In this document: one piece after another, positions 1 through 17,837 of the stretch
Layout of the letters: each line of letters opens with the position of its first letter
How positions within the stretch are numbered: the stretch's first letter is position 1
From: a virus
Virus genome (UHGV): UHGV-0106859
DNA length: 17,837 nt
Reading direction: 5' to 3' (one strand)
Program-made: the position numbers and the translations under genes
Notes under the pieces: model-generated
The model's database searches: none
Seen by the model: the letters and a program-made list of their open reading frames with translations, nothing else
What the model was told of the DNA's origin: nothing

Positions 1-21
1 ATTGGCTGTAATGTCTGTCAT
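1..21 (-). CDS. Tailspike (gene 9-like) N-terminus, partial: only the first 7 codons (MTDITAN) lie inside the window
   Basis: Minus-strand ATG at 21-19 preceded by GGAG (ctGGAGcaaattaaATG); encodes MTDITAN, which matches the conserved N-terminus of P22-family tailspikes as I recall it; position after ant matches P22 gene order. Truncated by the window edge. Confidence 0.45.
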
Positions 22-78
22 TTAATTTGCTCCAGATACAAGGAATCGCCGCAGCGTAGCTACGGTGAATTTTGGGCA

Positions 79-102
79 TAAAAAAACCCAGCCGAAGCTG
101 GG
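79..102 (-). terminator. Rho-independent terminator downstream of ant
   Basis: Hairpin CCCAGC-cgaa-GCTGGG (87-102) followed on the minus strand by a run of 7 T then AT (plus-strand A-run 79-86); lies about 20 nt after the ant stop codon (122-124). Confidence 0.6.
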
Positions 103-121
103 TCGTTGCGTTGGTTATCTG

Positions 122-1045
122 TCAGTAGTTATGTACTGAAGGAGGCAATTCTTTATTCTTAAGTCTCATCCATGCGGAAAGATTCGTTGGTCCGTCTGGC
201 TCATTAATATCAACATCTCGTGTGTGGTTTATTAAAACGTCTCTCGCCATTCCGATAACATACGAGAATTCATGACCATAGTCGTAGCATCTGCCTGAAT
301 AGTTCGATTGAATTTGTTTTAGCGCCGGATACAGTTCGCGGAATAATGCCTGTGAGCGGTTGGCATAATCCCATAACCATACAAGGCTGTTTGCTTCTTT
401 TGCAGAAAGCTCGTTGGTTTTCTTCTCTTGTTTGCCGATGAACTCACCTTCAAGTGGAACTCGAGCTGCAAGTGATAGTGCTTCGGTAAACTGCTCCTCA
501 CTGATTTCTTTGTACGAACATCCAAAATGGGATTTCAGTGACGACCACATGGTGATCATCGCCTTAGCCTGTTTTTCCTTTGGCAGAGACTGACCGCGAC
601 TCATGACGAGTTGTTTAATGGCTTCCTGCTGTTCAGTGGTGATTTTACCCGGCAACGCCTTTTTAGCTTTGCGTGGGTTAACTACATGACCTTTAGTCCA
701 GTACTCGTATAGCACATCGTCACACTCTTCTTGATACTGGATTACATTGTCGCGGATTTCAGGGCGGACTTTGTTAGGGCTGATGGTTTGCAACCAGCCA
801 TTCAGTTTACGTAAAGCAAGGCAAATCATGTTCTGCACACCGCCAACTGAAGGTATTGCGATTTCCACAATACCTTTAGCAAATCTTTGTTTTAACTTTG
901 TAAACTGTGAAGCCCAATCCATACCCATTCCCTCAACGATAGGTTTCATTGGGGTGTACGGCTCACCGTTGTGATTAACAACATAAAGCTCTGCGCCGTG
1001 GAATGGTACATTGATAGTAGATACTGCTGTTGCTATACTTTTCAT
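122..1045 (-). CDS. ant: Antirepressor (Ant-like; N-terminal AntA/AntB-type domain)
   Basis: 307-aa ORF; N-terminal region (VPFHGAELYVVNHNGEPYTPMKPIVEGMGMDW...) resembles the phage antirepressor N-terminal domain; sits in the immI-like cluster downstream of an Arc-like gene and opposite mnt; ATG start with GGA about 8-11 nt upstream. Confidence 0.75.
   Translation of the reverse strand: MKSIATAVSTINVPFHGAELYVVNHNGEPYTPMKPIVEGMGMDWASQFTKLKQRFAKGIVEIAIPSVGGVQNMICLALRKLNGWLQTISPNKVRPEIRDNVIQYQEECDDVLYEYWTKGHVVNPRKAKKALPGKITTEQQEAIKQLVMSRGQSLPKEKQAKAMITMWSSLKSHFGCSYKEISEEQFTEALSLAARVPLEGEFIGKQEKKTNELSAKEANSLVWLWDYANRSQALFRELYPALKQIQSNYSGRCYDYGHEFSYVIGMARDVLINHTRDVDINEPDGPTNLSAWMRLKNKELPPSVHNY
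1011..1039 (+). promoter_or_regulatory. Near-consensus sigma70 promoter inside the 5' end of ant, reading antisense (Psar-like)
   Basis: TTGATA (1011-1016), 17-bp spacer, TATACT (1034-1039) on the plus strand; predicted start near 1046, immediately past the ant start codon and antisense to the ant ribosome-binding region. Confidence 0.45.
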
Positions 1046-1120
1046 GTCGTTAATTCCTATGCGTGGTTTTACGATACCGAAGCCCTGACTGTTACCGCAG
1101 TTGGGGCTTCAACTTTCTGC
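1046..1120 (+). ncRNA. Candidate sar-like small antisense RNA (about 70 nt) covering the ant translation-initiation region
   Basis: Starts downstream of the promoter at 1011-1039; contains a 13-bp stem with 6-nt loop at 1079-1110 that is stronger in the plus-strand RNA (two G-U pairs that become A-C mismatches on the other strand), followed by CUUUCU. Size and placement resemble the sar RNA of phage P22 immI. Confidence 0.35.
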
Positions 1121-1312
1121 TCTATCAGTTATATCTTTCCCTTCATATACTTCACCTATATTGCTAATGCTGGCAGAACATCCAAGATGCTTGTATCTTA
1201 TGATGTCCAACACGCAGTCACTACACAGCATCCGACCTGTTTCTTTAGAGTAAATGTATGTTTGATCAGCGTCTGATTCGCTAATGCCGCAGAAACAACA
1301 TTCTTTACTCAT
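1109..1312 (-). CDS. Small cysteine-rich protein (67 aa; CCxC near the N-terminus and CxxC at 30-33; possible zinc ribbon), hypothetical
   Basis: ORF start ATG overlaps the stop of the upstream Arc-like gene (ATGA overlap at 1309-1312), suggesting translational coupling; purine-rich SD (AGAGAGGGG) upstream; occupies the slot directly upstream of ant. Confidence 0.5.
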   Translation of the reverse strand: MSKECCFCGISESDADQTYIYSKETGRMLCSDCVLDIIRYKHLGCSASISNIGEVYEGKDITDRAES

Positions 1313-1449
1313 ACCGTTATCCCCTCTCTCTTCAGGCTGTCCATCACCCGTTTAATTACTTCTGCACTAAATGAGCGACACTCTTCCTTTGCTTTCTCTT
1401 CAAGGATTTTTTCTAACTTCTCTGGCATACGCAGTGTTTTTACCTTCAT
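1309..1449 (-). CDS. Arc-like ribbon-helix-helix repressor (46 aa), below the 60-aa cutoff of the supplied ORF track
   Basis: Hand-translated: MKVKTLRMPEKLEKILEEKAKEECRSFSAEVIKRVMDSLKREGITV; the C-terminal helix (RSFSAEVIKRVMDSLKREG) resembles P22 Arc (RSVNSEIYQRVMESFKKEG as recalled); GGAGG SD 6 nt upstream of the ATG at 1449; first gene of the minus-strand immI operon. Confidence 0.65.
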   Translation of the reverse strand: MKVKTLRMPEKLEKILEEKAKEECRSFSAEVIKRVMDSLKREGITV

Positions 1450-1548
1450 TGCATCCTCCGTTGTATGTGGTACGCATACATAGTATTTAGGTACGCATTG
1501 ATAGTCAATAGATACCTACATATCCTGTGGTAAAAAATTATTCAGGAT
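1450..1548. promoter_or_regulatory. Divergent promoter/operator region between the Arc-like operon (minus) and the Mnt-like/mnt operon (plus)
   Basis: Minus strand: TTGACT (1508-1503), 17 bp, TACTAT (1485-1480). Plus strand: TTGATA (1498-1503), 17 bp, TATCCT (1521-1526). The two -35 boxes overlap within the palindrome ATTGA-TAG-TCAAT (1497-1509). Direct repeats GGTACGCAT at 1469-1477 and 1490-1498 (21-bp period) and an imperfect palindrome GTATG-n7-CATAC (1463-1479). Confidence 0.45.
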
Positions 1549-1554
1549 GTGCCG

Positions 1555-1812
1555 ATGTCTGATCGTAAGTACAAAAACCCTCAAGTGAATCTGAGGCTTC
1601 CTGTAGAGATAAAGGAACGTCTTATTGAACTGGCTGAGGCTAATTCTCGTTCATTAAATGCTGAGATGGTCGCGGCACTTGAAGCATGGACCGAAAAAAA
1701 TAAACACATTCAAGCACTAGACCTTGCAACTATAGCATCACGATTGATAGATCTTGAACATGATGTTGAGAAGTTGAAATGCATGTATAGCAACAATAAA
1801 GACGAAAGTTAG
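1555..1812 (+). CDS. Mnt-like ribbon-helix-helix DNA-binding protein (second RHH repressor, about 85 aa) with C-terminal coiled-coil extension
   Basis: N-terminus (QVNLRLPVEIKERLIELAEANSRSLNAEMVAAL) has the RHH beta-strand/helix pattern; track ORF begins at GTG 1549, but ATG at 1555 has an AGGA SD 7 nt upstream; immediately upstream of and co-directional with mnt. Confidence 0.65.
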   Translation: MSDRKYKNPQVNLRLPVEIKERLIELAEANSRSLNAEMVAALEAWTEKNKHIQALDLATIASRLIDLEHDVEKLKCMYSNNKDES

Positions 1813-1835
1813 AGATACTAACTTGGAGTGATGGC

Positions 1836-2087
1836 ATGGCTAGAGACGATCCGCACTTTAACTTCCGTATGCCTATGGAAGTAAGGGAGAAATTAAAATT
1901 CAGGGCGGAGGCGAATGGGAGATCAATGAACTCCGAGTTGTTACAAATCGTCCAAGATGCTCTATCAAAACCATCGCCTGTGACTGGATATCGCGACGAT
2001 GCAGAACGACTCGCTGATGAGCAGTCAGAGCTTGTTAAGAAGATGGTGTTTGATACGCTGAAGGATTTGTACAAAAAACCCACCTGA
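1836..2087 (+). CDS. mnt: Mnt repressor (ribbon-helix-helix; P22 Mnt-type)
   Basis: 83-aa product MARDDPHFNFRMPMEVREKLKFRAEANGRSMNSELLQIVQDALSKP... is near-identical to P22 Mnt as I recall it; GGAG SD 7 nt upstream; orientation opposite to arc/ant as in P22 immI. Confidence 0.85.
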   Translation: MARDDPHFNFRMPMEVREKLKFRAEANGRSMNSELLQIVQDALSKPSPVTGYRDDAERLADEQSELVKKMVFDTLKDLYKKPT

Positions 2088-2098
2088 CGGTGGGTTAC
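2071..2098. terminator. Bidirectional hairpin terminator between convergent mnt and the accessory 355-aa gene
   Basis: CCCACC-tgac-GGTGGG (2079-2094) with an A-run upstream (T-run on the minus strand); the mnt stop codon lies in the loop; the minus-strand gene stop is at 2101. Confidence 0.5.
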
Positions 2099-2100
2099 TG

Positions 2101-3108
2101 TTACTTGTCTGAATCATCCAGTTCGTCTGTTTTCACATCCTCAAACCTTGGATGCAGGCGATTCATTTTTGCAATAAAATCTGAATAGTCGTTAGATAGC
2201 TTCATAATCGTAACGGTTGATGACAGATGCTCTCTTAATTTTTGATATCCAATATTTGGCGTCAGCCCCTGAAACAACTTTGTACCTTTTGAAGCCTTTA
2301 CGTTCTGCTTTTTAAGCTCCTCAAGGATGTTTGGTGCCAATCGCTTGTAGACGATATCATTTGTCAAAACGCCAAAATACTGAGGGCGGAAGCGGGGATT
2401 TTCCGGCGGGTATTCTAAGCCCCTTAACCTGAAAAGCTCTTCATAATAATCAGCCGGAAATGTTGTAATATAAGGTTGAATTTCCTTTGCGACAAAGGCC
2501 TCGAGTATTTTGGCGAGCGCATCTTTTTCTCTATCTCGCTGGTACCCCGTCGCTTCATCAACAAGCGCTATTATTCCGACTTTAGCTAATGAGCGCACCA
2601 GAATTTCAGCTTTCTTGGCTGTCTCTAACTGGTTTGGCCTGGTGATAGCGCCTGCCTCTCTTGCCTTTAAATAAACATCGCAAACAAGAGGTATTATGGA
2701 TGCGTCATAACCTTCTTGGACGGAGCCAGTAATCGTCTTGTATTTAACCTTATTGATCACATCCATAACATCTTGATTTATATATTTTTTAAGGTTTGCA
2801 GCATCCATAAAAGCGGGCATATTGATCGCCCCCTCTTCTTGAGGTGCTCTACCCCCTCTTTGTGGTCGGCCAAATGCTTTAAAAACAGAAGCTTGTGATA
2901 TGATACGCCGTCCATTTTCGAGAACCGCGACATCTAATTCCGCATCACCGATCTTTAACTTTCCCTCATTCGCAGATACGGGCAATAAAGCTTTTTCTTT
3001 TTTTGCGGCAACAGCCTTTCTTGAGGATTCTTTTCTTTGCTCTGCTGTCATTTTTGCCGCGCGTGCCTTACCGCCTTTGGCCTTCCCACTAACATCATCA
3101 TTTTTCAT
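2101..3108 (-). CDS. Accessory (moron) protein of unknown function, about 335 aa, with a lysine/arginine-rich N-terminal tail; possibly a P63C-type phage domain (unverified)
   Basis: Long minus-strand ORF (track 2101-3168, but that start is a TTG inside an operator-like palindrome; first plausible ATGs at 3114/3108 with weak SD). AT-richer than the flanking structural genes. Lies between gene 16 and mnt, the slot where P22 carries sieA. Confidence 0.65.
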   Translation of the reverse strand: MKNDDVSGKAKGGKARAAKMTAEQRKESSRKAVAAKKEKALLPVSANEGKLKIGDAELDVAVLENGRRIISQASVFKAFGRPQRGGRAPQEEGAINMPAFMDAANLKKYINQDVMDVINKVKYKTITGSVQEGYDASIIPLVCDVYLKAREAGAITRPNQLETAKKAEILVRSLAKVGIIALVDEATGYQRDREKDALAKILEAFVAKEIQPYITTFPADYYEELFRLRGLEYPPENPRFRPQYFGVLTNDIVYKRLAPNILEELKKQNVKASKGTKLFQGLTPNIGYQKLREHLSSTVTIMKLSNDYSDFIAKMNRLHPRFEDVKTDELDDSDK

Positions 3109-3148
3109 GAGCATATCTCGTGTTGTGATTGATAAGTCAATCATACAC

Positions 3149-3186
3149 ATGCACGTTGTAACGTGCAATATTTAAATATGCACGTA
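3149..3186. promoter_or_regulatory. Operator-like palindrome cluster upstream of the accessory gene
   Basis: Perfect 18-bp palindrome TGCACGTT-GT-AACGTGCA (3150-3167), perfect 12-bp palindrome ATATTTAAATAT (3168-3179), and a third TGCACGT half-site (3179-3185); possible minus-strand -35 TTGCAA at 3194-3189. Confidence 0.5.
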
Positions 3187-3267
3187 AATTGCAAATCAGA
3201 TAATGAGGAGACTTTCTCCCCCTTGCACTGACATCATGGTATTCTGCTCAAAACTAAGGAGGTTGGT

Positions 3268-3597
3268 GTGTTAGAAATAGTCGTACTCGCTCTTGGGATA
3301 TCCTGTTGCGTACTATATGCAGGGTTAGCTGCCCTCAAGAAACAGGTTAAGGAATTAGATCGCTCACATGAAATTGATACAAAAATTGCGCGATTAACAG
3401 AAGAGAATAAACACTTAAAAAATTCCATAAGGGCACTAACTGATGACAACTACAAACTGTCCCATGCATTGGCTAAGTGGGAAATAGTAAGTTATGAAAG
3501 AATGACCGACATGATTTTTTCGTCTTATATGGCTACAAAATCTCCTGAAACATCAGGAAAAGCAATAATTGCAGCCATTGAAAAGAGAATTAAATAG
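3268..3597 (+). CDS. Small membrane-anchored coiled-coil protein (109 aa), hypothetical; candidate superinfection-exclusion or accessory factor
   Basis: GTG start with a strong SD TAAGGAGG 5 nt upstream (3255-3262); N-terminal hydrophobic segment LEIVVLALGISCCVLYAGLAAL, then a charged helical region; AT-rich; convergent with gene 16 and divergent from the 355-aa gene. Confidence 0.7.
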   Translation: MLEIVVLALGISCCVLYAGLAALKKQVKELDRSHEIDTKIARLTEENKHLKNSIRALTDDNYKLSHALAKWEIVSYERMTDMIFSSYMATKSPETSGKAIIAAIEKRIK

Positions 3598-3616
3598 CCT
3601 TCCTTGGCGTTCATTT

Positions 3617-5458
3617 CTACTGCCTGGTAGCTTCGTTAGTTAGGAGAGGGCGAACGGCGTTAGCAGCCTGATTTAACGCTCGCTCATATGCCGGAGTTCC
3701 AGGCTTGACGTTTGCAAGGCGGAGAAGCATGTTTCTTGCTGCTTTAGACTCATACAAACGCATCATTGCACCAAAGCCAGCCTCAAGCCCCATTGATACG
3801 CCAAGAGTCGCAGTTGCGCCAATCGTCCTTATCCGGTTGGCTTGCGATTGCCCCGTCTGAGTTACTACATTTGCGGTGTCTGACCTTGCTGTTTGCTGTA
3901 GAACTTCATGAAGAGAATCAAGCTCTTTCATGTGCTTTCCAGAAAAAATAGTGTTGTAAATTTCACCGCCTGACTGAGATTTCAGCTTATTAACTTCAGT
4001 GATGAACTTGGCTGGAGAGTCACCGGCCTTTTCCGCTATTTTGCTGACATAAGCTGCACGCATAGCATCTTTCCCTTTATTATCCAATGCGCTCCAGATT
4101 CGTTTCACGTCAGATGGTTTTCTGCTTAATACAACGGTATTTATAAGTTCAGGACTGGCTTCACTGCTTGCCTTGTTGAGCTTGTTAGCAATGTTTTTAT
4201 TAAGCACCTTATTATAAACGTTTGCATAATCGGAATTTGCTTTAAGGTATTTTGCTGCGTCTGATGCACCGAGGTTTTTTGCAACTGCGTTACGAAGATC
4301 TTTTGACATTGCATTCTCTACCATATTGGTAGCTGCTTTTGCCTGGTTTGGGAAGACCATAGCATCTCCCTGAACATTAGATCTAAATGCTGTTCTGTGC
4401 TGACGCAAGAGATCAAACGTAACATCCAAATCAGTTGCAGGGTTTGCTAATTCTTCACGTAGGTTACGCAAGGATGTAAGCAGGCTTTGATTGGCAGACG
4501 TCCCAAGCCGTTCCTGTCTTGCGATCGCTGTATTCAGAGCATTCATGGTATTTGTGGTATCAACTGCGGCATTACCCATTTTATTGGTGACGTCATTGAT
4601 AACAGCGCTAGCGGCATCCTTCCGCCCCCTTAACGTGGTGGTAAGAGATTTCACCACATCATCAGGGTTGTACTCACCAAAACGGTCAAAATAATTACTT
4701 ACCAGCTTACTACGCGTTGCATATTGCTCCGCTCGCTTTGAGCCTGTCCCGAGCAAAGCCCCCTCGGCATCCTGAGTTAGGCCGCGAGTGAAAGCATTTT
4801 TCGGCGGGATAACATCAGATGTCATTGGTGTCACGCCCATCGATTCTGATGTGGCAATTTTCTTCGCCACTTCTGGCGCAATATCACCTTTTATAGCCGT
4901 TATTCCACGCCCTATTCCCTTTGCTGCTGCGGAAAGAACCCCCTGAGCGGCAAGGTTAACTCCGGCATTTTTAGCTGCATTTTGTGCGAAATCGCCTTTC
5001 TGATTTGCGGCCTCTGCCAGTGATCCAATAGCCATGCTTCCTGCCGTTCCAACTCCTGGAACTAAATACCCGCCAATTGTTTCTCCAGCTTGCGCATAAG
5101 GGTCTGTTGGTCGATCGACTGGACGATAGACATCGTCCAAAACCTTGGGGCCACCAAGCCCCTGGCTGATTGCATTAATCAGACTTGCGCCGCCCTGCAA
5201 TACGTCAAATGGTATGTTTACCAGACCACGACCAGCCTGTTCCGCAATTTGCCCTGCACTTTGACCACCAGTGGGCCAATCGCCAGCTTGTTGCATCAAT
5301 GATGGTTCTTCCCGTGTTGGTGCATTATTGGCCTGATTAACTGTTTGTTGCTGAACAGCCTGACCAGCAAAATACTCATCAATGGCGGTGCCAATATCTT
5401 CGGTGCTCGTACCATCAGGAAAGGTAAATGTCTTACCGTTTGCAGTTACTTTCATCAT
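3617..5458 (-). CDS. Ejection (DNA transfer) protein gp16-like
   Basis: 613 aa (P22 gp16 is about 609 aa as recalled); last gene of the ejection-protein trio; ATGA overlap with the upstream gene at 5455-5458. Confidence 0.85.
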
Positions 5459-6861
5459 TCCACCGTAAATTGAATGCCTGATCTTGAGGTATATGATCCA
5501 ACCTGATTCCGTGGTTCTCCTGAAGGTGTCGAATCTTGTGCTGGCGCTGCGTCAGTATTCATTGACATATACCGCTTAACGGCACTCCCCAATGATTCAC
5601 CTTTTTTAACATCCAACCCCAATATCTGACCGCCATTACGCGATTGTCCAGGGTTGCCATTCGCGCTCATCCACTCAGCTTTAAACTCATTAAACTGCGC
5701 GTTTCGTCGCTCAAGGTTTGCCATTGCATCAAGCCATCTTGCGACCGTCTCAGGGTTATCCATGTCAGTTGGCGCACCCTGTCGAACGATCTCAACGTCT
5801 TTATCCGTTGCTGGGCCGGGAGGTAGGAATTTAAGAACCTGACTGTTAACAAGGGCATTTTGGCGAATGCGCAAATCACGCAATGTCGTATCGCTTCCGG
5901 TAAGTTTTGCGAACATGTTCTGTGCGTTACCGAACAAGCCGGTCGTTGGTTTTTCTGCTCTGAACTGTTGAGCAAGCGCACTCATGGAATTGGCTGAGTT
6001 TGATGATGCTGTGGCATTGTTTACAGCCGTCTCGATGCCTTTTTCCATGTTTACTGACAGCTTAGGTGCTTCGCTAATCAACTGCTGAGCCTTTTCCTGC
6101 GCTTGCTGCATCTTAAACCCGAACTCTTGCTGATCCAGAGCCAAGCGTTGTGCTGCGATATTGTGCCCAGTCATTGCTGACTGATAGGAAAGGTTTTGCC
6201 CTCTCGCCTGAAGTGCTTCACCAGCCTGATTGCTGCGGATTGTCTCTGCCAGCCCGCCTCGGTCAATCTCACGACCAGCCATCTTGTCCTGAACATTGAA
6301 GTAATCAATCGGACCAAGAGCAGCCATTCCAAGGTGATCAACAAACTCACCAAATCCTGAAGGATTCTGCTGATACATCTGAGCAACGCTGTTAGGGTCA
6401 ACACCGACGCGAGTCAGTTCCTTGGCGTTGTTTTGCAGCCATGATTGCATTGCTTCTGGAGACGATGACGCAAGGCGTGCGCCAGCCGCTAATGTACCGA
6501 TAGAATTACGCTGGTCTTCATCAATGAATCCCATGCCTTTACGAACGGATTCAATCTGGTCTGGATATTGAGTAGCTAACTGACGCAAAGCACCGCGATC
6601 ACCAGACGCATAAGCATTAGCGTATGCCTGCTGAAATTCTTTCTGCCGCTGAGCCTGCTTTTCCTGCTGAAACACCCCTGCAATACCTGAAAGGCCTTGC
6701 AAAGCAGTCAGCCCAACATTGTTAGCGCCTGAACGCTCAATATCATTGTTCTGCCTGATAAGCTGAAGCGTATTGCCGATGTCATTTACGCTCGGAGCGT
6801 TTGAGTTGACGCCGCCGATACCAGCCAACAATCCGCCGTTTGTTCCTTGCCAAGTAGCCAT
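5455..6861 (-). CDS. Ejection (DNA transfer) protein gp20-like
   Basis: 468 aa, Gln/Ala/Asn-rich low-complexity composition typical of P22-family ejection proteins; AAGGGG SD 5 nt upstream; gene order gp7-gp20-gp16. Confidence 0.85.
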
Positions 6862-6870
6862 GATTACCCC

Positions 6871-7563
6871 TTAAAACAACGAGCCAAGCAATCCGATACC
6901 AGCACCAATGCCAGCGCCCCAAGGCGTTGATGTTCCCAAAAGGCTGGCAAGACCTGCACCGGCAATCGCACCAGACGTGCCACCGCTAATTGCAGTCTGA
7001 AGACTTGATGGTTTATTGGCATTAGCAGCGGCAAGTGCTGCGCTTTGCTGTGCAATGCTGCTCATGTTGTTGGCGTATGTCTGCCCAGCGTTTGCCTGAC
7101 CTTGCAGCGCACCAAGCCCAACGTTTGCCAGATTGTTGTAATTGCTCATCTGATTTGATAACCAAGACTGACCGAGTGTCGGCGCGATCGTAGCCAGTTG
7201 ATTGCTTGTGGCTGTCGAACCAAGTCCACCCGTCGCCTCCGCAGCAGCAAGACTCTGGTAACGAGCCTGCCCTGCAAGGTCTTTATACTGCTGAGAGTTG
7301 TAATACTGATTAAGTGCCTGCCCCTGACCTTCTAAACTGGAAAGGCTCTGAAGCTGGTTAACATACTGCTCCGCAAGAGGCGTGAACTGAGCAAGGTTTT
7401 TCATGATCGTCTGCCACTGCTGATTTTGCAGGTCTGCAGCATACTTCTGGGCTTCTGCTGCATACTTTGCGCTTTTATCAGAACTGCCACCTTTCCCGCC
7501 TTTTTCAGGGCAATAAGGTTCCTCGCCGCGCAGTTTTCTGCCCAGCTTAAATGCATATAACAT
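6871..7563 (-). CDS. Ejection protein gp7-like
   Basis: 230 aa (P22 gp7 about 229 aa as recalled); Gly/Ala-rich hydrophobic C-terminus (GAGIGAGIGLLGSLF); position between gp14 and gp20. Confidence 0.8.
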   Translation of the reverse strand: MLYAFKLGRKLRGEEPYCPEKGGKGGSSDKSAKYAAEAQKYAADLQNQQWQTIMKNLAQFTPLAEQYVNQLQSLSSLEGQGQALNQYYNSQQYKDLAGQARYQSLAAAEATGGLGSTATSNQLATIAPTLGQSWLSNQMSNYNNLANVGLGALQGQANAGQTYANNMSSIAQQSAALAAANANKPSSLQTAISGGTSGAIAGAGLASLLGTSTPWGAGIGAGIGLLGSLF

Positions 7564-7565
7564 GG

Positions 7566-8024
7566 CTATCTCCCGTGATTCAGGAAGTCGATTAGTTCTT
7601 CGCGTGTGGCGCTGTAAAACGTCACGTCATCCACGCCTTTAAAGTATTTCTTGATGGTTCCTACACGATTAAGGCCAATCATTGCGCAGTACATCTGCCC
7701 GTGGCGGAATTTGCGTGCAGCGAACGATGTGACACACTGAACAGTGGTGTTAGTCAGAATGTATCGCCAGAACGCCAGCCCGATTTCCTTGCTGAATCCA
7801 CGAACCTCTGGCAGGTACATGGCGTGGCAATCAAAGGTCAAAGGCTGAATCTCCTGATAGTAAACAATGCCGCCGAACTGCCCGTGCACGTTCACCTCGA
7901 AGTAACGGCATTCAGGCTTGTAGTCGTATCCATCACCGTTGTTGCTCCCGGCAATAATGTCAGGGTGATTTCCGACTGCTTCGATCAGGTCGATGTTTCG
8001 CGTTTGGTTGAACTGAATCATCAC
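7566..8024 (-). CDS. gp14-like head/ejection accessory protein
   Basis: 152-aa ORF directly downstream of the tail needle gene with ATGA overlap (8021-8024); position matches gene 14 in P22-like gene order. Confidence 0.7.
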
Positions 8025-8974
8025 TGCTCCGCGATTATCTTGATGGTTGTGGCAGTAAACGCCGCCACATTTGACTGGATGGTTAACGTACTGCCATTTG
8101 TGGCAAGAAAGCCGTCTTTATCCACGCTGAAGAACGTAGCTAACAGGATGTTATCGGTTGTTGTCGCCGAGTTGCGACTGCTTACCAGTGTGTCAGGAAC
8201 AGATCCGGAAAAGGTTAGCTGCATTGACCTGTTTGCGGTTCCGCTGGGCCACGTCCCGACAATCGACAGCTTGAAGAACAGGGTTTTGTTCTCGTTGAAA
8301 ACAACCATCTTGTTGTTATCAGTATCGAAGAATGGTGCCAACGTCCCGGATGACGGCGTGAGCGTTTTCAGCAGGCTAACAAGGTTGGTCGGCGCTGTTG
8401 GAATGGTTACCGATACTCCTGAGTAAACAACCTCTGATTTCTTGCGCGTGGTGGCATACTCAAGCGCAGATATTCTTGTTGAGTGATCACCAACTGTGCT
8501 TTGTAGCGTCGAAATACTTCCCTCTGCCGCTGTGAGCCTGGTATCAAGTGCGTTGATATCGGTTGTATTCTGAGTTATTCGCGCATCATGGTTTGCTAAC
8601 TCAGATTCATTGGCAGCAATTCGCGTCTCGTGATCAGCCAGCTCTGTTTCGGCAGCCGTAATCCTTGTTTCATGATCTGCAAGAGTGCTTTCCGCTGCTG
8701 CGATTCTATGTTCATGATTGACGAGAGTTGCTTCAGCAGCAGCAATTCTGGATTCATGGTCTGCAAGGGTGACATCCTGCTCATCATTCTTCACCTGTGC
8801 ATCATAAGCTCCCTTCCCTGCTTCGTTGGCCTTGTTAGCCACGTTACCAACATCAGTACCCTGTGCGATAACGTACAGCAGATATGACTGCGAGAAGATA
8901 TTGCGTGGAAGGACTGATGTGTCGAGTCGTGTAGCCTGAATGATTACCGGCTCATTGAGATTCGAATCAGCCAT
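8021..8974 (-). CDS. Tail needle (gp26-like), 317 aa, with extended coiled coil and a C-terminal globular domain absent from P22 gp26
   Basis: N-terminus [43 protein letters not shown] closely matches P22 gp26 as recalled; start ATG overlaps the gp10 stop (TAATG at 8972-8976), so the longer track ORF to 9076 is an in-frame upstream extension. Confidence 0.85.
8567..8770 (-). repeat. About five imperfect 42-bp tandem repeats inside the tail needle gene, encoding 14-aa repeats ([14 protein letters not shown])
   Basis: Protein repeats [14 protein letters not shown] / [14 protein letters not shown] / [14 protein letters not shown] / [14 protein letters not shown] / [12 protein letters not shown] are visible in the translation; the DNA shows matching periodicity. 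Confidence 0.6.
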
Positions 8975-10392
8975 TACTCGATCCTTATCTGGCAGCCAGA
9001 CAGAGTGACAGGTGACTTCGTGATAACGCGCAATTTGAAGCCGACATTTTTCCTGATGCGCCCGACTCGCTTCCACAAAACACGCTTGTCGTAAACGAAC
9101 GGTTCATTCTGCTCAATCATCTGCTCACGACCGTAATTGATGCCATCAGTGGTTGCCGAGAGGAACAGGCGGTCGGCGTACTGAGCGACCCCCGTCGATG
9201 ATTCCACCTCCAGATCAAAGCATCTGGCGTTATCTGCTTTGAAGAGTGGAGTAAACAGCAGGTGTTCTTGCTGTAGCCCATACTGGCTGCTGATGTCGAA
9301 CTGCAATTTTCCGGTCACGGACTCCAGCTTATCGCCGCACGTTATCTGATTGCCTTCGTAAATGAAGTCGATAGCGCGGTACACATCGTCATACAGGCCT
9401 GTTTTCAGCACACACCATTGCGGACCATTGGCGCTTGAAGATGCGTCGTACACAAGGACGTGACGCGAAAGATGGATAATCAGCAACTCATGAGCATCAA
9501 ACCGCAACGATTCCATCACACCATCAGCCAGTTCATCAGCAGTGTAGGAGCGGAGGATTTTCTCAATGCTCGCGCTGGCGATTGGTGATACCTGACCGGA
9601 GCCGATGATGTATACAGACGGAGCACCTGTTGCCGGATTGCTGATAAACGCATAGGAATCAGCAAACGGCGTTTTGCAGTAAGTTCCGGCAATGCCTTTC
9701 TGCACCATCAGTGATGGCTGTGCGACATACAAAGCGGCACCAACGGTGGTTGCCCCAGTCAGGGAAAAATATTCAATCGTCGATGAACCAAAGCAGACGA
9801 TGAAGTCTCGCCATGTTCCGATGCCGAGGATACCGTCCGGCTGCGATTCTGCGCGATATTGTGCGCTGTAACGGTCAGGATGCGATTCGTCTTCAGGGTC
9901 AGTGATAAACCATGAATCCGTGCCGTCTTTTGACCACGCATAACGCCCACGTAAACGCGTAATGTCGCGAACCGAACCTAACTCATACTGAGTGAATCCG
10001 CTGTCTGTAGGCCAGTTTGAGACTGTTTTAACCGTTCCATCATAGCGATACTCGACCAGTTGACCATTAACGCCTACCGCCTGAGATGTTCGACCATGCG
10101 CCATTGATACGCGACCACTTCCGGCAACATCACCGACCTCGCTTTCGCCCTTATACAACTTGCCACCGCAAACGCGATAAACAGCATTCTGCGCCATGTT
10201 GTACTCGACACCGCGCGATACACCATTCACATCAGAGCGTTTGGCAATGCCAGGGAATGAGCGAAGATATCCACTGCTGTTGAGGATTTCTTTGGGGGTT
10301 GCCAGCATATTCACTGGCAGATAGTCGATATAGTCGGCGTTTCGAAAGTCTTTGCCGACACCTTTCATAAGCGGAAGTTGCTGAATCGGCAT
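8974..10392 (-). CDS. gp10-like tail hub/head-completion protein
   Basis: 472 aa (same length as P22 gp10 as recalled); between gp4 and tail needle; stop-start overlaps on both sides. Confidence 0.85.
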
Positions 10393-10892
10393 TATTCGCT
10401 CCCGTTATCGCAAGGTTCCTTTCGCTGGAAGTAATTCCAGCCGTTCCACTTCGCCAACTGGTTACCACTACCAACAGGCATACGGTTTGGATAACCGGAC
10501 TTACATTTAGCGGCTTTTGCTCTGTCCATTGCAGACAGTTTGACGAGTCTCTCTTTCCCGTATCTGGCAGTGGTTATAAGTTTTGCAGACGCTTCCAGCG
10601 CATAATCCGGAGCAATGCGGCAGGCAAGGTTGAAAATGACGGCATTGATAGCGTTATTTGATAAACCGTGCTCATCGCCCGGATCTGGAGCGACATCTGC
10701 ATCAGCGAAAATGTAGCCAACGTTGATACCAGGTGACACATCACCGCCAAGCCATTCAGCCATCATCATTTCAAGGTCGTTGACGCCGTCTTCCATAGAC
10801 TGCGGTTCGACATCGGTTAACGTGGCATTTGATGCCACACCGAGCTTACGTAATGCCGCAAGAACTAAATCACCCTTCGTTGTCAGGTTCAT
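10392..10892 (-). CDS. gp4-like tail accessory protein (portal-proximal tail factor), 166 aa
   Basis: Start assigned to the internal Met ([33 protein letters not shown]...), which matches the P22 gp4 N-terminus and length as recalled, with AGGCGG SD upstream; the track start at 10982 adds a spurious SQSQSQ leader. Confidence 0.8.
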
Positions 10893-11118
10893 CTGCTGCC
10901 GCCTTAGGTTTTCGACCAGGCTTTTTACGCTGTTTTTCTTCTGGCTCTGGCTCTGGCTCTGGCTCTGGCTCTGCAACATCATTCAGAAGATTATCAGGAT
11001 GTGCAAACCAGCCAGCATCCAGATATTCCTGAAGCTCTTCGGCTTTCACGATTTCAAAGTCGTATCCAACGCCTTTCCATTTCTTCATGTCGCCATGACG
11101 AAAGATCATGTGTGTCAT
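10870..11118 (-). CDS. Small hypothetical protein (82 aa) with (EP)5 repeat and lysine-rich C-terminus, between coat and gp4
   Basis: ATG at 11118 with GGAGA SD 6 nt upstream, directly after the post-coat terminator; its 3' end overlaps the gp4 start by 23 nt in another frame; track ORF 10870-11166 is an upstream extension. Confidence 0.5.
10941..10973. repeat. Hexanucleotide microsatellite (GGCTCT) about 5.5 copies; encodes (EP)n on the minus strand
   Basis: Direct read: ctggctctggctctggctctggctctggctctg. Confidence 0.9.
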
Positions 11119-11130
11119 GCTTGTCTCCAG

Positions 11131-11154
11131 ATAAAAAAGGGAGCCGAAGCTCCC
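11131..11154 (-). terminator. Rho-independent terminator/attenuator immediately downstream of the coat gene
   Basis: GGGAGC-cgaa-GCTCCC hairpin (11139-11154) followed on the minus strand by TTTTTTAT; 9 nt after the coat stop; the next gene SD/ATG follows directly. Confidence 0.6.
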
Positions 11155-11162
11155 TCTGGTTA

Positions 11163-12458
11163 TCACGCAGTCTGGTTAGGCAGACCAACACCAATTGCCT
11201 CTGGTCGTACAGCACATGCTGAATACCACACAGCAATACGGCACTTACCAGACAGAGTGTTGATATCACCCTGCGTTGCGAAGATGCCGTTAACACCAAT
11301 ACCTGGAATGCTGAAGGAAGAAGTTTTCATGCCAGCAAACAGTTCATGGGTTACCGGAATCGGCTGAGACAGCAGGCGGATTGAGTCATCAGCCCAGAAC
11401 ACGTTAGCGGTGGTTGTTGCCACGTTCAGAACGTTTACCGGAGTGGTATTAGCAAGAGAGGTGTTTACGTTAGCGTAAGCCTTCTCTTCTTTTGTCAGTG
11501 ACGCGTCATCCAGCGCAATCGGCTTCGGCGTGATTTCGATGTGAGTATTATCGATCACTCGGGTGATTGAGAAAGTCGCATCATCAGTCAGCACGTTCTT
11601 CGCCATCTGAGACAGGAATTTCACACCAGTGAAGCTGATTTTGTCGCCGCGCTTAAATCCGGTGGTGGAGGATACGGTCACCGTTGCAACACGGTTGTCG
11701 ACGTTCTCCTTGTTACCATCGGTATCAAGGGTGTATGCCTGCGGCTTAAACTTCTGCGCTCCAGACACAGTTACACCAGTAGCGGTTGACTTGGTAACTG
11801 CCGGAAGTTTCGGTGAGCGAAGAATTTCATCAAAGCCAGCAATCTGACGCTGAATAGTACCGTTGCGATACGCTTCTTCAGGAACGCGACCGAAGATGTC
11901 ACCATCTACCAGGTTGCGGCCTGCTTTGCGGTAATCGTCAGGATTCAGGAAGTAACTGATGCCCATATCGCGGTTTAGCTCACGGGAGAACATCAGTCGC
12001 TCTGCATCAGACACAAAATCCCATCCAGACAGGCCAGTAGATGGACCAATTGCGCGGGTATCGTGAACAACAAGCGAGCCCATTTCAGTTGCCTGTTTGG
12101 CAATTGCTGACTCAATGTTATTCGCCAGTTTTTTGGCGGATGCCTGGATGCGGCGACGGTAAGAACGCTCATCACGCAGGTCATCTGCACGAAGCTCGAA
12201 GAAATCGTTATCCGGATCGCCCATGTTGCATTTCACGGAGAGTTCCAGAATCCCGGTTGCGTTGTCAGTTAAATCCCAGCCAGTCTGGGTTGGCGCTTCC
12301 TGCTCAACAGGCATCCACACGGTGTTGCTTGAACGCTGCATTGATTCTGCCGGAGGGGTGTATTTTGTCACTTTGGACGCCATTGGCGTCAGGTTCTGGA
12401 CGGTTTCGATGATTTCATCCAGAGCATATGTGACCAGTTGACCTTCATTTAATGCCAT
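11163..12458 (-). CDS. Major capsid (coat) protein, gp5-like (HK97-fold, P22 type)
   Basis: 431 aa; start MALNEGQ and many blocks ([42 protein letters not shown]) match P22 coat as recalled, with substantial divergence elsewhere; TAATG overlap with scaffold stop. Confidence 0.95.
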
Positions 12459-13369
12459 TATCGAATTCCTTTATTCAGTTGCGCCTTAAGCTTGCGGTAC
12501 GTCTCTACATCCCCTTTGTTTGCTGCCGCTTCCATCTGCTTTTCAATCGCAGAGATATTTGCAGCAACAGCGTGTCCCTGAATGGGTTCATCAGGTAACG
12601 GGGCTTCTGAAACAGGCTTTGCTCGAGGCTTGAGAGTTAAACGTTCTGACAGTCGAGTGAGTTCAATCAGCGCGGATTGCCCGTCCATCGCCAGCAACTG
12701 GCGTGTTTTCTCAGGATTAGCACCAAGGTGATACATGAGAGCAGCGGATTTCTCCGGGAAGAGGCGCATGATGTCGGCACCGACTGCTGGCGGCACCAGT
12801 TGCATGAATGCATCCTCTTTCTCCTGATAGTCAGGGATATTGAGCTTTTCCGCTGCGTCGTAGTGCTTACGGGCTGCCTCGACGTATTGCGCTGATTGCT
12901 GGGTGAACTCCTGAGTTTTGCGACCCTGCTCGGCGACAGCCTGGCTTCGTGCGTCCATAGCCTTGATCTGCCATTCACTGTTTGCCTGCTGGAAGGCAGC
13001 CAGTGCGCGGCTCTGGTCATAGTCGTACTTAGCCAGTGCATCTTCGGAAAGATAATCGTTAGGGTCTGGTTGTTTTGGTAACTCAGGGTTCACCCGCAGG
13101 TGCTCCGGCAACTCTCCACGCTTAACCGCTTCCATCTGCTGCTCAAGCTCACGCTGGCGTTTGCGTTCGATGCGGCGACGGGCAAATTCAGCATTAGTTG
13201 CCGGGTCTTGTTTTGGTTTCTCATCGTCTTTCAGGACAATCTCAAAGCCTTCTTCCTGACCTGCACTGTCGTTGGCATTATCGACAACTAAGCCATCAGC
13301 AGATGCCGCTGCATGATTGCCGGGCAGGGTTAATTCTTCAGAAGCCTGAATGTCGGTGGTTTGGTCCAT
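12458..13369 (-). CDS. Scaffolding protein, gp8-like
   Basis: 303 aa (P22 gp8 is 303 aa as recalled); highly charged helical composition; between portal and coat. Confidence 0.9.
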
Positions 13370-13382
13370 GGTTAACTCTCTC

Positions 13383-15548
13383 TTATTGAGGTGTCTCGGC
13401 TACTCCGCCGGAGGGGATTTGAACTTGACGCATAAGATTCGCGAAATCCATGCGTTGTGAATGAGTCTGGTCTGCATCTTTAAGAAGCAGCTCAGCGTTA
13501 GCACGAGCATCTTTGCTGCGCTGTTGCTGGAATTGAACTACGAGCTTGAGGTACTCACGCAGTTCTGCCTGCTTGTCGAGGTCCATATTGTTGAAGATTT
13601 CTGCAATCTTCGCGGCGTTGAGTTGGTTTTGGGCTTCAACCTTGGCGGCTTCAACCTGAATCTGCGCCTGTTGGTTCTCTGCCTTGAGCAATTCAGCCTG
13701 ACCTTGCAGAAGGATACCCTGCGCCTGAATTTGCTCTGCTGATGGCTGCTGCGGCTGCTGTTGAGCCTGCTGTACCATCTCCATCTCTTCAGGTGTTTCT
13801 GGTTTCTTCAGCCCCATCATCACCAGTTGCTTGTTCGCGTACTCTCGCATCATCTCGACGCCTTTACCGTCAAGCAGCGTGAAGTATTGCAGCATCAGCA
13901 TCTGGAACTCTGGAGTACCTTGCGGAACCTTGGTGAGCAACTCCTGAATCTCTGCGCGGTTCTGTTCCTTCATGCTCTGGAAGGATGGTCCAACTCCTAT
14001 ATAGCACTCGTAGCGACCGCGAATGTCGTTGAGTGTGACCACATTACCGGACTGGTAATCGACAACTTGCGCGTAGAGTTGAACGTCTTTCTCGCTTCCA
14101 TCTTCAAGTGTCAGCGTTACATGACGAGGGATGTCATAAATATCATTGACCATTGAGGCATAAATCTCGCCATCACGCCGCATTGCGGTAGCCAGGTTAT
14201 CCTGAAACACGTATGTCTCAAGGTCTGACCGCATGTTCAGTTGATTGACGGTATCGAAAGAGACCTGAGAGTTTGCTGCCTGTGCATCCACGCCAAGACT
14301 AGCCACCTCTTTCACTGCGTTGGTGGCAGCCTCAAGCATGTAAGCGTTGGCTTGCGGCACTTCAGGGTTTTCCATGTAGGAGATTGGACCAATCGGCAGG
14401 TCGTTACCGTTTTCATCAGTCCTGTTCTGGAGATAGTACGGATAGTCATCATTTCCACCGTACATGTATTCGTAGCCTTCGATTTGCTCAGGGAAGAAGG
14501 TCGGTTTCTTCTTCGGTGAACGACCAACAATATCGGCGTTGAATGACATGATCATGTTACGAAGGCGTTGACCGTCTTTCGTCAGCCTTACCACTCCTTC
14601 GTAGCACTCCTTGTCACCAGCGAATGACCATTCGCCATACACTGGAACGATTGGAATATGCTCTCCTGCTATCTTCTCGCGGTCTTTCAGTATCTGTGTG
14701 CAGGTGATGATCGACTTATACACACGCCGACGCTTCACCTTGCGCTCTGCTACCTTAATGAATCCACGATTAGCCAGGTCGTCGATGACGTCTTTAATAT
14801 CCTGCTGGTAATAGCTGACCGGCTCACCTGTCAGCGGGTCGCGGTAGATGAAGACCTTCTCTTTCTTCTCTTCTATCTCGTAATACTCAGCGACGTAGAC
14901 GACATCATTCGATACCCACGGAAACAGCCATGTGTCGTTCGGATTCTGGAAAGATGGCAAGGTGTCCGGATCAATACCGTAATCCTCTGCGAACTCTTTC
15001 CAGCCATTGCGTGACAAGGCGTTAATCACCGTGCAGTGCTTAGCGTCGCTCTTATCCATCTGCTTGCTGTTGGCGTCCCATATGACGTGTGAGCAGGCCT
15101 CATGGATTGGCAGGCGTCTGATTACCTGATTGTTGCTTGTTGGATCGTTGTCTTCGTACTGTGTGACCAGACGCCATGCACCAACGCCGGACTCTATCTG
15201 CTCACGAACGCCAACGTTAACGGCAATCTTTGCCGTGTTATGGCGCATATCAGTACGATACATCCCCATCAACACATCGGCTGCATCAGGATTAGCGCCG
15301 TCTTTGGGTCGGAAGAGAACGTCGATAGGGTTCCGGCGCATCTCTGCGACCAGTTTCCTGACCACTGGGCGAACAACATCGAATTGTCCGCGATATTGCA
15401 GGGTGGTGTAGTTTGATAGCCAGTCATCCCATTGCGACACTCGGCTAAAAAACAGGTCATTTGTCGCCTCGGTTCTGGCTTCATCGCTCGCCATCCAGTC
15501 TGCGTCAAACTTACACAGAATGGAATTGAGTCTGTTTTCGTCGGCCAT
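13383..15548 (-). CDS. Portal protein, gp1-like
   Basis: 721 aa; long Gln-rich C-terminal barrel region and conserved blocks ([33 protein letters not shown]) match P22 portal as recalled; directly follows large terminase. Confidence 0.95.
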
Positions 15549-17048
15549 TTAAGTTCTCCGTGCGATGGGCCTGATTGGGGCTGGTATCTTTTTCTCTTTT
15601 GGTTTTTTGATGTCGCGCATCATTTTGGCGAAGCGGCGCATCATGTATGCATAGCGAACGGCTGAGAGAACGTCGTCGTTAAGCTTGACGATCTTCCCGT
15701 TTTCATCACGGTGATAGAGGCGGAACTCCTCAAAGAATGGCTCACAGGTGTTGAATACTTTGAAGCGACCATCGAGCATCATGTCGCGCAATTCAGTGAT
15801 GCCAGGCTCCACAGCATTACCGCCATCAGGCCATGTCGCATGCTCCTGCAACATCATAAAACCAGCGTCCGCGTACTGCCCTTTGAGCTGCTCACCGCCG
15901 CCCTTCTCATGCTGGTTTCCGTCATGAGGCCATGCGGTTGGCACTTTATGCGCCCATGATTTAACAGCTCCCCATGCCTGAACAGCTGTTTTTTCTTTCG
16001 CCTTCCACACGCGTGAAACGTAGATTGTGTCTGCGTCCTTATCCCACCAAAGCTGAACCTGCGCCTGTGGGTGATCCCATCCGAAATCCATCCCACCAAT
16101 TACGTAGAAGTGATCAGGACACTCGAACGGCTGACACTTAATAGTCTCTTCCGGTATCTGGAAGATTCGACCACTACCCATCGTAGGAATACCGCGAGCA
16201 CGCGCCTCTCTCTCATGCTCGGGATAGGATGCGATGATTTGCTCTTTCTGCTCGTCGGTGTAGTGCTCTGCGTCATAGATGGTCATGTTGACCACTTTCT
16301 GCGACTTGCTGGGATTCTTCAGGAACTTGGTAACAACGTCAGACATCCCCATCAGCGGGGTAAACGTCAGAATTGAGAATTGCCCGTATTTGTTGGTACG
16401 GGTAAGACCTTCGCCATAAATGCTGTATGGTGGCTCTTCGTCAAACCACACGCCGTGGATTGTGTCACCCTGCCAGCGAGCGCGGCCTTGCGAGTATGGT
16501 TTGAAGTAGCAGATTGAAATGCCATCTTCAACGCCATCAGCCGTGTGATGCTTAACCAGAAGATGATCAACAAGGTTCGGAAAGAAAGGAGACTTCTTCC
16601 AGCTAATGATGTCCTCTTTCGGTATAGAACCGTAGCCCGGTTCATCATTCTCTTCAATACGACCGCACAGGATGCGTTGAGTCGTTTTGGTTACCGTCTC
16701 GTTTGTCTCGCCACCAATCCAGAAGACAACAGGCTCATAGAAACGCTTACCTTTCCACTCCCCACCATATTTACCATCAGCAGGATAGCCTTTTGTGCCC
16801 GGATAACGCCCTGTAAGGTGAAACGCGACTTCAGCAGCACCAGTAAATGACTTACCAAGCTGGTTACCAGCCATAAAACAGCGCTCTGGATAGTCATGCC
16901 CGGCGTCGATGAACTCACGCTGTTTGCTGTATGGCGTAAATTCATATAGCAGGTGTGTGTTCCGGTAGTTCTCTTCTTCTTCGAGTAGCTCGAGCAATTC
17001 GATTTGCTCTTCGTCGCTCAGGTTATCAAGAATCGCGTCCAGTTCCAC
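15549..17048 (-). CDS. Terminase large subunit, gp2-like
   Basis: 499 aa; Walker A-like GNQLGKS near the N-terminus; C-terminal nuclease region; GTG start (plus-strand cac at 17046-17048) with AAGGAG upstream; overlaps the small terminase 3' end by 23 nt. Confidence 0.95.
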
Positions 17049-17514
17049 GGTTGAATAGCTCCTTGATACGAGAGCGTCGCTTATCGCGATCTCCCTTATC
17101 AGGTGTCACGTCTTCAACTTGCGACTGCTCTTTGAGGCCCAAATCACGGGCGATGATGTTAGCGTTGAGAAGGTCAGCGGCTGCGCCAGAGAATTTCTGG
17201 TCGTAGATGATGTCTTCCGCTCGTGATGTGACGTCAGAAAAACCTTCCATTGACCGGAAGGTTCCCCATGTTTGCCTGGTGATATCAAGGAAGGTACACA
17301 ATCCTGAAATAGTCATGGCTCGCATCTTAGGGACATTAGCCTTAATTATTTCTCCCTGATATGAAAATACCTTACCCTCCCATAGCGGGTTATCATCAGC
17401 CCACTCGAAGTATTCACAACAAGCTGCCCACAGCGCCTCAGGCGATTCGAATTTAGGATTTCGCCCATGACTACTGCGGGCCTCCCAAAATCGGTTGCCC
17501 TTTGGTGCTGCCAT
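17026..17514 (-). CDS. Terminase small subunit, gp3-like
   Basis: Product [38 protein letters not shown]... matches P22 gp3 as recalled (162 aa from the ATG at 17514; the track ORF begins two codons earlier). Confidence 0.9.
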
Positions 17515-17549
17515 ATTCATCTCACTTAATCGTTATTTCAGGTTGAGCA

Positions 17550-17792
17550 TCATGCTCCGGTGGTGAACAGGTCTAACGCCTCCTTCGATTTACGCACCGC
17601 TTCGATTGTGCGGGTCGTGATATCTGAATTAGCGCCACCTGACTGGAAGTGAATTTTGAATAGCTCAAGCTTCAGCTCGTCAGTGCCAATGAACTGAAAT
17701 GCTTCTTCTGCGGCTGCGTTCTGGTTCATGACCAGTTTGTAAATCTCTAACTGGAATTTCTGTTCTTCAGTCATGGGAATAATCTCTGCCAT
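17550..17792 (-). CDS. Hypothetical protein (80 aa) upstream of terminase; P22 orf80-like position
   Basis: GGAG SD 6-7 nt upstream of the ATG; same strand as the late operon; P22 carries an 80-codon ORF at this position, as far as I recall. Confidence 0.55.
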   Translation of the reverse strand: MAEIIPMTEEQKFQLEIYKLVMNQNAAAEEAFQFIGTDELKLELFKIHFQSGGANSDITTRTIEAVRKSKEALDLFTTGA

Positions 17793-17837
17793 TGTTGGCT
17801 CCGTTTATCCGTTAAAAGGGATATCAGTTAAGTTATC

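Follow-up and report, generated by a model that had tools for sequence, protein, structure and literature searches.

A probable sar antisense RNA gene at the ant start of a CUS-3-type, P22-like E. coli phage

We analyzed a stretch of 17,837 nucleotides from the virus genome UHGV-0106859 (here called the window) and found that positions 1046-1115 of the plus strand very probably constitute a functional sar gene of a CUS-3-type Lederbergvirus phage or prophage, acting as sar does in P22. An initial annotation had pointed to a sar-like RNA with the architecture of P22 sar. The architecture was borne out, and the element is supported as a homologue of P22 sar beyond merely being sar-like, since it combines a full-length match to the Rfam family RF00262 with 41 nucleotides of identity to P22 and the same geometry. 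The class is already known, characterised since 1987 (Liao et al. 1987; Wu et al. 1987; Schaefer and McClure 1997) and curated in Rfam, and the copy in the window is an ordinary one.

In P22, sar is an antisense RNA on the ant ribosome binding site and acts post-transcriptionally, blocking synthesis of the antirepressor Ant (PMC10732415; PMC2629481). Mnt and Arc control transcription alongside sar (PMC10732415; PMC2629481; PMC11016777). The RNA was detected by RNA-seq of P22 infection (PMC13397905).

The sar element and its immunity region

The window comes from a P22-like E. coli phage, of which it is the late-operon/"ant moron" part. Positions 924-1600 are 97.5% identical to phage CUS-3, and the rest of the window matches virion genes of P22-like coliphages. 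The immI gene set around sar was found to be complete, with ant, a gene of the arc type, a pair of mnt genes and divergent promoter-like sites. The target of regulation, ant (122-1045, minus strand), encodes an antirepressor of 307 amino acids (Pfam P22_AR_N, E = 3.2e-44; P22_AR_C, E = 5.7e-30) and has its ATG at 1045-1043. The first gene of the ant operon (1309-1449, minus strand) encodes an arc-like repressor of 46 amino acids (Pfam Arc PF03869, E = 2.9e-9), named "Arc family DNA-binding protein" by PGAP. Between these two lies a cysteine-rich open reading frame of 67 amino acids with a CxxC...CxxC arrangement (1109-1312, minus strand). On the plus strand two Mnt/Arc-family repressor genes follow each other in tandem, as two mnt genes are annotated in the CUS-3 record. 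The first (1549-1812) encodes 87 amino acids (Pfam Arc, E = 3.4e-10) and the second, of the P22 mnt type (1836-2087), encodes 83 amino acids (Pfam Arc, E = 3.9e-30; Repressor_Mnt, E = 7.2e-19). The C-terminal Repressor_Mnt domain was seen only in the second of the two.

Overlapping divergent promoter-like sites occupy positions 1480-1526: a Pant-like TTGACT-17-TACTAT on the minus strand (1508-1480) and a Pmnt-like TTGATA-17-TATCCT on the plus strand (1498-1526). The annotated Pant/Pmnt region of P22 has the same layout. An inverted repeat of 18 nucleotides (1484-1501 and 1505-1522, 78% complementary) lies amid the two sites and is a candidate operator. The region also contains two strong, G+C-rich hairpins, at 2077-2096 and 85-104, each with a T-run after it on the minus strand. 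The former lies between mnt and a convergent reading frame of 355 amino acids with a P63C domain (2101-3168, minus strand), and is terminator-like on both strands; the latter lies beyond the 3' end of ant.

The initial annotation had taken the gene upstream of ant to be the cysteine-rich reading frame "rather than arc". The reading frame does adjoin sar, but arc is not replaced at this locus, where positions 1309-1449 hold an Arc-family gene. The paper on the ε34 genome described CUS-3-type ant regions as being without arc and, hence, as regulated unlike that of P22 (PMC2629481); this published conclusion of arc-less, differently controlled regions does not hold.

RF00262 matched positions 1047-1114 on the plus strand only, over model positions 1-68 of 68, with 85.7 bits (E = 3.6e-17), which is twice the gathering score of 43. 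The posterior probability was given as * at all 68 model positions, and the pairs of stem I were compatible with the model. No other Rfam family reached threshold in the window. In the same test P22 sar (X01916) scored 97.8 bits, that of CUS-3 84.6 bits and that of phage TL-2011b 44.8 bits. A covariance model of our own (R1) placed sar at 1046-1115 with 83.2 bits and had no reverse-strand match in the window. In the literature we found no mention of RF00262.

The predicted transcript starts at G1046 or U1047 and has its 3' end at about 1114-1115, giving a length of 68-70 nucleotides, in keeping with the span of about 70 nucleotides that had been proposed as antisense to the ant ribosome binding site. 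It lies antisense to the interval between the ant ATG (1045) and the stop codon of the preceding reading frame (1109-1111), within the mnt/arc/ant region, and it is complementary to the ant leader throughout, including the Shine-Dalgarno sequence AGGAA (1058-1054). A stretch of 41 nucleotides (1076-1116) is identical to P22 sar (L002, 1046-1086), while the 5' 30 nucleotides differ and have about half of their bases in common with P22.

P22 sar and the window copy share a promoter in the first ant codons with a TGnTATACT extended -10, a start adjoining the ant ATG, a length of about 69 nucleotides with two stem-loops, an identical 14-bp terminator hairpin with a tail identical to the sixth base, complementarity to the ant ribosome binding site, an end at the stop of the preceding gene, and the setting in an mnt/arc/ant immI region. 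They differ in stem-loop I, which reads GUCGU...ACGAU in the window and GUUGGU...ACUGAC in P22 and is one nucleotide longer in the window, and in the anti-Shine-Dalgarno sequence (UUCCU compared to CUCC). The gene at the sar terminator is the 67 amino acid cysteine-rich reading frame in the window, with the arc-like gene one further upstream, whereas it is arc in P22. The window sar overlaps the stop and last codon of the cysteine-rich reading frame by 6 nucleotides, while in P22 the arc stop lies just past the end of sar. The sar sequences of CUS-3 and of UTI89-type prophages are the same as that of the window except for one loop base (UACC compared to UCCC).

From P22 we infer that sar is expressed and represses translation of ant. 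Transcription from Psar (1011-1039), which lies within the first ant codons and points in the opposite direction, would yield an RNA of 68-70 nucleotides from the base adjoining the ant start, ending after a 14-bp hairpin with G·U pairs, where the preceding gene has its stop codon. Stem-loop I would display UUCCU, which is complementary to the Shine-Dalgarno sequence of ant. Pairing of sar with the arc-like/cysteine-rich/ant mRNA, made from the Pant-like promoter, would bury the ant ribosome binding site, and antirepressor synthesis would thereby be kept low, in addition to the repression that the Arc-like and Mnt proteins would exert on transcription. For P22, Liao et al. in 1987 reportedly gave a sar length of 68-69 nucleotides and found Psar to suffer interference from convergent transcription that starts at Pant.

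The cysteine-rich cassette and the junction at the sar hairpin

Related loci were collected by an exact-pattern scan of IMG/VR for the outer arms of the terminal hairpin (hairpin II), which gave 120 loci. Once annotated loci were added, the different sar sequences numbered 67, and the promoter and stem-loop I were each represented by about 32 variants. As the loci were picked by a fixed outer hairpin II, conservation of that hairpin is partly ascertainment. One locus, L011, matched the hairpin pattern in a different context; it is not sar and was left out of the sample.

Each allele of ant and stem-loop I was found together with many right flanks, among them P22 arc, other arc genes, the cysteine-rich reading frame and several unrelated small reading frames, and the flank with the cysteine-rich reading frame occurs with five different ant alleles. 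The sar terminator (1079-1116) therefore joins modules that can be exchanged, an observation on a hairpin-selected sample and not a measured rate. It fits the CUS-3 record, in which sar, the arc-like gene and the cysteine-rich reading frame are all unannotated and the 482-bp interval between ant and mnt is labelled "bsq2; boundary sequence". Many of the inserted reading frames stop at a TGA inside ...CTTCAAC... (loci L006-L125).

The cysteine-rich reading frame is preceded by a good Shine-Dalgarno sequence, GAGGGG, its start overlaps the stop of the arc-like gene as ATGA (1309-1312), and the sar 3' end covers both its last codon and its TGA stop (1111-1109). In four related loci (L035, L072, L009 and L040) it is absent, leaving a clean gap of about 197 nucleotides, and the arc-like gene abuts the sar terminator. 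The reading frame is thus an inserted cassette in an otherwise P22-like arc-sar-ant order.

The encoded protein belongs to phrog_7150 (E = 3.4e-50), a family of unknown function. All four cysteines are invariant in divergent relatives (32-35% identity). A profile of three relatives had the N-terminal zinc-binding domain of ClpX as its best PDB match (E = 0.0055), and analogues at the same site matched Pfam zf-C4_ClpX (PF06689) with E-values of 4.1e-11 (L064), 0.0015 (L054) and 0.2 (L036). Pfam searched with the window protein alone gave no family at E ≤ 0.1, the UPF0167 match at E = 10 being insignificant, and a single-sequence AlphaFold2 model (pLDDT 56) was too poor for use. From these profile matches the protein looks like a stand-alone ClpX zinc-binding domain. 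In the literature we found nothing linking the ClpX zinc domain to antirepressor regions.

A word-indexed homologue search with the cysteine-rich protein returned only five near-identical clusters, one being a call of 112 amino acids that fuses Arc with the cysteine-rich reading frame, and an exhaustive phmmer search of 1.84 billion representatives returned 13 matches. Twelve of these were proteins of 501-2,382 amino acids with 4-9 matched stretches each and were read as compositional, cysteine-rich matches; one, P0014 with 68 amino acids, is a plausible relative. The copies are 97-100% similar, and dN/dS was uninformative. A protein of 112 amino acids on a 2.5-kb contig (P0001) has the Arc domain and the cysteine-rich reading frame fused in one gene call; a frameshift variant is one possible origin, and an artefact of gene calling where the two genes overlap as ATGA is another.

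It is possible, although we regard it as doubtful, that the sar hairpin serves as a mosaic joint for ant alleles and for cargo genes between arc and ant, and that the cargo, here and in at least three divergent analogues at the equivalent site of other phages, is a stand-alone ClpX-type zinc domain forming a fourth component of immI. The cassette would then be co-transcribed with ant, with sar lying over its stop codon, and might for instance disturb the docking of ClpX substrates or adaptors and so alter the stability of immunity proteins.

O157:H7-type prophages beside nleL carry a sar allele with stem I GUCAAUA... and a different ant gene (L005, 2517-2863, from E. coli O157:H7 RIMD 0509939, as well as some 357 genomes of E. 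coli). The annotation of these copies lacks any RNA feature. The cysteine-rich reading frame next to them is disrupted by a 1-nucleotide indel after codon 7.

The exchange of flanks raises the question of whether the conserved hairpin and its surroundings are a mere recombination linker, or a relic, with no functional RNA here. The CUS-3 label covers the whole interval between ant and mnt, the ant and stem-loop I alleles are freely reassorted with the hairpin's right flank, and O157:H7-type copies reside in prophages where the neighbouring reading frame is frameshifted, all of which agrees with such a linker. It leaves unexplained, however, a near-consensus promoter at the exact P22 position that is kept through amino acid changes, the compensatory changes in stem I, and G·U pairs that favour the plus-strand RNA. 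We consider it very unlikely that the hairpin is a linker or relic to the exclusion of an RNA gene; the two roles are mutually compatible.

Folding and promoter of sar

The minimum-free-energy and centroid structures of sar agreed on two stem-loops. In the minimum-free-energy fold stem-loop I (1046-1075, plus strand) has a basal stem of G1046-U1050 with A1071-U1075 and further pairs of A1052-A1053 with U1068-U1069. Its upper part holds the anti-Shine-Dalgarno sequence UUCCU (1054-1058), opposite the ant Shine-Dalgarno sequence, which on the minus strand lies 8 nucleotides from the ATG. Stem-loop II (1079-1110, plus strand), identical in sequence to P22, is the predicted terminator hairpin, with arms at 1079-1092 and 1097-1110 and the loop UACC (1093-1096). 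A terminal hairpin of 13 bp had been proposed; the hairpin is there, but its stem is 14 bp long, three of the pairs being G·U.

The hairpin is followed by the tail AACUUUCU, which is U-poor and has no canonical U-run, and a generic terminator scan did not call hairpin II. The first six bases of the tail are the same as those after the P22 sar hairpin. We infer that termination takes place at hairpin II, at about 1114-1115.

Folding of both strands confirmed the proposal that the hairpin is more stable on the plus strand. Hairpin II alone had -23.4 kcal/mol on the plus strand (z -7.3; none of 200 shuffles was as good) and -18.0 kcal/mol on the minus strand (z -3.9), and the whole RNA of 70 nucleotides had -29.8 (z -5.5) compared to -20.2 for its complement (z -2.85). 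Since the minus-strand RNA folds too, the hairpin might instead work on the mRNA between the upstream reading frame and ant, in processing, stability or attenuation, with the plus-strand promoter being incidental. To judge from the title of Schaefer and McClure (1997), the target on P22 ant mRNA is indeed structured as well as sar. Such a target structure nevertheless belongs to the sar mechanism and is no alternative to it. On the minus strand, moreover, the three G·U pairs become C·A mismatches at a cost of 5.4 kcal/mol, a U-tract after the hairpin is absent, and model R1 gave at most 32 bits on reverse strands compared to 52-86 bits on sense strands. We find a role on the mRNA strand extremely unlikely.

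Stem I was compared between the alleles of the sample. At least five pairs starting from nucleotide 1 were formed in 31 of the 32 distinct 5' parts, compared to 5.7% of shuffles, and at stem positions 3-5 several pair types occur across alleles. In a MAFFT alignment (A1) the 3' arm of stem I was one column off register between allele types; the alleles were therefore folded singly and re-aligned by the covariance model (hits at E = 1e-9). In that alignment, which is itself fitted to the structure, compensatory changes on both sides were found at four of seven helix 1 pairs, and the covariation score of 0.151 (0.075 in shuffles) was reached by none of 500 shuffles. Only 70% of the helix 1 cells were paired, owing to a register that varies between alleles. 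Conservation of stem I could also stem from the complementary structure in the ant leader, which is weaker there.

The promoter proposed within the first ant codons was found as described. Psar reads TTGATA-17-TATACT on the plus strand (1011-1039), with 10 of 12 positions fitting the consensus, and spans ant codons 3-12, reading away from ant, at a site equivalent to that of P22 Psar. Its -35 hexamer (1011-1016; five of six positions fitting the consensus) lies in ant codons 10-12, and the -10 hexamer (1034-1039), in codons 3-4 as in P22, is extended by a TG at 1031-1032, so that TGcTATACT (1031-1039) is the reverse reading of ant codons 3-5 (Ser-Ile-Ala). In both the window and P22, the -10 lies 7 nucleotides from the G adjoining the ant ATG. 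A -35 fitting at five of six positions occurs only in the ant allele family of the window and is the best among the relatives; most others fit at three to four, including P22 with GTGTTA (three of six).

The 17.8-kb window has a single instance of the exact pattern, compared to an expectation of 0.00 from 200 shuffles. Looser promoter-like sites (at least 9 of 12 positions) are not enriched in positions 1-2400, where three were observed and 4.7 expected, and the weight of Psar accordingly lies in its position and conservation. Among the 32 promoter variants of related phages, 31 keep the -10 TA...T in register and 28 have the TG. Codon 4 of ant is NTA in 31 of the 32, whether it encodes Ile, Val or Leu, and Ile, which occurs there 21 times, is always encoded by ATA, a rare codon in E. 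coli. The constant A of codon 4 and the exclusive use of ATA for Ile indicate, at the level of sequence comparison, selection on the DNA as a promoter beyond that on the protein alone. It is hardly credible that the ant coding sequence contains the promoter by chance and that the hairpin shared with P22 is solely responsible for the Rfam match: the lack of enrichment of looser sites and a 5' part only about half common with P22 would agree with it, but such a chance origin accounts neither for the exact pattern and the -10 and TG kept over 32 variants in several amino acid contexts, nor for an RF00262 alignment that includes all 68 positions and a compatible stem I.

Related antisense RNAs and implications

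The c4 antisense RNA of P1 and P7, like the CA RNA of N15, keeps an antirepressor gene in check through pairing on or close to the ribosome binding site. The c4 RNA and the CA RNA of N15 are processed from longer transcripts, with targets upstream, and both are unrelated to sar in sequence and structure. The CA RNA, a small phage RNA restraining an antirepressor gene, has been cited as analogous (PMC10732415). Lambda OOP and P22 sas are, like sar, short cis-antisense RNAs from lambdoid phages, each having a promoter and a terminator of its own, and they differ from sar in targets (cII/c1 and sieB), loci and folds. Both are listed beside sar among the small non-coding RNAs of P22 (PMC13397905).

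Altogether, a CUS-3-type E. coli phage is confirmed to have a textbook antisense regulator, which is probably active; in itself this finding matters little. It does expose gaps in annotation: sar and the cysteine-rich reading frame are missing from RefSeq, despite matching DNA in 555 of 5,426 complete E. coli genomes, and these two together with the arc-like gene are missing from the CUS-3 record. The collected alleles represent a natural series of compensatory variants of sar and the ant leader. They also mark a cassette site with reading frames resembling the ClpX zinc finger, which is a modest lead.

Follow-up and report, generated by a model that had tools for sequence, protein, structure and literature searches.

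A P22-type mnt gene behind the Mnt-type repressor of a variant immI module in a P22-like phage

Gene content and control core of the module

The window (the whole 17,837-nt stretch of the viral genome UHGV-0106859 that was analysed) opens in the initial codons of a P22-type tailspike gene (MTDITAN, read from the reverse complement of positions 1-21), and its positions 122-2096 make up an immunity-I (immI) module of variant type from a P22-like phage. The leftward operon has the order arcL-orf67-ant and includes the sar antisense RNA; the rightward operon is mntX-mnt and is closed by a single terminator; the intergenic stretch from arcL to mntX is 105 nt long. The first gene of the leftward operon, arcL (1309..1449, minus strand), encodes an Arc-like ribbon-helix-helix (RHH) repressor of 46 aa (Pfam Arc, PF03869, 2.9e-9; 38% identical to P22 Arc across 39 aa), which PGAP labels an Arc family protein in E. 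coli. Between arcL and ant lies orf67 (1109..1312, minus strand), which encodes a small CxxC...CxxC protein of unknown function (phrog_7150, 3.4e-50; no match in Pfam) and overlaps arcL by 4 nt, suggesting translational coupling. The antirepressor gene ant (122..1045, minus strand) has a product of 307 aa with both P22 antirepressor domains (Pfam P22_AR_N, 3.2e-44, and P22_AR_C, 5.7e-30), 57% identical overall to P22 Ant and nearly identical to it in the last ~115 residues. The sar antisense RNA (1047..1114, plus strand) matches the full Rfam model RF00262 (positions 1-68) with 85.7 bits (E = 7.5e-18) against a gathering score of 43, and a Psar-like promoter within the 5' end of ant (1011..1039, plus strand; TTGATA-17-TATACT, extended -10 TG, 10 of 12 matches) has a position equal to that of the annotated Psar of P22. 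An intrinsic, bidirectional terminator (2077..2096, from a sequence scan) overlaps the last codons of mnt, and its sequence AAAAAACCCACCTGAnGGTGGGTT is common to the ends of mnt in phages P22 and epsilon34, of mntX in phage SEN22, and of mntY, a third Mnt-type gene, in phage 611R6.

The control region between the divergent operons contains a conserved core (1462..1522) that is predicted to comprise the operators and both promoters, with 43 invariant positions among 13 loci from 10 genera. Across lineages this 61-nt core is 84-97% identical, versus 57-68% (nucleotide) for the adjacent repressor gene and 38-63% for the leader; a noncoding core that is better kept than the adjoining gene, together with an invariant DNA-reading strand in the protein, is the signature of a promoter-operator block with its cognate repressor. 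An imperfect palindrome, TGTATGTG-GTA-CGCATACA (1462..1480), lies over the predicted start of the leftward (ant) transcript, placed with respect to the leftward promoter as Omnt is to Pant in the annotated P22 record. Two 21-nt direct repeats (1469..1510, plus strand; 76% identity at a spacing of 21 in a repeat search) both open with GGTACGCAT, and the repeat joins this palindrome to a nested one, TAGGTAnnnATTGA-TAG-TCAATnnnTACCTA (1488..1518), an inverted repeat with 18-nt arms that are 78% complementary, centred on two overlapping -35 hexamers. The GGTACGCAT repeats and the palindrome ATTGATAGTCAAT (1497-1509) that the original prediction had listed are present, the former as two exact copies in the window (at 1469 and 1490) where 0.28 would be expected, a count reached in 9 of 200 shuffles.

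A leftward promoter equivalent to Pant (1480..1508, minus strand; TTGACT at 1508-1503, 17-nt spacer, TACTAT at 1485-1480) and a rightward promoter equivalent to Pmnt (1498..1526, plus strand; TTGATA at 1498-1503, 17-nt spacer, TATCCT at 1521-1526) are predicted, each at 9 of 12 positions in a consensus scan whose matches in the region (4 found, 5.3 expected) are not above chance. The two face each other with overlapping -35 regions, and both lie on invariant columns, the -35 of the leftward promoter being invariant across genera and that of the rightward promoter almost so. The only lead on the assignment of operators to proteins is a G/T difference at position 1483 that tracks the ArcL strand type; as the two groups it defines are also two taxonomic groups, it may represent a single event. 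Reading the core as heptads or as TAG boxes brought out no convincing pattern.

The module resembles the immI region of P22 in its place between the DNA-transfer and tailspike genes, its divergent operons, its Arc-like first gene, its sar RNA and Ant homologue, and a repressor of predicted Mnt-like architecture that is transcribed away from ant. It differs from P22 immI in that its putative operators and both predicted promoters are unrelated to those of P22 (neither Oarc nor Omnt of P22 occurs in the control region, and the core contains no copy of the arc operator), that its resident repressor has a Q-N-R rather than an H-N-R strand, that orf67 is inserted between arcL and ant, and that the true P22 mnt is found only in second place and without a promoter.

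MntX and the P22-type Mnt

The original prediction described two RHH genes lying head-to-tail on the plus strand, and two open reading frames matching PF03869 are indeed found at 1555-1812 (mntX) and 1836-2087 (mnt). The mntX frame is open from 1549, with an ATG at 1555; because all MntX homologues begin MSD/ERKYK, the true start is taken to be this ATG, giving a product of 85 aa. MntX matches Pfam Arc (3.3e-10) and has no match to PF11423 (Repressor_Mnt) in Pfam. Its segment R4 Y6 K7 P9 Q10 N12 L13 R14 L15 P16 is unchanged in the 37 family members compared (141 homologues). The AlphaFold model of MntX consists of an extended N-terminus and helices at residues 17-29, 34-48 and 57-82, of which the last is a long C-terminal helix predicted with a mean pLDDT of 77, and the best fold matches of the model in the PDB are Arc-operator complexes. 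The family profile of MntX matches the reading strand of Arc FV10 (KNPQVNLRLP versus KMPQVNLRWP). Arc/Mnt hybrids were reportedly engineered by Knight and Sauer in 1989, and Arc FV10 is said to be represented by PDB entries 1BDV and 1BAZ; by its model, MntX seems to combine an Arc head with a Mnt body, a natural version of these engineered proteins in which the strand KxPQVNLRxP is joined to a Mnt-like body with a C-terminal helix.

Apart from one Xenorhabdus sp. locus in which the left half has been replaced by an IS element (L011), mntX stands divergent from arcL-ant and beside the control region in the window, in coliphage CUS-3, in SEN22, in E. coli and in the other genera sampled. MntX is predicted to be the resident maintenance repressor of the module, the positional and architectural equivalent of P22 Mnt, and would bind the conserved core and hold ant off in the lysogen.

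The downstream gene, mnt (1836..2087, plus strand), encodes a P22-type Mnt repressor of 83 aa (PF03869, 3.9e-30, residues 2-51; PF11423, 7.2e-19, residues 53-80) that is 97.6% identical to P22 Mnt (81/83 residues) and 98.8% identical to the Mnt of epsilon34. Mature Mnt contacts its operator through Arg2, His6, Asn8 and Arg10, and the N-terminus MARDDPHFNFRMP is the same in P22 and in all 8 tandem alleles, so that the near-identity originally noted does extend to the DNA-contacting residues. The same prediction had the upstream protein as a distinct RHH with a C-terminal coiled coil of its own and a different operator specificity, which agrees with its predicted C-terminal helix and with a Q-N-R reading strand where Mnt has H-N-R. 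The two proteins share 15 of 36 residues (42%) in the RHH domain only, the BLASTP alignment ending at residue 43, and their C-terminal helices have no relation in sequence. The term paralog, with the recent duplication that it implied, could not be upheld: only the 36 RHH residues align, each gene has separate homologues in separate phages, and the two come from different immI lineages that meet at one shared recombination breakpoint carrying the leftover of a third mnt type. A type II toxin-antitoxin pair was also rejected, as both genes encode RHH DNA-binders, there is no toxin domain, and FitA-like matches are secondary to Arc. The label 'partition protein ATPase' that RefSeq and PHROG give to Mnt is a misnomer, since these are RHH proteins of 83-85 aa without a match to an ATPase family.

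The mnt gene has neither a promoter nor an operator of its own. Homology to P22 and epsilon34 runs from 19 nt before the mnt ATG, just downstream of the annotated Pmnt, to the terminator; mnt has thus kept only its ribosome-binding site and terminator. The leader (1817..1835, plus strand; ACTAACTTGGAGTGATGGC, with GGAG at 1825-1828) does not differ between P22, epsilon34, CUS-3 and an E. coli prophage, and the sequences upstream of it are unrelated. No promoter-like site was found on the plus strand at 1527-1835 by the consensus scan, nor any terminator-like site between mntX and mnt, mntX ending 23 nt upstream; mnt would therefore be expressible only by read-through from the mntX promoter. 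Judging by sequence, the P22-type mnt is a captured add-on to a module whose resident repressor is MntX.

Exact and degenerate searches bore out the predicted lack of a P22 Mnt operator. The Omnt 15-mer and 17-mer had no match with up to 3 mismatches in the window, and a cryptic Omnt in the control region was rejected, the best Omnt-like site in 1440-1560 having 8 mismatches in 17, the commonest value when 121-nt pieces are drawn at random from the window. The loci of P22, epsilon34 and UPF_BP1, used as positive controls, each gave one hit with this operator pattern. Omnt elsewhere in the phage was likewise rejected: at up to 3 mismatches there is none in all 40.2 kb of CUS-3, nor in ~62 kb of E. 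coli VTB96816v that take in its complete prophage and the surrounding DNA (two stretches, spanning tailspike to integrase). The suggestion of an orphaned Mnt accordingly stands, with neither Pmnt nor Omnt at the locus, two complete phage or prophage genomes that carry the tandem without the operator, and no overlap in the hosts sampled (see below).

No disrupted mnt was found, either in 11 tandem loci that were read or in 40 listed tandem genomes annotated by PGAP. The 11 loci carry 8 intact alleles with four different C-terminal tails, and their nucleotide identity is 81-100% in mnt and 99.2-100% in mntX; the allele of the E. coli VTB prophage is visibly mosaic. Because the linked mntX has hardly diverged, the mnt alleles appear to derive, through recombination, from canonical mnt genes, so a dN/dS of 0.08 (dS about 1.1, window versus CUS-3 allele) cannot be credited to the orphan context and may have been earned elsewhere; it was rejected as proof of selection in the tandem.

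Spread of the module and exchange in its second position

Phage SEN22 has arcL, the same core and an mntX that is 84% identical, and lacks a second RHH gene. Of 5426 complete E. coli genomes, 141 have the core together with mntX, just 45 of them with the tandem and ~96 with mntX alone. The upstream gene had been proposed as an extra RHH layer, a view at odds with its occurrence as a single gene in SEN22 and in most of the E. coli genomes that carry it. Scanning genomes species-wide and looking up exact protein matches extended the trio of arcL, core and mntX to another eight genera (Arsenophonus, Phlomobacter, Xenorhabdus, Photorhabdus, Chimaeribacter, Shewanella, Morganella and Klebsiella), where an antirepressor-type gene, recognized by P22_AR_N where Pfam data exist and by ORF translation only in the remaining loci, usually lies downstream. 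The mntX module is evidently a distinct and widespread immI type. In Morganella, genes with GmrSD and HEPN domains directly follow mntX in the same operon, and in E. coli MBT-5 a ClpP-like gene does.

Coliphage CUS-3 (CP000711) has the same tandem with the same junction and is 94% identical in nucleotide sequence over window positions 1-2062, differing in a diverged mnt allele (83.8% aa identity), which has another tail and lacks the terminator hairpin, and in the cargo found downstream. The tandem is thus already known in GenBank, as ECRS218_0005 and ECRS218_0006 of the 2007 CUS-3 record, both annotated 'mnt'. The 46-aa Arc-like ORF, orf67 and sar of CUS-3 fall within an annotated 'boundary sequence', and the arc-like gene and orf67 are unannotated, which accounts for the published remark that CUS-3 lacks arc: the epsilon34 paper, which drew the 'ant morons' of P22-like phages, considered CUS-3 to be seemingly without arc and hence to control ant otherwise. 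The presence of arcL in CUS-3 corrects this view. No description of stacked Mnt genes, of their junctions or of the X-type core was found in the literature covered, mostly outside subscription journals.

The P22-type gene is not the only occupant of the second position. E. coli LI60C3 shares the core and mntX, and the gene after them, which overlaps mntX by 17 nt, encodes a different Mnt-like protein of 83 aa, MntY, with the reading strand APYSVRMP. In phage vB_EcoP-611R6 a Mnt of this type is the cognate repressor of a canonical immI, from which it is transcribed divergently, and the quite different operators of 611R6, ATCACCGTGA and GTGATTATCACGGTG, are absent from the 5.4-kb LI60C3 locus that was read. 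The window itself retains a remnant of the mntY 5' end within the 3' end of mntX (1799..1817, plus strand): its AAAGACGAAAGTTAGAGATA (1798-1817) equals the mntY start of 611R6, TATGACGAAGGTTAGAGACA, at 16 of 20 positions, and this remnant is fused to the P22 leader. The remnant suggests that an X+Y tandem, found in 1 of 5426 genomes, came first and that mntY was later replaced by P22 mnt. In E. coli strain 165, mntX has a tail equal to the 3' end of mntY, a fusion that looks like a deletion between homologous C-terminal codons, and 100 nt beyond the mntX of an Arsenophonus locus lies a further, independent RHH gene.

The junction between mntX and P22 mnt is identical in the window, CUS-3, the E. 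coli prophage and all 8 tandem loci among the best 80 of 230 IMG/VR loci matching Mnt; the other 72 of these 80 are canonical, with Omnt upstream, and none of the 80 shows another first partner for P22 mnt. One common junction implies that the P22-type tandem arose once, and that the 45 genomes and 8 viral contigs descend from one event; many of the 45 belong to a single clone (the ST95/UTI89 group). Filled by at least two, and probably three, Mnt types, the second position of the operon appears to behave as a swappable slot for heterologous Mnt genes.

Possible roles of the second Mnt

The P22 Omnt/Oarc region occurs at ≥95% identity in 173 E. coli genomes, which represent potential targets of a P22-type Mnt within that one host species; a P22-type immI is carried, for instance, by a prophage of E. 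coli O111 strain 11128. The ~75 of these 173 genomes that were listed include none of the 40 listed tandem genomes, a sample of ~42% in which ~17 overlaps would be expected if every tandem genome had the operator; an operator residing in the same host was rejected for want of overlap. With the operator absent from the phage and, as sampled, from the host, the most likely job of the second Mnt is in trans, and the explanation placed first here, to which we would give about an even chance, is that the P22-type mnt acts in trans to confer immunity to phages with a P22-type immI. According to this proposal, the P22 mnt would have been acquired through recombination, with the breakpoint exactly where its leader begins, and would be co-transcribed with mntX by read-through; its product would bind Omnt on incoming P22-type immI phages and block their antirepressor, which would keep the resident repressor active, so that the prophage would be neither induced nor overgrown.

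Known interactions of P22 offer a model for such an effect, as the Mnt of a prophage shuts off the ant gene of a superinfecting P22, and phage L lysogens, because L is without immI, are overcome by P22 by means of Ant. The lack of a functional immI in phage L has been published. Other cargo that may be expressed by the prophage right after mntX, as in Morganella and E. coli MBT-5, fits a trans-immunity role for the second gene. For Kapi1, a related phage, RNA-seq of a lysogen failed to detect the phage's own mnt, so expression of mnt by the prophage cannot be assumed. The single origin of the tandem and the easy loss of the second gene were counted as points against trans-immunity.

The P22 mnt may instead be a relic of recombination, a passenger of module shuffling at the shared leader and terminator that brings no benefit and is heading for loss. 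Such a passenger would agree with the one junction in all examples, with the terminator in which all three Mnt types end and which favours exchanges of this kind, with the existence of deletion derivatives such as that of E. coli strain 165, and with the majority of mntX carriers being without a second gene. It is nevertheless rather unlikely, given that no broken copy turned up in the 11 loci read or the 40 listed PGAP-annotated genomes, that the DNA-reading residues are invariant over 8 alleles, that at least two and probably three Mnt types have occupied the slot, and that the frame stayed open after each repeated replacement of the allele.

Two roles closer to home seem improbable. As an extra layer acting in cis, the P22-type Mnt might tune its own ant or the mntX-mnt operon through a diverged site or through mixed oligomers with MntX, with which it is presumed to be co-transcribed, and the AGGTACGC at 1489 does equal the Omnt half-site AGGTCCAC at 6 of 8 positions; however, the best full-site match, with its 8 mismatches in 17, is no better than random, phages that lack the second gene have the same core as those that carry it, and the C-terminal helices of the two proteins are unrelated in sequence, their alignment stopping at residue 43. 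The idea that Mnt silences the Omnt-controlled ant of a second prophage, or a host gene, on the same chromosome might draw on the abundance of P22-type immI prophages in E. coli (the 173 genomes above) and on at least one genome (ET245) that has both X-type and P22-type immI, but it is made highly improbable by the lack of any overlap between the 40 listed tandem genomes and the Omnt genomes sampled. A small share is left to explanations beyond these and trans-immunity.

Broadening the trans-immunity proposal beyond this locus, we suggest tentatively, and with somewhat less than even confidence, that in temperate phages of Enterobacterales (P22-like and others) the mnt operon, expressed by the prophage, contains a slot that collects and swaps heterologous Mnt-class repressors without a target in the phage's own genome, conferring on the lysogen simultaneous immunity to the antirepressors of several foreign immI types. 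A parallel is found in phages L, ST64T and ST104, which have an orphan mnt-like gene with no arc and no ant, for which the published view is that it has 'another function or a remnant' status. They are alike in keeping a Mnt-type repressor without an antirepressor of its own to control; in L, ST64T and ST104, however, the mnt-like gene is the sole immI gene and poorly conserved, whereas in the window a near-canonical P22 Mnt supplements an immI that is complete and of a different type.

Through its antirepressor one phage can induce or overrule another, and the defence of prophages against foreign antirepressors has been little studied outside P22. The nearly unchanged core from E. coli to Shewanella, together with a repressor that appears Arc-headed and Mnt-bodied, offers a natural system for the study of RHH-operator recognition. 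If the second Mnt works in trans, there would be at least three immI specificities in phages of E. coli and Salmonella, these specificities would be stackable in one operon, the add-on gene would turn over by recombination, and the orphan mnt-like genes of L and ST64T would be explained. The stacked-Mnt slot, if true, would be a repressor-based defence layer of swappable specificity, apart from immC immunity and exclusion systems.

Reading strands of the Mnt-type repressor and the Arc-like protein

The reading strand of the resident Mnt-type repressor, MntX (encoded at 1555-1602; alignment A2), carries the sequence KNPQVNLRLP, which is that of Arc, its closest match being the Arc FV10 mutant, a protein that has been crystallised on the arc operator. 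Despite this Arc-type reading strand of MntX, the arc operator is absent from the control core (1462-1522). The Arc-like protein comes in two strand types, KTLRMP and S/V-S-V-R-F/M-P, which follow a G/T difference at position 1483, within the predicted -10 element of the leftward promoter, in 13 of 13 loci (comparison of the window with loci L003, L008-L015 and L021-L026). This association may represent one event only, because the two strand groups are also two taxonomic groups. In Xenorhabdus sp. PB62.4 (L011, about 2600-3000), a transposase fragment stands in place of the left half-core, the arc-like gene and ant; all that survives is the right half-core with the repressor gene.

The sar-ant portion and orf67

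The sar antisense RNA (1047-1114, plus strand; RF00262, 85.7 bits) is full-length and lies opposite the ant start, and its promoter-like site (1011-1039, plus strand) is inside ant; the sar-ant portion of the module is therefore P22-like, in contrast to arc, the operators and mnt. The sequence ATTGATAGTAGAT at 1010-1022 (plus strand), across the -35 element of the sar promoter, differs from the central palindrome of the core by two mismatches, which is at chance level (0.48 expected).

Between the arc-like gene, which it overlaps by 4 nt, and ant is orf67 (1109-1312, minus strand; phrog_7150, function unknown), encoding a CxxC...CxxC protein without a match in a Pfam search; judged by eye, the motif resembles the N-terminal zinc ribbon of ClpX. 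CUS-3 also possesses orf67, unannotated there, and a 73-aa ORF occupies the equivalent position in 611R6, whereas P22 and SEN22 have no ORF in this position.

Probable recombination at the 3' ends of the mnt genes

The terminator AAAAAACCCACCTGAnGGTGGGTT, which also encodes a K-K-P-T tail, is common to the ends of all three Mnt types (that of P22, MntX in SEN22, and MntY, the cognate Mnt of 611R6), at 2066-2096 of the window, 2745-2775 of L003 and 2240-2262 of L019, and probably acts as a recombination boundary. Some apparently single mntX genes (557-808 of L109, from E. coli strain 165; 2616-3108 of L016) terminate with the 3' end of mntY (…TLKTMYGKDAK), and look like deletion products of an mntX-mntY tandem, formed between the homologous C-terminal codons of both genes. 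RefSeq phage records and PHROGs name Mnt proteins 'partition protein ATPase', a label that we reject for RHH proteins of 83-85 aa without an ATPase domain.

Genes downstream of the Mnt-type repressors

Positions 2054-3257 of the window take in the final 34 nt of mnt, the terminator, a P63C-domain gene (2101-3108, minus strand) and the region upstream of that gene; this stretch matches the nin region of 933W, BP-4795 and other Stx phages at 99% identity. On this evidence, a cassette carrying an attached piece of mnt has been transferred between Stx phages and the ant moron. Divergent from the P63C gene is a 109-aa ORF (3268-3597, plus strand; phrog_8100, function unknown), whose N-terminus is hydrophobic and which gives weak Pfam matches of the coiled-coil type. 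In other lineages, the genes directly 3' of the resident repressor are lineage-dependent, and include GmrSD_N and HEPN proteins and a ClpP-like protease, while L007 and L018 have a Panacea-domain gene nearby on the opposite strand (regions compared: L023/L024 of Morganella, 1766-3252; L018 of E. coli MBT-5, 2867-3403; L007, 21225-21668). The mnt operon resembles a landing pad for defence cargo expressed from the prophage.

Follow-up and report, generated by a model that had tools for sequence, protein, structure and literature searches.

A candidate three-box operator array across the predicted back-to-back promoters of an immI module in a CUS-3-like prophage

The prophage and its immI module

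The window, i.e. the whole stretch of 17,837 nucleotides of virus genome UHGV-0106859 that was analyzed, is a CUS-3-like prophage of the P22 family. A nucleotide comparison revealed that its control region and genes are 95-98% identical to those of phage CUS-3, and identity to a prophage of E. coli STEC346 was 100%. The leftward operon is opened by the gene of an Arc-like RHH protein, which is preceded by a GGAGG ribosome-binding site (1459-1455), and ends with the antirepressor gene ant (Table 1). Between both genes, an ORF for a cysteine-rich product is located. Pfam gave no match for this ORF, and its classification as a ClpX-type zinc finger was not supported, as there was at most a weak RING-like similarity. 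The divergent, rightward operon contains the gene of the Mnt-like repressor RHH-85 (ribosome-binding site AGGA, 1544-1547) and, as its second gene, a P22-type mnt. The antisense RNA sar, upstream of which a promoter-like sequence was detected (TTGATA-17-TATACT, 1011-1039), was the only Rfam family found in the window and lies outside the control region.

Table 1. Features of the immI module and its control region in the window
Feature	Position	Strand	Evidence and remarks
ant, antirepressor, 307 aa	122-1045	-	Pfam P22_AR_N (PF10547) 3e-44, P22_AR_C (PF10548) 6e-30; called ant in CUS-3
sar antisense RNA over ant ribosome-binding region	1047-1114	+	Rfam RF00262, 85.7 bits (gathering score 43), full length
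67-aa CxxC...CxxC ORF	1109-1312	-	ORF list; phrog_7150 (unknown function) 3e-50
Arc-like RHH gene, 46 aa	1309-1449	-	Pfam Arc (PF03869) 2.9e-9
Box 1, core GGTACGCAT (1469-1477)	1467-1477	+	Would lie over predicted leftward start (~1473)
Leftward (arc-like/ant) -10, TACTAT	1480-1485	-	Promoter scan; predicted start ~1473
Box 2, core GGTACGCAT (1490-1498)	1488-1498	+	In leftward spacer, abuts rightward -35
Rightward (RHH-85/mnt) -35, TTGATA	1498-1503	+	Promoter scan; kept in 35/36 cores
Putative weak half-step box GATAGTCAA	1500-1508	+	Half-way from box 2 to box 3; overlies both -35 hexamers
Leftward (arc-like/ant) -35, TTGACT	1503-1508	-	Promoter scan; kept in 35/36 cores
Box 3, core GATACCTAC (1511-1519)	1509-1519	+	In rightward spacer, abuts leftward -35
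Rightward (RHH-85/mnt) -10, TATCCT	1521-1526	+	Promoter scan; predicted start ~1533
RHH-85, Mnt-like repressor, 85 aa	1555-1812	+	Pfam Arc (PF03869) 3e-10; phrog_795
P22-type mnt, 83 aa	1836-2087	+	Pfam Arc 4e-30, Repressor_Mnt 7e-19; ~98% nt identity to P22 mnt
Bidirectional terminator-like hairpin closing rightward operon	2077-2096		Hairpin scan

Together, ant, sar, the Arc-like gene, the divergent RHH-85 gene and the P22-type mnt make up an immI module. As in P22-type modules, Ant possesses both P22_AR domains, sar spans the translation start of ant, and an Arc-family gene heads the ant operon opposite to a divergent Mnt-family repressor. The preliminary description had already addressed the intergenic DNA as an immI control region, which was borne out by the P22_AR_N/C domains of Ant, the three Arc-family RHH proteins assigned by Pfam and the sar RNA. 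However, the operators of P22, Omnt (AGGTCCACNGTGGACCT) and Oarc (ATGATAGAAGCACTCTACTAT), gave no match in the whole window when up to three mismatches were allowed. Hence, the interpretation of the region as merely diverged P22 operators was rejected. By the same search, no cognate operator for the P22-type mnt was detected in the window. The stretch from 1462 to 1528 is best explained as the regulatory core of a non-P22 immI (antirepressor, "second immunity") module. A literature search for this region yielded no binding, footprint or transcript-start data, and a full-text search with the box sequences returned unrelated primer coincidences only.

Promoters and repeat boxes in the intergenic region

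A promoter scan predicted two divergent promoters, a rightward one on the plus strand (TTGATA-17-TATCCT, 1498-1526) and a leftward one on the minus strand (TTGACT-17-TACTAT, 1508-1480). With a simple sigma-70 weight matrix, they reached 12.5 and 14.1 bits, respectively, the two highest scores between 1430 and 1570, and no more than 11 of 178,020 window positions reached at least 10 bits. Thus, the -35 boxes TTGACT and TTGATA were recovered on the strands and at the places assigned to them before, abutting at 1498-1508 inside ATTGATAGTCAAT, and they have base 1503 in common. Their union of 11 bp, TTGATAGTCAA, hardly varies among 39 distinct relatives, and this invariant block has exactly the extent of the two hexamers. 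In the rightward -10 box, T1, A2 and T6 were retained in all 36 cores while positions 3 to 5 varied; the leftward -10 box reads TACTAT or TAATAT in 30 of the 36 cores. Judged by these patterns, both predicted promoters show the conservation signature expected for sigma-70, and transcription would start close to positions 1473 (leftward) and 1533 (rightward). As the -35 hexamers share one base pair, two polymerases should not be able to sit there together, so that the promoters would compete with each other.

The direct repeat with a period of 21 bp that had been noticed earlier was confirmed. GGTACGCAT occurs twice, 21 bp from start to start, and is absent elsewhere from both strands of the 17.8-kb window. 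Beyond the earlier account, the repeat unit actually comprises 21 nt, of which 16 are identical, and a third box, GATACCTAC, follows in the same register. The three boxes, starting at 1469, 1490 and 1511, fit the degenerate consensus G[GA]TA[CT][GC][CT]A[TC], which has four matches within 1469-1519 and two in the other 17.7 kb; about 2.3 matches would be expected by chance in the whole window. When the intergenic region of 105 bp was subjected to 5000 dinucleotide shuffles, 1.9% of the resulting sequences contained an exact direct repeat of at least 9 nt. The centre of box 2 lies at approximately -40.5 with respect to the predicted rightward start. Box 3 diverges from boxes 1 and 2 (GATACCTAC versus GGTACGCAT), and its sequence TAGATACCTA matches the palindrome TAGGTACCTA at nine of ten positions. 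Boxes 2 and 3 begin with TAGG and TAGA, respectively, resembling the TAGA boxes of Arc. Compared with each other, they agree at five of nine positions in direct and at six of nine in inverted orientation. Since GTAC and GGTACC are self-complementary, a direct reading of three boxes and an inverted one about position 1503 are not cleanly separable in the window. The sequences of the relatives, though, are better explained if boxes 2 and 3 are read as direct copies or as individually quasi-palindromic sites.

The spacing of 21 bp had been regarded as typical of RHH proteins bound in tandem. This view holds insofar as the repeat has been conserved, with three copies in total, but the spacing is not the geometry of the Arc and Mnt operators, in which neighbouring dimers are about 11 bp apart within 21 and 17 bp, respectively. 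It rather recalls RHH dimers that bridge two helical turns, e.g. those of NikR and FitAB. As known for RHH operator arrays, the short subsites are located in helical phase within or near a promoter, and the 21-bp register is kept in the relatives.

Conservation of the core and the proteins that may bind to it

For comparison, approximately 100 related loci were used, ranging from E. coli to Photorhabdus, Yersinia, Lonsdalea and a Cellvibrionaceae MAG. Across the 67-bp core, identity to the relatives amounts to 79-99%; in these loci it is 59-82% for the initial 150 nt of the RHH-85 gene and 59-70% for the Arc-like gene. The core is thus better conserved than the flanking genes, which points to selection on the DNA itself. 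The three-box register of 21 bp is exact in nearly all relatives, and even the Cellvibrionaceae MAG retained two G[AC]TATGTAT boxes 21 bp apart. Box 2 (G-G-T-A-C-G-[CT]-A-T) is almost invariant in 39 cores, and box 1 is conserved in most relatives, reading [AG]TATGCAT in L063-L067. At the position of box 3, relatives in Yersinia, Lonsdalea and Photorhabdus possess GGTACGCAT/C in unchanged register, those in Yersinia and Lonsdalea the full GGTACGCAT. Conserved positions also occur in the promoter spacers, whose sequence is not constrained by promoter function alone. In Providencia and Moellerella, a RHH-85 homologue is encoded, but both ant and a divergent Arc-like gene are missing. There, GATACCTAC, GGTACGCAT and GATACCTAA form a rearranged array over a promoter with distances of 10-11 bp. 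In every divergent relative examined, these two genera included, the boxes and a RHH-85 homologue hence occur together. Since GATACCTAA takes the position beside GGTACGCAT that GATAGTCAA occupies in the window, GATAGTCAA may possibly be a weak half-step box.

Relatives of the region are recognizable in Yersinia, Photorhabdus, Xenorhabdus, Arsenophonus and beyond. Of 5426 complete E. coli genomes, 531 contained DNA similar to positions 1300-1840 of the window, and in 111 the similarity covered at least 80% of this stretch. Among the carriers are UTI89-like uropathogens, CUS-3-bearing K1 strains and O104:H4.

The conservation of the core could have been inflated through recombination, as the stretch is labelled 'bsq2; boundary sequence' in the CUS-3 annotation (6505-6986). 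Identical cores are joined to differing Arc-like and RHH-85 alleles, indicating mosaicism. From the label and the mosaicism it could be argued that no operator exists at all and that the block persists as two promoters plus a boundary sequence recombining among mosaic phages, the 9-mer repeat, whose p value by itself is about 0.02, being a relic of duplication. We regard this as very improbable. The conservation reaches distant genera and spacer positions outside the promoter elements, the same types of boxes recur in Providencia and Moellerella, ordered and spaced differently, and three flanking RHH repressor genes need operators, yet neither of the P22 operators is present.

The preliminary description had also pointed to the palindrome ATTGA-TAG-TCAAT as the sign of one protein that switches both promoters at once. 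This palindrome, ATTGATAGTCAAT, is indeed present at 1497-1509, but two back-to-back TTGA cores are palindromic by construction. Being mostly a by-product of the -35 hexamers, it does not constitute independent evidence for an operator. A single protein, e.g. a dimer of the Arc-like protein covering both -35 boxes, would fit the finding that TTGATAGTCAA is the most invariant block, and GATAGTCAA within it could act as the weak box mentioned above. Moreover, Arc of P22 represses both immI promoters from one operator. Nevertheless, control from this palindrome is improbable, since the invariant block does not exceed the two hexamers, the outer T1509 varies in four of 39 cores, and in the relatives from Chimaeribacter and Pantoea (L102, L103) TTGCTAGTCAA breaks one arm without a compensating change. 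The conserved boxes outside the palindrome would also be left unexplained.

A further possibility is an arrangement in the style of P22, with an Omnt-like palindrome for the Mnt analogue and an Oarc-like palindrome for the Arc-like protein, the repeat of GGTACGCAT being incidental. The former site would be TGTATGTGGTACGCATACA (1462-1480, centre 1471) over the start of the ant promoter, the latter the stretch 1484-1522 (centre 1503), from which the Arc-like protein would shut both promoters. With respect to Pant of P22, Omnt and Oarc occupy corresponding positions. The inverted repeat centred on 1503 (18-nt arms, 14 of 18 matches) was obtained in 0.26% of the shuffles and is in this respect rarer than the direct repeat. 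The palindrome at 1462-1480 was detected as a hairpin; because the predicted 5' leader folds no better than shuffled sequences (z = -0.08) and belongs to no Rfam family, this match is read as a DNA palindrome, and a terminator was rejected. Some relatives are even more symmetric: in L068 the arms GTACGTATTGA and TCAACACGTAC agree at 10 of 11 positions, and C1496T in SEN22 likewise raises the symmetry. On the other hand, the right arm is a direct and not an inverted copy in Yersinia, Lonsdalea and Photorhabdus, with Lonsdalea carrying TAGGTACGCATT twice (12/12 in direct versus 9/12 in inverted orientation). The left arm of 1462-1480 is not conserved in Yersinia, Lonsdalea, Chimaeribacter and Pantoea, the centre of symmetry is shifted by about 3.5 bp in L063-L067, and the reading strand of the Arc-like protein varies while the block 1484-1522 is nearly fixed. 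An arrangement of this kind is therefore unlikely.

The closest solved structures of the Arc-like protein are Arc chains (5e-4), and RefSeq E. coli genomes annotate its gene as Arc family DNA-binding protein. RHH-85 belongs to phrog_795, which is also the family of Mnt, and its closest solved structure is Mnt (1mnt, 1.7e-5). Its reading strand PQVNLR, however, is of the Arc type and aligns with KMPQVNLRWP of Arc FV10. A C-terminal helix (residues 57-83) was predicted by a single-sequence AF2 model (mean pLDDT 76.8). The stretch YK[NH]PQVNLRL is invariant in the relatives and the reading strand is unchanged down to 48% overall identity, whereas the strand of the Arc-like protein varies (KTLRMP, KTIRMP, SSVRFP, VSVRMP). 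Because of this invariance, and because the boxes persist where the Arc-like gene and ant are missing, the boxes are most likely sites for RHH-85 dimers linked via the C-terminal helix. In the relatives' loci, no clean case of co-variation between the reading strand of either protein and any box was seen: there is next to no variation in either the RHH-85 strand or the boxes, and the variation of the Arc-like strand follows no box. Among the DNA columns, G1483T alone tracks the class of the Arc-like protein, with exceptions, and this base lies inside the -10 box. The coincidence of an Arc-type Gln-Asn-Arg head in RHH-85 with boxes starting with TAGG or TAGA is a lead rather than a test. Against three RHH-85 boxes speak, among other things, the altered box 1 of L063-L067 despite an unchanged RHH-85 reading strand and a spacing of 21 bp that differs from the Arc and Mnt operators.

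On balance, we consider it probable that immI is controlled by a three-box RHH-85 array, which extends across two back-to-back sigma-70 promoters in a manner similar to lambda OR. The leftward promoter would drive the Arc-like gene, the 67-aa ORF and ant, the rightward one RHH-85 and mnt. The boxes, each of about 10 bp, have centres exactly 21 bp apart and would thread both promoters on one face of the helix. Occupation of boxes 1 and 2 would keep ant switched off in the lysogen and, at the same time, free or possibly even stimulate the repressor's own promoter, while binding to box 3 might result in autoregulation. Such a logic would correspond to that of OR1-OR2-OR3 in lambda and of Mnt at Omnt in P22, built from RHH boxes. 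Translated from the ant transcript, the Arc-like protein presumably exerts feedback on this region, as Arc does in P22. A more far-reaching proposal, which is tentative and rather doubtful, is that of a widespread antirepressor switch, in which a Mnt-like tetramer with the Gln-Asn-Arg head of Arc acts on three in-phase boxes, spaced by two turns of the helix across two mutually exclusive back-to-back promoters, by the logic of lambda OR and the P22-type Mnt acts purely in trans. If this is true, a P22-type Mnt without its own operator would silence the antirepressor of P22-type phages and thereby confer cross-immunity.

Comparison with known systems

The immI region of P22, including Arc and Mnt, is a textbook example of RHH recognition and of the control of overlapping promoters. 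The region described here is a conserved, unstudied variant of this switch and does not introduce a new principle. It presents the same module in a second wiring, common in E. coli genomes, with other operators, another promoter geometry and a Mnt-type protein bearing the reading head of Arc. Its value lies in being a naturally occurring, well-defined variant by which RHH specificity and the design of switches can be compared, and it provides specific candidate sites through which antirepressor-driven induction and prophage cross-talk may be restrained in these lysogens.

The closest counterpart is the 'ant moron' of CUS-3 and of the E. coli UTI89 prophage, which is essentially the same DNA. 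CUS-3 differs by T1513C in box 3 and T1461C just left of the core, and its record contains no annotation of the Arc-like and 67-aa ORFs. As the Arc-like ORF was not annotated, Villafane et al. (2008) wrote that CUS-3 apparently lacks arc (PMC2629481), an impression that is corrected by the Arc-like gene in CUS-3 DNA. A mnt-arc-ant locus has been described for phage Kapi1 (PMC12922286); this phage was not found among the DNA matches to the window.

The module occupies the same place in the genome as in P22, flanked by the DNA-transfer genes and the tailspike gene, and shares with it an Ant with P22_AR domains, sar, a small Arc-family gene at the head of the ant operon and an opposed Mnt-family repressor. 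Similar to Omnt and Oarc, one candidate site lies over the predicted start of the ant promoter and another in its spacer. By contrast, the P22 promoters are face-to-face and fully overlapped, each -35 box lying over the -10 box of the other (X01916), while those in the window are back-to-back. Instead of one 17-bp and one 21-bp palindrome there are three in-phase candidate boxes, Omnt and Oarc are missing, and the presumed maintenance repressor, RHH-85, bears Arc's reading head. The downstream P22-type mnt and the cysteine-rich ORF between the Arc-like gene and ant are additional.

Dimers of RHH proteins that sit on one DNA face at a distance of about 21-22 bp and are connected by an oligomerization domain are known from NikR, which recognizes GTATGA-N16-TCATAC, and FitAB, with 8-bp half-sites 14 bp apart. 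The predicted C-terminal helix of RHH-85 could provide such a link. Apart from the RHH fold, though, there is no sequence relationship to these proteins, the boxes are direct or quasi-palindromic and form an array of three, and in Providencia and Moellerella they are 10-11 bp apart.

In its overall layout, the region resembles lambda OR, where OR1, OR2 and OR3 are arranged between PR and PRM. In both cases, three related sites are distributed between and within two back-to-back promoters, here at the predicted leftward start, in the leftward spacer and in the rightward spacer. Two of them belong to the lytic-side promoter and one to the repressor's own promoter, the middle site being centred at about -40 from the predicted start of the latter. 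Differences concern the sites themselves, RHH boxes of about 10 bp with a period of 21 bp in place of 17-bp helix-turn-helix operators at 23-24 bp, and the target of the switch, which would be the antirepressor and not the primary decision between lysis and lysogeny.

Gene content and relatives of the immI module

The window belongs to a prophage of the P22 family (Lederbergvirus). Positions 1050-2100 matched Enterobacteria phage CUS-3 at 94.9% across 96% of the length. For positions 1300-1840, identity was 100% with a prophage of E. coli STEC346 and 97.6% with E. coli UTI89. Since ant, sar and genes of the Arc and Mnt families surround the divergent promoters, the name immI control region, given to this DNA in the preliminary description, is correct.

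Features of the immI module and predicted elements of its control region
Feature	Position	Strand	Remarks
ant	122-1045	-	Pfam P22_AR_N and P22_AR_C domains
Promoter-like site upstream of sar	1011-1039	+	TG-extended, TTGATA-17-TATACT
sar antisense RNA	1047-1114	+	Rfam RF00262, 85.7 bits, full-length
67-aa Cys-rich ORF	1109-1312	-	CxxC...CxxC spacing
Arc-family gene, 46 aa	1309-1449	-	
Intergenic region, 105 bp	1450-1554		
Predicted box 1	1469-1477		GGTACGCAT
Predicted leftward promoter	1508-1480	-	TTGACT-17-TACTAT
Predicted box 2	1490-1498		GGTACGCAT
Palindrome	1497-1509		ATTGATAGTCAAT
Predicted rightward promoter	1498-1526	+	TTGATA-17-TATCCT
Predicted box 3	1511-1519		GATACCTAC
RHH-85, 85-aa Arc/Mnt-family gene	1555-1812	+	
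P22-type mnt	1836-2087	+	~98% DNA identity to P22 mnt
Bidirectional terminator	2077-2096		
P63C-domain gene	2101-3108	-	PF10546, 9e-24

The sar RNA overlaps the start of ant and the 3' end of the 67-aa ORF. Its presence indicates that the antisense layer of ant control in P22 has been kept, though the operators differ. The 67-aa ORF, which separates the Arc-like gene from ant and overlaps the Arc-like stop codon (ATGA), belongs to phrog_7150 (unknown function) and has weak RING-like similarity; a Pfam search gave no match. It is missing from several relatives (L005, L006), and phage phiv205-1 carries another small ORF in this slot. The P63C-domain gene just past the mnt terminator belongs to the variable cargo carried by the ant moron. 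This moron was described by Villafane et al. (2008, PMC2629481), who reported that CUS-3 apparently lacks arc and that its ant control must therefore differ from that of P22. The 46-aa Arc-like gene is nevertheless present and intact in CUS-3 (~3260-3400, minus strand), within the 'bsq2; boundary sequence'. The 2008 conclusion arose because the GenBank record leaves this gene, like the 67-aa ORF, unannotated; RefSeq now annotates the Arc-like ORF. Experimental work was not found in a literature search on this control region.

Relatives of RHH-85 were taken from IMG/VR (L007-L086) and from one genome per species (L087-L112), with hosts in Yersinia, Arsenophonus, Phlomobacter, Xenorhabdus, Photorhabdus, Lonsdalea, Chimaeribacter, Pantoea, Providencia and Moellerella plus a Cellvibrionaceae MAG. 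CUS-3, SEN22 and three E. coli variants were compared as well. The alignments, anchored on the -35 block, were gap-free and comprised 39 distinct cores. The 67-bp core (1462-1528) was 79-99% identical to the window, whereas the first 150 nt of the RHH-85 gene reached 59-82% and the Arc-like gene 59-70% at the same loci. Thus, the non-coding DNA is under stronger constraint than the adjacent genes.

Divergent promoters and the array of predicted boxes

A promoter scan, matrix scores and hexamer conservation supported the proposed divergent promoters with abutting -35 hexamers, which have base 1503 in common. A simple sigma-70 matrix gave 14.1 and 12.5 bits for the promoters, the highest values in 1430-1570, and at least 10 bits were reached by only 11 of ~178,000 window positions. 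The nearly invariant 11-mer TTGATAGTCAA is the exact union of both -35 hexamers; its sole strong variant, TTGAATGTCAA in one relative (L074), still reads as TTGAAT (plus) and TTGACA (minus). T1, A2 and T6 of the rightward -10 element were kept in all 36 distinct cores, positions 3-5 being variable (TATCCT, TATTCT, TAATCT, TACCAT, TAACAT, TAATAT), and the leftward element was TACTAT or TAATAT in 30 of 36. This is the pattern that would be expected of real sigma-70 promoters, and the spacing predicts starts at ~1473 (minus) and ~1533 (plus). Judging from the known extent of the polymerase footprint, simultaneous binding of two polymerases appears implausible because the hexamers overlap and the upstream DNA of each promoter is the core of the other.

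The palindrome formed by the -35 boxes had also been put forward as an argument for one protein switching both promoters. The palindrome is present but, as it follows largely automatically from two outward-facing TTGA cores, it is not independent evidence for such a protein. Conservation ends at the hexamer edges, T1509 is variable, and in two relatives (L102, L103) one arm is broken without compensation. A protein that switches both promoters from this site is possible.

The two reported direct repeats at 21-bp spacing were verified, and a third box was added to them. GGTACGCAT has no copy in the window besides boxes 1 and 2; the repeat unit comprises 21 nt, 16 of them identical, and box 3 is in register with both copies. 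When the intergenic region was dinucleotide-shuffled, direct repeats of at least 9 nt appeared in 1.9% of the shuffles and an inverted repeat such as the one around 1503 (18-nt arms, 14/18) in 0.26%. At the box 3 position, GGTACGCAT itself is found in Yersinia and Lonsdalea, GGTACGCAC in Photorhabdus, GGTACCTAA in Photorhabdus temperata, and GGTATGTAC in Chimaeribacter and Pantoea. The resulting consensus, G[GA]TA[CT][GC][CT]A[TC], matches four times within 1469-1519, three times on the plus strand at 21-bp steps and once on the minus strand since box 3 is nearly palindromic. Elsewhere in the window it matches twice (2.3 expected by chance for the whole window). Box pairs exactly 21 bp apart were present in 88 of the 113 loci compared. 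The conserved box positions fall in the promoter spacers and over the predicted leftward start, and a specific sequence there is not demanded by promoter function alone. Because boxes and flanks approximate the 10-bp palindrome TAGGTACCTA, matched at 9/10 positions by box 3 (TAGATACCTA), 8/10 by box 2 (TAGGTACGCA) and 6/10 by box 1 (GTGGTACGCA), direct and inverted readings are hard to tell apart here. Such boxes would fit one two-fold-symmetric RHH dimer each.

The putative box-binding repressor

Indirect evidence points to RHH-85 as the putative binder. Even in relatives with only 48% overall identity, its N-terminal strand is YK[NH]PQVNLRL without exception, while that of the Arc-like protein varies (KTLRMP, KTIRMP, KTVRMP, SSVRFP, VSVRMP). 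In the Arc-operator complex, Gln, Asn and Arg residues read the bases; the RHH-85 strand is the same as in Arc (Arc FV10: KMPQVNLRWP) and thus has these residues. Four Providencia and Moellerella loci contain an RHH-85 homologue alone, without ant and without a divergent Arc-like gene, and its promoter bears GATACCTAC, GGTACGCAT and GATACCTAA at 11- and 10-bp spacing. That the box types are kept in a new arrangement favours function over mere shared descent. In L091-L094 (Moellerella, Providencia; ~1410-1456), a LexA-box-like CTGTATACATA[CT]ACA[GA] precedes the three boxes and the RHH-85 homologue, a layout which may represent an SOS-linked version of this repressor-operator pair.

The closest solved relative of RHH-85 overall is Mnt (1mnt, 1.7e-5), and both fall in one PHROG. 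A C-terminal helix predicted at residues 57-83 (single-sequence AF2 model, pLDDT ~85-91 there) could serve tetramerisation like the C-terminal domain of Mnt. In L014, L098 and L100 an Mnt-like RHH gene directly precedes the RHH-85 homologue; in the window, RHH-85 comes first. Tandem RHH repressor pairs are thus reshuffled in the immI module.

Proposed switch and comparison with lambda and P22

We infer that RHH-85 would silence the ant operon when bound to box 1, at the predicted leftward start, and to box 2, within the spacer of the leftward promoter, and that this would remove competition for the rightward promoter, the centre of box 2 lying near -40.5 from the predicted rightward start. Binding to box 3, in the rightward spacer and adjoining the -10 element, would cause negative autoregulation. 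Encoded on the ant transcript, the Arc-like protein corresponds in position to P22 Arc. Its candidate sites are the palindrome at 1462-1480, the -35 block, in which GATAGTCAA (1500-1508) lies where Providencia has a true box, and boxes 1-3, with a different preference.

The control region of phiv205-1 (1954-2067) is of a third type with other promoter placement and no GGTACGCAT boxes, and the C-terminal half of its Arc resembles the Arc-like protein of the window; immI specificities are therefore mosaic. In the rightward operon of E. coli Res13 (L006, 2385-2921) and phiv205-1 (L113, 2316-2852), the gene for the Mnt-like repressor is immediately followed by one for a ClpP-like protease, labelled ATP-dependent Clp protease proteolytic subunit in RefSeq and head maturation protease in phiv205-1.

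The promoters in the P22 record face each other and overlap completely, each -35 element lying over the other's -10, with Omnt (AGGTCCACCGTGGACCT) and Oarc (ATAGTAGAGTGCTTCTATCAT) between arc and mnt. In the window, by contrast, the promoters are back-to-back, and neither operator was found at up to 3 mismatches; P22 homology picks up again only ~20 bp upstream of mnt. As most relatives lack the P22-type mnt, RHH-85 and the Arc-like gene are the native regulator pair, to which this mnt has been added. Of 5426 complete E. coli genomes, 173 contain immI control DNA of the P22 type, so one may speculate that the P22-type Mnt acts in trans on phages carrying it. Repression of Pant by P22 Mnt bound at Omnt favours Pmnt. 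The layout proposed here parallels that of P22 as well as OR1-OR2-OR3 of lambda, and the region is a common natural rewiring of a classic switch, clean and open to testing, rather than a new principle.

Follow-up and report, generated by a model that had tools for sequence, protein, structure and literature searches.

The stretch of 17,837 nucleotides analysed here (UHGV-0106859; the window) is that of a P22-like E. coli prophage in which, as a preliminary description recognised, two open reading frames sit divergently between gene 16 and mnt, one at 2101–3168 on the minus strand and the other at 3268–3597 on the plus strand. On one side is mnt itself (1836–2087, plus strand; Pfam Arc at 3.9e-30 and Repressor_Mnt at 7.2e-19), and on the other is gene 16 (3617–5458, minus strand), which encodes an ejection protein whose counterpart in a 99.9% identical prophage of E. 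coli EC11 (NZ_CM169490.1) is annotated 'DNA transfer protein', and whose type changes together with the allele of the small membrane-protein gene beside it. The drop in G+C for which the segment had been termed an AT-rich insert is genuine though modest, 0.411 for 2101–3600 versus 0.50 from 3617 to the window end, with the smaller frame at 0.37. That the segment is accessory cargo in the sieA/immI neighbourhood, and that neither product falls in a characterised family, was also correctly seen. It can hardly be called undescribed: the region is the hypervariable 'ant moron' defined earlier (PMC2629481), the smaller product is phrog_8100, and the larger belongs to Pfam P63C and phrog_2384 and is 99.4% identical at the protein level to L0095 of the Stx phage 933W, sequenced decades ago. 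As far as the present evidence goes, this is ordinary moron cargo at a hot spot already known; variable presence among syntenic phages and an own promoter and terminator, the marks of a moron, were found, the promoters being predicted ones.

The smaller gene (3268–3597, plus strand; phrog_8100 at 1.4e-69) encodes a 109-aa membrane-anchored, long-helix protein and is, wherever it occurs, convergent on and abutting gene 16. The membrane anchor and long helix ascribed to its product are borne out by a single hydrophobic segment at residues 1–24 and by an AF2 model with one helix from 2 to 90 (pLDDT 85) and another from 97 to 108. Its family is tiny, with matches in 14 protein clusters and 13 phage records, and has an invariant C-terminal block, KWEI.SYE.MTDMIF.SY.AT.SPETSG. 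Matches to DivIC and LmuB were below threshold and are due to coiled-coil composition.

How is this gene started? The very strong Shine-Dalgarno sequence noted for it is there, AAGGAGGT at 3256–3263, 4 nt ahead of the GTG at 3268, and belongs to an initiation region of sieA type (3234–3270, plus strand) that also has an extended -10-like element, TGGTATTCT, at 3237–3245. The assignment to the sieA position turned out closer than claimed, as bases 3233–3270 are identical at 36 of 38 positions to the stretch that ends at the P22 sieA GTG. The same stretch is present in SI8, in ST160/SE1, in ETEC1720, where it is of hkcB type, and, up to 3257, in 933W. A canonical -35 at the right spacing was not found for the 109-aa gene, the conserved part being the extended -10-like TGGTATTCT only; of the annotated P22 PsieA the window has only the proximal 35 bp and lacks the -35, and transcription of the gene in the lysogen is for that reason an inference. 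Because the start stretch is common to P22 sieA and HK620-type hkcB, the 109-aa gene is best read as one of several cargoes that the sieA expression slot can hold; it is not a SieA homologue. The 35 bp upstream, the Shine-Dalgarno sequence and the GTG are those of P22 sieA and of hkcB, with the coding sequence exchanged from codon 2 on.

The larger gene is most likely 335 aa, at 2101–3108 on the minus strand with its start at ATG 3108. The longest open reading frame has 355 codons from TTG 3168 and the RefSeq start is ATG 3150; both are unlikely starts as they lie inside the predicted promoter, and homologues as well as phrog_2384 align to the long frame only from residue ~21–23 onward. Thus of the basic protein of ~335–355 aa that had been proposed, the conserved Lys/Arg-rich N-terminal stretch, GKAKGGKARAAKMTAEQRKESSRKAVAAKKEK, stands and the TTG start gives way to ATG 3108, which leaves a divergent control region of 159 bp (3109–3267) between the two genes. 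The family assignment is firm, with 84.2 bits to PF10546 (cut-off 26.1) and 3.9e-146 to phrog_2384 over profile positions 2–337 of 338, effectively full-length, and the family is very large: there are homologues in >6,597 protein clusters, and proteins of Gordonia and Streptococcus phages are 47–48% identical to this E. coli one. The AF2 model has a pLDDT of 77. A Foldseek search of BFVD with it recovered Mx8 p63, and 16 of the top 50 matches were of Bro/KilA type; the structural matches of the N-terminal alpha/beta domain (residues ~58–165) to Bro-N/KilA-N are weak, as is a PHROG match to the 'anti-repressor Ant' family phrog_2899. A sequence-profile search of PDB gave 0 matches at E <= 1, Foldseek against PDB gave nothing at E <= 0.001, and NCBIfam returned sub-threshold noise only. 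Comparison of a P63C profile by hhalign with the window's Ant was non-significant, and so was that with 933W Roi, which is not a Bro-N protein and hence a poor probe. The candidate 'VDEATGYQ' was dropped as a family-wide active site, since in E. coli 755 a paralogue with 28% identity reads AYALAGYR at that place. A literature search on 'L0095' found nothing relevant.

The signals around this gene are those of a self-contained unit. A sigma-70 promoter is predicted at 3140–3168 on the minus strand, with -35 TTGCAC (3168–3163), a 17-nt spacer and -10 TATGAT (3145–3140); a consensus scan omitted it because the -35 matches at only 3 of 6 positions. At the other end a stem-loop of 8 pairs at 2077–2096, readable on both strands and with its T-run on the minus strand, is a bidirectional terminator for the convergent mnt and P63C genes, and comparable terminators are present after the P63C-family gene in cassettes of Morganella, Pseudomonas, ST104 and SI8. 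Over the promoter, at 3150–3185, are operator-like repeats, three TGCACGT half-sites of which two make a perfect palindrome, TGCACGTT-GT-AACGTGCA, that covers the -35 and the spacer. Three of the four occurrences of TGCACGT in the 17.8-kb window fall in this short interval, and the layout is kept in the Morganella and Chromobacterium cassettes though the proteins are 57–58% identical. Across nine cassettes, the 106-nt upstream stretches contain 21 copies of TGCA[AC]G versus 0.73 expected, and in four loci that were fetched after the motif had been defined the count was 7 versus 0.35 (P = 9e-8).

Relatives of the P63C gene occur in several quite distinct settings. In ST104, SI8 and Achromobacter they follow a prophage repressor gene; others are beside ant in the tail-gene clusters of siphovirus-like prophages of Morganella and Azotobacter, in a myovirus tail cluster, and in Pseudomonas chromosomal islands. 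In 933W the counterpart of the segment 2054–3257 (minus strand) is the L0095 cassette of the nin region (blastn, 1,204 nt at 98.9%, both flanks included). The insertion sites differ, the ant moron here versus the nin region there, and the 933W cassette has carried with it the last 9 mnt codons and the mnt terminator, within the common sequence CTGAAGGATTTGTACAAAAAA..CCACCTGA..GGTGGGTT. With pieces of both mnt and the region upstream of the sieA slot in it, the 933W copy apparently originated in an ant moron of P22-like type. Its place in 933W is within the early-right operon, in sense orientation and next to roi, and for that reason a role in the lytic cycle is equally possible in that phage.

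Do the two genes then form a two-gene island, as had been proposed? They are unrelated and separately mobile, and there is no two-gene module: their distributions are separate, their partners differ, and where they meet the sequence is a mosaic joint. Probably, two independent single-gene morons have come together in the hypervariable ant moron carried by this P22-like prophage. The counts that bear on this are lopsided. The P63C cassette is present in 257 of 5,426 complete E. coli genomes and the 109-aa gene is alongside in one of these 257, EC11; the 109-aa gene is present in 17 genomes, and among the four inspected for a partner it was beside a 139-aa lipoprotein-like gene in two, a 28%-identical P63C paralogue in one and the present P63C gene in one (EC11). 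In ETEC1720 the same P63C cassette adjoins an hkcB-type frame, and in SI8 nothing but the 109-aa gene separates gene 16 from the tailspike gene. For a single module of exclusion or defence, in which a membrane protein and a basic cytoplasmic one act together, speak the 159-bp control region that the two genes share, the adjacency of some P63C-family gene and a sieA-slot gene in EC11, strain 755 and ETEC1720, and the retention in the 933W cassette of the small gene's upstream region as far as its Shine-Dalgarno sequence. However, a pairing seen in a single one of the 257 cassette-bearing genomes, a small gene that also has non-P63C partners or, in SI8, is wholly alone, a P63C gene that is solitary in unrelated phages and chromosomal islands, and separate control signals for each gene make such a module highly improbable, and the reading as two independent morons is the one followed below.

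An exclusion or defence role is plausible for each gene taken singly. For the 109-aa gene the natural comparison is P22 SieA. The two share the slot between genes 16 and 9, the orientation convergent on gene 16 and own upstream signals, and both products are small membrane proteins; the conserved SieA motif is predicted to be cytoplasmic (PMC10883804), as is the C-terminal block of the 109-aa protein. However, there is no sequence similarity between them (blastp E = 0.31), the FxRYPxEAxxFNK motif (PMC10883804; FGRYPGEANGFNKEF in P22 SieA) is missing from the 109-aa protein, hydropathy gives three hydrophobic segments for SieA versus one, with a single long helix in the AF2 model, and P22 SieA has 164 aa. 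An architectural parallel is HkcB (HK620, CUS-3, epsilon34 gp14), which has the same slot and start region, a length of 107–109 aa, a long helix after an N-terminal membrane segment and, like the 109-aa protein, linkage to one gp16 type. The conserved C-terminal blocks of the two differ. The blastp match to HK620 HkcB (33% over 67 aa, E = 6e-6) covers the membrane and coiled-coil part, and hhalign gave 31% probability (E = 5e-4) over just 36 coiled-coil columns; the one publication found in a literature search on 'hkcB' was the epsilon34 genome paper. The 109-aa protein would be produced in the lysogen as a single-pass inner-membrane protein. Its membrane segment has no positive residues ahead of it and KK behind it, which would place the N-terminus outside and the C-terminal part in the cytoplasm, and there the long helix and conserved block could hinder gp16/gp20-dependent DNA delivery by superinfecting P22-like phages, in the manner of SieA.

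The P63C gene makes up, with its predicted promoter and its terminator, a cassette that stands by itself. Its product may be a sequence-specific DNA-binding protein with a basic N-terminal helix, an alpha/beta domain and the helical P63C domain. By binding the TGCA(C/A)G repeats that overlie the promoter, this protein may set its own level in the lysogen; alternatively, the repeats could be bound by a host factor. Our preferred guess, by analogy, is that the protein is a prophage-expressed sensor or effector against incoming phage, comparable to BstA of prophage BTP1 (PMC8585504). Both are single-gene prophage morons of ~300 aa with their own terminator, and both have a two-domain layout with an N-terminal alpha/beta domain of DNA-binding type. 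The slot downstream of cI that bstA occupies is that of the P63C relatives in ST104, SI8 and Achromobacter, with the window's copy in the ant moron instead, and each gene has a short DNA element at its 5′ end, aba in bstA and the TGCA(C/A)G repeats here. The likeness is one of organisation: hhalign between profiles built from 45 P63C and 44 BstA sequences gave E = 0.052 and a probability of 1%, comparison with the single BstA sequence was also non-significant, and the BstA model in PADLOC matched neither the P63C protein nor five of its relatives. The preliminary description had put forward profile searches against Pfam and defence-system models for both proteins; the former yielded the P63C match for the larger one, and PADLOC yielded no meaningful match for either. 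With PADLOC-DB 2.0 the best E values for the two were 0.0014–0.017 (12–16 bits), from non-collinear, composition-driven matches, and the five P63C relatives gave nothing meaningful, with one single match, to Cas6d, at E = 0.026 and 12 bits.

What if neither gene acts against other phages? The 109-aa protein might then act in lysogenic conversion or in the envelope, help or antagonise the phage's own gp16, or be carried as a neutral passenger, and its unlikeness to SieA in sequence, segment number and motif, the tiny size of its family and the sub-threshold nature of the DivIC and LmuB matches are all consistent with this. However, a gene that uses exactly the sieA start region, invariably abuts gene 16 and converges on it, encodes a C-terminal block under strict conservation, and has in HkcB an architectural analogue in the same slot beside another gp16 type, is rather unlikely to be without an exclusion function. 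The P63C protein, for its part, might be an antirepressor-like or developmental regulator comparable to Ant, Roi or Bro-family proteins and act during induction or in the lytic cycle. Its cassette is beside the immI genes mnt, arc and ant here and beside ant homologues in the Morganella and Azotobacter prophages, the sense-oriented copy in the 933W early operon adjoins roi, the weak match to phrog_2899 is to 'anti-repressor Ant', and Mx8 p63 is termed 'anti-repressor Ant' in RefSeq. The P63C domain was reportedly defined, by Iyer, Koonin and Aravind in 2002, among the shuffled domains of viral regulators. Against this, an own promoter, repeats, flanking terminators and variable orientation to the operon are typical of a prophage-expressed moron, the slot downstream of cI recurs in three unrelated prophages, and the protein is without a known partner repressor, and a purely developmental role appears improbable to us.

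Among injection blockers of short-tailed phages SieA alone is characterised, and two in three P22-like phages are without it (PMC10883804). Wired as they are to sieA start signals, the 109-aa gene and hkcB are two cheap, concrete candidates for the missing exclusion function. The P63C family, very large, without an assigned function and carried by Shiga-toxin phages, offers in its repeats and its recurrent slot downstream of cI testable handles on DNA binding, autoregulation and abortive infection. It is tempting, and at present doubtful, to go further: SieA, HkcB and the 109-aa protein might be interchangeable, non-homologous injection blockers in one expression socket, matched to ejection-protein types, and the P63C family a self-regulated, single-gene, BstA-like abortive infection system with the repeats as its cis self-immunity element. 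The 109-aa gene and hkcB allow one to ask whether exclusion specificity follows gp16 type, the co-variation of which with the small-gene allele may be simple physical linkage. The gp16 of the window is 73–82% identical to gp16 of the Salmonella phages that bear the 109-aa gene, and its alignment to the HK620-like gp16, the type found with hkcB, is limited to residues 2–408, at 48%.

The late genes of this P22-like prophage are on the minus strand and, between its Mnt gene and gene 16 (3617-5458, minus strand, with other ejection and virion genes beyond), the preliminary description had placed two divergent ORFs, both of which are indeed there, a larger one on the minus strand, most probably 2101-3108, and a smaller one on the plus strand at 3268-3597. 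Across 2000-3700 the window shares 99.9% identity with a prophage of E. coli EC11, whose RefSeq annotation fits the same layout. The insert had been termed AT-rich, and its G+C content (0.41 across 2101-3600) is below that of the structural genes (0.50), though the AT excess is not dramatic. The label 'undescribed' is not supported. Each gene has a catalogued family, itself uncharacterised (Pfam P63C (PF10546)/phrog_2384 for the larger, phrog_8100 for the smaller), and the hot spot is known: the whole region was described as the 'ant moron' in 2008, when sixteen genomes yielded ten types of it (PMC2629481).

Do the two genes form a module, as had been supposed? They do not. The P63C cassette (the larger gene with its promoter and terminator) is present in 257 complete E. 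coli genomes, of which EC11 alone has the 109-aa gene alongside, and each gene has other partners. The 109-aa gene is present in 17 genomes, and in the four inspected the other strand encodes a 139-aa lipoprotein-like protein (two), a P63C paralogue (one) or this P63C protein (one); in SE1 its partner is an hkcC-like gene, in SI8 no other gene separates gene 16 from the tailspike gene, and in ETEC1720 the same P63C cassette is beside hkcB. Cargo also varies in the minus-strand slot itself, from mnt to the start region of the small gene. Exactly this slot holds, in E. coli strain 755, a paralogue that is 28% identical and has the same three parts. The 139-aa protein, encoded there in comparison loci L015 and L016 (2963-3382 in each) and L021 (2463-2882; epsilon34 gene 15), has a signal sequence of lipoprotein type (LLSGC) and matches the PEGA domain weakly (E = 0.0037).

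The accessory, sieA-slot character attributed to the genes gained support beyond what the sequence by itself could offer, and for the 109-aa gene the decisive observation is that window positions 3233-3270 (TCATGGTATTCTGCTCAAAACTAAGGAGGTTGGTGTG) agree at 36 of 38 bases with the P22 sieA sequence up to and including its GTG, with divergence from codon 2. ETEC1720 has the same start stretch 5′ of a different, 107-aa ORF of the HK620/CUS-3 hkcB and epsilon34 gene 14 type. With a shared start but different coding sequences, sieA, hkcB and the 109-aa gene are alternative cargos of a single expression socket. Inside the shared stretch is an extended -10-like TGGTAT(T/C)CT; the sharing does not extend to the -35 annotated for P22 PsieA. 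The strong Shine-Dalgarno sequence ascribed to the small ORF is present (AAGGAGGT, followed by four bases and then GTG 3268). By tblastn the gene is in 13 records of Salmonella P22-like phages, in ST160 and SE1 unannotated, always abutting gene 16 and convergent with it. The gp16 of the window is 73-82% identical to that of the Salmonella phages having the 109-aa gene, and alignment of hkcB-linked gp16 with it is limited to residues 2-408. The small-gene allele tracks gp16 type, which could reflect function or mere linkage.

The phrog_8100 family is tiny, with 14 clusters from Salmonella, E. coli and Klebsiella. As had been proposed, its member here has an N-terminal membrane anchor, a single hydrophobic segment at residues 1-24, and the AF2 model (mean pLDDT 85) is a continuous helix from residue 2 to 90 with a short helix at 97-108. 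It is not a SieA homologue: blastp gave E = 0.31, there is one membrane segment rather than three, and the FxRYPxEAxxFNK motif, described with the SieA types in PMC10883804, is absent. HkcB has the same architecture as the 109-aa protein, though homology between them was not demonstrable (hhalign probability 31%). A SieA-like role is the preferred reading, if a somewhat doubtful one: the protein would be prophage-expressed and anchored in the inner membrane, and its cytoplasmic helix and conserved C-terminal block would hinder gp16/gp20-mediated DNA delivery.

The larger protein matches P63C at 84.2 bits (cut-off 26.1) and phrog_2384 at 3.9e-146, and is a full-length member of that family. The matching protein clusters number more than 6,597, typical relatives being 320-345 aa and 50-60% identical over their full length, from Pseudomonas, Azotobacter, Chromobacterium, Achromobacter, Gilliamella and Morganella; full-length relatives among phage records include those of Burkholderia, Gordonia (48%) and Streptococcus (47%) phages, and the match to Mx8 p63, after which the domain is named, is confined to the P63C part. 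The true start is probably ATG 3108, giving 335 aa, because TTG 3168 and the RefSeq ATG 3150 fall inside the predicted promoter, and because alignments to homologues and to phrog_2384 begin no earlier than about residue 21-23 of the long ORF. The basic stretch noticed earlier, GKAKGGKARAAKMTAEQRKESSRKAVAAKKEK, is present and is kept across the family. An AF2 model of the RefSeq-length 349-aa protein (ATG 3150; mean pLDDT 77) has, in that numbering, a basic helix (23-54), an alpha/beta domain (58-165) and an all-helical part (172-332) that includes the Pfam match. A family-wide catalytic site at the invariant VDEATGYQ is disfavoured, as the strain 755 paralogue does not keep that block.

The 17.8-kb window has four copies of the heptamer TGCACGT, three of them in 3150-3185, and two of the three form a perfect palindrome, TGCACGTT-GT-AACGTGCA, which overlies the -35 and spacer of the best candidate P63C promoter (predicted, minus strand: -35 TTGCAC at 3168-3163, -10 TATGAT at 3145-3140). 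The same layout (ACGTGCA, some 10 AT-rich bases and TTGCACGTT-NN-AACGTGCA) recurs in Morganella and Chromobacterium cassettes, even with proteins only 57-58% identical, and related TGCAAGC/GCTTGCA repeats occur in other subfamilies (strain 755, ST104, Achromobacter, Pseudomonas). In the 106 nt upstream of nine cassettes TGCA[AC]G was seen 21 times where the remainder of each locus would predict 0.73, a figure inflated by derivation of the motif from some of the same nine sequences; four loci added after its definition had 7 against 0.35 expected (P = 9e-8). Since the only trans-acting factor common to the cassettes is their own product, the simplest reading, we infer, is that the P63C protein autoregulates via these repeats.

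The P63C gene is an autonomous cassette. Most copies have their own stem-loop terminator 3′ and some have one 5′ too. Window 2054-3257 is 98.9% identical in DNA to the cassette of L0095, the P63C gene of Stx phage 933W, and its relatives; it lies there (4001-5204 of locus L002) in the nin region, with a methylase gene on one side and roi on the other, oriented with the early-right operon. When the junctions were read base by base, one flank of the 933W copy had the last nine codons of mnt and the shared terminator (window 2054-2100) and the other the small-gene upstream region, ending one base before the Shine-Dalgarno (3217-3257); the gene was therefore most likely captured from a P22-like ant moron of the same arrangement. 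One Morganella protein (P0055) is encoded, identical in both, in two unrelated prophage backgrounds, one with a siphovirus-type tail cluster and adjoining ant and arc homologues, the other myovirus-type, in a tape-measure/baseplate gene interval. The slot 3′ of the prophage repressor, home to lambda rexAB and BTP1 bstA, is a hot spot, and P63C-family genes are just there, on the repressor's strand, in ST104 (orf23; L022 2160-2330), SI8 (L023 2204-3840) and an Achromobacter prophage (L026 3047-5023), the ST104 gene still having a terminator of its own on the 5′ side and four repeats of the TGCAAGC type. An Azotobacter prophage with a siphovirus-type tail cluster has the gene adjoining an ant homologue, and Pseudomonas has members in chromosomal islands close to pyocin and PAAR genes. 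Also beside the Azotobacter P63C gene is a SocA_Panacea-domain gene (L027 1609-2049), in a multi-gene accessory island.

What might the cassette do? A defence or exclusion role for the two genes is hypothesised. That the P63C protein is a self-repressing DNA-binding protein is fairly probable. For its output the precedent is BstA, a single-gene moron product some 300 aa long whose N-domain is KilA-N-like and whose gene lies 3′ of cI, with a DNA element for self-immunity at the 5′ end of the gene (PMC8585504), and BstA-like abortive infection is proposed by analogy, tentatively and as a rather unlikely outcome. The N-domain pattern V.VL.DG.R.IS...V..A.GR aligns with the start of the BstA KilA-N-like domain; profile comparison of the P63C family with BstA was not significant. 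Solved structures gave no convincing match, and among predicted viral structures the significant matches were family members, Mx8 p63 included, with Bro, Bro-N or KilA proteins making up 16 of the top 50, below them and with weak E-values. Antirepressor-like regulation, the other output considered, is improbable.

Beyond the cassette, ant (122-1045; Pfam P22_AR_N and P22_AR_C) and an Arc-like gene (1309-1449) are followed on the plus strand by a tandem pair, an Arc/Mnt-type gene (1549-1812, 87 aa; Pfam Arc 3.4e-10; phrog_795) whose product lacks the Mnt C-terminal domain, and a typical Mnt (1836-2087). CUS-3 also has tandem 'mnt' genes; EC11 is without the first, though 99.9% identical to the window from 1817 on. 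Between the Arc-like gene and ant a minus-strand ORF (1109-1312) encodes a Cys-rich, zinc-ribbon-like 67-aa protein (CCFC...CSDC; phrog_7150) with no Pfam or NCBIfam match; in P22, arc abuts ant at this position, with the sar antisense RNA. Two 21-bp direct repeats in tandem at 1469-1510 (GGTACGCATACATAGTATTTA / GGTACGCATTGATAGTCAATA), in the divergent control region of the arc-like and mnt-like genes, look like operator candidates and to our knowledge are unlike the operators of Arc and Mnt in P22. Within the 109-aa coding sequence, 57 nt past the gene 16 stop, a terminator-like hairpin and T-run on the minus, late-gene strand (3541-3560) could attenuate late transcription heading to the tailspike gene.

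Follow-up and report, generated by a model that had tools for sequence, protein, structure and literature searches.

The window analysed here is the whole of a 17,837-nt stretch of viral DNA (UHGV virus genome UHGV-0106859; one strand, 5′ to 3′), which spans the late region and immI of a P22-like prophage from E. coli. Its minus strand carries DNA-transfer (ejection) genes (P22 16, 20, and a third ejection protein), virion genes, and the portal and terminase genes. The immI region, at the left, includes an antirepressor gene (122..1045), an arc-like gene (1309..1449), and two tandem plus-strand Mnt-like genes of the Arc ribbon-helix-helix family (1549..1812 and 1836..2087); P22 has one Mnt-like gene, as does the EC11 prophage. 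Between mnt and gene 16, the position of sieA in P22, lies a single-gene minus-strand cassette (2054..3257), consisting of a putative operator/promoter region, a gene for a P63C-family protein, and a terminator. In phage biology, this position in immI is associated with superinfection-exclusion genes.

The limits of the cassette are set by its occurrence elsewhere. Exactly this span is found, at 98.9–99% identity, in 933W, BP-4795, and other Stx phages, where it is flanked, within the nin region, by a DNA methylase gene and roi; locus L013 provides a third context. The P22-like relatives ST160, P22, and SEN22 lack it at this position. The Stx-phage identity, the content of the span (a gene, a terminator, and 150 bp upstream of the gene, palindromes included), and its presence in full in 49 of 5,426 complete E. 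coli genomes together identify 2054–3257 as a portable promoter-gene-terminator cassette.

The terminator is a bidirectional intrinsic-terminator-like hairpin (AACCCACC-GTCA-GGTGGGTT, 2077..2096, both strands), followed by TTTTGT on the minus strand. It was called on both strands in a terminator scan (as 2096..2077, 4 nt after the P63C stop codon), and ends both the P63C gene and the convergent Mnt-like gene; only two other inverted repeats in the window have 8-bp arms. At the right end of the cassette, and moving with it, is a plus-strand remnant (3234..3257) resembling the 5′ leader of P22 sieA. The window is 92–97% identical to the P22 sieA leader and start over 3234–3270, while the homology to 933W ends at 3257. 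The plus-strand ORF that follows at the sieA position (3268–3597; 109 aa; phrog_8100, unknown function) has only this leader and the first codons in common with sieA. Its predicted product has a hydrophobic N-terminus and then a coiled-coil-like region (weak DivIC match), and the cassette end replaces P22 PsieA ahead of it.

Both cassette ends can be read as immI “scars”: on the left (2054–2097) the last 34 nt of a Mnt-like gene together with the shared terminator, and on the right (3234–3257) the sieA-leader-like piece. A further 155 E. coli genomes match 2054–2097 alone, inside an Arc-family gene. These matches and the scars suggest a P22-like phage as the source from which the Stx phages acquired their copies.

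The P63C gene (2101..3108, minus strand; 335 aa plus stop, start ATG 3108..3106) encodes a clear member of its family, matching the Pfam profile PF10546 (P63C) at 84.2 bits against a cut-off of 26.1 (E = 1e-23), and phrog_2384 at E = 3.6e-146 over profile positions 2–337 of 338. All 30 aligned homologues (30/30) match PF10546 as well. The Pfam scan gave P63C alone in these 30, with no second domain, and detected no HTH, ribbon-helix-helix, or MerR domain in them or in the window protein. The family is large (at least 7,670 clusters at E ≤ 1e-5). Its PHROG carries the label “unknown function,” and a literature search on the P63C domain, phage P63C proteins, and L0095 found nothing on function or regulation. 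No defence model in PADLOC-DB 2.0 was matched significantly (best match E = 0.0074, with 0 passing stretches). Neither result lends direct support to the toxic or defence function proposed in the preliminary description.

Three start codons have been assigned to this gene or its homologues. The ORF list used for the preliminary description begins at TTG 3168 (355 aa); that description observed that this codon falls inside a palindrome and considered a downstream start more probable, a correction borne out here by the PHROG profile and the 30-sequence alignment. The phrog_2384 alignment opens at profile position 2, corresponding to residue 17 of a 349-aa version, and the family alignment begins MKNDD, corresponding to ATG 3108. 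In RefSeq/PGAP, the homologues in 933W and E. coli are annotated with 349 aa, from an ATG abutting the palindrome (window 3150); the 335-aa product begins 14 codons downstream of this (window 3106–3168; NC_000924.1 17532–17574). ATG 3150 and TTG 3168 both lie within or at the edge of the palindrome, and ATG 3108 has a Shine-Dalgarno-like GAG (3119..3117) 7 nt upstream. The true start is therefore probably ATG 3108, which would correct both the RefSeq length of 349 aa and the 355 aa of the ORF list, each too long, to 335 aa. The GAG is part of a conserved 5′-leader element recognized in an upstream alignment (CACAACACGAG, 3117..3127, minus strand), which is kept in nine enteric-clade upstream regions, with most columns invariant.

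Upstream of this start is a dense cluster of short repeats. An inverted repeat, TGCACGTT-GT-AACGTGCA, occupies 3150–3167 (arms 3150–3157 and 3160–3167, 8 bp, 100% complementary), and is followed by a perfect 12-bp palindrome, ATATTTAAATAT, at 3168–3179. A repeat search also pairs the TGCACGT copies at 3179–3185 and 3161–3167 as a 7-bp inverted repeat with an 11-nt spacer. The three elements reported earlier upstream of the minus-strand gene were thus all confirmed at their stated positions. To call the first of them a perfect 18-bp palindrome slightly overstates it: the 8-bp arms are perfect, but the central GT is not self-complementary.

A different description of the cluster as a whole is preferred here. 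Read on the gene (minus) strand, its 36 bp are ACGTGCA-N11-TGCACGT-N4-ACGTGCA, three copies of one 7-bp half-site in alternating orientation. Half-site 1 (ACGTGCA, 3179..3185) would lie at about −52 to −46 from the putative transcription start discussed below, half-site 2 (TGCACGT, 3161..3167) at about −34 to −28, and half-site 3 (ACGTGCA, 3150..3156) at about −23 to −17; half-sites 2 and 3 form the palindrome TGCACGT-N4-ACGTGCA. Rather than one palindrome plus extras, as first described, the layout is one of three alternating half-sites with the 18- and 11-nt spacing typical of the family. The 12-bp A/T palindrome, initially listed as an element of its own, is simply the A/T-rich stretch that separates half-sites 1 and 2. 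Relatives have an A/T-rich spacer of 10–11 nt here but do not conserve the palindromic sequence, and a separate operator at this point was rejected for that reason. The spacer could be an UP-element or a bendable segment.

A second inverted repeat, TGATTGA-CTTA-TCAATCA (3126..3143, minus strand; found by the repeat search), overlaps the putative −10 and matches the main palindrome in its 7+4+7 geometry. It is specific to the cassette; relatives have GCTCGT...CACGAG instead, including a degenerate fourth half-site, TGCTCGT. Elsewhere in the window, the gene 16 homologue contains a perfect inverted repeat with 8-bp arms (TGGACGAT-AGAC-ATCGTCCA, 5120–5139), which is consistent with chance (three such repeats observed, 1.7 expected).

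Judged within the window alone, the cluster is only weakly unusual. TGCACGT occurs 4 times against 2.9 expected; 3 inverted repeats have arms of 8 bp or longer and spacers of up to 4 nt, against 1.7 ± 1.6 in shuffled sequence; and one 7-mer present three times within 40 nt is seen in 11% of dinucleotide shuffles. Since these statistics are weak, the case rests on comparison with related sequences, which indicates that the cluster is not a product of chance.

For this comparison, about 170 homologous loci were collected from viral and genome collections, with start codons placed by tblastn, and reduced to 140 non-redundant loci (43–100% identity) from hosts in at least five phyla; sources included Proteobacteria, Actinobacteria, Chloroflexi, Acidobacteria, and Geobacteraceae. 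In almost all of these 140 loci, a 7–9-nt half-site recurs several times within the 140 nt preceding the start, and such arrays were found in Proteobacteria, Actinobacteria, and Chloroflexi. A single 7-mer is present at least three times in this interval in 57/140 loci, as against 3/140 for shuffled and 6/140 for coding sequence. The commonest half-site is TGCAAGC(AT): GCAAGCA is present upstream in 82/140 loci, but in 800 nt of coding sequence in just 16/140. Half-site types by clade include TGCAAGC, TGCACGT, TGCACGC, TGTACGCA, TTAGCA, and GATAGAT.

The geometry is likewise shared. Orientations alternate, with start-to-start distances peaking at 17–18 nt (tail-to-tail) and 11–12 nt (head-to-head); each locus typically has three or four sites, and sites lie 10–90 nt ahead of the start codon. 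The 18/11 arrangement of the window is the commonest layout in 68 homologous loci, and no spacing is more frequent in the family than the 18 nt that separate the starts of half-sites 1 and 2. Relatives with from 87% down to about 47–52% protein identity keep a core, TTGCACGT-N4/5-ACGTGCA, in flanks that cannot be aligned. They usually add an upstream ACGTGCA beyond the spacer (an equivalent of half-site 1 is seen in L027 and L031, and a degenerate one in L112, L116, and L175). A search in the other direction found the exact palindrome in 103 stretches of viral contigs; in 22 of the 80 that were fetched, a P63C-family gene starts 30–70 nt downstream. The pattern is that expected of an operator: repeated and inverted sites over the putative core promoter are kept while their flanks diverge.

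The promoter itself is a matter of sequence reading. A putative −35, TTGCAC (3163..3168, minus strand; 3/6 consensus, with TTG present), is embedded in half-site 2, and a putative −10, TATGAT (3140..3145, minus strand; 5/6 consensus), follows after 17 nt (TTGCAC 3168..3163, TATGAT 3145..3140). Together these may form a sigma-70-type promoter, TTGCAC-N17-TATGAT, with transcription starting near 3133, corresponding to about 17549 in NC_000924.1, and a 25-nt leader to ATG 3108. TTGCA is invariant across the enteric clade, as are the TTGCA.G columns of the upstream alignment. A promoter scan called nothing at this site, and in most clade members the best −10 (TATAAT) is 19 nt from TTGCAC. An alternative, TTGCAA(3195..3190)-N16-AATATT, was rejected, as most cassette copies have TCGCAA here. 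Among natural variants, L017 (1459–1465) has TATAAT in place of TATGAT, and L013 has two changes in or beside half-site 2. The proposal that the cluster overlaps the likely promoter of the minus-strand gene is supported by the comparison, as is the reading of the cluster as a cis-regulatory operator region.

What would bind such an array? The cassette moves as a unit, so any regulator must travel with it, and the cassette encodes one protein. A host-specific factor is excluded by the distribution of the family loci over several phyla. Only the P63C-family gene accompanies the array throughout. A divergently transcribed gene was considered as a general binder and rejected, being transposase-HTH-like and present at only 14/140 loci. 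Its product (MNKLP..., with a transposase-like HTH N-terminus) is encoded beside many alphaproteobacterial family members (L039, L052, L079, L085, L093, L100, L103, L104, and others), with the array in the shared intergenic region.

The half-site also varies with the protein. Across the alignment, mutual information peaks at residue 28, which lies in a predicted helix (22–40): I, V, L, or M here goes with GCAAG sites (82:0), and S, A, T, or G with GCACG sites (0:16), for a Fisher p of 1e-18 without correction for phylogeny. On trees inferred from whichever segment of the protein, operator type requires 8–12 parsimony steps. Natural domain shuffles separate the parts: L140, L142, and L143 combine a beta region of the window type with a helix of the I/V28 type, and have AAGC-type sites, while L175, L176, and L033 are the converse shuffle. 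In these shuffles operator type follows the N-terminal helix and not the beta region. Because residue 28 is encoded about 130 nt from the operator, physical linkage could feed the association, and co-transfer in recombination could contribute to it. Taken together this is good evidence, though indirect, that the protein recognizes its own upstream array via its N-terminal part.

The N-terminal motif (GGKARAxxLTPERRSEIARKAAxARW) also occurs in stand-alone proteins of 38–70 aa (P0121–P0221; loci L179–L182), labelled YciG or histone H1 by some pipelines. GCAAGC or GCACG arrays were absent near these proteins in all four contexts checked (4/4), which may count against binding of P63C proteins to their own arrays. 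L180 has a different repeat upstream, a 13-nt direct one.

The cluster is, on balance, probably the operator array of an autonomous mobile one-gene cassette whose protein represses its own promoter. The P63C-family protein would most likely bind the upstream half-sites as a dimer or higher oligomer, probably through its N-terminus, where a basic helical hairpin (residues 9–40) is predicted to precede an alpha/beta domain. The array would span about −52 to −17 of the TTGCAC-N17-TATGAT promoter. Since its three half-sites cover the −35 and the spacer, binding should block RNA polymerase by occlusion, and negative autoregulation is the most economical model; it would hold expression low, and independent of context, in whichever phage hosts the cassette. 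Counted against this model are the failure of the scan to call the promoter, the 3/6 match of TTGCAC, and the 19-nt spacing in most relatives.

One alternative, rather unlikely, is that the array is a self-recognition target, a decoy or immunity element by which the protein would tell its own phage from others, with control of transcription secondary. The precedent would be BstA, a prophage defence protein with a putative N-terminal DNA-binding domain, whose immunity determinant aba is homologue-specific and comprises 63 bp, 29 bp upstream of bstA plus its first 34 bp (PMC8585504). By analogy, each system would consist of an accessory protein encoded by a prophage and a short DNA element, matched to that particular homologue, at the 5′ end of the protein's locus. 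Here the half-site changes in step with the protein from one homologue to the next, and the cassette fills the P22 sieA/immI position. However, aba enters the coding sequence, while the sites here are wholly upstream, in promoter positions; P63C proteins have no known defence activity or phenotype, and nothing significant came from PADLOC. Across the family, moreover, the sites keep a fixed distance from the start codon and overlie promoter-like hexamers, which makes a plain operator the simpler explanation.

Control by a regulator acting in trans, either a phage repressor of the CI, Cro, Mnt, or Arc type or a host transcription factor, appears improbable. Two observations favor it: Arc-like and Mnt-like repressor genes lie about 1 kb away in the window, and in about 11 viral contigs of one unrelated phage lineage a divergent pair of XRE-type HTH genes flanks the palindrome TGCACGTTATAACGTGCA (L229:6357–6524; also L183, L195, L202, L210, L214, L221, L244, L248, L250, and L256). 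The XRE-type pair encodes a 115-aa CI-like and an 80-aa Cro-like protein, with the related sites GCGCGTAAATACG and CGCGTATTTACGC alongside, and the site looks like an immunity-region operator that uses the same half-site. The identical palindrome is a point against binding of the array by the cassette's own protein. XRE-type repressors were nevertheless rejected as the binder: the window, 933W, and 41 kb surrounding the EC11 prophage copy all lack homologues of them, and the shared palindrome is treated here as a coincidence, with possible cross-talk.

Repressors of the phage itself fare no better. A search for the motif elsewhere in a complete phage genome, suggested at the outset, was run on 933W (61.7 kb): TGCACGT occurs four times, three of them in the cluster (17497–17532) and the other as a single half-site at 55788, and the palindrome is unique to the region upstream of the P63C gene. 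The motif is in no other regulatory position in 933W, being absent from the annotated CI/Cro operators (oR1-3, 12775–12845), and no arc/mnt pair accompanies the identical cluster there. In the window, the arc-mnt control region (1450–1548) likewise lacks TGCACGT. Nor was a conserved neighboring partner or regulator gene found across the family loci, and, since half-sites differ by clade and the arrays extend over several phyla, one regulator alone, whether of host or phage, would not suffice. The preliminary description had left expression as autoregulated or repressor-controlled; autoregulation is the better-supported reading, and control by phage repressors seems unlikely.

There is also a small possibility of MerR-style control, an activation or derepression through DNA distortion, with the protein bound to the palindrome within an over-long −35/−10 spacer and turning the promoter on upon a signal. 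This is suggested by the 19 nt between TTGCAC and TATAAT in most enteric-clade relatives, where the palindrome fills the −35 and the spacer. It is made quite improbable by the optimal 17 nt in the window, by the lack of any MerR-like domain among those found, and by the extra half-sites upstream and downstream of the core promoter, which fit occlusion better.

An RNA-level element (a hairpin acting as a terminator or leader structure) or a chance inverted repeat is very improbable: the weak statistics within the window and an RNA fold z of −2.95 over 3215..3100 are all that point this way, while chance is excluded by the deep conservation, and an RNA structure is countered by a terminator scan silent at 3150–3185, the lack of an Rfam match, the odd numbers of sites, their direct as well as inverted copies, spacers of 0–13 nt, the location of some upstream of the −35, and the use of one sequence per locus without pairwise covariation.

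Negative autoregulation by the P63C protein would place the cassette among familiar phage elements. Morons are autonomous promoter-gene-terminator units in lambdoid phages, such as lambda bor and lom and the morons of HK97, and an autoregulatory operator on a moron cassette is a well-known kind of element. Like a moron, the cassette contains one accessory gene, preceded by a control region of its own and followed directly by an intrinsic terminator. It likewise lies between conserved phage genes, is absent from close relatives, and is nearly identical in unrelated backbones. It differs in carrying a three-site operator array conserved across its gene family, and an array this elaborate and this widely conserved implies built-in feedback control.

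The array also resembles OR1-3, bound by CI and Cro, and the Mnt/Arc operators of P22 immI, in that short inverted-repeat arrays lie over the −35 and −10 and the predicted mechanism is again promoter occlusion with autoregulation. The sequence is unrelated to these, however, and the motif is absent from the arc-mnt region of the window and from 933W OR. Single 7-bp half-sites alternate here at 18/11 nt, in contrast to the three complete operators there, and the predicted binder has no HTH or ribbon-helix-helix domain detectable by Pfam.

As far as could be found, neither the upstream array nor its covariation with residue 28 has been described. They add a family-wide cis signature and a predicted recognition residue to a widespread, uncharacterized family of phage proteins, and the cassette documents a portable, apparently self-regulating unit that would have passed from the P22-like immI region to Stx phages. 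A broader reading, tentative and on present evidence unlikely, is that P63C proteins are a large unrecognized class of sequence-specific DNA-binding proteins, each with its own cognate array and an N-terminal recognition code, and that the array is an aba-like self-marker. If this were true, the basic helix GGxARA...R.E[I/S]A..A would read the half-site, with I/V at position 28 specifying TGCA-A-G and S/A specifying TGCA-C-G, and the array would be more than an operator, serving as a self-marker for prophage exclusion or defence.

The operator model itself predicts a DNA target, its geometry (three or four alternating half-sites at 18/11 nt), and a specificity residue (S28 vs. I28). These predictions would give a first functional handle on a protein family widespread in phages and prophages, the Shiga-toxin phage 933W among them.

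Follow-up and report, generated by a model that had tools for sequence, protein, structure and literature searches.

A Tail Needle Gene of the HS1/Sf6 Type in a P22-Like Phage Genome, and Length Variation of Its Repeat-Built Shaft among Relatives

The Needle Gene and Its Genomic Context

The window, i.e., the whole 17,837-nucleotide stretch of the virus genome UHGV-0106859 that was analyzed, carries on its minus strand an open reading frame (ORF) with an ATG start at position 8974, a TGA stop at 8023-8021, and a product of 317 amino acids (aa). With its two immediate neighbors, the locus consists of the following genes:

8974..10392, minus strand: gp10-type tail hub of 472 aa, the upstream gene (Pfam PF11134 Phage_stabilise, E = 3.9e-298)
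8021..8974, minus strand: tail needle gene, orthologue of P22 gene 26 and Sf6 gene 9, complete (317 codons plus TGA; ORF and translation)
7566..8021, minus strand: gp14-like DUF2824 protein of 151 aa counted from the ATG at 8021, the downstream gene (Pfam PF11039, E = 1.5e-52)

Read directly from the DNA, the TAA of the hub gene and the ATG of the needle gene have one base in common (TAATG), as do the TGA of the needle gene and the ATG of the gp14-like gene (TGATG), the latter being a 456-bp coding sequence in the RefSeq annotation of an identical region. Pfam matches of the neighboring ORFs on the same strand place gp4 (PF11650) and the gp10 tail hub upstream of the needle, and the gp14-like protein, gp7 (PF25688), and gp20 (PF16928) downstream of it, followed by a 613-aa ORF that occupies the gp16 position without a Pfam match and, beyond that, by genes for a P63C-domain protein, Mnt/Arc, and Ant. 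In its remaining part the window carries ORFs of coat, scaffold, portal, and terminase size, and the late operon runs uninterrupted from the small terminase gene to the Ant gene. This layout agrees with the annotation of a 98%-identical prophage that adjoins dacD in Escherichia coli Ecol_881, and a needle encoded between gp10 and gp14 homologues is an order common to Sf6, JEP4, Ecol_881, and HS1. The gp10-type hub is the channel plugged by the needle, as described in the cryo-EM study of the Sf6 tail (PMC9728967).

Two plus-strand ORFs (7701..8426 and 8630..8887) lie antisense to the needle gene; both were dismissed, because homology in the minus-strand frame is overwhelming and divergence there is mostly synonymous. 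Elsewhere in the window, a (GAGCCA)n repeat that codes for (EP)n in a small gene upstream of gp4 differs in copy number between strains, and the Mnt/Arc-Ant region, which we take to be the P22 immI region, is mosaic relative to the otherwise 98%-identical Ecol_881 prophage.

Domain Architecture of the Needle Protein

The needle protein was divided into four segments, which are listed below in the order of their codons together with the evidence used to delimit them:

8768..8974, minus strand (codons 1-69): N-terminal domain of the gp26 type, which binds the virion (plug), and the first part of the helical core (phmmer against the PDB, BLASTP against P22 gp26, PHROG 1219)
8558..8767, minus strand (codons 70-139): five 14-aa (42-bp) repeat units in register, with the consensus L-A-[DN]-H-[ED]-x-R-I-x-A-A-E-x-x
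8459..8557, minus strand (codons 140-172): distal shaft with degenerate heptads (heptad layout, AlphaFold2 helix)
8024..8458, minus strand (codons 173-317): Sf6-type tail needle knob with a TNF-like jelly roll (Pfam PF16532 Phage_tail_NK, PDB matches, AlphaFold2)

Residues 1-69 align with P22 gp26, and the full BLASTP alignment (E = 4e-54) runs from residue 1 to residue 159, with 54% identical positions and a single gap of 21 aa. In phmmer searches against the PDB, residues 1-79 differ hardly at all from the HK620 needle (5bu5), residues 3-64 match a fragment of P22 gp26 (8eap, E = 1.5e-27), and residues 1-139 match the P22 gp26 structures 2poh and 3c9i. Residues 1-112 match PHROG 1219 (phrog_1219), annotated as "tail needle protein."

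The shaft is long and alpha-helical, with heptad periodicity that gives signals at offsets 7, 14, 21, and 28. The AlphaFold2 model, which is a monomer model with a mean pLDDT of 82.6, contains one continuous helix over residues 42-175 and then a beta domain; block-mean pLDDT is at least 93 over residues 61-160. The N-terminal 40 residues were modeled with low confidence (pLDDT 40-50), which is expected because this segment packs against the trimer and the hub. The five clear repeat units are followed by two degenerate ones, and directly before the knob stands another H-x-x-R-I motif, the sixth (VGDHSTRI, residues 161-168); the crystallized HS1 and Sf6 knob constructs include residues 165-172.

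For the C-terminal domain (about residues 173-317, 145 aa, of which Ser and Thr make up 28%), the assignment as a knob is drawn from several kinds of match. Residues 136-317 match the Pfam family PF16532, "Sf6-type phage tail needle knob," with 351.6 bits against a cut-off of 27 (E = 8.6e-106), and the PHROGs match is phrog_1030, "tail needle knob." Over residues 165-317, the knobs of HS1 (4k6b) and Sf6 (3rwn) are matched with E ~1e-88 and just 3-5 differences in 153 residues. The beta domain of the AlphaFold2 model superposes on both structures with a TM score of about 0.92-0.93 and an rmsd of 1.7 Å, the next structural matches being PRD1 P5, C1q heads, and TNF-family ligands. All of the L-glutamate contacts (E181, K235, S283, D285, L290, and K312), the phosphate-site triad S266-R267-N268, and also S169 and A305 are kept relative to HS1, i.e., 11 of the 11 positions checked from the list of contact residues in Leavitt et al. 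(2013; PMC3741392) are identical.

The C-terminal domain gave no indication of a P22-, HK620-, or epsilon34-type needle tip: the BLASTP alignment with P22 gp26 stops at residue 159, the only other gp26 segment aligned is a non-significant coiled-coil match (E = 0.17), and the PDB matches to the P22 and HK620 needles are confined to the N-terminal half. NCBIfam returned no specific model for the protein, just weak coiled-coil noise (SMC, PspA, and similar) far below the cut-offs; likewise, additional Pfam matches (crescentin, ATG16, MscS_porin, and others) were rejected as lying below their cut-offs and reflecting coiled-coil composition.

The initial annotation of this gene, made without database searches, had described a tail needle whose N-terminal ~70 residues resemble gp26, whose shaft is longer and built from repeats, and which ends in an extra, Ser/Thr-rich globular domain of ~150 residues that P22 gp26 lacks. 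The PDB, Pfam, BLASTP, and AlphaFold2 results bear out this architecture in each of its parts, and no alignment of the C-terminus with P22 gp26 emerged when gaps were allowed. A comparison with needles of the Sf6 and HK620 type, which had been proposed along with it, places the knob with Sf6, and HK620 matches only in the N-terminal half.

The 14-Residue Shaft Repeat

At the protein level, the repeat is strong. Self-matches at an offset of 14 residues number 43, compared to 8.7 ± 2.7 in shuffled sequences, and 0 of 20,000 shuffles reached 43. At the DNA level, self-identity at an offset of 42 bp is 0.52, compared to 0.29 ± 0.03 in codon shuffles (maximum 0.40), and the repeat is weaker than in the protein: pairwise, the 42-bp units are just 43-74% identical, and Tandem Repeats Finder reports an array at 8648-8771 with only 3.0 copies and 68% matches. 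"About five 42-bp tandem repeats," as the shaft had been described initially, is thus accurate for the protein and loose for the DNA.

With units of such low identity in DNA, the shaft repeats of the window gene are old. The longest exact direct repeat within its shaft DNA is 10 bp, and this, together with the 43-74% identity of the units, makes recent homologous recombination between the gene's own repeats unlikely. The repeat segment (codons 70-139) is the part that is gained or lost among relatives, as described below.

Relationship to the Needles of HS1, Sf6, and P22

Taken together, the matches identify the gene, with very little room for doubt, as the tail needle gene of an Sf6/HS1-like, P22-like phage (genus Lederbergvirus) that is found as a prophage in E. 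coli. Four complete E. coli genomes contain DNA 100% identical to the gene, set within an entire late operon of the P22 type, and the RefSeq name of the product there is "tail needle knob protein" (WP_032333369.1). Strains with the identical gene include Ecol_881 and IR53017. Isolated phages carry close counterparts: the needles of JEP4, vB_EcoP-720R6, and Gally are 96.7-98% identical to that of the window, with an equal tblastn span in all three and a gene product of 317 aa in JEP4.

The closest described relative is the needle of prophage HS1 in E. coli HS (locus EcHS_A0316), for which Leavitt et al. reported a length of 317 aa and 16 heptads, compared to 11 heptads each in the shafts of Sf6 and P22, within an overall range of 11 to 16 heptads and 220 to 320 Å for the needles of P22-like phages (Leavitt et al., 2013; PMC3741392). 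According to the same study, the N-terminal domain of HS1 is 98% identical to its Sf6 counterpart, the shafts are just 67% identical, and the HS1 knob, solved at 1.1 Å (PDB 4K6B), is 99% identical to the Sf6 knob (PMC3741392). In our comparison, the HS1 gene (L004:40116-41069) aligns with the window gene without gaps over 317 aa. The nucleotide sequences are 95.2% identical, and the proteins agree at 306 of 317 residues; the 16-heptad shaft, the knob, and the slot between gp10 and gp14 homologues are the same. The 11 differences, given with the window residue first, are E8V, K54Q, K62R, A78E, V85I, D100E, A107D, T138A, N141D, D219V, and V303G; two knob substitutions (V219D and G303V) set the window protein apart from HS1 and Sf6. 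The genes downstream of the HS1 needle (gp14 and gp7) are only ~83% identical in DNA to those of the window, and HS1 adjoins tRNA-Thr, whereas the Ecol_881 prophage that nearly equals the window adjoins dacD.

The window needle is therefore a near-identical allele of the HS1 needle, a type that has already been published, crystallized, and annotated in databases (PF16532, PHROG 1030, RefSeq), and the suggestion that its architecture is unusual did not hold.

Sf6 gp9 (282 aa; knob PDB 3RWN) has a near-identical N-terminal domain and knob, with 3 non-synonymous differences in the 145 knob codons, and shares function and gene order with the window needle, whereas its shaft is 35 residues (5 heptads) shorter, owing to gaps of 28 aa and 7 aa. 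P22 gp26 (233 aa; 2POH, 3C9I) is homologous in the N-terminal plug and the proximal coiled coil, and its 14-residue H-x-x-R-I periodicity starts likewise (LADHEARI..., VDDHESRI...). It differs in having 11 heptads and an unrelated C-terminal tip (residues 141-233) in place of a knob, which leaves window residues 160-317 unmatched. A further relative in the PDB is an elongated P22 gp26 fiber with a 300-residue chain (4LIN), in whose alignment part of the P22 core is found two times. It is presumably an engineered laboratory construct, its PDB molecule name reading just "Tail needle protein gp26." Its greater length comes from a repeated helical core, much as natural relatives of the window gene lengthen by 84-bp tandem duplications; unlike them, it is without a knob.

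Knob-type needles are now found well beyond Escherichia and Shigella.

Shaft Length among Relatives

Among the 120 best homologues of the window needle, protein lengths are 254, 268, 282, 289, 296, 303, 310, 317, 324, 331, 338, and 345 aa; a few fragments and lengths outside this grid also occur. The 324 aa result from annotating a 317-aa needle with a start codon farther upstream, and the shaft is no longer. The distance between the motifs NDEQDV and LEYA is always 45 + 7k residues (45, 59, 73, 80, 87, 94, 101, 108, 122, 129, and 136), and in the heptad layout the variants differ by whole blocks. On a scale where 317 aa correspond to 16 heptads, the range now runs from 7 to 20 heptads, compared to the published 11-16.

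The DNA of seven length variants was compared to locate the junctions. Their length changes are clean in-frame deletions of 42, 84, or 147 bp and tandem duplications of 84 bp, located at direct repeats of 6-15 bp:

345 aa, HS1 lineage: units 1-2 (84 bp) exactly duplicated in tandem, the two copies being 100% identical; junction CTTGCAGAyCATGAA, which starts units 1 and 3
289 aa, HS1 lineage: reciprocal 84-bp deletion; junction CTTGCAGAyCATGAA
303 aa, HS1 lineage: 42-bp deletion; junction CGCGAAT, in units 4 and 5
331 aa, HS1 lineage: 84-bp duplication, its copies one base apart, together with the 42-bp deletion; junctions CTTGCAGAyCATGAA and CGCGAAT
268 aa, HS1 lineage: 147-bp deletion; junction TGATCAC
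254, 282, and 338 aa, Sf6 lineage: 0, 1, and 3 copies, respectively, of a different 84-bp unit, the copies in the 338-aa form being 100% identical; junction CATGAAACGCG

A 310-aa protein of the Sf6 lineage, seen at the protein level, has two copies of the unit of that lineage, and the 84-bp unit of the HS1 lineage is present in 0, 1, or 2 copies. The duplications are recent, since their copies are 100% identical (345 and 338 aa) or one base apart (331 aa). Short in-register direct repeats let the shaft gain or lose heptad pairs, and in relatives of the window needle such changes are both recent and recurrent. In other prophages, replication slippage or unequal recombination at 6-15-bp direct repeats has given rise to needles from 254 to 345 aa long. 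The idea that shaft length could vary by recombination, first raised from the repeats in the window alone, is supported by these relatives, whose needle lengths vary from 254 to 345 aa in multiples of 7 residues.

The long form itself is not obviously a recent expansion, because a length of 317 or 316 aa is kept in divergent homologues from Klebsiella aerogenes and Serratia, whose three domains are ~72-80% identical, and on this sequence comparison 317/316 aa may be the older state. To call the shaft "expanded," as was done at first, is right relative to P22 and Sf6.

The ladder of lengths widens the published 11-16 heptads and is an incremental addition that is possibly unpublished. In a literature search, we did not find repeat-mediated variation of needle length described beyond "11-16 heptads"; subscription journals were outside its coverage, and absence from the literature is accordingly unproven.

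A question that follows from the ladder is whether the variation is adaptive. In one reading, shaft length is tuned, the repeat module serving to match the reach of the needle (~10 Å per heptad) to the length of the tailspike or to the depth of the O-antigen or capsule. Several observations are in line with it: the length classes from 254 to 345 aa lie strictly on the 7-residue grid; recent copy-number changes have left the Sf6 lineage with 0, 1, 2, or 3 copies of one 84-bp unit and the HS1 lineage with 0, 1, or 2 of another; and the shortest and longest forms both occur among normal neighboring virion genes, the 254-aa gene lying within a complete-looking prophage that extends from terminase to tailspike and has an integrase, and the 345-aa gene having normal neighbors. 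The grid, however, is expected from structural constraint without selection, because only in-frame, heptad-preserving insertions and deletions give a folded coiled coil. Moreover, just the 282- and 317-aa classes occur among isolated phages closely related to the window needle, and the less common lengths might be neutral or slightly deleterious variants that prophages carry. We therefore regard adaptive tuning as unlikely, and give an equally low rating to the fuller proposition that the shaft is a variable-number tandem-repeat locus, with 42- and 84-bp gains and losses driven by short direct repeats in the units coding for H-x-x-R-I, spanning 7-20 heptads and ~130 Å of reach, in which the variation would be selected; the polymorphism and its junctions themselves are observed.

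Needle and tailspike lengths can be set side by side at four data points only: 254/603 aa, 282/623 aa, 317/663 aa, and HS1, whose tailspike seems to be interrupted by an IS3 element. The 623 aa for the Sf6 tailspike is the residue range given in PMC9728967.

The Knob and Host Range

The position of the knob at the extreme distal tip of the needle, and a TNF/C1q-like fold similar to the knobs with which PRD1 P5 and the adenovirus fiber bind receptors (PMC3741392), invite the reading that it is a receptor-binding, host-range domain, which would recognize a specific outer-membrane component and whose exchange would alter the hosts infected. The initial annotation, too, had considered the domain a likely determinant of host range or envelope penetration, and a Shigella-specific role of the Sf6 knob was left open by Leavitt et al. 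(PMC3741392). The experiments in the same study speak against it, in that P22 hybrids with the HS1 knob, or with the shaft and knob of Sf6, formed plaques and infected Salmonella normally, and the authors judged it unlikely that the tip plays a part in host specificity (Leavitt et al., 2013; PMC3741392).

The pattern of divergence points in the same direction. Among E. coli and Shigella sequences, the knob protein is 96-99% identical, despite differing neighboring genes, whereas identity in the shaft drops to about 50-70%. When the window is compared with eight relatives, synonymous differences affect 14-21 knob codons and non-synonymous ones just 2-4, which is the opposite of what is usual for a receptor-specificity determinant and indicates that the knob is under purifying selection and is not a diversifying specificity determinant. 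With normal infection by the hybrids and a near-invariant knob, we consider a host-range role very improbable, and this part of the earlier proposal was dropped. Envelope penetration was closer to the mark in one sense only: the HS1 knob and other changes of the tip slow the release of K+, a readout of DNA-delivery kinetics (PMC3741392).

Purifying selection on the knob also bears on whether the gene is a decaying remnant of a defective prophage and its repeat expansion degenerative. More than 100 E. coli genomes do have small P22 remnants with an Sf6-type needle gene (Leavitt et al., PMC3741392), and the Rha regulator gene is annotated as frameshifted in the 98%-identical Ecol_881 prophage, at a position outside this window. 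Against this, the needle ORF is intact and full length, with a start and a stop that overlap those of its neighbors, the late operon in the window is uninterrupted, and infectious phages have needles that are 97-98% identical, of 317 aa in JEP4. We regard a remnant as extremely unlikely.

Proposed Mode of Action

A trimeric plug that retains DNA in the virion and is released upon infection is known for P22 and Sf6 (PMC3741392, PMC9728967), and the N-terminal helical hairpin of the needle closes the DNA channel as a quasi-sixfold plug of the hexameric hub (PMC9728967). By homology with P22 gp26, Sf6 gp9, and the HS1 needle, the steps described in this literature are proposed for the window protein as well. 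Three chains would form a parallel coiled-coil fiber, in which the N-terminal ~60 residues are predicted to turn back on themselves in a helical hairpin that plugs the hexameric gp10 hub and its channel and so seals the packaged DNA in the head. The shaft, with 16 heptads by the published count (about 210 Å), would extend from the tail's center and end in a trimeric, TNF-like jelly-roll knob made of the C-terminal ~145 residues, probably with three L-glutamate molecules held at the subunit interfaces. At infection, expulsion of the needle would open the channel for the ejection proteins (the gp7, gp20, and gp16 homologues, encoded just downstream) and for the DNA, and the knob would influence the speed of DNA delivery, not the choice of host.

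Implications

The gene can be annotated with confidence as a tail needle of the HS1/Sf6 type, and speculation about its host range can be set aside. Published work on needle function covered the needle tip only and used engineered constructs (PMC3741392). For the same 84-bp units, both the duplications and the reciprocal deletions are found in public genomes, and these natural needles constitute an allelic series for asking if needle length affects the kinetics of DNA delivery or adaptation to surface polysaccharides.

Probable mosaic exchange at the antirepressor region

Window positions 3647-17837 are 98-98.6% identical to the Ecol_881 prophage, which adjoins dacD in E. coli, and no match to window 56-1988 or 2098-3646 was found in that prophage. 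Three genes lie in or between these two segments:

122..1045, minus strand, Ant antirepressor with P22_AR_N and P22_AR_C domains (within 56-1988, unmatched in Ecol_881)
1836..2087, plus strand, Mnt/Arc-type repressor, between the Ant and P63C-domain genes
2101..3168, minus strand, P63C-domain protein (within 2098-3646, unmatched in Ecol_881)

The pattern suggests a mosaic swap affecting the stretch near Mnt/Arc and Ant.

Short tandem repeats in the window

Short arrays lie at other positions in the window, the first one listed here inside the homologue of the gp7 ejection protein and detected with Tandem Repeats Finder:

7433-7474, minus strand, 21-bp unit in two copies with 86% matches
440-474, short two-copy array
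15953-15987, short two-copy array
10940-10973, minus strand, perfect hexanucleotide repeat, inside ORF 10870..11166

On the plus strand the hexanucleotide repeat reads TCTGGC (5.7 copies); the coding strand reads GAGCCA and gives an (EP)n run in a small gene that precedes the gp4 homologue. Its copy number varies by strain, from 3 in locus L011 to about 5-6 in the window and about 10 in the Ecol_881 prophage (98% identical). In the gp4 frame the same bases would be read as (QS)n, and the annotated gp4 start lies downstream of them.

Constraint along the tail needle

The needle was compared by domain with that of HS1, the prophage of E. coli HS. Shaft codons 70-172 (window 8459-8767) carry 6 non-synonymous and 3 synonymous differences, while the corresponding numbers are 2 and 18 in the knob and 3 and 11 in the N-terminus. 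On these small codon counts, the shaft surface appears far less constrained than both end domains. At two positions the knob has a residue found in neither of the crystallised knobs, those of HS1 and Sf6:

8318-8320, codon of D219, Val in both crystallised knobs
8066-8068, codon of V303, Gly in both crystallised knobs

HS1, the source of a crystallised needle, itself looks defective by the annotation of the E. coli HS assembly (locus L004, 47869-49001), because its tailspike-position gene is annotated as incomplete and adjoins an IS3 transposase, and a Gp157-family gene is interrupted by a second IS3 copy.

Host range of knob-type needles

In the account of Leavitt et al. (2013; PMC3741392), the hosts of all knob-bearing P22-like phages were Escherichia or Shigella, and the knobs of those phages differed by no more than 4.9%. 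In our search, prophages of Klebsiella aerogenes, Serratia marcescens, and S. fonticola encode knob-type needles of 317 or 316 aa with 76-80% knob identity (homologues P0053-P0076, P0085, P0105, and P0115), and phages of Klebsiella, Salmonella, Aeromonas, and Shewanella also have knob-type needles (phage matches H8 and H11-H14).
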